Source of the DNA: Mustelus asterias
Taxonomy: Eukaryota
NCBI RefSeq assembly: GCF_964213995.1
Contig: NW_027590224.1
Location: forward strand, 496,001 to 560,000
DNA length: 64,000 nucleotides
Reading direction: 5' to 3'
Under the pieces are notes generated by a model. It was given only the letters and a program-made list of their open reading frames with translations. It had not been told where the DNA came from and searched no databases. Position 1 is the stretch's first letter. Each line of letters opens with the position of its first letter. Position numbers and translations under genes: made by a program. Shown here one piece after another: positions 1 to 64,000 of the stretch.

Positions 1-1510
1 GTACTGAGGGAGTGCTGCACTGTCAGAGGGTCAGGACTGAGTGAGTGCTGCACTGTGGGAGGGTCAGTACTGAGGGAGTGCCGCACTGTCAGAGGGTCAG
101 AAATGAGGGAGTGCTGCACTGTCAGAGGGTCAGTACTGAGGGAGTGCCGCACTGTCAGAGGATCAGTCCAGAGGGAGTGCCCTACTGTCAGAGGGTCAGT
201 ACTCGGGTCTGCCCCATTTTCAGAGGGTCAGTACAGAGGGAGTGCCGCACTGTCAGAGAGTCAGTACTGAGGGAATGCTGCACTGTCAGAGGGTCAGCAT
301 TGAGGGAGTGCCGCACTGTCAGAGGGTCAGTACTGAGGCAGCTCCGCACTGTCAAAAGATCAGTACTTAGTGGGTACTGCACTGTCAGAGGGTCAGAGCT
401 GAGGGAGTGCCGCACTGTGGGAAGGTCAGTGCTGAGGGAGTGCCGCACTGTCAGAGGGTCAGTACGGAGGGAGCACCGCACTGTCAGGGGGTCAGTACTG
501 AGGGAGGGCTGCACTGTGGTAGGGTCAGTACTGAGGGAGGGCTGCACTGTGGGAGGGTCAGTGCTGAGGGAGTGCTGCACTGTCAGAGGGTCAGTATTGA
601 GGGAGTGCTGTTCTGTGCGAGGGTTAGAACTGAGGAAGTGCCGCACTGTCAGACGGTCAGTACAGAGGGAGTGATGCACTGTCAAAGGGTCAGCACTGAG
701 GGAGTGCCGCACTGTTAGAGGCTCTGTATTGAGGGAGCACCGCTCTGCCAGAGGGTGTGCTGCACTGTCAGAGGGTCAGAGCTGAGGGAGTGCTGCACTG
801 TCAGAGGGTCAGGACTGAGGGGATGCCGCACAGTCAGAGGGTCAGAGCTGAGGGAGTGCTGCACTGTCAGATGGTCAGTACTGAGGGAGTGCTGCACTGT
901 CAGAGGGTCAGGACTGAGTGAGTGCTGCACTGTGGGAGGGTCAGTACTGAGGGAGTGCCGCACTGTCAGAGGGTCAGAAATGAGGGAGTGCTGCACTGTC
1001 AGAGGGTCAGTACTGAGGGAGTGCCGCACTGTCAGAGGATCAGTCCAGAGGGAGTGCCCTACTGTCAGAGGGTCAGTACTCGGGTCTGCCGCATTTTCAG
1101 AGGGTCAGTACAGAGGGAGTGCCGCACTGTCAGAGAGTCAGTACTGAGGGAATGCTGCACTGTCAGAGGGTCAGCATTGAGGGAGTGCCGCACTGTCAGA
1201 GGGTCAGTACTGAGGCAGCGCCGCACTGTCAAAAGATCAGTACTTAGTGGGTACTGCACTGTCAGAGGGTCAGAGCTGAGGGAGTGCCGCACTGTGGGAA
1301 GGTCAGTGCTGAGGGAGTGCCGCACTGTCAGAGGGTCAGTACGGAGGGAGCACCGCACTGTCAGAGGGTCAGTACTGAGGGAGCGCCGCACTGTCAGGGG
1401 GTCAGTACTGAGGGAGGGCTGCACTGTGGTAGGGTCAGTACTGAGGGAGGGCTGCACTGTGGGAGGGTCAGTGCTGAGGGAGTGCTGCACTGTGGGAGGG
1501 TCAGTACTGA
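1..1510 (+). repeat. 33-bp minisatellite array (gtactgagggagtgctgcactgtcagagggtca)n with an 877-bp higher-order duplication
   Basis: Unit read directly and gives 11-aa periodic ORFs. Variant units recur 877 bp apart (e.g. cagtactcgggtctgcc at ~197 and ~1074). Confidence 0.95.
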
Positions 1511-3794
1511 CTGACTCTCCTGGTCTCTACTTTCTCTCCTTCCATGTCAGAAGTGAAGTTTCCCTGGAATGTGCACTTGGATCGAGACTGGAACAGTCTG
1601 GATATTGTGGAGAAAAGTGGAGGGGCTATTAACTTAGCAAGGGTTTCCCTTTAAAAAGGGTTTCCCTTTTTAGCAATGTGATATACAAGGAAACCTCGAA
1701 CAAAATGTTTTAACTCATTTACAGGATGTGGTGTCACTGGCGAGTCCAGCATCTCTAATTGCCCCTTGAGAAGGTGGTGGGTGAACGCCTTCTTGAACCG
1801 CTGCAGTTATGAGGTGTAGCTACACACACTGTGCTGTTCGGGAAATTGGAAATCAGGAGATACTTGGCAACATGGGGAGCCGTGTGGATTTTTAAGGCTG
1901 GGGATTCTTAACAGTAAATTGCTGAGAATCGGAATCTGTTGTCGAGAAGTATGAGACAGAGTCTTATTCACCATTAAAATAGAACAGAGCATGACGGGGA
2001 AATGAACTGAACTGCCGCAAAAAGATGGCCCTGGTTCTTATTAACTGAAATGCAAATAAAGGAACCTGTTGGTATCCGGGATGTAAAAGACAGGCAGCTT
2101 GCTGAACTGGTTTGTTTCTGCTTTGAACAAAATGTAAATAGAATCGCCCTCCTGGCACAGGCGACAAGAGACAGATACTGATCTCACCCTCCAACCATCA
2201 TGGCTCCTTTTCCATCCATTTCCCATTGCTCCCACCCCATTCCCCCCACCTCCCCCACCCTCTCACCTACTCACCCCACCCTTACCCTCTCCCCCACTCT
2301 CCCTCGTCCCAACATTGCTGCATTCTGTACCCTCCTGACCGTCCCTGCAGCTCCTTTCCATCCATTCCCCCGGATAAGGAGCTGAATGGAGGTGAAGGAA
2401 AGTTTCTCCCAGCCTGGATCCATTCTGGGATCTTCCTATCAGGTATAACATCAACTGGGATCGCAACAAAGGGAATGGCTGGGACTGTCAGTATCTCAGA
2501 GCCCGGGGGAACGAGGAGGATCTGGGGGAAACTTTCTTTGATCTTCACCAGGATTCAGCTCTTTATTGCCTGTCTTTCTCTAAACTGGTTCCATCTCGGC
2601 AAGGATCCCGAAATCAGTCCCATTCCCGGACTTGAGCACGAAAACCAAGACGGACATGTCTCTTGTAGCAGAGAGTCCATTTCAGAAAGTATTTCATTGA
2701 CTCTGAAGCACTTTGAGAAATCTGGTGTTCCTGGAAATCGCAACATAAAACTGAGGAACAGAAATGTGTTTGAATGAAAGATCAGCACTGCAATATTAAC
2801 TGACTTTTCCTCTCGGCCTGACCTGCTGTGTGTTAGCTTTATTTTAGATTTCCATTATCCACAATATTTTCCTTTTCTGTTCAATGTTTAGCCTCAAACA
2901 ATCACCAGAGTGTGTGTTACATTAACAACAGTCAGTCGCTGCTGATCACAGCTCCACTGGAACCTGTGCGGTTCCCCCTCCAACAATCGCTGTTTCTCAG
3001 GAGCTGTTCCCGGCTGGACCTGAAACTCCCAGTGATCCGGGATCACACTGGACCCTCACAGTAAACACTGCGTCCTTTAACTGTCTCAATTCCCACTCCA
3101 AGAAAAAATATCTACACGTGTCTTGAGAGAGGCTCAGATTTCCTTTGCTGGATTTTTTTCTGTTGTGAAATGTTTGGATGAAGCTCAGTATTAACTCCGG
3201 GAATATCAGGCCAGCTCTGTCAGAATGGGAAAGGAAAGCAAAGATTTCCCCCACCCACCTCCCACCCACAGCTCAGCAACAAAAAAACCCGACAAATTGA
3301 ACAAACTCTTTCTGGGTGTCACTGGCTAGACCAGCATTTATTGCCCATCTCTAATTGCCCCTTGAGAAAGTGGTGGTGAGCTGCCTTCATGAACCACTGC
3401 ACTTTATGTGGTGTAGGTACACCTACAGTGCTGTTAGGGAAGTGGGGAATCATAGAATACTTAGCAACATGGGGAGCCGGTGGGGTGTAAGGGATGGGAA
3501 GTTTTAACAGTAAATGGCTGATAATCACAATTTAATATTGAGAAGTATGAGACGGAGAGTCATGTTCATAATAAAACAGAGAATAAAGCAATTAAATTGT
3601 GGGAGGGAATTGAATCAGCCTCAGCCAGATGGCCAATAAGTCGTTAAATAATGGATAAGCAAAAAAAAAAGCAAATACAGGATATAAAACCAGGCAGCTG
3701 CTCAACAGGTGCAACAGGACATTTCAGCATTGAACCCAATTTCAGCCGAGTTGTCTTCCAGACACAGACAGATACTCATCTCACCCTCCCCACC

Positions 3795-3995
3795 CTGATC
3801 CCCCCACCCTCACAGGGGAAAGACCCCCACACTGATCCCCCCGCCCTCACAGGGGAAAGACCCCCACACTGATCCCCCCACCCTCACAGGGGAAAGAGAC
3901 CCACACTGATCCCCCCACCCTCACAGGGGAAAGACCCCCACACTGATCCCCCCACCCTCACAGGGGAAAGAGACCCACACAGATCCCCCCCTTTC
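3795..3995. repeat. ~37-38-bp tandem repeat (cccccaccctcacaggggaaagacccccacactgatc), ~5 copies
   Basis: Directly visible tandem copies. Confidence 0.85.
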
Positions 3996-3997
3996 CC

Positions 3998-4325
3998 CCC
4001 GGCTCTGAGACACTGACAGTACCTGCAGCTCATTTCCATCCATTCCGCACACAGGGACCAGCTCGGAGACTCCACACTGAGAGCAGGAGGGACACAAACA
4101 CATTTACTGTCACGCTGAGCAGGAAATGGGGCGGGACCTGCTGCGGTTCCATTCACACAGAGAGGCGGTGCTGACCATCCCCGCTCTCCCCTCCCTCTCC
4201 CCGGGTGTGGGCTGGACAGTTTCCCGGGAGCCGGCACTCGGATTGTTGTTTCACTCCAATCCCTTCAGCGGAAAAGCAGCTTTTAACCCGGCTTTTCCTG
4301 ACAGAGGCTGGGACATTATTCCTCT
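3998..4325 (-). promoter_or_regulatory. Copy A of the B7-like gene promoter/first-exon module, with intact ATG-MDGNELQ and donor CAG|GTACTG at 4023/4022
   Basis: Near-identical reverse complement of 52267-52600; GC box (cccgcccc), ETS-like atttcctg, strong Kozak ATG. Confidence 0.6.
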
Positions 4326-4871
4326 CTCCCCCCTGTGTGTCTCTCTCTCTGGAAGGACTGGTGCTTCTCTCCAGGTGCATCTGCGGTTCTCTCCCTGTCT
4401 CCCCGACTCAGAGCTGATCCCTGTGTGGGGGGAATGGATGGAAAGGAGCTGCAGCTACTGTCAGTGTCTCAGAGCCGGGGGGAAAGGGGGGGGATCTGGG
4501 GGAAACTTTCCTTCATCCTCACCCCCATTCAGCTCTTTATTCAAAATAAACTCTGGGGGATGGTGGGAATCTGAAATGCTGCAATTTCTCAGCAGCCCAG
4601 AGAGAGAATCTGTGGAGAGAGAAATAGAGTTAATGTTTAAACCAGCCCCGTCCCCGACCCACAACTCAATGTAGGAATCGTTTCAGTCACCAACCCTCAC
4701 CACAAGTAAAAACAGCTACAGTTTCTATGATTCACAACTGCCCTTTCCATTTTCAAACAGATAGAGTGAAACCAGGACAACTCACCCAGAAACCGCACCC
4801 ACAGCATCAGATCTCAAGCCCCTCAGCCCCACAAACTCATTTCAGAATCGAAACACAACATCACAGACACC

Positions 4872-6651
4872 CTGGCCACGATTCCCCTAAAAACGCTGAA
4901 TTGGTGTGAAAACTGTTGTAAATCCTGACTGTTTTCTCAGTTCAGCTTCTCACCCGAATCTCTGCACTCTGTGCACTGCAGAGGTCCCAATGGTGAATAT
5001 AATTAAACGCTGGGCGCTGTGGGTGGGGCCGATTCAGCCAAACAGCCTGAAATCGGTGGGATGATCGGGAATCCGCGCATGCGCACATCGCTGGGAGATC
5101 GCGGAAAAGACCCCCCAGCATCCAGATCACTGCCATCCCCCCCCCACAGACATCGCTGTCCCCCCCCCCCCACCACCCCCCACAGACATCGCTGCCTCAT
5201 CGCTGCCCCCACAACCCCCCCCCACCACCCCCCACAGACATCGCTGCCTCATCGCTGCCCCCACAACCCCCCCCCACCACCCCCCCACAGACATCGCTGC
5301 CTCATCGCTGCCCCCACAACCCCCCCCCACCACCCCCCACAGACATCGCTGCTCCACCCCCCACAGACATCGCTGCCTCATCGCTGCCCCGCCCCCAACA
5401 GACATCGCTGCCCCCACAACCCCCCCCCCACCACCCCCCACGGACATCGCTGGCCCCCACAACCCCCCCCCCCACCCCCCACGGACATCGCTGGCCTCAT
5501 CGCTGGCCCCCACAACCCCCCCACACAGAGACATCGCTAGTCTCATCACTGCCCCCCGCCCCCCTTCCCCCCACACACAGACATTGCTGCCCGCTCACCT
5601 CATGCCCCCACGGATCCGGATACTGCGGGTATCCAATCCCTCCATTCCTTGAACAAACTGTCCTCACTGCTGCCCTGCAGAAACTAGCGCTGACATGCAC
5701 AACCCCAGCTCGTGATCATTCCCTCTCTTGAATGGGAGCCTTGAGAACTGCACCCCCCCCCCCCCCCCCGCACCCTGGACACAGCAGCTAATCGATTAGG
5801 AGCCCTGGGTATTGCACCCCCCTGGACACAGCAGCCAATCAGCACCGTGAGGGATGCATGACATTCACTGAGGGGTACATGGCACCTATGACCAACTCAG
5901 AACCACATAACAGTGCGAATTATGCCGGGCGCAAGTGTACAGGTGGAGGGGGCAGACCTCCCGACTAAGGAGCTGGGCCCATTCCCCGATGACATGTGGT
6001 TCTGAGTTGGTCATAGGTACCATGTTTGGACCTGGCATCCGACCAAAAGGGGGGAATGAAGTCAGGAATGGGTTAATAAACTTCAAAACTCAAAGTGTCA
6101 AAGTGACCTCTGTGATATTTAGAGCTTGTATGAGAAGTGCTGTAGAATTCATTGTTTTGGTTAGAATTCATTGTTTCTTACATTCGGACCAGATAAGGGA
6201 AAACCGTTGCCTCCTGAATGTATATCAGATTAACTTGTTTGTGCAAAACCTGTAATATTGTTTCAAGGCAATGATGAACGATCGCAGCCTTGGAGATTGC
6301 TCATAGAGCGGGAATCTGTATACCAAGGGGTATAAAACTCTGTTCTTACTTGTGTTCGAAGAGAAGGCTGGGGGTCCACTGTTAGGAACCTCGCTTCTCC
6401 CACAATTGTGAAAATAGAGCTGCACTTTGATCCACTAATAGTGTCAGAGGTTTTTACCTAAACAGTATGTAAAGTCACGCTAATCAGTGGCCTGCCGGTT
6501 TTCTGCACGTCCTCGGCGGCACCATTTTTCTCCGGCTGGGAGATGAGCGTGGGTCGTAAAAGCTGGCGGGGAACCTGCGAAATGGCCAACACGCATCTCC
6601 CGGCCCGGCCCGCCAGAAAAGCTGTGGGTCGTGATTGGAGAATTGAGGCCC
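4872..6651. mobile_element. Putative non-autonomous DNA transposon/MITE-like element with imperfect GC-rich termini and internal C-rich gacatcgctgcc repeats (5140-5590)
   Basis: Ends tggccacgattcccc and ggagaattgaggccc resemble imperfect TIRs of the type at 15455-16600 and 18322-19022; no clear TSD. Confidence 0.3.
6023..6463 (+). mobile_element. Possible solo-LTR-like segment
   Basis: TGTTTGG...CCTAAACA termini and TATA-like gggtataaaa at ~6328. No matching TSD, so the 5' boundary is uncertain. Confidence 0.3.
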
Positions 6652-6678
6652 CTGTCTCAATACACACACTCAGCTATA

Positions 6679-7860
6679 CAGTACTGACCCTCTGGCAGTG
6701 CAGCACTCCCTCAGCACTGACCCTCTGACAGTGCGGCACTCCCTCACTACTGACCCTCTGACAGTGCGGCACTCCCTCAGTACTGACCCTCTGATAGTGC
6801 AGCACTCCCTCAGCACTGACCCTCTGACAGTGCGGCACTCCCTCAGTACTGACCCTCTGACAGTGCAGCACTCCCTCAGTACTGACCCTCTGACAGTGCA
6901 GCACTCCCTCAGTACTGACCCTCTGATAGTGCAGCACTCCCTCAGTACTGACCCTCTGACAGTGCGTCACTCCCTCAGTACTGACCCTCTGACAGTGCGG
7001 CACTCCCTCAGTACTGACCCTCTGATAGTGCAGCACTCCCTCAGTACTGACCCTCTGACAGTGCGTCACTCCCTCAGTACTGACCCTCTGACAGTGCGGC
7101 ACTCCCTCAGTACTGACCCTCTGACAGTGCGGCACTCCCTCAGTACTGACCCTCTGACAGTGTGGCACTCACTCAGTACTGACCCTCTGACAGTGCGGAG
7201 CTCCCTCAGCACTGACCCTCTGACAGTGCAGCACTCCCTCAGTACTGACCTTCTGACAGTGCAGCACTCCCTCAGTACTGAACCTCTGACAGTGCAGCAC
7301 TCCCTCAGCACTGACCCTCTGACAGTGTGGCACTCCCTCAGTACTGACCCTCTGACAGTGCAGCACTCCCTCAGTACTGACCCTCTGACAGTGCGGCACT
7401 CCCTCAGTACTGACCCTCTGACAGTGCGGCACTCCCTCAGTACTGACCCTCTGACAGTGCGGCACTCCCTCAGTACTGACCCTCTGACAGTGCAGCACTC
7501 CCTCAGCACTGGCCCTCTGGCAGTGCAGCACTCCCTCAGTACTGGCCCTCTGACAGTGCAGCACTCCCTCAGCACTGACCCTCTGACAGTGCAGCACTCC
7601 CTCAGTACTGGCCCTCTGACAGTGCAGCACTCCCTCAGCACTGACCCTCTGACAGTGCAGCACTCCCTCAGCACTGACCCTCTGACAGTGCAGCACTCCC
7701 TCAGTACTGGCCCTCTGACAGTGCAGCACTCCCTCAGTACTGGCCCTCTGACAGTGCAGCGCTCCCTCAGCACTGACCCTCTGACAGTGCAGCACTCCCT
7801 CAGTACTGACCCTCTGACAGTGCGGCACTCCCTCAGCACCGACCCTCTGACAGCGCGGCG
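6679..7860 (-). repeat. 33-bp minisatellite array, same unit as 1-1510 but inverted, ~36 units and more homogeneous
   Basis: (cagtactgaccctctgacagtgcagcactccct)n read directly. Confidence 0.95.
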
Positions 7861-8844
7861 CTTCCTCAGTTGTTGCTTTTTCAATATCTGAGACACATTG
7901 ACCATCCTTGTTGATGTGGCTTTTTAACCGGACACAGTTTCCCCGCTTTATTATAATTGCTGCTTGTTCCCTCTTTCCCGGTGAGCAGAGGTGGGAATTC
8001 CAGTCTCTGAAAACTAGGTTGACATCCAGCAGGGAACTGATGCCCGATGGGAGCGGAGAGTGAACCCACCCTGCGTGGTATCTAGCCGGACCCTCCTGGT
8101 CGGGTGTTGTTAGTCAGGCTCTGGACCTGTCCAGATAAAAAGAGTCTTCCTTATGGAGCACAATCTACTGGATGTAAAAGCAGTGGAAGGAATGAGCTTC
8201 ATCTTTACAATGATATGTTCATTCTCGAGATGTGGGTGCCTCTGGCAAGGCTGATATTTATTGTCCGTCCGAGATGTCCCTTGAGAAGGTGGTGATGGGG
8301 CTTCTTCTTCAACGGTTTCAGTCCCGTGTGGTGAAGGTGCTCCCACGGTGCCGTTAGGGAGGGAGCTCCAGGATTTTAACCCAGTGACGATTAAGGATAT
8401 ATCTCCAAGTCGGGACGGTGTGTGAGTATTATGGGATGTGGGATATTGAAACCGGCTCCAGCAGTAAACAATGAGTGGGCTGGTTTGGAGAAACTGGAGG
8501 GAAAATGGCCTGTGAAGGGGCAGGTGGAGTGAGCTCCGATGGACAGACTCCATCTAGGTCTGATGGTCGTCACGGTAACGAATCACTGACGGAGGATGAA
8601 TGCATGGGTGGCAGGGTAAACACCTGCCAGTTGCAAACTGATCATTTCCATCAACCTTTAAAGGTCATTGAAGTGGGGAAAACATGGAGAGGGGTACACA
8701 ACATGGCTGCCTGGCCCATAAACGGTCACCTGGGAAAAGAGACATTAAACAGGCACTGACTTTTAGTGCAGACAGTTATTTAAAGTTAAAACATGCAGGG
8801 AACAAATGCTGCAGGAAACCAGGGCTTGAGGCACTTTTAGATAT

Positions 8845-9267
8845 CTTCCAGCTGAAAGATTTGTCCTCGACCGAGTGTTGCAGACTGGCACATTCCAAGG
8901 TCCAGGACTACGTGCTCAGGGACGCGCTCAAGCTTGGGGCAGCCGCCACAAAGGCGCAATGGGGAAAGGCCACCGTGTAAAGCGTCTCAACCGAGGCAGA
9001 CCGAGGGCCCGGTAACTGCAGAATACCCTCGGCCTGCGTAACTGTGTGCCAATCTGCAAAATAACGGCACACAGTAAACTCTGATGTATGTATATAGTTT
9101 TAAGGAATGAAATGTAATGAATGTAATGTCATGTAAATAAGCATCGTATTGTACTGTAACAATGATTCTTTTTTGCACTGTTTGTAATTTTTGGATCTGT
9201 CGTTTTGCAATGGTTTATTTGAGAGTTTTTTTAATGAATAAAGTCTATTTTTGAAATGAAAAAAATG
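8845..9267 (+). mobile_element. 3' end of an L1/Tx1-type LINE
   Basis: ORF2-like C-terminus ECCRLAHSKVQDYVLRDALKLGAAATKAQWGKATV*, AT-rich 3' UTR, aataaa and A-rich tail. Confidence 0.6.
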
Positions 9268-9822
9268 CTGTTTACTCAGTAAAACAGCTCCACTGTTTTC
9301 CGTTAACATGCAATCTAATCACAAGCCCCAGCTTTATCAGACACACATCCTTTTTACAGTTAAGATATAATCATTTCACTCGCCCCAGTTCTGACTATCG
9401 GTCGCACACACTCACCATTCTCATGAACTGAAACTCTGCAATATTTTCATTTCTGCTCAGTTTTAATTCTGGACTGGCTGTTCACTGGGGTATGTGATTG
9501 ATACACTGGAGAATTGAGCCAATTGGAATTCTCCCAGTCGGTGCAAGGGGATCCTGAGCACTGGGCGATTTATTGATATGAAGAAACTAATGCAGTGGGG
9601 ACATAGTTCCAAGCCAGGATGGCTCAGAGTGGAAATTGCGGGTGATGGGAGGTGCCTGCTGGTGTCTTTCTTGATGGTAGTGGTCACAGCTGATGAAGGA
9701 AGGTGCTGGTGAAGGAGCTTTGGCGAGTTGCGTGTGTGTGGTACACACTGTTTGGTTTCATAAATACCATCTTTACCTTGCTTGCCATAGCCATGTGACT
9801 CTGCCATGAGGTAAGCACTTTA

Positions 9823-10898
9823 GACAATAATCTCTCCCTCAAATGTCAACAAAATGAAGGAGATTGTCATCGACTTGAGGAAGTGCAGTGGAGAACATGC
9901 CCCTGTCTGCATCAATGGGAACAAAGTAGAAATGGTCAAGAGCTTCAAGTTTTTAGGTGTCCAGGTCACCAACAACCTGTCCTGGTCCCCCCATGCCGAC
10001 ACTATAGTTAAGAAAGCCCATCAACGCCTCTACTTTCTCAGAAGACAAAGTTAATTTGGTATGTCAGTTACGACTCTCTCCAACTTTTACAAATGCATCA
10101 TAGAAAGCATTCTTTCTGGTTGTATCACAGCTTGGTATGGCTCCTGCTCTGCCCAAGACCGCAAGAAACGACAAAAGGCCATGAATGTAGCCCAGTCCAT
10201 CACGCAAACCAGCCTCCCATCCATTGACTCTGTCTACACTTCCCGCTGCCTCGGCAAAGCAGCCAGCATAATTAAGGACCCCACACACCCCGGACATTCT
10301 CTCTTCCACCTTCTTCCGTCAGGAAAAAGATACAAAAGTCTGAAGTCAAGTACCAACCGACTCAAGAACAGCTTCTTCCCTGCTGCCATCAGACTTTTGA
10401 AATGGGGTAGCACAGTGGTTAGCACTGCTGCTTCACAGCTCCAGGGACCTGGGTTCGAATCCCGGCTCGGGTCGCTGTCTGTGTGGAGTTTGAACATTCT
10501 CCCTGTGTCTGCGTGGGTTTCCTCCGGGTGTTCCGGTTTCTTCCCACAGTCCAAAGATGTGCGGGCTAGGTTGATTGGCCATTCTAAATTGCCCCTTAGT
10601 GTCCCGGGGTGCATAGGTTAGAGGGATTAGTGGGTAAATATATGGGGATAGGGCCTGGGTGGGATTGTGGTCGGTGCAGACTCGATGGACCAAATGGCCT
10701 CTTTCTGCACTGTAGGATTCTATGATTCTACCTCGCATTAAGTTCATCGTCTTCTACACCCTAGCTATGACTGTAACACTACATTCTGCACCCTCCTTTC
10801 CTTCTCTGTGAACGGTATGCTTTGTATGTATAGCGTGCAAGGAGCAATACTTTTCACTGTATACTAATACATGTGACAATAATAAATCAAATCAAATC
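9823..10898 (+). mobile_element. 5'-truncated Rex1/Babar-type LINE, interrupted by a SINE
   Basis: RT C-terminal motifs KEIVID, FKFLGV, KKAHQRLYFLR, IESILSGCITAWYG, RLKNSFFPAAIRLL; tail aataaat(caaat)n. Confidence 0.8.
10404..10730 (+). mobile_element. HE1-type tRNA-derived V-SINE
   Basis: A/B-box head (ggtagcacagtggtt...ggttcgaatccc), V-domain (gggtttcctccgggtg), CR1-like tail ending gattctatgattcta. Confidence 0.9.
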
Positions 10899-11057
10899 AT
10901 CTCTGATCAGTTCAATGAAGCCTCTCACTAAGACAGATACTAATGAATAGTATCATAAATGAAAAATTGTGTCAGGAAGTGAAGAAAAATAGTTTTTTGA
11001 ACCTTGGAAATGATGTAGAGAAGACACAGAACCCAGGGACACAGATTTTCACTCACA

Positions 11058-11843
11058 ATGGCAGAACTATGAGATTGCAACAGGCTCAATTAACAAGCCT
11101 GAACCAGTAAGAATAGCCATACTTTTAACACTGCTTTTAACACTTGGTGAGGGACCACTGAAAAGTGCACACCACCCGAATTTGAGTGATGAGCAGAGAA
11201 AACAGACTGCAGAGATTTTGAAAACCTTAAAACCTTCGAGACAGACTAACTTAAACATGCAAGACCTCTCGGTGAGCGAAGGTTCAGTGAAAGATGAGAA
11301 ACTGACCTCAGGAAAGCAACAGACCTTTGTTGAAATGTGGAAGTTGTGAAATATCAGCGAGGGCGCATGTATGGTGGAGCAAACCAGGAGATAAATTACG
11401 CTGAGAGACACTCCAAGCAGACCAATTGCAGAAAAAGGGCAGGATGCAAATACTGCAGAGCACAGCAGACACAGGAAAAGGATTAAAGCAGAATAATTTC
11501 ACACAAGTGTTTGATGTGAAAGAAGCAAAATGAGCCGATTGAGTTGGCGGCTACTGGAGAGACATCAGCAGAAGAGTCTGATGAAGAAATATACACAATA
11601 AAACTGATTAGTTCAGTCAAGTCTAAAGGAGAAAAATGGTTTGTGGCTTTCGCAATGGCAGCCGCAAAGGGAGAGTATCAAATGTACAAGACATGTCAGA
11701 TAGACACTGAGGCATCGTGTAACATAATGACCTTCACAAATCTGTGTGAAGTGGTTCAACATGGCCATATGAACATAAAGCCCTCAAAAGTAAGATTGTG
11801 GCGTTATGATGATGTGATACATATACCGAGAGGGCAAAAGTAA
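11058..11843 (+). mobile_element. Degenerate Gypsy gag-protease relic
   Basis: Gag-like RIAILLT segment and aspartic protease-like CQIDTEASCNIM; stops and frameshifts. Confidence 0.55.
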
Positions 11844-12823
11844 TTTGGAAGGGGCATGGATCTCAGTGTGGGGTGATGCACAGCCAAATATAGAAGAAAA
11901 CCTAAGTCAGTCTGGAAGGCAGTGCAAAGAGAGACACGTTAAGGCACAAGGGAATATTGCAAGGTTGGCTGGCATTTATTTTAATGCAACGACTCTTCTG
12001 GGTTAGGCAGATGAATTGAGGGTGTTGATTCACACATCGTTGTGATATTGTCATCACAGAGACATGGTTGAGGGGGGCGGGACTGACAGCTCAATTTTCT
12101 GGGGTATGGAGTCTTTGGGCAAGAAGGAGGGGTGTAAGAGAGGAGGTGGTGTTGATGAGTCAATTAGTGCCATGAGCAGGGGTGATATCTTATCAGGCTC
12201 CTCAGTTGAGGCCATATGGGTGGAACTTAAACTCAAAAAAGAGGGCAATCATGTTGTTGGCTGTGTGCTATAGGCCCCCAAACAGTCAGAGGGAGCGAGA
12301 AGAGGAGATGTGCAGACAAACCTAAGGGAAGTATAAAAATTATAGGGCAATAATAGTAGGAATTTCAACTCCCCTAATATTCACTGGGATAGGCAGAGTA
12401 TGAAAGGCTTAAAGGGTTTGGAATTCTTAAAATGCATCCAAGAGAGTTTTGAGCCATCACGTAGATAGTCCTACAAGAGAGGGGGCAATATTTGATGACA
12501 TTTTAGGAAATGAAGCTGGGCAGGTGCTAGAAGTGTCAATGGGGAGCATTTCGGTGATAGTGACCATAACTTGGTGAGATTGAAGGAAAAAGAGAAAGAT
12601 GGACCGGAAATAAGGTTTCTGAACTGGTGGGGGAAAGTCGATTTTAATATGATGAGTCGAGATCTGGCAAAAGTGGACTGGGAGCAGCTATTTGTGGGAA
12701 GATCCACATCAGAGCAGTCAGAGTCTTTCAAAAAGGAAATAGGGAGAGAGTATAGGCCAACATGTTCCCATAAAGGTAAAGGGTGGAACCAAAAAGTCCA
12801 GAGAAGCTGCATGTCAAGGGATA

Positions 12824-14570
12824 GTCATGATGTGGAGATGCTGGCGTTGGACTGGGGTAAACACAGTAAGGAGTCTAACTCGGAGCACTCCTCGTCACAA
12901 TGGATGTCTCGGCACTCCACACCAGCATCCCCCACGACGATGGCATTGCTACAACTGCCTCAGCACTCAACGCCGACAACTGCCAGTTTCTCATGCAATT
13001 TTACAACTCATCCATTTCATCCTGGACCACAATGTCTTCACCTTCAACAACCAGTTCTTCATCCAGACACACGGAACAGCCATGGGGACCAAATTTGCAC
13101 CTCAATATGCCAACATCTTCTTGCACAGGTTCGAACTAGACTTCTTCACCACACAGGACCTTCAACCGATGCTATGCACTGGATACATCGATGACATTTT
13201 CTTCCTTTGGACTCATGGTGAACAATCACTGAAACAACTATGTGATGACATCAACAAGTTCCATCCCACCATCAGACTCACTATGGACTACTCTCCAGAA
13301 TCAGTTGCATTCTTGGACACACACATCTCCATAAAGGACGGTCACCTCAGCACCTCACTGTACCGCAAGCCCACGGATAACCTCACGATGCTCCACTTCT
13401 CCAGCTTCCACCCTAAACACGTTAAAGAAGCCATCCCCTACGGACAAGCCCTCCGTATACACAGGATCTGCTCGGATGAAGAGGATCGCAACAGACACCT
13501 CCAGAGGCTGATAGGTGCCCTCATAAGAACAGGATATGGCGCTCGACTCATCGATCGACAGTTCCGACGCGCCACAGTGAAAAACCGCACCGACCTCCTC
13601 AGAAGACAAACACGGGACATGGTGGACAGAGTACCCTTCGTCGTCCAGTACTTCCCCGGAGCGGAGAAGCTACGACATCTCCTCCGGAGCCTTCAACATG
13701 TCATTGATGAAGACGAACATCTCGCCAAGGCCATCCCCACACCCCCACTTCTTGCCTTCAAACAACCGCACAACCTCAAACAGACCATTGTCCACAGCAA
13801 ACTACCCAGCCTTCAGGAGAACAGTGACCACGACACCACACAACCCTGCCACAGCAACCTCTGCAAGACGTGCCGGATCATCGACATGGATGCCATCATC
13901 TCACGTGAGAACACCATCCACCAGGTACACGGTACATACTCTTGCAACTCGGCCAACGTTGTCCACCTGATACGCTGCAGGAAAGGATGTCCCGAGGCAT
14001 GGTACATTGGGGAGACGATGCAGACGCAACGACAACAGATGAATGAACACCGCTCGACAATCATCAGGCAAGACTGTTCTCTTCCTGTTGGGGAACACTT
14101 CAGCGGTCACGGGCATTCGGCCTCTGATGTTCGGGTAAGCGTTCTCCAAGGCGGCCTTCACAACACACGACAGCGCAGAGTCGCTGAGCAGAGACTGATA
14201 GCCAGGTTCCGCACACAACCGGGATCTTGGGTTCATGTCACACTATCTGTCACCCCCACAACTTGCCTGGACTTGCAAAATCTCACTGGTTGTCCTGTCT
14301 GGAGACAATACACATCTCTTTAACCTGTGCTTAATGCTCTCTCCACTCACATTGTCTGTACCTTTAAGACTTGATTAGATGTAAAGACTCGCATTCCAAT
14401 CATTCTTCATTCTTCTGTAAATTGAGTTTGTGTCTTTATATGCCCTGTTTGCTGTTTGCTTGCAGATCTCCCACTCACCTGACGAAGGAGCAGCGCTCCG
14501 AAAGCTAGTGGCGTTTGCTACCAAATAAACCTGTTGGACTTTAACCTGGTGTTGTTAGACTCCTTACTGT
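12824..14570 (+). mobile_element. Penelope-like element: 5'-truncated RT + GIY-YIG endonuclease, pLTR, and a short inverted terminal piece at the left end
   Basis: GTAMGTKFAPQYANIF and YIDDIFFLW (RT); VVHLIRC...WYIGET (GIY-YIG); inverted tail 12824-12880; flanking duplication tgtcaagggata (12812-12823 / 14568-14579). Confidence 0.9.
14476..14510 (+). ncRNA. Minimal type I hammerhead ribozyme in Penelope pLTR
   Basis: CAC-CTGACGA-A-GGAGC agc GCTCC-GAAA-GCTA-GTG: intact core, stem II, palindromic AGCT stem III, stem I CAC/GTG. Confidence 0.8.
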
Positions 14571-15454
14571 CAAGGGATATGCAGGATTCAATAGAGGAAA
14601 AGGGAGACTTGTGACAGTTACAGGGGGCTCAACACAGTGGATGCCCAAGAGGAGTTTAAAAAGTTCAGGGGGCACTTCAAAAAAATTAGGAGAGCGAAAA
14701 GGGAGCATGAAAAAGCACCGGTGGACAAAGTAAAGGAAAATCACAAGGTGTTTTATAAGTATATTAAGGGCAAGAGGATAACCATAGAAGAAGCAGGACC
14801 CACTAGGGACCAAAGTGACAGCCTCTATGGAGCTGGAAGGCGTCAGTGAGGTATTAAATGAATACTTTGCATCTTGAAAACAGGGAGGGGACTGTGATAT
14901 AATTGAACAGATTAACATTGGGAGGGAGGAGGTGTTAGCAGTTCTGGTGGGGCTAAAACAGGATAAACCTCCAGGCCCAGGTGAGATGTATCTTAGGCTG
15001 CTTTGTGAGGCAGTAGCTCTGAGGCTAATTTTCAAATTCTTTCTGGCCACTACTTTTATATACCATTCCTGCTACAATAAACACCAGGAGAGATTTTAGC
15101 ACTGTAAATGTGGGGAATGTAGAGATACAGTTTAATTATCCATTTCCCAGCTGAGTTCCAGCCGGATTGGGAGGCTGGCTAACTCACACAGGAAGGGCTG
15201 CTGCCAGGAATTGGAGAGGACGGATTGATCATCGAGTCTGGGTAGAAATCACGTGTTGGCCATATATAGGATGGGAGGTTACACATGGCAGATTTACTTG
15301 AGGGGGAGAAGCATTGGAGGGACTGGGGGAACTCCGGCTACTCACAACCTCAAGCAGGTGGGTGGATGGATCCAACCATTCTCAGCTCCCTTCAGCTTTT
15401 GCGTTTGCTGTGACTTTGGAAATCTGTCACGAATTGTGAAATATCGAAGTCTAC

Positions 15455-16600
15455 GGGCGCGATCTTAAGACCTTGTCCTGCCCGACTTTCATCGAGGCGA
15501 GATGATAAGATCGGGCAGGAGACGAAAAATGAAAAGCATGCCTGGTTTTACACCTCCCCTGGTTGTACCGGCCCTGTTTTGCCAATTTAAATATCAATGA
15601 CATGCTTAGTGATTTAACAAAAAAAATTCTATGTGCTGAACTTGTACAAAAAACAGGAGAGTTTCAGACCTGTTTTTTGGGTTTGGCCGAGTTGGAAATT
15701 GCAATCTTGTGGCAAAAAAAGAGCCAAGATGCGATTCTCACCAGTGAGCGTAGTGGGTGTAGAGCCTGAGCTCGCCGGGGATGCCGGCTATTGGGCTCCA
15801 GGGGCACCATTGCACAGGCACCCCAATCTCCCCGAGTCAGCATGTCGTTAATACGTCCCAGACGCTATCATCCAGGCTCACTTACCTTAACCACCTTAGC
15901 CTGGCACTGTCTGCCTGGCACCCTGGCACTGCCACCGGGCACCATAACTGCCAGGAGCAATGCCAAGGGGGTGGGAGTTCATTGGAACAGAGGCTAAGGG
16001 GTGGAGCTACATGACAGGGAGGGAGGCAATAGGAACTCTGCAGGGGTGGGAGAGAAGGGGGAATTCTGCCAGGCTGGGAGGGAAGAGGGGAACTCCGCTG
16101 GAGTGGGAAGGAAGGAGGGAACTCTGCCAGGCTGGGAGGGAAGGGTGGAACTCTGCATGGGGTGGGAATTGGGATGAGTGGGAGGAAAGTGAACTCTGCA
16201 GAAGGGATGGTATTTGGGGTGGGAGGGAAGAAACTCTGCTGGGGGGGAGCAATTGGTGGGTGTGGCGATGTCCATGTGGCGAGTGGGAGACCCGCACAGG
16301 GAACAATTGGTGGTATGGGGGGGTTCTGATGTCCGTGGAGTGGGGGGGGGGGGTGGGGGTGGGGGTTGCAAGCAGGGCACCTCTGCAGTAGCGCCCCCAG
16401 AGATCAGCAGCCGGCTTCCCCGATGGGCTCAGGCTCCACACCCCCCTCCTCCCACCCTTGCTGGCGAGAATCACATCCTGTCCCTTTTTTGCACTAAATG
16501 CCGTAAGATTGCATTTTCATACTCCCCAAAAAACAGGTCTGAAACTCTCCCGTTTTCTCACTCGTTCAGCACTTCGAATTGTTTTGGCTAAATCGCGCCA
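15455..16600. mobile_element. Putative MITE/non-autonomous DNA transposon
   Basis: Termini gggcgcgatctta and ctaaatcgcgcca are imperfect inverted repeats; G-rich internal repeats. Confidence 0.4.
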
Positions 16601-16902
16601 AAATAAAATGTGAGGCGCACAGCCTGGCCTGTTTGCTAAAATTACTGAACCATATTTATCTGGTTCAGTGTCTTTGTGGCAAGTTCTGGTCATCTTCCAG
16701 AGTTTTCAGAATTTACTCTTGCTCCCTCCACCTTGACAATTAAAATTCGAATGGTTCTTCTCCATCAACATTTAAAGATCATTAAATACTGGAACATAAT
16801 CAGCAAGTTAGTTTCTCTCCACACTTGGCTGGAGAACCGAGTTTTTCTATTTTATTTTGGTTATTTTAGATTTCCAGCATTTGCAGTATTTTGTTTTGTA
16901 AC

Positions 16903-18265
16903 TGTAATAGCTGCGAAGTACAACCACAACTCGGCAGGTGAACACTAAACAAAGTAGTTTATTGTGAAACAAATTATTATAGAGCAGAATGATGAATGCG
17001 ACTTTACTCTCCAACTCCCGGGCTCCAACTGAGGGACATCCCTTTCCCGGACCTGCGTTCTCCGCTGTGATCCGCCAGGTTTACGCGCTCTGCTGCAATA
17101 GGCCCATCAGGTCACATGACCCACAATCCACAGGGACAACAGTAGAATCATACAATCCCTACAGTACAGAAGAAGGCCATTCGGCCCATCGTGTCTGCAC
17201 CAACTCTCCGACAGAGCATCTTTCCCAGGCCCACTCGCTGTTCCCGTAACGCCATGCATTTACCATGGCTAATTCCCCCAACCTCCACATCTTGGGATAC
17301 CAAGGGACAATTTGCCATGGTCAATTCACCTAACCTGCACATCTTTGGACCTGGAGGAAACCCATGCAGACATGGGGAGAACGTGTAAACTGCACACAGA
17401 CAGTTGCCCAAGGCGCTGTGAGACGGCAGTGCTAACCACTCTGCCACCATGCCACCCCACATCACTCCTCCCTTAAGTTCCTGATTAACTCTATTTCCAA
17501 ACAGATAACTATTACAAACAGATAACTATTACAAACAGATAACTATTTGCAACAACAGACAATATTAAAGGAGGTAAAACAGTCAAGTTTCTCATAAGGT
17601 CAGTCTATCAGGAGACTTCCAAATTCTCTGAGCTCCCTGATAGGTTCTTCCTCAGTTGAGGTAGTGATGTCTTGAGCAACAGTTGGGTGGCTTTCAGTAT
17701 CAGAAGGTGTGTTAATGCAAATACCTTCTCCAGTTCCCACTGGAAAAACACGGGGCCTTTCCTCTGGAGCAATGGGTCCCACTCAATTTGGGACCATTGG
17801 AGGAACGCTGATAGGTGCTGCTGGAACAACCTGCTCCACTTGTATTGTGTTAAGTTTCTCTCTTCCTTATGTGATCTAGTGTTTCATGACTTTTCTCCCT
17901 TGGAGGTCAACCAGGTAAGACACAGGGTCTGCTTTGCTAAGGTCTTCCCAGGGACCCAATCTGGACCAACATTAAAGTTCCAGATGTATACTAGGTCATT
18001 CACCTTGAACGATCTATCACCTTTAACAGGATTGTAATATATCTTTTGTGCACCGTTTCACCTCCACCCTCCCCACTAAATTGGGGGACACTAAGTCAAT
18101 CCTCGTCCAGAGACGCCTTCCCATCATTAGTTGCGAGTGGTGTCGTTCTATATGTAAGGAGGAATCTAGCAAGCTTTGATTGCAAAGATGTGGACTGCTG
18201 TTTCCTCATTGCTGATTTGAATGTCTAAACAGCCCTCTGCATTGAGCCATTCAAGACTGGGTGGT
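16903..18265 (-). mobile_element. Gypsy element A, 3' end: integrase relic, PPT and LTR (17464-16903)
   Basis: Minus strand TFKSAMRK...KLARFLLTYRTTP and WVPG motifs; PPT aagggaggag before TGATGTGG; LTR ends TTACA. Confidence 0.65.
17143..17456 (-). mobile_element. HE1-type V-SINE inserted in the Gypsy LTR
   Basis: Reverse complement of the same head, V-domain and tail. Confidence 0.85.
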
Positions 18266-19735
18266 TGTAATATCCGAACTGTGTTCGGGGTTGTGAGTTT
18301 TAAACAAAAAGAAATGATATGAGGCCCGATTTTACCATCAAGTTGCACCTGTTTTCGAGCACGAAAACCTGGTAAAGTCGGGCGTGAGGCGAGTAGCACG
18401 ATCCGTGCCCACCTCCATGCTTGCATGCATTTAAATTGACTTAATGGACTGCACGCCCAACCTTACCAGCACTTCCCCCTTTACCACCGCATTCGCCCAT
18501 CCTGAATCAGCGCAAAACAGACATGCTCCACAAAAGTCCAATTCGGGAGCTCCAATTAGTGAGGAGGTAAGTGCCGTGTGTCCAATAGCTCTCTGCTTGA
18601 GATCGATGGTCCGCTGCCATTCTGCCTGTGATCAGTGAGGGAGAAGGGGGGGAGGGGCCCACGATCAGTCTGGGTGGCGGGGGAGTGGGGGGGATAAGGG
18701 GGGTCGCAATGTTGTGGGGGTGGGGAATGTCTGTGGGGGCCAGGGGGAGGCATTGTTCAGCCCGGGAGGGATGTGGCAGGGGAGTTGCGTTCTATATATT
18801 TTTTTCTGCACATGCGCAGTTGGAGGCGTCGATCGGAGCTGCAGGATTTTGGGCGCGTTAAGCCCCGCCCACAGGCTTGTCCAGCGCCATTCAGAATTGC
18901 TGAAATTTTTTCAGGCAGAGTGCATATGGGGACGCCTAAGAACGGGTCTAAAAATCCGATCTGAAACATTCCCAGTTTCAAGTCCGCCCAGCACTTAGAA
19001 TCAAAATGGTAAAATAGGGCCCAGGCTTTGCACAAGTAGATTCAAACTAACAATAACAGATTTACTCTCGGAGGTCATCCCTGTACAGAGTAGAAACTGA
19101 AATTAAAAGCAGAAGCCTGTGAAACACCCTTAATGATGTCATCATCAAATCACTTGATCAGCTCTTAAAGCAATCATGCAACCAGTTAAATATATAACAT
19201 CCCTATCCTTTTACTTCTGTGGTCATGACACCAAATATTGTGGTGTTTTCAATAGGATCAATAATACTCTAGACACAGTACTAGGCATCATTGATTATTT
19301 ATACACAGTCAATAAGAAAGTCAATCAGGAGAATGTCTATTCCTCTTTGGTTGAATACGACATTTTGGAATGTGGCAATCCCTGATTCGAGAAGAATAAT
19401 TTGGAGCTTCAGTAGACACCTCTTTTGAACTAATTCTGTATCATATCACATGGTATAGTAGCAAAGACACAATCATATGACAACTCAGATTCAACTGAGT
19501 CTTCGCTCGTAGTACTCACAACACGAGGGACTAAATAAGTTGGTACTTCTGGAGATGATTCTGAAAAATCATTTCGAGATGACACCAATTGATTAGCGTG
19601 GTGTCACCGAACTAGTTCATCTCTGAGTAAGAAATTGGACGTATTATTGCTAAAACTATGGCTGGTATCCATTTCTCATTCGTGGCATAATTACACGCTA
19701 ACACGCGATCTGTTTGTTGAAATGAGTGTTGTCTT
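18266..19735 (-). mobile_element. Gypsy element B, 3' end (LTR 19199-18266, PPT, integrase C-terminus); continues at 38188-39665
   Basis: PPT aaaaggataggga before TGTTAT; minus-strand DRVLACNYATNEKWIPA joins across the ERV array to the integrase at 38188 onward. Confidence 0.65.
18322..19022. mobile_element. MITE-like element with 17-bp TIRs, inserted in the Gypsy B LTR
   Basis: aggcccgattttaccat (18322) versus reverse complement gggccctattttaccat (19022), 15/17 match; TSD unclear. Confidence 0.6.
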
Positions 19736-20375
19736 TGTAAAGGGGAAAATACAAGGGGGGCACACTCTAAAATGGCAATACAAGAAAGCACACTCTAAAA
19801 TGGCTGCCTGGCACATAAAGGGTTAACTGGGAAAGCCAAAAGAGCAGACACAGGCTCCTGCTGTTCAGAAAAAACCTAACAGACAAGCCATTTCCAAATC
19901 ACAGACAGTGACTCATAGCAAACAAACACCTCAGGAAGCCAAAGCCAAGGGTCAAGACATCTTTTAAGATAAGGAAACCCCAAAACAAAGAGCTTAGATT
20001 AATGTTAAAGGAAGGCGGGAAATATGAATGCGAGGGAACCGATTAGCACCTGAACGAGACGAAACTAGCCATTGATAGATACAGACATAAGGAGATGTAC
20101 CCATTCATAAAATGCTAAATGTCTATACCTGTTTGTATTCTTGTAAATATGGGGAAATGTACCCATTCATGAAATGCTAAATACTTGTAAATGTGATAAT
20201 CTTCGAATCACCGGTCTAACCCATTGTGTAAAGGGTATAAATTTGAACCGCTCCCGGTATACAATGGAGAGAAGGTTTACTACAGACCAAGTACTTTGTC
20301 TCTATGGAGCTCCATTTAATAAATCGTATTTTCTGAATCTCGAAGTCTGACTACTAGTGGATTTGTCCCACAACA
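19736..20375 (+). repeat. LTR 1 (640 bp; TATAAA 20236, AATAAA 20318)
   Basis: TGTAA...CAACA; about 3 differences from LTR 4 by eye. Confidence 0.95.
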
Positions 20376-20377
20376 AA

Positions 20378-20395
20378 TGGCGTAGTCGGCAGGAT
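20378..20395 (+). promoter_or_regulatory. Primer binding site complementary to tRNA-Ser (also at 28449-28466 and 33291-33308)
   Basis: TGGCGTAGTCGGCAGGAT is the 18-nt complement of the vertebrate tRNA-Ser 3' end ATCCTGCCGACTACGCCA (recalled), 2 nt after the LTR. Confidence 0.9.
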
Positions 20396-21125
20396 CCTAT
20401 TACTGGTGAGACCGATTGGCCATGGTCGCAACCGGGGTAGAGATCACGGAATCTGTGACAGTCGTACTGGATCAGAAAATACGGTTTATAAGGGGGAAAT
20501 ATTTGTACTGTGTATTTGTGATAGTATTTGTTATAGTGATAAGTACTAACTGCTGATAGGAATAAATAACTGTGATTTGTGCTGATCGACAAAAAGGACA
20601 AGGTAGTGCCTGTCTCAAAACCTCTGCCTTAGACTGGCTATTAAGAGCAGAAATCTGCCACGTGAAGGTCAGGAATTGAAGTGAGTGAGAGACACCAAGG
20701 GCACTAAAGGATTGTGAAGCACAAAAGGGCAGAAGTCGGTTTAACATCACCCTCTGTAGTGGCGAACAGACGCAGATGTGCCAGCTGATTGCATGAAAGT
20801 TTGAAAAGTTGGAAACTGTACTGTCAATGTGGTGAAAAGCGGGGCGGAACAGGAGTTTGATCAACTCTGACCTAAACCGAAATCCGGTGGAGAAGCACAT
20901 TGCCGAAGTGGTAATCGTGGAAGCCGTGAGTATAACTTAAAACCCTGTAACGGCAGTAAAACACGGTGTGAGAATAGCAATAGTGGCCGGGGGTAGTGAA
21001 GTCCCTACGGTAGTTAACACACTTTGCTAAGAGTAGTAATAGTGGCCGGGGGTAGTGAAGTCCCTACGGTAGTTAGCACACTTTACTAAAGAATAATCGT
21101 GGCCGGGGTTAGTGAAATCTGCGAA

Positions 21126-22175
21126 ATGGCAGATAGTGAAGTTAAAAGGGGATCTGCAGGTTCCCTGATTGAAATCTACATGACAGACAGGAAGGAGTTA
21201 ATAAAAAGAATGCAAAAGGATGGCTGGGATACTTCTCAAACCTTAGAGCAGCAGAGAAAGTGGATAGATAAAGTGAAAAGAGATAGAACAAAGAAAATAG
21301 GAATAATATTAACACATCAGTTAGCAGGTCTAATTGAACAAACAATTGCCTCTACAAGGAAATGGAGAGAGGACAAAGAAAGAATTAGAGAACTAGAATC
21401 CCAAGTGAGGGAATTGGAAAAACGAAATCAGGTTTTAGAAAGGCAAGGGGGAGGAGAAACTGATCCTCTACCTTCTTATGAGTCCACCCAGCAAGGGCCA
21501 ACGGCACCCTCAGAAGAGTGGGAACAGCTGGAACATAACTTAGCGCCCATAACTAGAGGGGGGACCGCAGCGCGACCCAAGGCAAATTATAAACCCTTTA
21601 CCCCAGGGGAAAGACAGCAGATAATGGCTTCCCTGGGCAAATTACAAACCAGAAGCGCGAACACCACATTCTGGGAGGAATTAGACACAATCTGGGTAGG
21701 ACATCAATTACACCTAAGAGACATACACCAACTGGTCAGGGCAGCCTGTCCAGCGGATAAATGGAGACAGGTAGTAGGTGGACCCGCTTCCCCTATAGCG
21801 CAGGATTATAGTGGGGGACGGTGGACACATGTAATCCCCCTAACAGCAGAAATAGATGCCCAACAGGCACCCTTCTTACAGTTTAAAGAAGAAATTCAGA
21901 GGGTCTTAGGGAATGCTCCCACTAACTGGAGCAGAATTACCACCACAAAGCAGCTAAAAGGAGAAGGAGCCTCTGAGTATGGGGAACGATTGTTCCGAAT
22001 ATACCAAGAGTGCTCAGGACATGAGAATCCAGGGCGAGGAGATCGAGCGTTCATCCAGGCTTTTAAGGATGGACTCTCTAGTTCTCACCAGGTCATCCTA
22101 AAAATGGGAGTGATTATGTCCCAAGATTACGATGAATTGGTAGAATGGGCTAGTGGCATACCTGCAGATGGATAG
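21126..22175 (+). CDS. gag: Gag-like polyprotein, 349 aa, uninterrupted (unit 1)
   Basis: ATG at 21126; coiled coil KERIRELESQVRELEKRN; late-domain motifs LPSY and PTAP; capsid MHR-like KQLKGEGASEYGERL; AFKDGL; no CCHC knuckle. Confidence 0.85.
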   Translation: MADSEVKRGSAGSLIEIYMTDRKELIKRMQKDGWDTSQTLEQQRKWIDKVKRDRTKKIGIILTHQLAGLIEQTIASTRKWREDKERIRELESQVRELEKRNQVLERQGGGETDPLPSYESTQQGPTAPSEEWEQLEHNLAPITRGGTAARPKANYKPFTPGERQQIMASLGKLQTRSANTTFWEELDTIWVGHQLHLRDIHQLVRAACPADKWRQVVGGPASPIAQDYSGGRWTHVIPLTAEIDAQQAPFLQFKEEIQRVLGNAPTNWSRITTTKQLKGEGASEYGERLFRIYQECSGHENPGRGDRAFIQAFKDGLSSSHQVILKMGVIMSQDYDELVEWASGIPADG

Positions 22176-23255
22176 GAGAGATCTTAGTTTTTGTATTTCA
22201 GTGTGTTTGTGAGATCTGGTAGCTTGTCGAATGTAGGTGGTTGTTGTTGTAATTAGATTGAGAGCAGGGAGCTCTTTGTTCCTGTGGAATGTTTGCTACA
22301 GGCAGTGGGTGCAGTGTATTGCACCTTGGTTTAGCCTCAGGGGGCTGGGAGAGTGTTAAAACTGTTAAAGATTAAAGTGATAAGATTTCTTGAATTTACT
22401 TCTGTTTTGAGTCAATTACAGTTTGGAAGAAAGAAGAATAAAAGCGATTGTCTTAATCAATGTTCTGTATTCTCTTTGAATGTTTTACACTCATCCCAGT
22501 CTGAAATGATAAGTTTGAATGAAAAAGGATGTACTGTGGAATGACTTTTGGAAGCTTCCATGTGTATGTGTGTGTGTGTTTAAACAAAGTGGTTGCGTGG
22601 ATGCTTTGTTGTTGTTTGTTTTAATGTTAAGAAAGGATTTAAACCTTGGAAGGAAGCATGTGCTCTTTCCTTTGTCTTGAAGTAGAAATTATAAGAGTTA
22701 GTCGAGGAGTTAAGAGAAGAAAATAAGTTATTTTGTGGAAAGGTAGAAAAGCAGGAACAAAAGACTGAGGTCTATGAATCAGTTTAAAGTATATCAAGTC
22801 AGTGAAATACAGTATTAATCGCAGAATATCGCGATTTGCGAACGTCAGATAGTTTAGTATCCTGAACTAGTTAAAATTATGTACTGCCATCGGAATTTCA
22901 TGAGCCATCAAGGTTCAAGGTTTGCCAAATATAAAAGCACTGCAAAGCTTAAAATCTAGCCAGTTAAGAAACCAAAATGTTCCTAATCAAATAACTGGTA
23001 TGTATTGTACCTGCTTTGATTTTGATTCGGCGCCTGTTACTTTTCCTAGAGTGCGGGGGTTTCGATCTGGAGCTCAGTTTAAAAATAGAAACGGCTTGAA
23101 TTAAAAGGGTTTGGATATCACGGTTACGATGTGTAAAGTGGTATGATACAACTGCCGCTTGATTATTTTTATTATACAGTATAGCACTGCCATATAGACA
23201 CAAGAATAACATCAAATCCTGAAAAGCCTTCACCCGCATAATTCGGGAGGCGGAG

Positions 23256-23999
23256 GTGGAAGTTGATAGGAGTTATAGAGAAATAGTAACTCCTAGAAAT
23301 GAGGCTTGGGTCAATGCCAGGAGGAGGGGTAAGAAGCAATCGGGAAGACAATCCCCTGGGGCGGTTCCCCTCCATAATAGGTTTTCGGTGCTGGAGGCTA
23401 CAGTTGAGGAGGAATCAACTGAGCATAGAGAGCAGATCTCTGGGGGTGAGCCGAGTGAGAAAGCTCAGGTGGTTAGGGGCTGTAAAAGACTGGGCCTTGT
23501 GATTGGGGACTCCACAATTAAGGGGACAGATAGGAGGGTCGGAACTAAAGGTAGGGACTCAGGGTTGGTGTGTTGCCTACCAGGGGCTGGGGTCCGGGAT
23601 GTGTCTGACAGGGTATTCAGGACTCTTAGGGGGGAGGGAGATAAACCACAAGTTATTGTACATGTGGGGACACACGACATAGGGAGGATAGGGGAAGGGG
23701 ATATTAGGCAGGGATTTATGGAGTTGGGGTGGAAACTAAAGGCCAAGACTGACAGAGTGGTTATCTCTGGACTCTTGCCTGTACCACGGGATAGTTTAGA
23801 GAGGAATAGGGAGAGGGAAGGTTTGAATTCATGGCTGAGGGGATGGTGCAGGAGGGAGGGGTTCAGGTACTTAAGCAATTGGGGCTCGTACTGGGGAAGG
23901 TGTGACCTCTATGAGAAGGATGGTCTACACCTTAATCAGAAGGGGACCAATATCCTGGGGGGTAAATTTGCTAAGGCCATGCAGGGAGGTTTAAACTGA
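23256..23999 (+). CDS. CR1 ORF1 C-terminal part, SGNH esterase-like domain
   Basis: VIGDS, VHVGTHD and DGLHLN SGNH blocks. Confidence 0.85.
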   Translation: MEVDRSYREIVTPRNEAWVNARRRGKKQSGRQSPGAVPLHNRFSVLEATVEEESTEHREQISGGEPSEKAQVVRGCKRLGLVIGDSTIKGTDRRVGTKGRDSGLVCCLPGAGVRDVSDRVFRTLRGEGDKPQVIVHVGTHDIGRIGEGDIRQGFMELGWKLKAKTDRVVISGLLPVPRDSLERNREREGLNSWLRGWCRREGFRYLSNWGSYWGRCDLYEKDGLHLNQKGTNILGGKFAKAMQGGLN

Positions 24000-24049
24000 T
24001 TCGGGGGGGGGGAGGGATCCTGAGTAGTGGGGCTGAAAGTGAGGGATGC

Positions 24050-26869
24050 ATGGATGGGGACTGCAATGCACGGCATTGCAGAGGTGGGGTGGAGCAGGGT
24101 TTGAAATGTGTATACTTCAATGCCAGGAGTATTCGCAATAAAGTGGGTGAACTTGCAGCGTGGATCAGTACCTGGGACTTCGATGTTGTGGCTATTTCAG
24201 AGACATGGATAGAGCAGGGGCAGGAATGGATGCTGCAGGTCCCGGGGTTCAAATGTTTTAGTCGAAGTAGGGAAGGAGGTAGAAGAGGGGGAGGGGTAGC
24301 ATTATTGGTCAGAGATTGTATCACAGTGTCAGAGAGGAGGTTTGATGAGGACTTATCTGTTGAGGTAGTATGGGCGGAGATTAGAAATAGGAGAGGAGAG
24401 GTCACCCTGTTGGGAGTCTTTTATAGACCTCCTAAAAGTTCTAGAGAGGTTGAGGAAAGGATTGCGGAGTCAATCCTGCTTAGGAGTGAAAGTAATAGGG
24501 CAATTGTTATGGGGGATTTTAACTTGACTAATATTGACTGGAATTGTTATAGCTCTAGCTCGTTAGAGGGGTCAGTTTTTGTTCAAAGCGTGCAGGAAGG
24601 TTTTTTGACTCAGTATGTAGACAGGCCAACTAGAGGTGAGGCTATATTGGATCTGGTGCTGGGAAATGAGCCAGACCAGGTGCTAGACTTGGAAGGTGGT
24701 GTGCATTTTGGTGATAGTGACCACAATTCGGTTACGTTCACCTTAGTGATGGAAAGGGATAGGCATGAACCTCGGGCCAGTGGTTTTAGCTGGGGGAAGG
24801 GTAATTATGAGGCTATTAGGAGAGAATTAGGAAACATAGGTTGGACTAGGAGATTACAGGGACTGGGAATGTCCGACATGTGGAGTTTTTTCAAGGAGCA
24901 GCTACTGCGAGTCTGTGATAGGTATGTCCCTGTCAGGCAAGGAGGAATTGGTAGGGCTAGGGAACCGTGGTGCACCAAAAAAGTTTCTTTGTTGGTTAAA
25001 AAGAAAAAGGAGGCTTATGTTCGGATGAGACGTGAGCACTCGGGTAGTGCACTAGAAAGCTTTAGATTGGCTAAGAGGGAGTTGAAGAGCGAGCTTAGAA
25101 GGGCTAAAAGGGGACATGAGAAGACTTTGGCGGATAGGGTTAAAGAGAATCCTAAGGCGTTCTATAGGTATGTCAAGAACAGAAGGTTGGTTAGGGCAAG
25201 TTTAGGGCCAGTTATAGATGGCAGAGGGAAGTTATGTGTGGAACCGGAGGAGATTGGTGAAGCATTGAACCAATATTTCTCTTCGGTGTTCACGCAAGGG
25301 GGCATGAATATAGCTGAGGAGGACACTGGGTTGCAAGGGAGTAGAATAGACAGTATTACAGTTGATAAGGAGGATGTGCAGGATATTCTGGAGGGTCTGA
25401 AAATAGATAAATCCCCTGGTCCGGATGGGATTTATCCAAGGATTCTCTGGGAGGCAAGAGAAGTGATTGCAGAGCCTCTGGCTCTGATCTTCAGGTCGTC
25501 GTTGGCCTCTGGTATAGTACCAGAAGATTGGAGGTTAGCGAATGTTGTCCCATTGTTTAAGAAGGGGAACAGAGACTTCCCCGGGAATTATAGACCGGTG
25601 AGTCTCACTTCTGTTGTCGGCAAGATGTTGGAAAAAATTATAAGGGATAGGATTTATAGTTATTTGGAGAGTAATGAATTGATAGGTAATAGTCAGCATG
25701 GTTTTGTGGCAGGTAGGTCGTGCCTTACTAACCTTATTGAGTTTTTTGAGAAAGTGACCAAGGAGGTGGATGGGGGCAAGGCAGTGGACGTGGTATATAT
25801 AGATTTTAGTAAGGCGTTTGATAAGGTTCACCATGGTAGGCTTCTGCAGAAAATGCAGATGTATGGGATTGGGGGTGATCTAGGAAATTGGATCAGGAAT
25901 TGGCTAGCGGATAGGAAACAGAGGGTGGTGGTTGATAGTAAATATTCATCATGGAGTGCGGTTACAAGTGGTGTACCTCAGGGATCTGTTTTGGGGCCAC
26001 TGCTGTTTGTAATATTTATTAATGATCTGGATGAGGGTATAGTTGGGTGGATTAGCAAATTTGCTGATGACACCAAAGTCGGTGGTGTGGTAGACAGTGA
26101 GGAAGGGTGTCGTAGTTTGCAGGAAGACTTAGACAGGTTGCAAAGTTGGGCCGAGAGGTGGCGGATGGAGTTTAATGCGGAGAAGTGTGAGGTAATTCAC
26201 TTTGGTAGGAATAACAGATGTGTTGAGTATAGGGCTAACGGGAGGACTTTGAATAGTGTGGAGGAGCAGAGGGATCTAGGTGTATGTGTGCATAGATCCC
26301 TGAAAGTTGGGAATCAAGTAGATAAGGTTGTTAAGAAGGCATATGGTGTCTTGGCGTTTATTGGTAGGGGGATTGAATTTAGGAGTCGTAGCGTTATGTT
26401 GCAACTGTACACAACTCTGGTGCGGCCGCACTTGGAGTACTGTGTGCAGTTCTGGTCCCCACATTACAGGAAGGATGTGGAGGCTTTGGAGAGGGTGCAG
26501 AGGAGGTTTACCAGGATGTTGCCTGGTATGGAGGGGAGATCCTATGAGGAGAGGCTGAGGGATTTGGGATTGTTTTCGCTGGAAAGGCGGCGGCTAAGAG
26601 GGGATCTTATTGAAACATATAAGATGATTAGAGGTTTAGATAGGGTGGATAGTGATAGCCTTTTTCCTCTGATGGAGAAATCCAGCACGAGGGGGCATGG
26701 CTTTAAATTGAGGGGGGGTAGTTATAGAACCGATGTCAGGGGTAGGTTCTTTACCCAGAGGGTGGTGAGGGATTGGAATGCCCTGCCAGCATCAGTAGTA
26801 AATGCGCCTAGTTTGGGGGCGTTTAAGAGATCCGTAGATAGGTTCATGGACGAAAAGAAATTGGTTTAG
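24050..26869 (+). CDS. CR1 ORF2, APE endonuclease + reverse transcriptase, uninterrupted 939 aa
   Basis: YFNARSI, ISETW, MGDFN, SDHN (APE); KSPGPDG, NYRPVSLTS, QHGF, DFSKAFD, GVPQGSVLGP, KFADD (RT). Confidence 0.95.
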   Translation: MDGDCNARHCRGGVEQGLKCVYFNARSIRNKVGELAAWISTWDFDVVAISETWIEQGQEWMLQVPGFKCFSRSREGGRRGGGVALLVRDCITVSERRFDEDLSVEVVWAEIRNRRGEVTLLGVFYRPPKSSREVEERIAESILLRSESNRAIVMGDFNLTNIDWNCYSSSSLEGSVFVQSVQEGFLTQYVDRPTRGEAILDLVLGNEPDQVLDLEGGVHFGDSDHNSVTFTLVMERDRHEPRASGFSWGKGNYEAIRRELGNIGWTRRLQGLGMSDMWSFFKEQLLRVCDRYVPVRQGGIGRAREPWCTKKVSLLVKKKKEAYVRMRREHSGSALESFRLAKRELKSELRRAKRGHEKTLADRVKENPKAFYRYVKNRRLVRASLGPVIDGRGKLCVEPEEIGEALNQYFSSVFTQGGMNIAEEDTGLQGSRIDSITVDKEDVQDILEGLKIDKSPGPDGIYPRILWEAREVIAEPLALIFRSSLASGIVPEDWRLANVVPLFKKGNRDFPGNYRPVSLTSVVGKMLEKIIRDRIYSYLESNELIGNSQHGFVAGRSCLTNLIEFFEKVTKEVDGGKAVDVVYIDFSKAFDKVHHGRLLQKMQMYGIGGDLGNWIRNWLADRKQRVVVDSKYSSWSAVTSGVPQGSVLGPLLFVIFINDLDEGIVGWISKFADDTKVGGVVDSEEGCRSLQEDLDRLQSWAERWRMEFNAEKCEVIHFGRNNRCVEYRANGRTLNSVEEQRDLGVCVHRSLKVGNQVDKVVKKAYGVLAFIGRGIEFRSRSVMLQLYTTLVRPHLEYCVQFWSPHYRKDVEALERVQRRFTRMLPGMEGRSYEERLRDLGLFSLERRRLRGDLIETYKMIRGLDRVDSDSLFPLMEKSSTRGHGFKLRGGSYRTDVRGRFFTQRVVRDWNALPASVVNAPSLGAFKRSVDRFMDEKKLV

Positions 26870-27167
26870 GTTGGAGGGTCACAGTTTTTTTTTTTTTTTT
26901 AACTGGTCGGTGCAACATCGTGGGCCGAAGGGCCTGTTCTGCGCTGTAATGTTCTATGTTCTAACTTTGTATGATATATTCATATACTATATTGTGTATT
27001 GATAAAGACATAATTATTTTGTGAAGTACTGTGGTGTAGCGCTTACACACAAACAAATGATCAAATTAGAGATAATGTAAGAGTACATCATATAAAGATC
27101 GGAACTGAATGGCATGTGATTTTAATTGGGAAAGCGATGTCTTTTGATAAAGATTACATACAAATGA

Positions 27168-27750
27168 ATGGATGTCCAATTGCAGCCAAAAAAGGCCAGT
27201 ACAAAGTGTTATTTAATTCACACTAAGCTTGCTATGGAAGGGGGATATATAGTTAAAATGTATAATGCACTAGCTAAAGACATACAAACATCAGGGAGAA
27301 GGTGGGCAGAGGTATTGCCCACTAGTTTAAAGAAATTAAGAGCTACCACAAACCGGACAACCGGATTAACCCCTTATGAACTAATGACAAGACGGGCGAT
27401 GCAATTACCAGAAAGCATCATAACAGGTGGGACCGATGTCGGTCCACTAAAAGATAAAATCAAAAGATACGTTCTGGACCTGAGCACCCAGCTAAAAGGG
27501 ATGCGCAAATTGGTAAAAGACAATCAGGAAATAAAAGACGCAGAGAGAGAGCTGGAAATGCTCCCTGACGTCCCAACAGTGGGAAGTCGCGTCCTAGTGA
27601 AAACACTACCCGACAAACCAGGGTTTGCACCAAAGTGGAAAGGGCCACATGAAATTATAATTAGTGGGGACACCTGTGCCTGTATAGACATAAGAGGAAA
27701 GGTGTCTGGAAGCACTGGACACAGCTGAAATTATACAAAGGAGATAAGTA
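27168..27750 (+). pseudogene. Integrase C-terminal relic (also 31513-32095 and 36414-36995)
   Basis: W..VLP..L..LRAT...TGLTPYELM and GPY/F-like PKWKGPHEI; frameshifted VWKHWTQLK end; no catalytic core. Confidence 0.8.
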
Positions 27751-27888
27751 GCTAAATTGATGAACTAACAGAACTGCTTTCCTCGACACAGGCAAAGACT
27801 GCAAGCAAGAGCCGGCGTGCGCGGGTTAATAAATGAAATAACTGTAAAAAATTGAATTGTAGTGTTAAGTTTTATAACTGTTGCGAAT

Positions 27889-28243
27889 ATGTATGTAATC
27901 GCGTATGTAATTGTATTATTTTGTGTTGTGGTAACCGTAAATCTGACTGGGCTAGAAGACAACTTGTTTTACAAAGCCCACATACATTTACATGGGAATC
28001 GTACCTGTTACATGGGTTGATTATACTCATTGTCATTATACTTGTCTGTTGTCTGACTGTGGGATGCCTTAAAGCCTGTTTTAAAATAATGTTGACAAGA
28101 ATTGTGCCAGGAGCCAGTGTGTACATCGAAGAAGAACCCCTAATGAAGATCCCCGAAGACGTCAGAAGAAATGAAGATACTGGAAGAAATAAAGACATCA
28201 AAAGAAGCAAAGAAGGAGAGAAGAACGAAGACCTGTATATGTG
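27889..28243 (+). pseudogene. Internally deleted env relic: signal-peptide-like N-terminus joined out of frame to TM/cytoplasmic tail (also 32236-32591 and 37135-37490)
   Basis: ATG 27889 MYVIAYVIVLFCVVVTVNLT...; second frame WESYLLHGLIILIVIILVCCL; upstream branch point plus acceptor at 27791. Confidence 0.6.
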
Positions 28244-28338
28244 GCTTTTGCTACCAAATAAACCTGTTGGACTTTAACCTGGTGTTGTTAAACTTCTTAC
28301 TGTGTTTACCCCAGTCCAACGCCGGCATCTCCACATCA
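28241..28338 (+). mobile_element. 98-bp Penelope terminal fragment replacing the PPT and U3 of the second LTR
   Basis: Matches 14508-14570 plus the tail ccccagtccaacgccggcatctccacatca seen at 47370-47396 and 48020-48049. Confidence 0.9.
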
Positions 28339-28339
28339 C

Positions 28340-28446
28340 GAGAAGGTTTACTACAGACCAAGTACTTTGTCTCTATGGAGCTCCATTTAATAAATCGTAT
28401 TTTCTGAATCTCGAAGTCTGACTACTAGTGGATTTTTCCCACAACA
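28340..28446 (+). repeat. LTR 2 remnant (last 107 bp, approximately R-U5)
   Basis: Matches 20269-20375; followed by the PBS. Confidence 0.9.
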
Positions 28447-29196
28447 AATGGCGTAGTCGGCAGGATCCTATTACTGGTGAGACCGATTGGCCATGGTCGC
28501 AACCGGGGTAGAGATCACGGAATCTGTGACAGTCGGACTGGATCAGAAAATACGGTTTATAAGGGGGAAATATTTGTACTGTGTATTTGTGATAGTATTT
28601 GTTATAGTGATAAGTACTAACTGCTGATAGGAATAAATAACTGTGATTTGTGCTGATCGACAAAAAGGACAAGGTAGTGCCTGTCTCAAAACCTCTGCCT
28701 TAGACTGGCTATTAAGAGCAGAAATCTGCCACGTGAAGGTCAGGAATTGAAGTGAGTGAGAGACACCAAGGGCACTAAAGGATTGTGAAGCACAAAAGGG
28801 CAGAAGTCGGTTGAACATCACCCTCTGTAGTGGCGAACAGACGCAGAGGTGCCAGCTGATTGCATGAAAGTTTGAAAAGTTGGAAACTGTACTGTCAATG
28901 TGGTGAAAAGCGGGGCGGAACAGGAGTTTGATCAACTCTGACCTAAACCGAAATCCGGTGGAGAAGCACATTGCCGAAGTGGTAATCGTGGAAGCCGTGA
29001 GTATAACTTAAAACCCTGTAACGGCAGTAAAACACGGTGTGAGAATAGCAATAGTGGCCGGGGGTAGTGAAGTCCCTACGGTAGTTAACACACTTTGCTA
29101 AGAGTAGTAATAGTGGCCGGGGGTAGTGAAGTCCCTACGGTAGTTAGCACACTTTACTAAAGAATAATCGTGGCCGGGGTTAGTGAAATCTGCGAA

Positions 29197-30117
29197 ATGG
29201 CAGATAGTGAAGTTAAAAGGGGATCTGCAGGTTCCCTGATTGAAATCTACATGACAGACAGGAAGGAGTTAATAAAGAGAATGCAAAAGGATGGCTGGGA
29301 TACTTCTCAAACCTTAGAGCAGCAGAGAAAGTGGATAGATAAAGTGAAAAGAGATAGAACAAAGAAAATAGGAATAATATTAACACATCAGTTAGCAGGT
29401 CTAATTGAACAAACAATTGCCTCTACAAGGAAATGGAGAGAGGACAAAGAAAGAATTAGAGAACTAGAATCCCAAGTGAGGGAATTGGAAAAACGAAATC
29501 AGGTTTTAGAAAGGCAAGGGGGAGGAGAAACTGATCCTCTACCTTCTTATGAGTCCACCCAGCAAGGGCCAACGGCACCCTCAGAAGAGTGGGAACAGCT
29601 GGAACATAACTTAGCGCCCATAACTAGAGGGGGGACCACAGCGCGACCCAAGGCAAATTATAAACCCTTTACCCCAGGGGAAAGACAGCAGATAATGGCT
29701 TCCCTGGGCAAATTACAAACCAGAAGCGCGAACACCACATTCTGGGAGGAATTAGACACAATCTGGGTAGGACATCAATTACACCTAAGAGACATACACC
29801 AACTGGTCAGGGCAGCCTGTCCAGCGGATAAATGGAGACAGGTAGTAGGTGGACCCGCTTCCCCTATAGCGCAGGATTATAGTGGGGGTCGGTGGACACA
29901 TGTAATCCCCCTAACAGCAGAAATAGATGCCCAACAGGCACCCTTCTTACAGTTTAAAGAAGAAATTCAGAGGGTCTTAGGGAATGCTCCCACTAACTGG
30001 AGCAGAATTACCACCACAAAGCAGCTAAAAGGAGAAGGAGCCTCTGAGTATGGGGAACGATTGTTCCGAATATACCAAGAGTGCTCAGGACATGGGAATC
30101 CAGGGCGAGGAGATTGA
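29197..30117 (+). pseudogene. gag: gag of unit 2, with premature stop (CGA>TGA at 30115)
   Basis: About 99% identical to unit 1 gag; truncated 43 codons early. Confidence 0.85.
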
Positions 30118-32648
30118 GCGTTCATCCAGGCTTTTAAGGATGGACTCTCTAGTTCTCACCAGGTCATCCTAAAAATGGGAGTGATTATGTCCCAAGATTA
30201 CGATGAATTGGTAGAATGGGCTAGTGGCATACCTGCAGATGGATAGGAGAGATCTTAGTTTTTGTATTTCAGTGTGTTTGTGAGATCTGGTAGCTTGTCG
30301 AATGTAGGTGGTTGTTGTTGTAATTAGATTGAGAGCAGGGAGCTCTTTGTTCCTGTGGAATGTTTGCTACAGGCAGTGGGTGCAGTGTATATTGCACCTT
30401 GGTTTAGCCTCAGGGGGCTGGGAGAGTGTTAAAACTGTTAAAGATTAAAGTGATAAGATTTCTTGAATTTACTTCTGTTTTGAGTCAATTACAGTTTGGA
30501 AGAAAGAAGAATAAAAGCGATTGTCTTAATCAATGTTCTGTATTCTCTTTGAATGTTTTACACTCATCCCAGTCTGAAATGATAAGTTTGAATGAAAAAG
30601 GATGTACTGTGGAATGACTTTTGGAAGCTTCCATGTGTGTGTGTGTGTGTGTTTAAACAAAGTGGTTGCGTGGATGCTTTGTTGTTGTTTGTTTTAATGT
30701 TAAGAAAGGATTTAAACCTTGGAAGGAAGTATGTGCTCTTTCCTTTGTCTTGAAGTAGAAATTATAAGAGTTAGTTGAGGAGTTAAGAGAAGAAAATAAG
30801 TTATTTTGTGGAAAGGTAGAAAAGCAGGAACAAAAGACTGAGGTCTATGAATCAGTTTAAAGTATATCAAGTCAGTGAAATACAGTATTAATCGCAGAAT
30901 ATCGCGATTTGCGAACGTCAGATAGTTTAGTATCCTGAACTAGTTAAAATTATGTACTGCCATCGGAATTTCATGAGCCATCAAGGTTCAAGGTTTGCCA
31001 AATATAAAAGCACTGCAAAGCTTAAAATCTAGCCAGTTAAGAAACCAAAATGTTCCTAATCAAATAACTGGTATGTATTGTACCTGCTTTGATTTTGATT
31101 CGGCGCCTGTTACTTTTCCTCGAGTGCGGGGGTTTCGATCTGGAGCTCAGTTTAAAAATAGAAACGGCTTGAATTAAAAGGGTTTGGATATCACGGTTAC
31201 GATGTGTAAAGTGGTATGATACAACTGCCGCTTGATTATTTTTATTATACAGTATAGCACTGCCATATAGACACAAGAATAACATCAAATCCTGAAAAGC
31301 CTTAACCAACTTTGTATGATATATTCATATACTATATTGTGTATTGATAAAGACATAATTATTTTGTGAAGTACTGTGGTGTAGCGCTTGCACGCAAACA
31401 AATGATCAAATTAGAGATAATGTAAGAGTACATCATATAAAGATCGGAACTGAATGGCATGTGATTTTAATTGGGAAAGCGATGTCTTTTGATAAAGATT
31501 ACATACAAATGAATGGATGTCCAATTGCAGCCAAAAAAGGCCAGTACAAAGTGTTATTTAATTCACACTAAGCTTGCTATGGAAGGGGGATATATAGTTA
31601 AAATGTATAATGCACTAGCTAAAGACATACAAACATCAGGGAGAAGGTGGGCAGAGGTATTGCCCACTAGTTTAAAGAAATTAAGAGCTACCACAAACCG
31701 GACAACCGGATTAACCCCTTATGAACTAATGACAGGACGGGCGATGCAATTACCAGAAAGCATCATAACAGGTGGGACCGATGTCGGTCCACTAAAAGAT
31801 AAAATCAAAAGATACGTTCTGGACCTGAGCACCCAGCTAAAAGGGATGCGCAAATTGGTAAAAGACAATCAGGAAATAAAAGACGCAGAGAGAGAGAGCT
31901 GGAAATGCTCCCTGACGTCCCAACAGTGGGAAGTCGCGTCCTAGTGAAAACACTACCCGACAAACCAGGGTTTGCACCAAAGTGGAATGGGCCACATGAA
32001 ATTATAATTAGTGGGGACACCTGTGCCTGTATAGACATAAGAGGAAAGGTGTCTGGAAGCACTGGACACAGCTGAAATTATACAAAGGAGATAAGTAGCT
32101 AAATTGATGAACTAACAGAACTGCTTTCCTCGACACAGGCAAAGACTGCAAGCAAGAGCCGGCGTGCGCGGGTTAATAAATGAAATAACTGTAAAAAATT
32201 GAATTGTAGTGTTAAGATTTATAACTGTTGCGAATATGTATGTAATCGCGTATGTAATTGTATTATTTTGTGTTGTGGTAACCGTAAATCTGACTGGGCT
32301 AGAAGACAACTTGTTTTACAAAGCCCACATACATTTACATGGGAATCGTACCTGTTACATGGGTTGATTATACTCATTGTCATTATACTTGTCTGTTGTC
32401 TGACTGTGGGATGCCTTAAAGCCTGTTTTAAAATAATGTTGACAAGAATTGTGCCAGGAGCCAGTGTGTACATCGAAGAAGAACCCCTAATGAAGATCCC
32501 CGAAGACGTCAGAAGAAATGAAGATACTGGAAGAAATAAAGACATCAAAAGAAGCAAAGAAGGAGAGAAGAACGAAGACCTGTATATGTGAATGTATGAT
32601 TGTTGGTCTGAGGATTGTCCAAGCTATAATCCGACCAAAGGGAGGGAC

Positions 32649-33288
32649 TGTAAGGGGGAAAATACAAGGGGGGCACACTCTAAAATGGCAATACAAGAAA
32701 GCACACTCTAAAATGGCTGCCTGGCACATAAAGGGTTAACTGGGAAAGCCAAAAGAGCAGACACAGGCTCCTCCTGTTCAGAAAAAACCTAACAGACAAG
32801 CCATTTCCAAATCACAGACAGTGACTCATAGCAAACAAACACCTCAGGAAGCCAAAGCCAAGGGTCAAGACATCTTTTAAGATAAGGAAACCCCAAAACA
32901 AAGAGCTTAGATTAATGTTAAAGGAAGGCGGGAAATATGAATGCGAGGGAACCGATTAGAACCTGAACGAGACGAAACTAGCCATTGATAGATACAGACA
33001 TAAGGAGATGTACCCATTCATAAAATGCTAAATGTCTATACCTGTTTGTATTCTTGTAAATATGGGGAAATGTACCCATTCATGAAATGCTAAATACTTG
33101 TAAATGTGATAATCTTCGAATCACCGGTCTAACCCATTGTGTAAAGGGTATAAATTTGAACCGCTCCCGGTATACAATGGAGAGAAGGTTTACTACAGAC
33201 CAAGTACTTTGTCTCTATGGAGTTCCATTTAATAAATCGTATTTTCTGAATCTCGAAGTCTGACTACTAGTGGATTTTTCCCACAACA
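32649..33288 (+). repeat. LTR 3, shared between units 2 and 3
   Basis: Preceded by PPT aaagggaggga and followed by the PBS. Confidence 0.95.
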
Positions 33289-34097
33289 AATGGCGTAGTC
33301 GGCAGGATCCTATTACTGGTGAGACCGATTGGCCATGGTCGCAACCGGGGTAGAGATCACGGAATCTGTGACAGTCGGACTGGATCAGAAAATACGGTTT
33401 ATAAGGGGGAAATATTTGTACTGTGTATTTGTGATAGTATTTGTTATAGTGATAAGTACTAACTGCTGATAGGAATAAATAACTGTGATTTGTGCTGATC
33501 GACAAAAAGGACAAGGTAGTGCCTGTCTCAAAACCTCTGCCTTAGACTGGCTATTAAGAGCAGAAATCTGCCACGTGAAGGTCAGGAATTGAAGTGAGTG
33601 AGAGACACCAAGGGCACTAAAGGATTGTGAAGCACAAAAGGGCAGAAGTCGGTTGAACATCACCCTCTGTAGTGGCGAACAGACGCAGAGGTGCCAGCTG
33701 ATTGCATGAAAGTTTGAAAAGTTGGAAACTGTACTGTCAATGTGGTGAAAAGCGGGGCGGAACAGGAGTTTGATCAACTCTGACCTAAACCGAAATCCGG
33801 TGGAGAAGCACATTGCCGAAGTGGTAATCGTGGAAGCCGTGAGTATAACTTAAAACCCTGTAACGGCAGTAAAACACGGTGTGAGAATAGCAATAGTGGC
33901 CGGGGGTAGTGAAGTCCCTACGGTAGTTAACACACTTTGCTAAGAGTAGTAATAGTGGCCGGGGGTAGTGAAGTCCCTACGGTAGTTAACACACTTTGCT
34001 AAGAGTAGTAATAGTGGCCGGGGGTAGTGAAGTCCCTACGGTAGTTAGCACACTTTACTAAAGAATAATCGTGGCCGGGGTTAGTGAAATCTGCGAA

Positions 34098-35018
34098 ATG
34101 GCAGATAGTGAAGTTAAAAGGGGATCTGCAGGTTCCCTGATTGAAATCTACATGACAGACAGGAAGGAGTTAATAAAAAGAATGCAAAAGGATGGCTGGG
34201 ATACTTCTCAAACCTTAGAGCAGCAGAGAAAGTGGATAGATAAAGTGAAAAGAGATAGAACAAAGAAAATAGGAATAATATTAACACATCAGTTAGCAGG
34301 TCTAATTGAACAAACAATTGCCTCTACAAGGAAATGGAGAGAGGACAAAGAAAGAATTAGAGAACTAGAATCCCAAGTGAGGGAATTGGAAAAACGAAAT
34401 CAGGTTTTAGAAAGGCAAGGGGGAGGAGAAACTGATCCTCTACCTTCTTATGAGTCCACCCAGCAAGGGCCAACGGCACCCTCAGAAGAGTGGGAACAGC
34501 TGGAACATAACTTAGCGCCCATAACTAGAGGGGGGACCGCAGCGCGACCCAAGGCAAATTATAAACCCTTTACCCCAGGGGAAAGACAGCAGATAATGGC
34601 TTCCCTGGGCAAATTACAAACCAGAAGCGCGAACACCACATTCTGGGAGGAATTAGACACAATCTGGGTAGGACATCAATTACACCTAAGAGACATACAC
34701 CAACTGGTCAGGGCAGCCTGTCCAGCGGATAAATGGAGACAGGTAGTAGGTGGACCCGCTTCCCCTATAGCGCAGGATTATAGTGGGGGACGGTGGACAC
34801 ATGTAATCCCCCTAACAGCAGAAATAGATGCCCAACAGGCACCCTTCTTACAGTTTAAAGAAGAAATTCAGAGGGTCTTAGGGAATGCTCCCACTAACTG
34901 GAGCAGAATTACCACCACAAAGCAGCTAAAAGGAGAAGGAGCCTCTGAGTATGGGGAACGATTGTTCCGAATATACCAAGAGTGCTCAGGACATGGGAAT
35001 CCAGGGCGAGGAGATTGA
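34098..35018 (+). pseudogene. gag: gag of unit 3, with the same premature stop
   Basis: TGA at 35016. Confidence 0.85.
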
Positions 35019-37547
35019 GCGTTCATCCAGGCTTTTAAGGATGGACTCTCTAGTTCTCACCAGGTCATCCTAAAAATGGGAGTGATTATGTCCCAAGATT
35101 ACGATGAATTGGTAGAATGGGCTAGTGGCATACCTGCAGATGGATAGGAGAGATCTTAGTTTTTGTATTTCAGTGTGTTTGTGAGATCTGGTAGCTTGTC
35201 GAATGTAGGTGGTTGTTGTTGTAATTAGATTGAGAGCAGGGAGCTCTTTGTTCCTGTGGAATGTTTGCTACAGGCAGTGGGTGCAGTGTATATTGCACCT
35301 TGGTTTAGCCTCAGGGGGCTGGGAGAGTGTTAAAACTGTTAAAGATTAAAGTGATAAGATTTCTTGAATTTACTTCTGTTTTGAGTCAATTGCAGTTTGG
35401 AAGAAAGAAGAATAAAAGCGATTGTCTTAATCAACGTTCTGTATTCTCTTTGAATGTTTTACACTCATCCCAGTCTGAAATGATAAGTTTGAATGAAAAA
35501 GGATGTACTGTGGAATGACTTTTGGAAGCTTCCATGTGTATGTGTGTGTGTGTTTAAACAAAGTGGTTGCGTGGATGCTTTGTTGTTGTTTGTTTTAATG
35601 TTAAGAAAGGATTTAAACCTTGGAAGGAAGCATGTGCTCTTTCCTTTGTCTTGAAGTAGAAATTATAAGAGTTAGTCGAGGAGTTAAGAGAAGAAAATAA
35701 GTTATTTTGTGGAAAGGTAGAAAAGCAGGAACAAAAGACTGAGGTCTATGAATCAGTTTAAAGTATATCAAGTCAGTGAAATACAGTATTAATCGCAGAA
35801 TATCGCGATTTGCGAACGTCAGATAGTTTAGTATCCTGAACTAGTTAAAATTATGTACTGCCATCGGAATTTCATGAGCCATCAAGGTTCAAGGTTTGCC
35901 AAATATAAAAGCACTGCAAAGCTTAAAATCTAGCCAGTTAAGAAACCAAAATGTTCCTAATCAAATAACTGGTATGTATTGTACCTGCTTTGATTTTGAT
36001 TCGGCGCCTGTTACTTTTCCTAGAGTGCGGGGGTTTCGATCTGGAGCTCAGTTTAAAAATAGAAACGGCTTGAATTAAAAGGGTTTGGATATCACGGTTA
36101 CGATGTGTAAAGTGGTATGATACAACTGCCGCTTGATTATTTTTATTATACAGTATAGCACTGCCATATAGACACAAGAATAACATCAAATCCTGAAAAG
36201 CCTTAACCAACTTTGTATGATATATTCATATACTATATTGTGTATTGATAAAGACATAATTATTTTGTGAAGTACTGTGGTGTAGCGCTTACACACAAAC
36301 AAATGATCAAATTAGAGATAATGTAAGAGTACATCATATAAAGATCGGAACTGTATGGCATGTGATTTTAATGGGGAAAGCGATGTCTTTTGATAAAGAT
36401 TACATACAAATGAATGGATGTCCAATTGCAGCCAAAAAAGGCCAGTACAAAGTGTTATTTAATTCACACTAAGCTTGCTATGGAAGGGGGATATATAGTT
36501 AAAATGTATAATGCACTAGCTAAAGACATACAAACATCAGGGAGAAGGTGGGCAGAGGTATTGCCCACTAGTTTAAAGAAATTAAGAGCTACCACAAACC
36601 GGACAACCGGATTAACCCCTTATGAACTAATGACAGGACGGGCGATGCAATTACCAGAAAGCATCATAACAGGTGGGACCGATGTCGGTCCACTAAAAGA
36701 TAAAATCAAAAGATACGTTCTGGACCTGAGCACCCAGCTAAAAGGGATGCGCAAATTGGTAAAAGACAATCAGGAAATAAAAGACGCAGAGAGAGAGCTG
36801 GAAATGCTCCCTGACGTCCCAACAGTGGGAAGTCGCGTCCTAGTGAAAACACTACCCGACAAACCAGGGTTTGCACCAAAGTGGAATGGGCCACATGAAA
36901 TTATAATTAGTGGGGATACCTGTGCCTGTATAGACATAAGAGGAAAGGTGTCTGGAAGCACTGGACACAGCTGAAATTATACAAAGGAGATAAGTAGCTA
37001 AATTGATGAACTAACAGAACTGCTTTCCTCGACACAGGCAAAGACTGCAAGCAAGAGCCGGCGTGCGCGGGTTAATAAATGAAATAACTGTAAAAAATTG
37101 AATTGTAGTGTTAAGTTTTATAACTGTTGCGAATATGTATGTAATCGCGTATGTAATTGTATTATTTTGTGTTGTGGTAACCGTAAATCTGACTGGGCTA
37201 GAAGACAACTTGTTTTACAAAGCCCACATACATTTACATGGGAATCGTACCTGTTACATGGGTTGATTATACTCATTGTCATTATACTTGTCTGTTGTCT
37301 GACTGTGGGATGCCTTAAAGCCTGTTTTAAAATAATGTTGACAAGAATTGTGCCAGGAGCCAGTGTGTACATCGAAGAAGAACCCCTAATGAAGATCCCC
37401 GAAGACGTCAGAAGAAATGAAGATACTGGAAGAAATAAAGACATCAAAAGAAGCAAAGAAGGAGAGAAGAACGAAGACCTGTATATGTGAATGTATGATT
37501 GTTGGTCTGAGGATTGTCCAAGCTATAATCCGACCAAAAGGAGGGAC

Positions 37548-38187
37548 TGTAAGGGGGAAAATACAAGGGGGGCACACTCTAAAATGGCAATACAAGAAAG
37601 CACACTCTAAAATGGCTGCCTGGCACATAAAGGGTTAACTGGGAAAGCCAAAAGAGCAGACACAGGCTCCTGCTGTTCAGAAAAAACCTAACACACAAGC
37701 CATTTCCAAATCACAGACAGTGACTCATAGCAAACAAACACCTCAGGAAGCCAAAGCCAAGGGTCAAGACATCTTTTAAGATAAGGAAACCCCAAAACAA
37801 AGAGCTTAGATTAATGTTAAAGGAAGGCGGGAAATATGAATGCGAGGGAACCGATTAGCACCTGAACGAGACGAAACTAGCCATTGATAGATACAGACAT
37901 AAGGAGATGTACCCATTCATAAAATGCTAAATGTCTATACCTGTTTGTATTCTTGTAAATATGGGGAAATGTACCCATTCATGAAATGCTAAATACTTGT
38001 AAATGTGATAATCTTCGAATCACCGGTCTAACCCATTGTGTAAAGGGTATAAATTTGAACCGCTCCCGGTATACAATGGAGAGAAGGTTTACTACAGACC
38101 AAGTACTTTGTCTCTATGGAGCTCCATTTAATAAATCGTATTTTCTGAATCTCGAAGTCTGACTACTAGTGGATTTTTCCCACAACA
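37548..38187 (+). repeat. LTR 4 (3' LTR)
   Basis: PPT aaaaggaggga at 37536-37546; TSD TCTT follows. Confidence 0.95.
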
Positions 38188-39665
38188 TCTTGCTCTCACA
38201 TCTCATCTGGCAACTTGAGATTGTTGTTGACGCTCTATCTCTGAGGTTTCTGGAGGTAACAACAAATCAAACATAGTTCGCAACTTTCTCTTGATCAACG
38301 CAGGAGAACTTTGGGCAGTTGCAGGAGGAGTTTTCTACAAGATACCAAAAAGCTTTTCACATGGCATGACAATCAACCTTGCTCTTTTGAAGAATCTTTC
38401 AAAGATTGTACAAGTCTTTCAGCTAATCTATTGGTTGATGGATGATAATGCCTGCAATTTACGTACTGAAGACCATTTACTTTCAGATAATCTTCTGTGA
38501 AGTGAACTGTGAACCATTATTACTAATAATCTGTTCCAGTTTACCAAGTCTTGCAAAGATTTCATCAAGTTTTTTAATGGTTTGTTTGTAGATCTCATGA
38601 TAACAATTTCTGGCCATTTTGAGTGTGCATCAATTCTAACTAAAAACATGCAACCCTCAAACGGACCAACAAAATCTACATCAACAGTCAGGCTGTAAAT
38701 GAGACAATGGTGATGTATTTCTTATTCATCTACGAGATCGACACTGTCCCTCTTTTTCTTCAATCTGAGCATCCAGATCCAGCCACCAAAAATAACTATG
38801 TGCTACTTCCTTCATCTGGACTATACCAATATCTTAGAATCTTAGAATCCCTATAGTGCAGAAGGAGGCCATTTGGCCCATTGAGCCTGCACTAGCAACA
38901 CTCCCACCAGGCCCTATTCCCGTAACTCCATACATTTACCCTGCTAATCCCCCAGACACTAAGGAAAATTTCAGCATGGTCAATCCATCTAACCCGCACA
39001 TCTTTGGACTGTGGGAGGAAACTGGAGCACTCGGAGGAAACCCACACAGACACGAGGAGAATGTGCAGACTCTGGACAGACAGTGACCCAAGCTGGAAAC
39101 CGATCCCAGGTCCCTGGCCCTAGGAGGCAGCAGTGGTAACCACTGTGCCACCATGCCATCCAATGTCCTTCATGTAGGTGTTCAAGAACTCTTCACGCAG
39201 ACTAGGAAGAATGATCATTCAGATTCCCCACAATAGACAGCCATCTTGGCTGGTGAACTCAAGCTTTCTTGGCACAGTTGGTTTAAAATCAGGATGTTAA
39301 TGTTGCGTTCCAGCTATCATTCCTTTCAATACCATATCCAATACCTTCCCCAAGACAGGGTCATTTCTGGTATGTTTCTGAACTTGAGAAGCTGGCACAA
39401 GGAAATGCTCTTCTAGCGAAAAGTAAAGAATATTAGCAAAACTAGTTGTTGGCATCTGCTCAATAGGTAAAGGTAAGTGTGATAATGCATCAGCATTAAC
39501 ATAGCATTCTGATTGACGATACTTTATATCACAGGAGTGTGCAGGGAAGATCAGTGACCATCTTTGCGATTGACTGGCAGCTAATAATGGTATGCCCAAT
39601 ATATGGCCCAATAGTAGTTAAGGGTGCACGGTCAGCCAATAATGAGGAATGATGACCACATAATT
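38188..39665 (-). mobile_element. Gypsy element B pol relic (RNase H to integrase), interrupted by a SINE at 38833-39160
   Basis: QRWSLI...DIKYR...NADALSHLP; DFVGPFEG.MFLVRIDAHSKWPE. Confidence 0.8.
38833..39160 (-). mobile_element. HE1-type V-SINE
   Basis: Head, V-domain and tail on the minus strand. Confidence 0.85.
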
Positions 39666-39761
39666 GTTTCTCAGACAATTGGCTAAGATCAAGCATCGGA
39701 TCAAGCCCAAGCTGGGCGCAATGCCTTATCTTGTCAGCTTGGATTGTGTTTGTCTCTCTTG

Positions 39762-40015
39762 CGGGTTCAATTCAGGTCTTGGTTGGCTGTGTGGAGTTTG
39801 CACATTCTTCCCATGTCTGTGTGTGTTTTCTCCAGATGCTCCAGTTTCCTCCCACAATCCAAAGATGTGTTGGTTAAATGGATTGTCTGTGGTAAATGTG
39901 TGGGGTTACGGGGATAGGGCGGGGCAGAGGGTCTGGGTAAGATGTTCTGTCAGAGGGTCAGTGCAGACCTGATGGGCTGAATGGCCTCTTCTACACTGTA
40001 GGTGTTCTATGATGT
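39762..40015 (+). mobile_element. HE1-type V-SINE, 5'-truncated
   Basis: V-domain and tail gttctatgatg. Confidence 0.8.
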
Positions 40016-40640
40016 ACGATTTTAGTTCAGCATGAGTTGAGATCCAATGAAATACTTTCTGAAATGGAGTCTCTGCTATCGGGAATATGTCAGCCTCGAT
40101 TTTTGTGTTTAAGTCCCGGAATGGGACTGAATTTGGGATCTTTGTCCCTTTGAGCTCAGTGCGAACAACACGCTAATACTCAGTTCTGGTGAAAGGTCAC
40201 AGAACTGAAATGTGAAACTCCTTCGGTCTCTACAACTGCTGGGATTTCCAGCATTCTTTTCTTTTTATTCAAATCTTCAATAGCTTCACGATCTGGTCGG
40301 TCCATTTCCTGGCCTGGCACTGCCGCTTCATAGATGCTTGGTTCTGTCACAGTTCATCTACAGAGTGACATTTCACTGGGCTTCACTTCCTGGCCAGCTC
40401 CATTCCTGAGTGGACAAAGCTTCCTAATCGTCACTCTCTTTTTTACGATTCTAATACAGTTCCTCTCAGGGTGAAATATCTCCTTTTAAAAACCAGTTTG
40501 GAGAAGTTTCCCAGAAATAGAACTGGTTTCGAGAGACAGAGAATAAAGAGCTGAATGGGGGTGAAGATGGAGGAAAGTTTCCCCCAGATCCCCCTCTTCT
40601 CCACCACCCAGCTTGCCCCCTGCCCCACCTCACCCCACCC

Positions 40641-41030
40641 TGAGACACTGACAGTCCCTGCAGCTCCTTTCCATCCATTCCCCACACAGGGATCAGCTCG
40701 GAGACTCCACACTGAGAGCAGGAGGGACACAAACACATTCACTGTCACGCTGAGCAGGAAATAGTTAATCTGGGGTAGGGTCCTGCAGCTGGTTCCATTC
40801 ACACAGAGAGAGGGTGCTGAACATCCCCGCTCTCTCCTTCCTCTGCGGGGGAGAGGGGGGAGAATGCTGGACATTTGGACCATCCCCGCTCTCTGCTCCC
40901 TCTCCCCGGGTGTGGGCTGGACAGTTTCCCGGGAGCCGGCACTCGGATTGTTGTTTCACTCCAATCCCTTCAGCGGAAAAGCAGCTTTTAACCCGGCTTT
41001 TCCTGACAGAGGCTGGGACATTATTCCTCT
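40641..41030 (-). promoter_or_regulatory. Copy B of the promoter/first-exon module; donor mutated (CAG|GGACTG)
   Basis: Homologous to 3998-4325 and 52267-52600. Confidence 0.55.
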
Positions 41031-41034
41031 CCCT

Positions 41035-41830
41035 CCCCCCCCCCCCACCCCCCGGCACCCCCACCCCACCATCACCCACACATCACCCCCACCCCACCCT
41101 CACCCCCCCACCATCACCCCCATCCCACCCTCGCCCCCCCCACCATCACCCCCACCCTACCCTACCCTTACCCCCACCCCACCATCACCCCCACCCTACC
41201 CTTAACCCCACCCCACCATCACCCTCACCCCACCCTCACCCCCACCATCACCCCCACCATCACCCCCACCCCACCATCACCCCCACCCCACCATCACCCC
41301 CACCCCACCATCACCCCCACCCCACCATCACCCCCATCCCACCATCACCCCCACCCCACCATCACCCCCACCCTCACCCCCACCCCACCATTACTCTCAC
41401 CCCCACCCCACCCTCACCCCCCCTCCATCCACCCCCACCCCACCATCACCCCCACCCCCACCCCACCATCACCCCCACCCCACCATCACCCCCACCCCAC
41501 CCCACCATTACTCTCACCCCCACCCCACCCTCACCCCCCCACCCCACCATTACTCTCACCCCCACCCCACCCTCACCCCCCCACCCTCACCCCCACCCTC
41601 ACCCCCACCCCCCCACCCTCACCCCCACCCTCACCCCCACCCCCACCCCACCATCACCCCCACCCCACCATCACCCCCACCCCACCCTCACCCCCACCAT
41701 CACCCCCACCCCACCCCCCCCAACCATCACTACCCCCACCCCCACCCCACCATCACCCTCACCCCCAGCCCCACCATCACCCCCACCCCACCCTCACCCC
41801 CACCCCACCCTCACCCCCACCCCACCATCT
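41035..41830. repeat. C-rich low-complexity (cacccc/ccat)n tract
   Basis: Directly visible; source of the Pro/His ORF. Confidence 0.9.
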
Positions 41831-41854
41831 CACTGTCAATGGGACAGACAGCAG

Positions 41855-42180
41855 AGTTTTCACTTACAACATGGTTTTCTGGAGGGGAGGTCGTGTCTCA
41901 CTAACTTGATCAAGTTTTTCGAAGAAGTGACGAAGATGGTTGATGAGGGTAGGGCAGTGGATGTTGTCTACATGGACTTCAGTAAGGCCTTTGACAAGGT
42001 CCCTCATGGCAGACTGGTGCAGAAGGTGATTGCATGGGATCAGAGGTGAGCTGGTAAGGTGGATACAAAACTGGCTCGGTCACAGAAGACAGAGGGTAGC
42101 ATTGGACGGGTGCGTTTCTGAATGGAGGGCTGTGACAAGTGGCATTCCTCACGCAGCAGTGCTGGGACTTTTGCTGTTCG
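41855..42180 (+). mobile_element. CR1 RT fragment, resuming at 45990-46018
   Basis: QHGFLEGRSCLTNL...DFSKAFDKVPH; IYINDLE after the minus-strand insertion. Confidence 0.75.
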
Positions 42181-42183
42181 CAA

Positions 42184-45100
42184 TAGAACATAGAACATAG
42201 AACATTACAGTGCAGTACAGGCCCTTCGGCCCTCGATGTTGCGCCAACGAGTGAAACCAATCTAAGGCCCATCTAACCTACACTATTCCAATATCACCCA
42301 TATGTTTATCCAATAACCATTTGAATGCTCTTAATGTTGGCGAGTCCACTACTGCTGCAGGCAGGGCATTCCACGCCCTTACTACTTTCTGAGTGAAGAA
42401 ACTACCTCTGACCTCTGTCCTATATCTATCACCTCTCAATTTAAAGCTATGTCCCCTCACGCGAGCTATCACCATCCAAGGAAAAAGGCTCTCACTATCC
42501 ACCCTATCTAATCCTCTGATCATCTTGTATGCCTCTATTAAGTCACTTCTTAACCTTCTTCTCTCCAACGAAAACAATCTTAAGTCCCTCAGCCTTTCCT
42601 CATAAGACCTTCCCACCATACCAAGCAACATCCTGGTAAATCTCCTCTGCACCCTTTCCAATGCTTGCGCATCCTTCCTATAATGCGGCGACCAGAACTG
42701 TACGCAATACTCCAAGTGCGGCCGCACCAGAGTTTTGTACAGCTGCAACATGACCTCCTGGCTCTGAAACTCAATCCCTCTACCAATAAAAGCTAACACT
42801 CCGTACGCCTTCTTAACAACCCTATCAACCTGGGGTGCCAACTTTCAGGGATCTATGCACATGGACACTGAGATCTCTCCGTTCATCCACACTACCAAGT
42901 ATCTTACTATTAGCCCAGTACTCTGTAATCCTGTTACTCCTTCCAAAGTGAATCACCTCACACTTTTCCGCATTGAACTCCATTTGCCACCTCTCAGCCC
43001 AGCTCTGCAGCTTATCTATGTCCCTCTGTAACCTGCAACAACCTTCCGCACTGTCCACAACTCCACCGACTTTAGTGTCATCCGCAAATTTACTAACCCA
43101 TTCCTCTACACCCTCATCCAGGTCATTTATAGAAATGACAAACAGCAGTGGCCCCAAAACAGATCCTTGCGGTACACCACTAGTAACTGAACTCCAGGAT
43201 GAACATTTCCCATCAACCACCACCCTCTGTCTTCTTACAGCTAGCCAATTCCTGATCCAAACTGCTAAATCACCCTCAATCCCATGCCTCCGTATCTTCT
43301 GCAATAGCTTACCGTGGGGAACCTTATCAAACGCTTTACTGAAATCCATATACACCACATCAACTGCTTTACCCTCATCCACCTCTTTGGTCACCTTCTC
43401 AAATAACCCAATAAGGTTTGTGAGGCACGACCTACCCTTCACAAAACCGTGCTGACTGTCCCTAATCAAATTATTCCTTTCTGGATGATTATAAATCCTA
43501 TCTCTTATAATCCTTTCCAAAACTTTGCCCACAACAGAAGTAAGGCTCACCGGTCTATAATTACCAGGGTTGTCCCTACTCCCCTTCTTGAACAATGGGA
43601 CAACATTTGCTATCCTCCAGTCTTCTGGCACTATTCCTGTAGACAATGACGACATAAAGATCAAAGCCAAAGACTCTGCAATCTCTTCCCTAGCCTCCCA
43701 GAGAATACTAGGATAAATCCCATCCGACCCAGAGGACTTATCTATTTTCACACTTTCCAGAATTGCTAACACCTCCTCCTTATTAACCTCAATCCCGTCT
43801 AGCCCAACAGCCTGTATCTCAGTATTCTCCTCGACAACATTGTCTTTTTCCTACGTGAATACTGACGAAAAATATTCATTTAGCGCCTCTCCTATCTCTT
43901 CAGGCTCCACGCACAACTTCCCACTACTGTCCTTGACTGACCCTAATCTTACCCTAGTCATTCTTTTATTCCTGACATACCTGTAGAAAGCTTTAGTGTT
44001 TTCCTTGATCCTACCTGCCAAAGACTTCTCATGTCCCCTCCTGGCTCTTCTTAACTCTCTCTTTAGGTGCTTCCTGGCTAACGTGTAACTCTCAAGCACC
44101 CTAACTGAGCCTTCACGTCTCTTCTTTACATAAGTCTCCTTCTTCCTCTTCACAAGAGATTCAACGTCTTTTGTAAACCACGGTTCCCTCACTCGACCAC
44201 TTCCTCCCTGCCTGACAGGTACATACTTATCAAGGACACGCAGTAGCTGTTCCTTGAACAAGCTCCACATTTCAATTGTGCCCATCCCCTGCAGTTTCCT
44301 TCCCCAACCTATGCATCCTAAATCTCGCCTAATCGCATCATAATTTCCTTTCCCCCAGCTATAACTCTTGCCCTGTGGTATATACCTATCCCTTTCCAGA
44401 GCTAAATTAAACAAAACCGAATTATGGTCACTATCACCAAAGTGCTCACCTACCTCCAAATCTAACACCTGGCCTGGTTCATTACCCAGTACCAAATCCA
44501 ATGTGGCCTCGCCTCTTGTTGGCCTATCTACATACTGTGTCAGGAAACCCTCCTGCACACATTGGACAAAAGCTGGCCCATCTAAAGTACTCGAACTGTA
44601 GCTTTTCCAGTCAATATTTGTAAAGTTAAAGTCCCCCATAACAACTACCCTGTTACTTTCGCTCCTATCCAGAATCATCTTTGCAATCCTTTCCTCTACA
44701 TCTCTGGAACTTTTCGGAGGTCTATAGAAAACTCCCAACAGGGTGACCTCTCCTTTCCTGTTTCTAACCTCAGCCCAAACTACCTCAGTAGACGAGTCCT
44801 CATCAAACGTCCTTTCTGCCACTGTAATACTGTCCTTGACTAACAATCCCACACCTCCACCTCTTTTACCACCTTCCCTGCTCTTACTGAAACATCTAAA
44901 CCCCGGAACCTGCAACAACCATTCCTGTCCCTGCTCTATCCATGTCTCCGAGATGGCCACAACATCGAAGCCCCAGGTACCAACCCATGCTGCAAGTTCA
45001 CCCACCTTATTCCGGATGCTCCTGGCTTTGAAGTAGACATCCCCATCCCTTTTCCTACCTGTGTCTTGGGTGCCTATGTGAACCACGACTTGGGGCTGGT

Positions 45101-45985
45101 CCCCCTCCCCCTTAAGGACCCCGAAAACACGATCCTACACATCATGGACCCTGGCACCTGGGAGGCAACACACCAAGCGCAAGTCCCTCTCGTTCCCACA
45201 GAATCTCCTATCTGTCCCCCTAACTATGGAGTCCCCAATTACTAATGTTCTACTCCTCTCCCCCCTTCCCTTCTGAGCAACAAGGACAGACTCTGTCCCA
45301 GAGACCTGTACCCCATGGCTTACCCCTGCTAAGTCCCCCCGCCGCCAACAGTATCCAAAACGGAATACTTGTTATGCAGAGGAACAGGGGATCCAGGGAA
45401 TCGCTGCTCTCACTGCATCTTACCCCTTCTAGACGTCACCCACGTATCATAATTTCTAGGAGTAGCTACCTCCCTGTAGCTTCTATCTATAGCTGCCACT
45501 TCTATCTATAGCTGCCTCTGCCTCCCAAATGATCCTGAGTTCATCCAGCTCCAGCTCCCTAACACGGTCTTCCAGGAGCTGGAATTGGGTCCATTTCCTG
45601 CCGGTGTACTCAGCCGGGACACTGGTGTCCCTCACCTCAAACATCCCACAGGAGGAACATTGCACTGCCTGCACTGACATCCCTGCTAACTTCCCAAACT
45701 AAGAAACAAAAGAGAAAAAAAAAGCTCACCTGCTCTCACTCCGAGTCTTTTTTTTTTAGGTGAGAGGAGGGGGGAAGGTGGGAGACATTACACGTGTAGG
45801 ATCTCGGGTTTCCTCCCCGTTCAAATTTATTGGGCAAAAGAAAACCTTCCCAGGCCTCTCTGCGGCCTACTTCCGGTTTCCCATTTCCTCTTGTACTCGA
45901 AATAAAAACTCCAACAAAAAGTAATGTAAAAATCAAAGTCTCGTACCTTCAGCTCCTCTCACTCGAATCGCTCCCTCTCCGGTGT
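42184..45985 (-). mobile_element. Near full-length, disrupted CR1 LINE
   Basis: ORF1 CSSC N-terminus (45680); internal deletion fusing esterase to endonuclease; ORF2 broken into 45040-43851, 43772-42825 and 42841-42278; (gttctat)n tail. Confidence 0.9.
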
Positions 45986-46018
45986 AACAATGTAATATAT
46001 ATAAATGATTTGGAGGAA

Positions 46019-47396
46019 GGACAAGCCCTCCATATACACAGGATCTGTTCAGATGAGGAGGATCACAACAGACACCTACAGACATTGAAAGACGCCCTCA
46101 TAAAAACAGGATATGGTGCTCAACTCATTGATCGACAGTTCCAATGCGCCACAGCGAAAAACCGTACCGATCTCCTCAGAAGACAAACACGGGACACGGC
46201 GGACAGAGTACTCTACGTCATCTAGTACTTCCCCAGAACGGAGAAGCTACAACATCTTCTCCGGAGCCTTCAACATGTCATCAATGAAGGCGAACATCTC
46301 GCCAAGGCCATCCCCACACCCCCACTTCTTGCCTTCAAACAACTGCACAACCTCAAAGAGACCATTGTCCGCAGCAATGGTCTCTTTGACTACCCAGCCT
46401 TCAGGAGAACAATGACCACGACACCACACAACCCTGCCACAGCAACCTCTGCAAGACATGCCGGATGATCGACATGGATGCCATCATCTCACGTGAGAAC
46501 AACATCCACCAGGTACACGGTTCATACTCTTGCAACTCAGCCAACGTTGTCTACCTAATATGCACAGTAAGAAGTCTCACAACACCAGGTTAAAGTCCAA
46601 CAGGTTTATTTGGTAGCAAATACCATAAGCTTTCGGAGCACAGCTCCTTTGTCAGATGGAGTGGATATCTGTTCTCAAACAGTGCAAACAGACACAGAAA
46701 TCAAATTACAGAATACTGATTAGAATGCAAATCTCTACAGCCAGCCAGGTCTTAAATGTACAGACAATGTGGGTGGAGGGAGCATTCAACACAGGTTAAA
46801 GAGATGTGTATTGTCTCCAGACAGAACAGCTCGTGAAATTCTGCAAGTCCAGGAGGCCAGCTGTGGGGGTTACAGATAATGTGACATAAATCCAACATCC
46901 CGGTTTAGGCCGTCCTCATGTGTGCGGAACTTGGCTATCAGTTTCTGCTCAGCGACTCTGCGCTGTCGTGTGTCGTGAAGGCCGCCTTGGAGAACGCTTA
47001 CCTGAAGATCCAAGGCTGAATGCCCGTGACTGCTGAAGTGCTCGGGAGTCACACTGTCTGTAACCCCCACGACTTGCCTGGACTTGCAAAATCTCACTAA
47101 CTGTCCTGACTGGAGACAATACACATCTCTTTAACCTGTGCTTAACCCTCTCTCCACTCACATTCTCTGTACCTTTAAGACTTGATTACCTGTAAAGACT
47201 TGCATTCCAACCATTATCTTGTAAATTGAGTTTGTGTCTCTGTATGCCCTGTTTGTGAATACAACTCCTCACTCACCTGAAGAAGGAATGATACTCCGAA
47301 AGGTTGTCCTACCTAATAAACCTGTTGGACTTTAACCTGGTGTTGTAAGACTTCTTACTGTGTTTACCCCAATCCAACGCCGGCATCTCCACATCA
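46019..47396. mobile_element. Cluster of Penelope fragments: + 46019-46560, - 46562-47045, + 47049-47396
   Basis: GQALHIHRICSDEED homology to 13440 onward; pLTR sequences in both orientations. Confidence 0.85.
46623..46659 (-). ncRNA. Hammerhead ribozyme motif with a core mutation (CTGACAA)
   Basis: CCAT-CTGACAA-AGGAGC tgt GCTCC-GAAAGCTT-ATGG. Confidence 0.6.
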
Positions 47397-47598
47397 TTAA
47401 AGGGGTTCAGACAGATAAACACAGAGTCTGGTTCCTGTATTAAAGGGGTTCAGACAGATAAACCCAGAGTCTGGTTCCTGTATTAAAGGGGTTCAGACAG
47501 ATAAACCCAGAGTCTGGTTCCTGTATTAAAGGGGTTCACACAGTAAGAAGTCTCACAACACCAGGTTAAAGTCCAACAGGTTTATTTGGTGGCAAATG

Positions 47599-47635
47599 CC
47601 ATAAGCTTTCGGAGCGCTGCCCCTTCGTCAGATGG
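47599..47635 (-). ncRNA. Minimal hammerhead ribozyme
   Basis: CCAT-CTGACGA-AGGGGC agc GCTCC-GAAAGCTT-ATGG. Confidence 0.75.
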
Positions 47636-47918
47636 AGTGAAAATCTGTTCTCCAACAGTGCACAGAGACACAGAAATCAAGTTACAGAATACTGATTAGA
47701 ATGCAAATCTCTACAGCCAGCCAGGTCTTAAAGGTACAGATAATGTGGGTGGAGGGAACATTCAACACAGGTTAAAGAGATGTGTATTGTCTCCAGACAG
47801 AACAGCTAGTAAGATTCTGCAAGATCAGGGGGAAAGCTGTAGGGGTTACTGATAATGTGACATAAATCCAACATTGATTTCTGTGTCTCTGTGCACGGTT
47901 GGAGAACAGATTTTCACT

Positions 47919-47955
47919 CCATCTGACGAAGGGGCAGCGCTCCGAAAGCTTATGG
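47919..47955 (+). ncRNA. Minimal hammerhead ribozyme
   Basis: Same motif on the + strand. Confidence 0.75.
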
Positions 47956-48452
47956 TATTTGCTACCAAATAAACCTGTTGGACTTTAACCTGGTGTTGTG
48001 AGACTTCTTACTGTGCTTACCCCAGTCCAACGCCGGCATCTCCACATCATAAAGGGGTTCAGACAGATAAACCCAGAGTCTGGTTCCTGTATTAAAGGGG
48101 TTCAGACAGATAAACCCAGAGTCTGGTTCCTGTATTAAAGGGGTTCAGACAGATAAACCCAGAGTCTGGTTCCTGTATTAAAGGGGTTCAGACAGATAAA
48201 CCCAGAGTCTGGTCCCTGTATTTATCTGATGTTTTTATTCTGTTTATTTTTAATTTATTCTATATTGTTTAATCCCTGCGGCGCTGTCGGTCTGACAGTG
48301 GAAACCGATTGTCCTGGTTTGCATTGGACAGCCACCAGCTCAGTCTGTGTCTCTGGATCTGTTCCCACTCTGCACTGAGTCTGCACCGCCTTCGTCATCC
48401 TCCCCTGGGGCTGAGGGCGGAGTCTGGACTGTGCCATTGTAGGACAGGGGGG

Positions 48453-48860
48453 AGTGAGGAATAATGTCCCAGTCTCTGTCAGGAAAAGCCGGGTTAAAAG
48501 CTGCTTTTCCCCTGAAGGGATTGGAGTGAAACAACAATCCGAGTGCCGGCTCCCGGGAAACTGTCCAGCCCACACCCGGGGAGAGGGAGGGGAGAGCGGG
48601 GATGGTCAGCACCCCCCTCTCTCTGTGTGAACGAACCCAGGTCCCGCCCCCTGACAGTGAGTGCGTGCTGCCTGTTGTCGGGGTGGAGATGGCGGTCTGG
48701 GACTGGGGGAAACACAGTGAGAAGTTTCACAGCCCCAGAGCTGATCCCTGTGCGGGGGGAATGGATGGAAAGGAGCTGCAGGGACTGTCAGTGTCTCAGA
48801 GCCGGGGGAAAGGGGGAAACTTTCCTTCATCCTCACCCCCATTCAGCTCTTTATTCTCTG
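48453..48860 (+). promoter_or_regulatory. Copy C of the promoter/first-exon module; variant exon body, donor mutated
   Basis: Shares a ~150-bp core with 52267-52440; atggatggaaaggagctgcag|ggactg at ~48761. Confidence 0.55.
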
Positions 48861-48964
48861 TCTCTGAGCCGGGGGAGAGTTTGTTTATTTCAGGAGTTTT
48901 GTGTTTCTCCCCCTGAGGGAGAAACCTTTCCTTTAGCATCCACTGGATCTGGGCCTGATATCCG

Positions 48965-49546
48965 CGCTGGGGGGGGGAGCCTGGGGGGGGGGGAGCCTGG
49001 GGGGGGGGGAGGGGATTTGGGGTGGGGGGGGTGTTTGAGGGGAGGGGGGCTGGGTGAGGGGGGAGGGGATTTGGGATGGGGGGATGTTGGGGGGTGGGGG
49101 GATGTTGGGGGGTGGGGGGATGTTGGGGGGTGGGGGGATGTTGGGGGGGGAGGGGATTTGGGGTGGGGGATGTTGGGGGGAGGGGGGATTTGGGGTGGGG
49201 GATGTTGGGGGGGTGGGGGATGTTGGGGGGGGAGGGGATTTGGGGTGGGGGGATGTTGGGGGGGGGATTTGGGGTGGGGGGATGTTGGGGGGGGAGGGGA
49301 TTTGGGGTGGGGGGATGTTGGGGGGAGGGGGGATTTGGGGTGGGGGGATGTTGGGGGGAGGGGGGATTTGGGGTGGGGGGATGTTGGGGGGAGGGGGGAT
49401 TTGGGGTGGGGGGATGTTGGGGGGGGAGGGGATTTGGGGTGGGGGGATGTTGGGGGGGTGGGATTTGGGGTGGGGGGATGTTGGGGGGGGTGGGATGTTG
49501 GGGGGGAGGGGATTTGGGGTGGGGGGATGTTTGGGGGGGGGGGGCG
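48965..49546. repeat. G-rich degenerate tandem repeat (ggggatttggggtggggggatgtt)n
   Basis: Directly visible; G-quadruplex-prone. Confidence 0.9.
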
Positions 49547-49569
49547 GTGTCACTGAGTTGTCGTTTTTC

Positions 49570-49650
49570 AACGGGAAACAAAATGGCCGCGGGAGGCGGG
49601 GCTGCTTCTGATTGACAGCCGGATTCAGAATCTGATTGGCTGTCCCGCTG
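49570..49650. promoter_or_regulatory. Promoter-like motif cluster (YY1-like caaaatggccgc, GC box, inverted CCAAT)
   Basis: Motifs read by eye, ~600 bp upstream of the candidate alternative exon. Confidence 0.35.
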
Positions 49651-50252
49651 AGTCTCCATTCAATGAAGTGGTGGAAATTCTCAGAGTTGAGCTTTCCAAT
49701 GGCATTTCTCTTCAGAACTTCTGTCTTTACATCAATTTCCAGCAGGTCAAGTATTTTTAGTTTCAATTCTATTCACAGTAATTATAATGATTATCTTTCT
49801 CTTCTGTTCCCACTGCCACATTCTTCAATAAAACCTCCCAAAGCCACAACCTCCAGTCTCCCCGAGAAGGACAAGGGCAGCAGGAACATGGGGAACACCA
49901 TCACCTCCAAGTTCCCCTCCCAGTCTCACACACAACGTCCCCACTTGGAGATATATCGGCCGTTCCTTCATTGTCACCGGGTCAAAATCCTGGAGCTCCC
50001 TCCCTAACGGCACTGTGGGAGCACCTTCACCACACGGGACTGAAACCGTTCAAGAAGAAGCCCCATCACCACCTTGGACACTGAAACAAGACCAACAGCA
50101 ACTAAATGGAGCGATCAATGTGTCCTGGGCACTGAAGTCAACTCAATCACAACAATGAGGAAGGGCTTGTTTATTCTGAAGCGTGGATATTATTACAAAC
50201 CGTGAGCATTGAGACCACACGGACAGTAAAACATGTTCCAAATCACAGCAAC

Positions 50253-50297
50253 ATGAGGAGAGACCCTCCCCAGCCATCAGTTCAGTCTGTCTCAAAG
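50253..50297 (+). CDS. Candidate alternative first coding exon (MRRDPPQPSVQSVSK) of the B7-like gene
   Basis: ATG...AAG|GTAAGT consensus donor; 15 codons, phase 0, compatible with the exon at 54075. Confidence 0.35.
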
Positions 50298-50479
50298 GTA
50301 AGTGTCAGTTTTTTCTCCTCATTTGAACATTGTTCGAATATTAATGACTGATCTGAATTTTTATAGCGGTTTATTTAACAATTATCACCTGTTAGAGGTG
50401 GAGATTGATGTATAAATACTGCAAATAAACTAGTAACAACTCAGTGATTCCACTTCCAATAGTGGGTGTGCGATCCTTG

Positions 50480-50622
50480 AGGAAACCGGAGCACCCGGAG
50501 GAAACCCACGCAGACACGAGGAGAATGTGCAAACTCCACACAGACAGTGACCCAAGCCGGGAATCGAACCGGGTCCCTGGAGCTGTGAAGCAGCAGTGCT
50601 AACCACTGTGCTACCGTGTCGC
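50480..50622 (-). mobile_element. V-SINE head fragment
   Basis: tRNA-like head and V-domain on the minus strand. Confidence 0.8.
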
Positions 50623-50661
50623 TCTTGTTCAGTTTTTATTCACCACGTGAGCTCGACAACA

Positions 50662-50676
50662 TCGCCATCTGCTGGC
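50662..50676 (-). promoter_or_regulatory. CTCF-like site
   Basis: CCAGCAGATGGCGA fits the CCASYAGRKGGCR consensus. Confidence 0.4.
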
Positions 50677-50678
50677 TG

Positions 50679-51406
50679 TGAGGTGTTGAGGGGTGAACAT
50701 CCCATGAATCTCCAATGATCTTGGCCATTTGTAAAAGAAAAAGTGAGCTCCTGCAAAAGTGCAAACGCAGCTGGTTGCAGTAAGATAAATTGAAGTAAAT
50801 TCTTAGCTTGAAAGCTGTGTTGTTTTGTCAAGGTTCGTTTTTCAGAGACCCTTACGTACTTGATGCAAGAGCAAGACACTGATCTGTACAAGAAAACCCA
50901 GTCCTTTATTTTCAAGCAAGTATAAGCTTTTGGAGGATTGCTTTACTAACTCAGCACAGTGTGCTGAACTTCGCCGAGCAATATTCTCCGAACAGGGGGG
51001 GAAGTTCCTCCCTTTACACTCTTTTTACAGCAATCGGTCACGTACACAGTATAACTTCACCCAGATCACGTGCTTAGCAACAGTAAATACAAAGACAGTA
51101 TGTGAGTAAAAATATGCCAAAAACCCACCCCCTGTTGCCATGGAAACTGCACGTCCACCATTGCCCGAGTGTGAGATAGCAACCGTTCCCATATATCTTG
51201 GGACGCTACTTTGCACATAAAGCGAATGTTATCTCCTTCAAACAAGGACAGCATTAGCTGAGTTGATATAGGGAATATGTTACCAGCACTAATTGTTCCA
51301 GACAGCAAGTTAATCACAGCTGCGTTTGCAAAGTTCAAAAGTTCAAGCACACAATTTTTAAAAACATCATAGGAGATTCATGGGATGTTAACCCCTTAAC
51401 ATCTCA
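50679..51406 (-). mobile_element. ERV 3' LTR (728 bp) with 41-bp terminal inverted repeats
   Basis: TG..CA; PPT aaaaggagggaa at 51407-51418; AATAAA at 50905-50910 on the minus strand. Confidence 0.8.
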
Positions 51407-51469
51407 TTCCCTCCTTTTATCATTCCATGATAACACTAACCTCTTTTGAGGGGAACTTGTGCTCTATGA

Positions 51470-52151
51470 TATGCTAGGCATTGGCAGACAACCTGCAATA
51501 AGCCTAGCAGTAAGCAAACTACCAGGATAATGACTCGCAGGTGCATCAACATCCCTCCCCAGTCTCCAAAGAGGTTACTAAAAGGCCACCAGCCAGGAGG
51601 ATTGGAGTTCTTAAAGTTTTGCCCATCAGCCCTTATTTTGTCAGTGGTCTTTTTTTAATATGCTCAGCTAAATCAGTGATATTGTGGGAGGCGTCTGGAA
51701 TGTATGTACAGCGCTCGGAGCCTATTAGGGCACAGGTGCCTCCTGTTGCTGCCAACAAGTAATCTAAAGCCATTTGATTTTGGAGTGCCACCGTCCGTAT
51801 AGCTACGACTTCAGCTGAAACTTCGGAGATAGCGGTGCTCACATCCTCTAATCCATCCGCAGTATCATTAGCTATTTTCTCAAGAGCTGATGCCATATTG
51901 ATCAGTTCTCGAGCTGCTATGGCGGTCCCATAGGCAGGAAAGGCTATCATCCAAAACCGTTGAGCTTCGGTGATGGCCCGTTTAGATCTTAACAGATGTA
52001 TCTTGGGGTGGAGATGCAGGGAGTCATAATGTCGGACATAGGGGACCACATACGCGAGATAGCAAGATCCAGACCAGTCCCAGGGAAGCCAAGGATAGGC
52101 GTTATCTCCACAGACAAAATAGGTGCCATTATACACTACCATAGGGACCAC
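51470..52151 (-). pseudogene. env: Gamma-type retroviral env fragment (SU end + TM)
   Basis: YFVCG..AY.WLP.DW.GSC; furin RSKR; fusion peptide; ISD LQNQMALDYLLA; degenerate CX6CC; frameshifted TM helix. Confidence 0.9.
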
Positions 52152-52266
52152 CTGTTTGGTTTGTGATGTCTGCTTTGTAATAAACAGTTCTTCTGTTTAT
52201 TGTAGAAATAGAAAAAAAAAGGGGCTGAGGGCGAAGTCTGGACTCTCCCATTCAGAGACACAGGGG

Positions 52267-52551
52267 GAGTGAGGAATAATGTCCCAGCCTCTGTCAGGAA
52301 AAGCCGGGTTAAAAGCTGCTTTTCCCCTGAAGGGATTGGAGTGAAACAACAATCCGAGTGCCGGCTCCCGGGAAACTGTCCAGCCCACACCCGGGGAGAG
52401 GGAGCAGAGAGCGGGGATGGTCAGCACCGCCTCTCTGTGTGAATGGGACCGCAGCAGGTCCCGCCCCATTTCCTGCTCAGCGTGACAGTGAATGTGTTTG
52501 TGTCTCTCCTGCTCTCAGTGTGGAGTCTCCGAGCTGGTCCCTGTGTGCGGA
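52267..52551 (+). promoter_or_regulatory. Copy D: promoter/5' UTR of the B7-like gene
   Basis: GC box and ETS-like site directly upstream of a strong Kozak ATG at 52552. Confidence 0.55.
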
Positions 52552-52572
52552 ATGGATGGAAATGAGCTGCAG
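52552..52572 (+). CDS. B7-like gene exon 1 coding part (MDGNELQ)
   Basis: cggaATGG Kozak; CAG|GTACTG donor; phase 0 matches the next exon. Confidence 0.55.
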
Positions 52573-53313
52573 GTACTGTCAGTGTCTCAGAGCCGGGGGG
52601 GGAATGGATGGAAAGGAGCTGCAGGGACTGTCAGTGTCTCAGAGCCGGGGGGGAATGGATGGAAAGGAGCTGCAGGGACTGTCAGTGTCTCAGAGCCGGG
52701 GGGGAATGGATGGAAAGGAGCTGCAGGTACTGTCAGTGTCTCAGAGCCGGGGGGGAATGGATGGAAAGGAGCTGCAGGGACTGTCAGTGTCTCAGAGCCG
52801 GGGGGGAATGGATGGAAAGGAGCTGCAGGGACTGTCAGTGTCTCAGAGCCGGGGGGGAATGGATGGAAAGGAGCTGCAGGGACTGTCAGTGTCTCAGAGC
52901 CGGGGGGGAATGGATGGAAAGGAGCTGCAGGGACTGTCAGTGTCTCAGAGCCGGGGAGAAATGGATGGAAAGGAGCTGCAGGGACTGTCAGTGTCTCAGA
53001 GCCGGGGAGAAATGGATGGAAAGGAGCTGCAGGGACTGTCAGTGTCTCAGAGCCGGGGAGAAATGGATGGAAAGGAGCTGCAGGGACTGTCAGTGTCTCA
53101 GAGCCGGGGGGGAATGGATGGAAAGGAGCTGCAGGGACTGTCAGTGTCTCAGAGCCGGGGGGGAATGGATGGAAAGGAGCTGCAGGGACTGTCAGTGTCT
53201 CAGAGCCGGGGGGGGATGGATGGAAAGGAGCTGCAGGGACTGTCAGTGCCTCAGATCCGGGGTGGAATGGATGGAAAGGAGCTGCAGGGACTGTCAGTGT
53301 CTCAGAGCCGGGG
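52552..53313 (+). repeat. 51-bp tandem array (~15 units) of the exon-1 ATG/donor segment
   Basis: (atggatggaaaggagctgcagggactgtcagtgtctcagagccgggggga)n. Confidence 0.95.
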
Positions 53314-53713
53314 TTCAGGCTCTGGGTTGGGAATGAGGGTTTGCTCCTGGAGACAGTGTGGGGATTAGTCAGAGAGGCTGCAAAGTGACCAGAGTCAGGA
53401 TGGTGTGAAGCAGCTGGAAATGTCCAGGGGGGGCGGGGGGGGCTGTGAGCTTTGGGGGGGGGGGGTTCGGGGTGAATGAGTTGTTGGTCTTTTGGTTGTG
53501 ATCCAGCCCAAGGTGGGGTGCAATGCCTTGTCTTGTCAGTTTGGATCTTGTTTGTCTCTGTTTTGGGGAACATTTGGATTCAGTTTGATTTTGGAACTAG
53601 GAATGGATTTGGGTTTTCCGCTCTGCAATGGTTTTGTGCTGTCAGTAAAATCCGGAGCGAGGAGTGGGGTTGATGGTGGGGGGAATGCGGAGATCCGGAG
53701 GAAGAACTTGTAC

Positions 53714-54005
53714 AGTGCGCATGCTCCTCTCCCGGGTCCGGCACTCCTGTGTCACTGCGCAGGCTCCCCTGCCGGCACCGGCACTGCTGTGTCTGCGCAT
53801 GCTCCTTTCCCGGGTCCGGCGCTGCTGTGTCTGCGCATGATCCTTTCCCGGTTCCGGCGCTGCTGTGTCACTGCGCAGGCTCCTCCCGGGAGCGGGCGCT
53901 GCTGCGTCAGTGCGCATGCTCCACTTGCGGGCGCGGACCTGGCTCCAGCCGCATGCGCCCCTGTCAACCTTCACCCAGGGGCGGCACCGAACACGCATGC
54001 GCTGA
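53714..54005. repeat. CpG-rich ~38-40-bp degenerate repeat with gcgcatgc (NRF1-like) motifs
   Basis: About 6 units read directly. Confidence 0.7.
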
Positions 54006-54074
54006 GCCCAGCTCTGATCCATCATCAGGAAGTGAACCTGTTGTAAAGGGGGTAACTGTGTTTTCTTGTTGCAG

Positions 54075-54132
54075 GGACACACCTTCCACAAACTACTCCT
54101 GCTGCTGCTCAGTGTTGTTGCTGCTGTTTCAG
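54075..54132 (+). CDS. B7-like gene signal-peptide exon (GHTFHKLLLLLLSVVAAVS)
   Basis: ttttcttgttgcag acceptor, CAG|GTAAGA donor, phase 0 to 1, hydrophobic core. Confidence 0.75.
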
Positions 54133-54538
54133 GTAAGAGCTGTGACTGCTGGAACATTTCAGCTCTGATCAAAGGGATGGGGGGGTCAGGAATACATTTT
54201 GCTTTAAGCTGCTGTGTGAACTGTAAGTGGAGCCATTGAGAGAGTGGGGGATTGAACTGGGAATTGTCTGGGAGCATGGGGAGCAGAGTCAACAGGACTG
54301 GGAATTGGGCTTTGGGTCCTTGGAGGGGACAGAGTCGGTCATTGAGGGAGTCATCACAGTAGCTTCACATCACACACTATGATCATGAGTTGTTTTGACG
54401 ATTCCCAGGTTGGGCTGAGCTGTCTGGCTGGGATAGCCCCCTATTGTCACAAACCAGGGTGAGGAGGGATGTGTGGCCCCATGTCTTTACTCAACCCACC
54501 CTTTCTCTGCTGGTAACAACAAAGGTTTAATCTAACAA

Positions 54539-54632
54539 GGGCCCCTTTTCCCTTGGGCCCCTTTTCCCTTGGGCCCCTTTTCCCTTGGGCCCCTTTTCCC
54601 TTGGGCCCCTTTTCCCTTGGGCCCCTTTTCCC
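54539..54632. repeat. 16-bp tandem repeat (gggccccttttccctt), ~6 copies
   Basis: Directly visible. Confidence 0.9.
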
Positions 54633-55105
54633 GAGCCAATAGCTTCAAAGGGACAAATTCAACCAGGTTTTCTTAAATTAAGCTGGAGTAAGATTATAAA
54701 TTATCAAAAGGGTAAAAGAAATGGGAAAACACATGCGTCTGCATTCATAAGTTTTAGAAATTAGGTCAATAGTTAGTAAATATAAAGAAAAAAGATTACA
54801 GGGAACAATCCTTGATTTGCGAGGAATAGATGATGATGATGATGCATTGTAGCCGTTGCGATTCTTTTCAGTATATTTGGCTTTTGTTGGTAAACAGTTG
54901 ATTCTTTTAGTTTGGTAACGATTTCTGTTCTTTACCTAGCTGCCATCCTTCTGCTGGCTCATTGATTTTCGGAGCAAGTTTTAGATAGCCCTGCAAAACT
55001 GCCTATTGTTTTACAGGTGCCCTGCCTTACTATATCACCTTGAAATGGATAACAGGTCTATCACATGAGGAGAGACTAAGTCAGTTAGGATTATACTCCA
55101 CTGGA

Positions 55106-56447
55106 CAAACAAAACAAAGAACAAAGAACAATACAGCACAGGAACAGGCCCTTCGGCCCTCCAAGCCCGCGCCGCTCCCCGGTCCAGGATTGAATCCTGA
55201 ATCCAGGATCCCCGCCCAATTTTCCAGCCTATCTACATACCAATATCCTATCCACCGAGCTGTCCCTCACAGCTACGATGCTTTGTTCATTACAACCTAT
55301 TAACTTACCCCCACCCCCCCATTCCAGACCATGTGATCTCCAGGGAGAGGCGAAAACCCAGAGTGAAAAACCCCAGGGCCAATATGGGGAAAAAAAATCT
55401 GGGAAATTCCTCTCCGACCCCCTGAGGCGATCGAAACGAGTCCAGGAGATCACAATGGCCCCGATCGGAAAATGCTTCCCAACCCTAGTCATTTCCACTT
55501 CCATGAACACCATATGAATTCCCTGCCCCCGAGACAGGTTCCCAACTATCCGCAGTCTCACTCTGTACTGGCACCAGCAAGATGATCATAGAATGAAGCC
55601 TTGAAACGAGAAACCAGGAACAATTAGCCCGCGCCGCTCCCTGGTCCAAACTAGACCACTCTTTTGTATCCCTCCATTCCCACTCCGTTCATATAGCTGT
55701 CTAGATAAGTCTTAAACGTTCCCAGTGTGTCCGCCTCCACCACCTTGCCCGGCAACACATTCCAGGCCCCCACGACCCTCTGTGTGAAATATGTCCTTCT
55801 GATATCTGTGTTAAACCTCCCCCCCTTCACCTTGAACCTATGACCCCTCGTGAACGTCACCACCGACCCGGGGAAAAGCTTCCCACCGTTCACCCTATCT
55901 ATGCCTTTCATAATTTTATACACCTCTATTAAGTCTCCCCTCATCCTCCGTCTTTCCAAGGAGAACAACCCCAGTTTCCCCAATCTCTCCTCATAACCAA
56001 GCCCCTCCATACCAGGCAACATCCTGGTAAACCTCCTCTGTACTCTCTCCAAAGCCTCCACGTCCTTCTGGTAGTGTGGCGACCAGAACTGGACGCAGTA
56101 TTCCAAATGCGGCCGAACCAACGTTCTATACATCTGCAACATCAGACCCCAACTTTTATACTCTATGCCCCGTCCTATAAAGGCAAGCATGCCATATGCC
56201 TTCTTCACCACCTTCTCCACCTGTGACGTCACCTTCAAAGATCTGTGGACTTGCACACCCAGGTCCCTCTGCGTCTCTACACCCTTTATGGTTCTTCCAT
56301 TTATCGTGTAGCTCCTCCCTACATTATTCCCACCAAAATGCATCACTTCGCATTTATCAGGATTGAACTCCATCTGCCATTTCCCTGCCCAAATTTCCAG
56401 CCTATCTATATCCTTCTGTAGCCTCTGACAATGTTCCTCACTATCTA
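55106..56447 (-). mobile_element. 5'-truncated CR1 LINE with a long 3' UTR, nested in an older + strand CR1 3' fragment (55045-55100, 56448-56830)
   Basis: ORF2 C-terminus 56373-55651; (gttcttt)n tail; the host fragment resumes after the insertion. Confidence 0.85.
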
Positions 56448-58314
56448 TCTATGGAGTTTAGAAGAGTGAGAGGGGATCTCACAGAAACCTTTAACAGGGT
56501 TAGACAGGATAGATTCAGAAAGAATGTTCCAAATGGTGGGGAAGTCCAGCACTAGTGGTCATAGTTTGAGGATAAGGGGTAAACCTTTTTAGAGCTGAGG
56601 TGAGGAGAAATTTCTTCACCCAGAGGGTGGTGAATGTGAAATTCATACTACAGAAAGTAGTTGAGGCCAAAACGTTGTGTGATTTCGTGAAGTAATTAGA
56701 TATAGTTCTTGGGGCTATTTGGGGAGAAAGGGGGGGGATCAGGATTTTGAATTCAATGATAAGCCATGATCATAACGAATGACGGAGCAGGATCGAAGGG
56801 CCGAATGGTCTACTCCTGTTTCTAGTTTATGTGGCAAACACCCAGTTGCTAATTCTCAGCACACTGACTGACAGGCATAATGGGAGAACACCTTCTTCCA
56901 AGAGGAAAACGGGATACTGGTCTGTCCAGGAAATTAGCACCCACACACTTTGAGATGAAAAACTTGCTTTGTCACTCAGATTTCGGATGCTTTTTATCAG
57001 TAACGTATCTGGAAGCAGATAGGAGTGTTCCATTGCCCCCTCGAGAAATCCCCTGTAGCCATTCCTGTCCGTGGCAGGTTGTGAATTTTCAGCAATCTTC
57101 ACTGTCTGGTGTCCATTTTTAAAATATACAAATATCCAGCACAAGCTGGTTTTAGTTGAAGGCCCTCAATGCCTGAGCTTTAACCTTCCCACACAAATGA
57201 AAGCAGTGAGGTACTGATCAGGACTTCTTGTAAATCAAGCATGGCAGTGTAACCATGTGAAGCTTGGGATGTAATGTACCAGCAGGAGGTTATATCTGTG
57301 GATAAATACTTTCAATCTGTCACCCCCCCCCCCCCCCCTGCTGACAACTATATGCTCTGACCAGCTGAGTTAAGTAAAGCTGTACCTGGGATGTGCTTGA
57401 TGTTATAATGTTCACTTAACAGGATCCTGAGTTCTTGGCGGTTGGTGTTGAGCTCGGCTAAATTTCCTATTTACTAATAAATGTCAGTACAGGCGTGAAT
57501 GAAAAGGATTAGTGTATGCAGTTGCAATCTAGAGTAATAACCTATTAATAATAGCGCGGTGCCTCCTAAAATGGTAAGTATGTAAACCTTATAATAAGAA
57601 AAGGTTCAGGAGAACCATGCAAAAGGAATAACAAAAATAAATGTATTTTCTTGCATTATTGCGTCTCATAAAACAGGTAAAGAGCCCAAACTAAAGATTT
57701 TTCAATTAAACAGTTTCAACCCTGAGAAATGTTCAAAATATTACCAAGCGCTTGGATTTATAAATGTTGGGGCCCATACGTTGGTGCACATATGAAGAAA
57801 ACACGCCCTCATCAACACACTGCCGATACCGTTCAGTGTCTGATAGTATAGTCTCCAGTTACTCACGCAACCACGACACACACAGTCCAGAAGGGTCTGC
57901 GAGCGGGAAGATTATGCAGCAGGAAAAGAAAATGCAGCAAGCTGTCCGTGTAGTGACGCAGGTCCAGTGCGCTGAAGTCTGTCCTCCTCGGCAGTGCGAC
58001 TTAGCAAGTTAGCTTCAGCTAATCCTCACTCTCTCCGTCTTCTCAGTGAAAACTACGCCCAGCAGTTTCTAGCCGAAACGTCCACACTTGAGAGTACAAG
58101 ACAATGCGCTTCACACTTTTTCTCAGCAGTAATGAAAATAACAAACAGGACTAAACCTTGCTGCCTTTCACTTCAAACTGGAAAAAAACGAGTTACTAAA
58201 CTGCGACAAACACGAGCTTTAACTGCACAGTAATATTTGTGCCCGTACTGTGAAGTATGTTAGACGACAAATATTATTTGCCTCGATGTTAAAACTGGGT
58301 TTTTACCGCATGGA

Positions 58315-60115
58315 AACAGCTTCTCTTCCCCACGCGTGTCTCCCCACTGCAGCTTCCTCTCCCCCCACGTGTCTCTCCCCACTGCAGCTTCCTCTTCCCC
58401 CACGTGTGTCTCCCCACTGCAGCTTCCTCTTCCCCACGTGTGTCCCCCCTGCAGCTTCCTCTCCCCCCACGTGTGTCTCCCCACTGCAGCTTCCTCTCCC
58501 CCACGTGTCTCTCCCCACTGCAGCTTCCTCTCCCCCACGTGTGTCTCCCCACTGCAGCTTCCTCTCCCCACGCGTCTCTCCCCACTGCAGTTTCCTCTCC
58601 CCCACGTGTCTCTCCCCACTGCAGCTTCCTCTCCCCACGTGAGTCTCCCCACTGCAGTATCCTCTCCCCCACGTGTCCCCCCCCACTGCAGCTTCCTCTT
58701 CCCCACATGTCTTCCCCCCCCCCCACTGCAGCTTCCTCTCCCCCACGTGTGTCTCCCCACTGCAGCTTCCTCTCCCCACGTGTGTCTCCCCCACTGCAGT
58801 ATCCTCTCCCCCACGTGTGTCTCCCCACTGCAGTATCCTCTCCCCCACGTGTGTCTCCCCACTGCAGTATCCTCTCCCCCACATGTGTCTCCCCACTGCA
58901 GCTTCCTCTTCCCCACGTGTGTCTCCCCACTGCAGCTTCCTCTCCCCCACGTGTGTCTCCCCACTGCAGCTTCCTCTCCCCACGTGTGTCTCCCCACTGC
59001 AGCTTCCTCTCCCCCACGTGTGTCTCCCCACTGCAGCTTCCTCTCCCCCACGTGTGTCTCCCCACTGCAGCTTCCTCTCCCCCACGTGCCCCCCCCCATT
59101 GCAGCTTCCTCTCCCCCACGTGTCCCCCCCCACTGCAGCTTCCTCTCCCCCACGTGTGTCTCCCCACTGCAGCTTCCTCTCCCCCACGTGTGTCTCCCCA
59201 CTGCAGCTTCCTCTTCCCCACGCGTGTCTCCCCACTGCAGCTTCCTCTCCCCCACGTGTGTCTCCCCACTGCAGCTTCCTCTTCCCCACGTGTGTCTCCC
59301 CACTGCAGCTTCCTCTCCCCCACGTGTCCCCCCCCACTGCAGCTTCCTCTCCCCACGTGTGTCTCCCCCACTGCAGCTTCCTCTCCCCACGTGTGTCTCC
59401 CCCACTGCAGCTTCCTCTTCCCCACGTGTCTCCCCACTGCAGCTTCCTCTTCCCCAAGTGTGTCTCCCCACTGCAGCTTCCTCTCCCCCACGTGTGTCTC
59501 CCCACTGCAGCTTCCTCTCGCCACGTGTCCCCCCCCACTGCAGCTTCCTCTTCCCCACGCGTGTCTCCCCACTGCAGCTTCCTCTCCCCCACGTGTGTCT
59601 CCCCACTGCAGCTTCCTCTTCCCCACGTGTGTCTCCCCACTGCAGCTTCCTCTCCCCCACGTGTCCCCCCCCACTGCAGCTTCCTCTCCCCACGTGTGTC
59701 TCCCCCACTGCAGCTTCCTCTCCCCACGTGTGTCTCCCCCACTGCAGCTTCCTCTTCCCCACGTGTCTCCCCACTGCAGCTTCCTCTTCCCCAAGTGTGT
59801 CTCCCCACTGCAGCTTCCTCTTCCCCACGTGTGTCTCCCCACTGCAGCTTCCTCTCCCCCACGTGTGTCTCCCCACTGCAGCTTCCTCTCCCCCACGTGT
59901 GTCTCCCCCACTGCAGCTTCCTCTTCCCCACGTGTGTCTCCCCACTGCAGCTTCCTCTCCCCCACTGCAGCTTCCTCTCCCCCACGTGTGTCTCCCCACT
60001 GCAGCTTCCTCTCCCCCACGTGTGTCTCCCCACTGCAGCTTCCTCTCCCCCACGTGTGTCTCCCCACTGCAGCTTCCTCTCCCCCACGTGTGTCTCCCCA
60101 CTGCAGCTTCCTCTG
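58315..60115. repeat. ~34-bp minisatellite (ccccactgcagcttcctctcccccacgtgtgtct), ~53 units
   Basis: Directly visible; stop-free in all frames. Confidence 0.95.
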
Positions 60116-60365
60116 CCTCCCGCCGTTTTTCTTTTTCCCTCCCCCTAAGTAATCTGATTGGATTAAAGTGCAGCTCTCTAGAAAACGGATTGGCTTAGCT
60201 GACATCACTCAAACAGTATCTGTTCACGGTATTGGGCCCAGTAAACAGGATATTGAAACTCACAAGGAAACAAAGAACAATAGTAAATGTCTTTTTCATT
60301 AAATTTACCCATATTTCAAGAAAACACACTTTTCATTTTTCTTTCATTTATCCTTATTTTTTCAG

Positions 60366-60731
60366 ACCCCTACAAATCTTTTCCAGGTGACTCGCCTGTC
60401 CCAGTTTCTGGGTTCCTTGGGGAGCAGGTTGTGCTGTCCTGTACCTACACAGGGAATGTTACCATCTCAGATTTACTGGTAATCTGGGGGACACCCAAAC
60501 GTGAATTTTTACACAAGTTTGTCAATGGGAAAGATGATTTGACAGAACAAAATCCACGGTTCAGAAACAGAACAAAGCTGTTCAGAGATCAACTGGAACA
60601 AGGAAACTGGTCAGTTCTGCTCTCGGACCTCAGGGAGTCAGACCAGAACCAGTATCAGTGTCAGATTTACAAGAGGATGAGTGCAGGATTTTATTGGGTG
60701 CAAACTGATCGCGTCCTTCTCTCTGTAACAG
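60366..60731 (+). CDS. IgV-set domain exon, B7/butyrophilin family (CD276/ICOSL/HHLA2-like)
   Basis: Long polypyrimidine acceptor, G|GTGAG donor, phase 1-1; GEQVVLSC, VIW, EQNPRFRNRTKLF, GNWSVLL, DQNQYQC. Confidence 0.9.
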
Positions 60732-60843
60732 GTGAGAGGTTTCTGTTTCAGGAATTCTGTATTTAATCCCTGATTTTATGGGTTCAGTCATGCAGTGGTT
60801 ATGTTATGAAACAAATAATCCCGAGAATGTGGGAGAATCCCGA

Positions 60844-61187
60844 GGGCGGCACGGTAGCACAGTGGTTAGCACTGCTGCTTCACAGCTCCAGGGTCCTGGG
60901 TTCGATTCCCGGCTCGGGTCACTGTCTGTGTGGAGTTTGCACATTCTCCTCGTGTCTGCGTGGGTTTCCTCCGGGTGCTCCGGTTTCCTCCCACAGTCCA
61001 AAGATGTGCGGGTTAGGTTGATTGGCTGTGCTAAAATTGCCCCTTAGTGTCCTGAGATGCATAGGTTAGAGGGATTAGTGAGTACAATATATGGGGGTAG
61101 GGCCTGGGTGGGATTGTGGTCGGTGCAGACTCGATGGGCCGAATGGCCTCTTTCTGTACTGTAGGGTTTCTATTCTATTCTATTCTA
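60844..61187 (+). mobile_element. HE1-type V-SINE, full length, nested in an older tRNA-derived SINE (60785-60832, 61188-61352, 62108-62175)
   Basis: Complete head, V-domain and (ttcta)n tail. Confidence 0.85.
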
Positions 61188-61352
61188 ATGTGAGTTCAAA
61201 TCCCACCATGGCACTTTCAGAATTTAAATTCAGTTTATGAAATAAAAATCTGGAAATATAAAGTTGGTCCTAATAAAAGTGACCAGGAAACTGTTGGATT
61301 ATAAAACCCCGACTGGTTCACTAATGTCCCTTTAGGGAAGGAAACCTGCCAT

Positions 61353-62095
61353 CGTGCAGAGGGATCTGGGTGTTCTAGTGCTTGAATCACAAAAGGCTGA
61401 TATACAGGTACAACAAGTAATTAGCAATACTAATGGACCGTTATTGTTTGCTGTGAGGGGACTTGGATAAAGTAATGAGGTTATGTTTCAATTGTACGGG
61501 GCATTGGTGAGACCACATCGAGAGTATTGTGTACAGTATTGGTCTCCTTATTTAAGGAAATATGTAACAGTGTTTGAAGCGGTTCAGAGAAGGTTTACCA
61601 GACTAATCCCAGGAAGGGGCTGGGTGTCTTATGAGGAAAGTTTGGAGAGGTTAGGTCTGTATCCACCAGAGTTCAGAAGAGTAAGAGGCGACTTGATGGA
61701 AACCTTTAAGATCCTGAGGGGTATCGACAGGGTGGATGTGGAGAGGATGTTCCCTCTTGTAGGAGAATCTAGAACCAGGGATCACTGATTAAAAATTAGG
61801 GCTCTCACTTAACATGGAGGTGAGGATAATTTCTTCTCTCTTGGTAGGTTGTGAGTTTCTGGAACTCTCTGCCTCAAATGGCAGTGGATACAGTGTCTTT
61901 GAATATATTTAAGGCAGAGTGAGATAGATTCTTGATTAACGAGGGTGAAAGGTTAATAAGGGGATGGGGGGGTGAAAGGTTATCAGGGGTCGGCGGGAAT
62001 GTGTGGTTGAAGTTAGTCAGGTGAGCCATGATCTTATTGAATGGTGGAGCAGGCTCGAGTGGCCGCCTCCTGCTCCCAATTCATATGTTTGTATC
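61353..62095 (+). mobile_element. Degraded CR1 3' fragment
   Basis: LVRPHREYCVQYWSP, VQRRFTRLIP. Confidence 0.8.
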
Positions 62096-62629
62096 GATGT
62101 ACGTGTGTACCCAGTCTGGTCTATATGTGACTCCAGTCCCACATTAACCTGGGTGACTTTTAACTGCCCTCTGACTTGCTCAAACACTTCAATCAGTTTG
62201 TATCAAACCACTGGACAGAGAAACCAGAATAAAACTGAAGGGATCACTGGCTGTGACCCAGGTATTGAGTCAGAATGTTGGGGTGCAGGAGGTGGGGTCT
62301 GTAACACCTCTCAGGCAGCCTTGACAAGACCCAGTGCACTTACCTTGTTCCCAGTAGGCCCAGGATCCTGTGGGGATTCTCTCCACGGGGATGTAGGCTG
62401 CTGGGAATGATCCTGCTCAGGGGAACTCTGGAAAACTTCCATTCTACCCATCACAGTTAATGCAATCCTGTTGGACTTTTCACTCTGCCGACCCTGTTCC
62501 TGATCCTTCCTGATCAGTTTGAGTCGAGTCTCGTTGCTCCCTGGATGTTTTTCCCTAAAGCCCGATAGTCTTTGACCATTTCTGTAGTTTGTGTCACACA
62601 CAATACTAAACACATGATGTTTTCTTTAG

Positions 62630-62668
62630 AGCGACTTCCTACACCTGGACCGAACACACCTGTACCAG
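62630..62668 (+). CDS. 39-bp Pro/Thr stalk exon (ERLPTPGPNTPVP) of the B7-like gene
   Basis: tgttttctttag acceptor, CAG|GTAAAT donor, phase 1-1, in unique sequence. Confidence 0.65.
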
Positions 62669-62751
62669 GTAAATCTGTTTCTAAACTACTGCATGTGTTT
62701 TCAGCGTGTTGCATCATTCTGGATAGACAGCGAGTAACACTGGAAGGTTTG

Positions 62752-63058
62752 AAAGTAAAGTTTATTCGTTTATTTATTAAAAGTTATTTATTAGTCACAG
62801 GTAAGGCTTACATTAACACTGCAATGAAGTTACTGAGAAATTCCCCAAGTCGCCACACTCCAGTGCAAGTTCGGGTCAATGCACCCTAACCAGCACGTCT
62901 TCCAGACTGTGGGAGGAAACCGGAGCACCCGGAGGAAACCCACACAGACACAGGGAGAACTTGCAAACTCCACACAGACAGTGACCCAAGCCAGGGATCG
63001 AACCTGGGACCCAGGCGCTGTGAGGCAGCAGAGCTAATCACTGTGCTACTATGCCACC
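62752..63058 (-). mobile_element. V-SINE with a non-CR1 tail
   Basis: Same head and V-domain; 3' end ...ctgtgactaataaata...aaacttt. Confidence 0.75.
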
Positions 63059-63170
63059 CAAGAATGATTGTGAGAGAGTGAGTGATGTGAGTCACTGTTA
63101 CCTGTAACTGGTCCTGCAACCACTGGGATTTGTTATTTCTGTTTCTGAGTCTCACCTTCCTGTCCCTCAG

Positions 63171-63184
63171 ATACAGAACTGTGA
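63171..63184 (+). CDS. Candidate terminal coding exon (DTEL-stop)
   Basis: Strong acceptor ctcaccttcctgtccctcag; phase-1 reading (G)AT ACA GAA CTG TGA. No polyA signal is visible inside the window. Confidence 0.5.
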
Positions 63185-64000
63185 GGATTCCTGCTTCCCA
63201 CGAGCATTCGTGTTTCTGGAATTCTGTGTGGAAAGTCTCGGTACAATTTTACCCAAACCCACCTGTTGGGAAACTGATGGGATTGGATGTAACACTGGGT
63301 GAAGTCAGTGGAGAGAAATATTTACCCGGGTGTAATCCGGCATTCCACACAATCCCGTGGCCTTTTCCGATTGGTAAATTATTTTAAAATCTCCTGTTAG
63401 TTCAGCGTGCTGTTGGGTTGAATTGAAGGGAGGCTGCTGCTGCTCAGTGTCCAGTTATCTCTATTGGAAAGCATGTATCGATCACATTGTGGGGCAGTGT
63501 GTGTGTGCAAGGAGCTGTGGGGTGACCTGGTGTGTGTGTGATTATCGGTGTCTAACCTCCCACATCCCTCCAGGACTAGAATTAACCAGGGATCTGTCTA
63601 TACTGGGGATGGTTCTGAAACACTCGGTGCTGAAGGTCTCTGCTGTTAGTTTGTGAGTGTGTCCCAGTCTGTTAATGGCTTCATTCTGTCTCTAGGACCT
63701 GGACTCCCGGATAGAGCAAGAGTTGGATTGGGAATCGGAATTCTTGTTGCTGTTGTTTTTGTTGTTGCTGGAATTGGGATTTACATATTCCGAAAGCGAC
63801 AAAGACGGTGAGTTCCAGAATGTTCCACTGTTTCCATTGGGATCCTGTTTTTGGTTTATAATGTTTGTTCAATGTTGCTGAACTCCAGAACTGTCCATTT
63901 ACTGAGCTGTGAGGATGCTTCAATCCACCCTATCATTGAGCAGCGTTAACCAGTCACTTCCAGCTTGTCATCCTCTTGCTGCTGAACAGTCCCCGTGGAT

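Follow-up and report, generated by a model that had tools for sequence, protein, structure and literature searches.

The question raised by this locus is how an endogenous retrovirus (ERV) that has lost pol could have multiplied, and what the sequence standing in the place of pol represents. The locus lies in a window of 64,000 nt from Mustelus asterias (assembly GCF_964213995.1, contig NW_027590224.1, positions 496,001 to 560,000 of the forward strand). A sequence-only reading of the window had described a young triple array of a non-autonomous, gag-retaining ERV with a strategy like that of mammalian MaLRs. We put at about 0.78 the probability of a different account, in which the window holds a decaying array of a pol-less class I ERV lineage (family A) with a foreign cassette, likely copied in trans by pol-bearing relatives, and in which the cassette likely entered a second family (family B) by template switching, giving several hundred very young copies there. 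The layout, copy numbers, partners, shared cassette, junction microhomologies and tree nesting are the observed parts of this account.

The array comprises three internal proviral units, and the TCTT target-site duplication (TSD) described around them was confirmed in the sequence at 19732..19735 and 38188..38191; all features given here are on the + strand unless stated otherwise. LTR1 (19736..20375; 640 nt, TGT...ACA, with TATAAA at 20236 and AATAAA at 20318) is followed by a primer-binding site (PBS, 20378..20395) complementary to the 3' end of tRNA-Ser(AGA). This PBS, TGGCGTAGTCGGCAGGAT, was present in 3/3 units and had nine exact genomic matches, of which the three fetched were all called tRNA-Ser(aga), in agreement with the tRNA-Ser assignment made earlier. 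The gag of unit 1 (21126..22175) is open for 349 codons as reported, but it is truncated, ending before the nucleocapsid zinc knuckle that terminates the approximately 445-aa Gag of pol-bearing A relatives. It is followed by a foreign, non-coding cassette, the 5' part (22169..23234) and 3' part (26963..27263, boundary approximate) of which are separated by a full-length CR1 LINE (23235..26962), and then by a C-terminal integrase (IN) stub (27264..27748, boundary approximate) and an env remnant (27889..28243). The CR1, a 3.7-kb addition to the features described previously, contains a 258-codon esterase frame (ORF1) and a 964-codon endonuclease-RT frame (ORF2); a few target bases are gone at its insertion site, where no clear TSD is seen. 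At the end of unit 1 a 96-nt dispersed-repeat fragment (28244..28339, no strand assigned), presumably Penelope-like, has taken the place of the polypurine tract (PPT) and of the initial 533 nt of LTR2, leaving the final 107 nt (28340..28446).

The internal region of unit 2 (28447..32648) contains PBS, gag, cassette, IN stub, env remnant and PPT; that of unit 3 (33289..37547) contains gag, IN stub, env remnant and PPT together with one extra 59-nt leader repeat. The two have a full LTR in common (LTR3, 32649..33288), and LTR4 (37548..38187) closes the array. Gag is stopped by a TGA at codon 307 in both (29197-30117 in unit 2). The cassette of unit 2 lies at about 30240-31608, upstream of an IN stub carrying a 2-nt frameshift, and that of unit 3 (35141..36509, 36% G+C) is uninterrupted and 97-98% identical to the family B cassette. 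Loss of pol, the IN stub and the env deletion are indeed common to all three units. The cis signals had been considered intact, which holds for the PBS and for the TATAAA and AATAAA of LTR1 but not for the unit 1 PPT and the 533 nt of LTR2 that were replaced. Similarly, the LTRs are as close as stated, with 5, 3 and 4 differences in 640 nt among LTR1, LTR3 and LTR4, but units 1 and 2 share only the 107-nt stub and no common full LTR.

There are 12-17 differences between units, and the derived states that units share conflict, indicating that they are mosaics of each other; in a comparison of the array with ten outgroups, four private shared bases were counted. Three units, joined in a different pattern, are likewise present on a second contig, whose flanks are 99% identical; the repeat-damaged junction has been duplicated there. 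About 1.14 kb of env is missing from the window units, the deletion being at an 8-nt direct repeat, and it was present only in these three units and the three units of the second contig, which represent the same locus. The internal env deletion that had been ascribed to the element is therefore shared by the three units but is private to this locus, env being kept elsewhere in the lineage. We envisage that one provirus at this locus lost most of env, that unequal exchange, involving both LTRs and units, would have multiplied it, and that the CR1 and the short repeat struck this locus. A mis-assembly, or a concatemer integrated in one step, is highly improbable as the origin of the array. Both array versions are on unplaced contigs, which speaks for an assembly error, but the mosaic differences between units and the second version with its other junction pattern speak against it, and a single LTR between neighbouring units is in keeping with unequal crossover, the explanation given for HERV-K (10.64898/2026.09.22.753638). 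Of the two origins put forward earlier, unequal recombination thus stands and concatemer integration is disfavoured. HERV-K(HML-2) arrays, in the part of that account available, have one shared LTR and up to six copies, vary between haplotypes and are attributed to unequal LTR recombination; they show no essential difference from the array here, the damage done to one junction by a short repeat, and the later copying of that junction on the second contig, being particular to this locus. Tandem arrays with shared LTRs are in themselves unremarkable.

Judged by sequence comparison, the element is a class I (gamma/epsilon-like) ERV, with an RT nearest to that of MLV, a gag-pol stop and a gamma-type env TM. 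The RT of the pol-bearing relative matched MLV RT (E 1.7e-71) better than foamy virus (5e-51) or Ty3 (2e-37) and contained a YVDD motif. In most long-gag loci gag and pol share one frame with a single TGA between them (frames 1465-2835 and 2839 onward). Env gave Pfam matches to TLV_coat and a GP2-like HR1-HR2 region, and its best solved matches were filovirus GP2, then syncytins. Pfam gave no name to the Gag of the window; six relatives, and Gag-cluster look-alikes at values under 0.9, are taken as leads only. The element resembles MaLRs in being non-autonomous, pol-less and dispersed with TSDs. However, MaLRs are class III according to the available text of PMC6466679, and this affiliation was contradicted by the class I RT of the partner and by the physical presence of env sequence in 39/40 sampled pol-less A copies and 65/65 B copies. 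A lokiretrovirus of the BHIKHARI type was likewise rejected. Lokiretrovirus Env is similar to the paramyxovirus/pneumovirus fusion protein, PF00523, in the part of PMC7947760 available; no PF00523 match was obtained at E 0.5, and Env matched gamma-type proteins instead.

The earlier proposal that the lineage went on replicating after the loss of pol was upheld. Pol-less A copies gave about 104 dispersed matches to the cassette-IN junction, and 40/40 newly fetched A loci were without RT and had the same layout in different flanks; the single RT match among 68 sampled loci (L160) was outside the element. Most LTR pairs of A copies are 0.15-2.8% apart. A pol-intact partner, the search for which had been suggested, was also found: 18/20 long-gag A loci contained pol, 5/20 had open gag, pol and env frames, and 91 RT-pattern matches were obtained for A. 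The TSDs, the LTR identity and the presence of these partners make it likely that pol-less A was copied in trans by its pol-bearing relatives.

The cassette, approximately 1.35 kb in size and non-coding, occupies the place of nucleocapsid, protease, RT and half of integrase. It had been interpreted as eroded pol, an interpretation that failed: tblastn detected no homology to pol (best E about 3), and blastn and transition-tolerant local alignment with shuffles, applied to older copies as well, gave no consistent or colinear signal, with B pol against A pol reaching z 32-78 as a control. Two z values of 3-5 near the 3' end of the cassette disappeared with 200 shuffles. On these alignments the block is foreign and not eroded pol. 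Identity to the helpers declines gradually at both cassette edges (gag tail from 94 to 74%, IN head 82-86%), and a single 20-nt likeness links the cassette to the helper's pol-env spacer. Both observations would suit a cassette that is the heavily eroded pol of an older member, or a piece of a third non-autonomous element recombined independently into A and B in the manner of recKoRV. We regard these origins as unlikely, given the absence of colinear homology even in older copies, the A-type gag tail carried by B and the distribution of the cassette. Matches to a cassette 31-mer rose only from 404 to 417 when three mismatches were allowed; because this is below the 468 A and B junctions, no large outside reservoir of the cassette shows. 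All 68 loci sampled by the 31-mer were in A or B context (65/68 B-type, at 97-98% identity), and no source outside these contexts occurred among the fetched loci and the window. Among the best 40 matches of a genome DNA search all those fetched were proviral, a diverged host source being below the reach of this search. A third, unsampled donor of the cassette to both A and B may exist.

Family B is distinct from A, with 60% (Gag), 75% (Pol) and 53% (Env) identity and unalignable LTRs. It is estimated to hold several hundred very young pol-less copies, at least 364 (221 + 143 junction matches) versus 213 pol-pattern matches, where pattern counts, including those for A, contain tandem copies, segmental duplicates and uncollapsed haplotypes and were made with different mismatch limits. 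LTR pairs were identical in 40/58 copies, and 4-nt TSDs were found in 49/58 (41 distinct). In the commonest form, represented by 56/65 sampled copies, gag is cut to about 180 aa; seven of the 65 have a full gag with zinc knuckle, which we regard as regained. The env frame is open in 44/65 and broken by a one-base loss in 14/65 copies scattered over the tree.

Trees and junctions indicate that the cassette likely moved from A to B by recombination. Long-gag B copies end in an A-type gag tail, the last 100 nt being 98-100% identical to the window and the sequence just before 62-68%. In a cassette tree of all length-filtered A cassettes and a thinned set of at most 37/78 B copies, B cassettes nest within the youngest A clade; the trees (FastTree, midpoint-rooted) were built on short, similar, recombining segments and have many weak nodes. 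Two B cassettes (L075 and L076) fall away from the main B group, a placement with which one transfer or several may both be compatible. B junctions and deletions sit at short shared motifs, the microhomologies being evident for B and not for the first capture in A. We propose that the core (gag tail, cassette and IN head) arose once, in family A, and that upon co-packaging with helper RNA the RT would repeatedly swap in fresh 5' gag and env. These regions would thus track the helper and the core would remain a separate lineage. One template switch with family B RNA would have placed the core in B, and the B variants would have arisen by later switches and repeat-mediated deletions. Consistent with such exchange, gag 700-1032 separated pol-less from pol-bearing A copies as two clades (1 label change), but the two kinds interleaved both in 5' gag and in env, with 5, 5 and 8 label changes versus a shuffled mean of about 15. 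Gene conversion between integrated copies could mimic part of this pattern.

The same exchange bears on selection, for which gag dN/dS had been suggested as a check. In the 5' gag of 48 pol-less A copies, changes shared by at least three copies comprised 48 synonymous (S) and 30 non-synonymous (N) changes (omega 0.24), and private changes were near neutral (omega 0.82). Lineage-specific gag 700-1032 gave 8 S and 7 N (omega 0.36, p 0.04), and none of its alleles common to at least three copies has a stop codon. Counts for A leave out the segmental duplicates L026, L029-L032 and L034-L036, window units 2-3 and the units of the second contig. These values, and the seven B copies with a regained gag, favour a parasite of MaLR type whose own Gag is under selection, which has discarded env and borrows only Pol. 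However, the IN stub, expected to be non-functional, has this synonymous excess as well (18 S, 21 N) and could not be told apart from gag or env (Fisher p 0.18 and 0.27), which fits re-import out of helpers. In these data, selection acting on the gag or env of the pol-less lineage itself is not separable from re-import. In addition, Gag is without nucleocapsid, is shortened in most B copies and is deleted in 5/40 pol-less A copies; env is retained rather than lost; and in pol-less A the proportions of open gag (15/40) and open env (6/40) are close to length-proportional decay. Together with the class I assignment, this leaves the MaLR-like, gag-retaining strategy originally proposed very improbable.

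A further explanation, which we consider doubtful although less so than the others, is that the cassette is a selected cis module acting in packaging, export or stability, with env kept for satellite infection, possibly across host species. The cassette core (173-1281) was kept in 137/138 copies, in which gag, IN stub and env carry shared deletions, and no plain pol deletion without the cassette occurred among 32 long-gag loci, two interrupted ones possibly excepted. The predominance of open env in B (44/65) and the shared env changes (35 S, 25 N, omega 0.30) point the same way. Contigs from four runs whose labels name other organisms also cover the cassette, and one of these contigs continues from it into a B-type shortened gag. 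On the other side, loci were sampled via cassette patterns, which favours cassette retention, and the cassette carries numerous shared substitutions along its length. In unit 3, Rfam gave a single chance match (E 0.96) and no window folded below z -2.6, nor below -1.2 within the cassette. The B copies are too young for env decay, one-base env losses have occurred, env-deleted A sublineages have spread, and the other organisms may be merely close relatives. More speculatively, the cassette might be a portable selfish core that favours pol-less genomes in cis within helper particles. It would renew LTR, gag and env from whichever helper packages it, would have switched family at least once, and would travel as a satellite that keeps env, exceeds its helper in number and may pass between host species.

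Non-autonomous ERVs are usually described as parasites of one family that shed env during multiplication. MaLRs are pol-less, retain gag and have no env, and plant TR-GAG elements are reportedly pol-less and recently active, with full gag and no env. The comparisons that follow are with known systems as described in the available parts of the cited sources. recKoRV proviruses are KoRV x PhER recombinants whose donor is a known older element (PMC6112702). As in our case, an active class I provirus had its middle replaced by unrelated sequence at microhomologies, here seen at the B junctions, and the defective recombinants multiply with TSDs; pol-less A is the likely donor for B, and no donor was found for A. 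The recKoRV recombinants are confined to one family, whereas here the core was maintained along an extended ladder of copies and is found in a second family as well, and env is kept whole. ETn/MusD and a small ERV-beta4-derived mouse group (PMC6466679) are likewise non-autonomous LTR elements with largely non-retroviral middles that are mobilised by a coding partner and outnumber it, but they are class II, without coding capacity and env-less, and interfamily transfer of the middle is not described for these elements in the available text. Zebrafish BHIKHARI (Bik-1/2), a lokiretrovirus, and chicken ENS-1 (10.1101/2024.03.25.586437) are also pol-less, recently active and gag-retaining; they have full gag and no env, in contrast to the truncated or deleted gag and retained env here. 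Defective lineages sustained by co-packaging and region-specific helper recombination are described both for mule deer CrERV interlineage recombinants (PMC8662619), where the defectives are without env rather than pol and recombination is among lineages of one virus, and for non-autonomous grass pararetroviruses (PMC5491270), in which regulatory regions rather than a pol-replacing core are shared. Our literature search, which reached few subscription papers and no repeat databases, returned nothing on this family, nor on any block that stands in for pol in two ERV families.

The tandem array by itself is of little importance. What appears to be new is the presence of one block, at 97-98% identity, in two ERV families. 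A sequence replacing pol can thus probably be followed out of an old lineage and into another family, which gives a clean view, from nature, of a change of helper and of how retrovirus families recombine within a germ line. The results also call for caution in the use of dN/dS on non-autonomous elements, in which low omega can come from the helper. In family B, env-keeping pol-less copies outnumber pol-bearing ones, and the hundreds of near-identical copies allow us to ask whether the non-coding middle has a role in cis and what role env may have in a pol-less element.

The array of three proviral units at 19736-38187 of the window was found to be flanked by a single TCTT target site duplication, as the sequence-only reading had it. 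Also as described, LTR1, LTR3 and LTR4 are separated by 3-5 changes in 640 nt and the primer binding site (PBS) is of the tRNA-Ser type; it matches tRNA-Ser(AGA). The statement that the units share LTRs does not hold between units 1 and 2, where a full LTR is missing, the PPT and 533 nt of LTR2 having been replaced by a 96-nt dispersed repeat, which we take to be Penelope-like (72 matches in 46 of the records searched, which were the window and the loci fetched up to L201-L203). Further copies of this short repeat, some as inverted pairs, lie at 12828-12879, 14511-14570 and 46563-48222. As claimed, the gag frame of unit 1 stays open over 349 codons; in the other two units a stop interrupts it at codon 307. 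Unit 1 also contains a CR1 LINE of 3,728 nt; an older second CR1 copy, about 79% identical, was located at 42191-45039 (-). Two stretches resembling splice acceptors (a pyrimidine run, then CAG) were noted by eye and missed by a pattern scan, one at 22185-22200 directly after the gag stop, where the block standing in place of pol begins, the other at about 27770-27790, after the pol stop and ahead of env. The array is embedded in decayed sequence (38428-38721 (-) and the array flanks) with a frame that presumably resembles an LTR-retrotransposon integrase; a Pfam search gave nothing significant. Tandem repeats occupy 1-1510 and 6679-7870 (both with units of about 33 nt, related and in inverted orientation), 52549-53314 (about 51 nt) and 58317-60114 (about 34 nt).

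The junction of the env deletion occurs six times in the genome, three times in the window and three times on contig C858, where the flanking sequence matches that of the window array at 99% identity, indicating that all units derive from one provirus. On C858 the junction of repeat and LTR stub is present twice and the inner full LTR is absent. With ten dispersed copies as outgroups, unit 3 of the window had four derived sites in common with unit 1 only and two with unit 2 only, while the third C858 unit resembled unit 2 at its 5' end and had a change in common with unit 3 near its 3' end. Such mosaic units are the trace expected from repeated unequal exchange. Arrays with shared LTRs recur elsewhere in the family of the array (family A) and in a second ERV family (family B); these tandems, at C26:19.02-19.13 Mb, C1:4.81-4.84 Mb and loci L070 and L170, include two runs that together hold seven RT-pattern matches spaced by about 6.05 kb, a set of six spaced by about 5.67 kb, and two pol-less tandems. 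For HERV-K, shared-LTR tandem arrays are reported at 13 loci (10.64898/2026.09.22.753638). The window array is ordinary in this respect.

Searches of the 3.68-Gb assembly with the window Gag gave 116 scored matches at 90-100% identity, falling into two frame classes. A pol-intact partner was found in the long-gag class, with pol at 18 of 20 loci and, at five, open gag (~445 aa, with zinc knuckle), pol (~1,186 aa) and env (~500 aa). The RT of family A is closest to that of MLV, and its env is gamma-type with filovirus GP2 as best match. Among the env frames examined from both families (L041, L025, L040, L082), the transmembrane subunit of one from family A had GP2 structures (E down to 1e-14) ranked above syncytins and MLV p15, and the others also gave GP2-like Pfam matches. 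The short-gag class consists of gag to codon 349, the 1.35-kb block (hereafter the cassette), the last 486 nt of pol, and env, with no pol otherwise. Dispersed copies with this structure proved numerous, the cassette-integrase junction pattern giving 104 matches versus 91 for the RT pattern. RT was missing from all 40 newly fetched junction loci; gag was open in 15 and mostly lost in five, and env was open in six. Their LTR pairs are mostly 0.15-2.8% apart. Insertion by the pol-less lineage thus extends over a long time. The internal deletion of env noted earlier is real in the window but not typical of the lineage: env sequence is present in 39 of the 40 loci, and its loss in the window is therefore a local accident. 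Segmental duplication has produced at least six copies of one pol-less insertion with open env, flanking DNA included (L025, L026, L029-L032; C10:51-54 Mb and unplaced), as judged from the same target site duplication, and a second group (L033-L036) looks segmentally duplicated too.

Many loci among the matches listed for the cassette matched in the cassette only, and all 17 loci fetched from this group belonged to family B, which is 60% (Gag), 75% (Pol) and 53% (Env) identical to family A and has LTRs of about 830 nt that cannot be aligned with those of A. Pol was present at eight of 12 long-gag B loci, with 213 pol-pattern matches in the genome. A cassette 31-mer had 404 exact matches, of which 68 were sampled in genome order (all on contigs C1-C3 and the first 14 on C4); 65 were B and three A, and none had RT inside the element. 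Of the 65 B copies, 56 had a gag truncated at about 533 nt, two a gag ending at the A-type stop and seven a full-length gag with a knuckle; env was open in 44. LTR pairs were identical in 40 of 58 copies, and 4-nt target site duplications were found at 49 of 58, 41 of them distinct. Two B junction patterns gave 221 and 143 genome matches. The PBS has one extra base in many A copies and two in many B copies (loci L025-L080), the window having the plain form, even though this site is as a rule copied afresh from the tRNA.

The cassette had been read as eroded sequence in the position of pol, an account that is not supported: the cassette shows homology to the lost gag-pol of neither family. Its G+C content is 36% (pol, 47%). 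RNA family and fold searches of the cassette returned no RNA family and no unusual folding, and we consider it unlikely that it acts in cis. Four runs whose labels name other organisms (two studies) also have contigs that cover the cassette, three of the runs at high depth; the fourth had one contig with about 950 nt of cassette continuing into B-type shortened gag. Shared descent and cross-species spread fit these contigs equally well.

In longer-gag B copies, identity to the window gag jumps from 62-68% to 98-100% at a short shared motif (one copy switches earlier), and short shared motifs were also found at the 3' junction and at the gag-shortening deletion of B. In a tree of the cassette, A copies formed a deep ladder with B copies within its youngest part, near the window unit, at weakly supported nodes. 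Pol-less and pol-bearing A copies separated cleanly only in gag 700-1032 (one label change); over 5' gag and env they were intermixed, with 5, 5 and 8 label changes versus about 15 when shuffled. The simplest reading, drawn from retroviral biology, would be that pol-less RNA is co-packaged with RNA of pol-bearing helpers and that template switching renews the ends of the element; the core would then descend as a separate line while its ends are refreshed, and may have landed in family B once or more.

Selection was assessed on a set of at most 53 pol-less copies of family A, with changes in three or more copies counted as shared. Private changes were near neutral (omega 0.8-1.2). In the proposed gag dN/dS comparison, shared changes in 5' gag were mostly synonymous (0.24). 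Shared changes in env were mostly synonymous too (omega 0.29 in A, 0.30 in B). Import from helpers can account for these low values. The integrase stub of A (18 synonymous to 21 nonsynonymous changes) did not separate from gag (p 0.18) or env (p 0.27), nor did that of B (p 0.78). Selection of the core's own is hinted at only in the lineage-specific gag tail (8 synonymous, 7 nonsynonymous, p 0.04; alleles absent from 17 helpers, 5 to 5, p 0.13). Not every copy requires env in cis: of the 65 B copies, 14 at scattered places in the tree have env broken by a one-base loss, possibly a sequencing error in a base run, and 10 A copies have a deletion in common.

The sequence-only reading was thus borne out in part as observation and in part as interpretation. 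The strategy it proposed was that of a MaLR, which the element is not, since its RT is nearest MLV and env is kept. Identity with BHIKHARI (10.1101/2024.03.25.586437) was rejected, as was identity with lokiretroviruses (as defined in PMC7947760), because env is gamma-type. Neither this family nor a single pol-replacing block common to two ERV families was found in the open literature, repeat databases and most subscription papers lying outside that search. RecKoRV recombinants (PMC6112702), ETn/MusD (PMC6466679) and CrERV recombinants (PMC8662619) work like the pol-less elements of families A and B, and high-copy ERVs tend to lack env (PMC6466679, PMC8662619). The family behind the array appears, from its sequences, to be a non-autonomous core that has changed helper family and keeps env.
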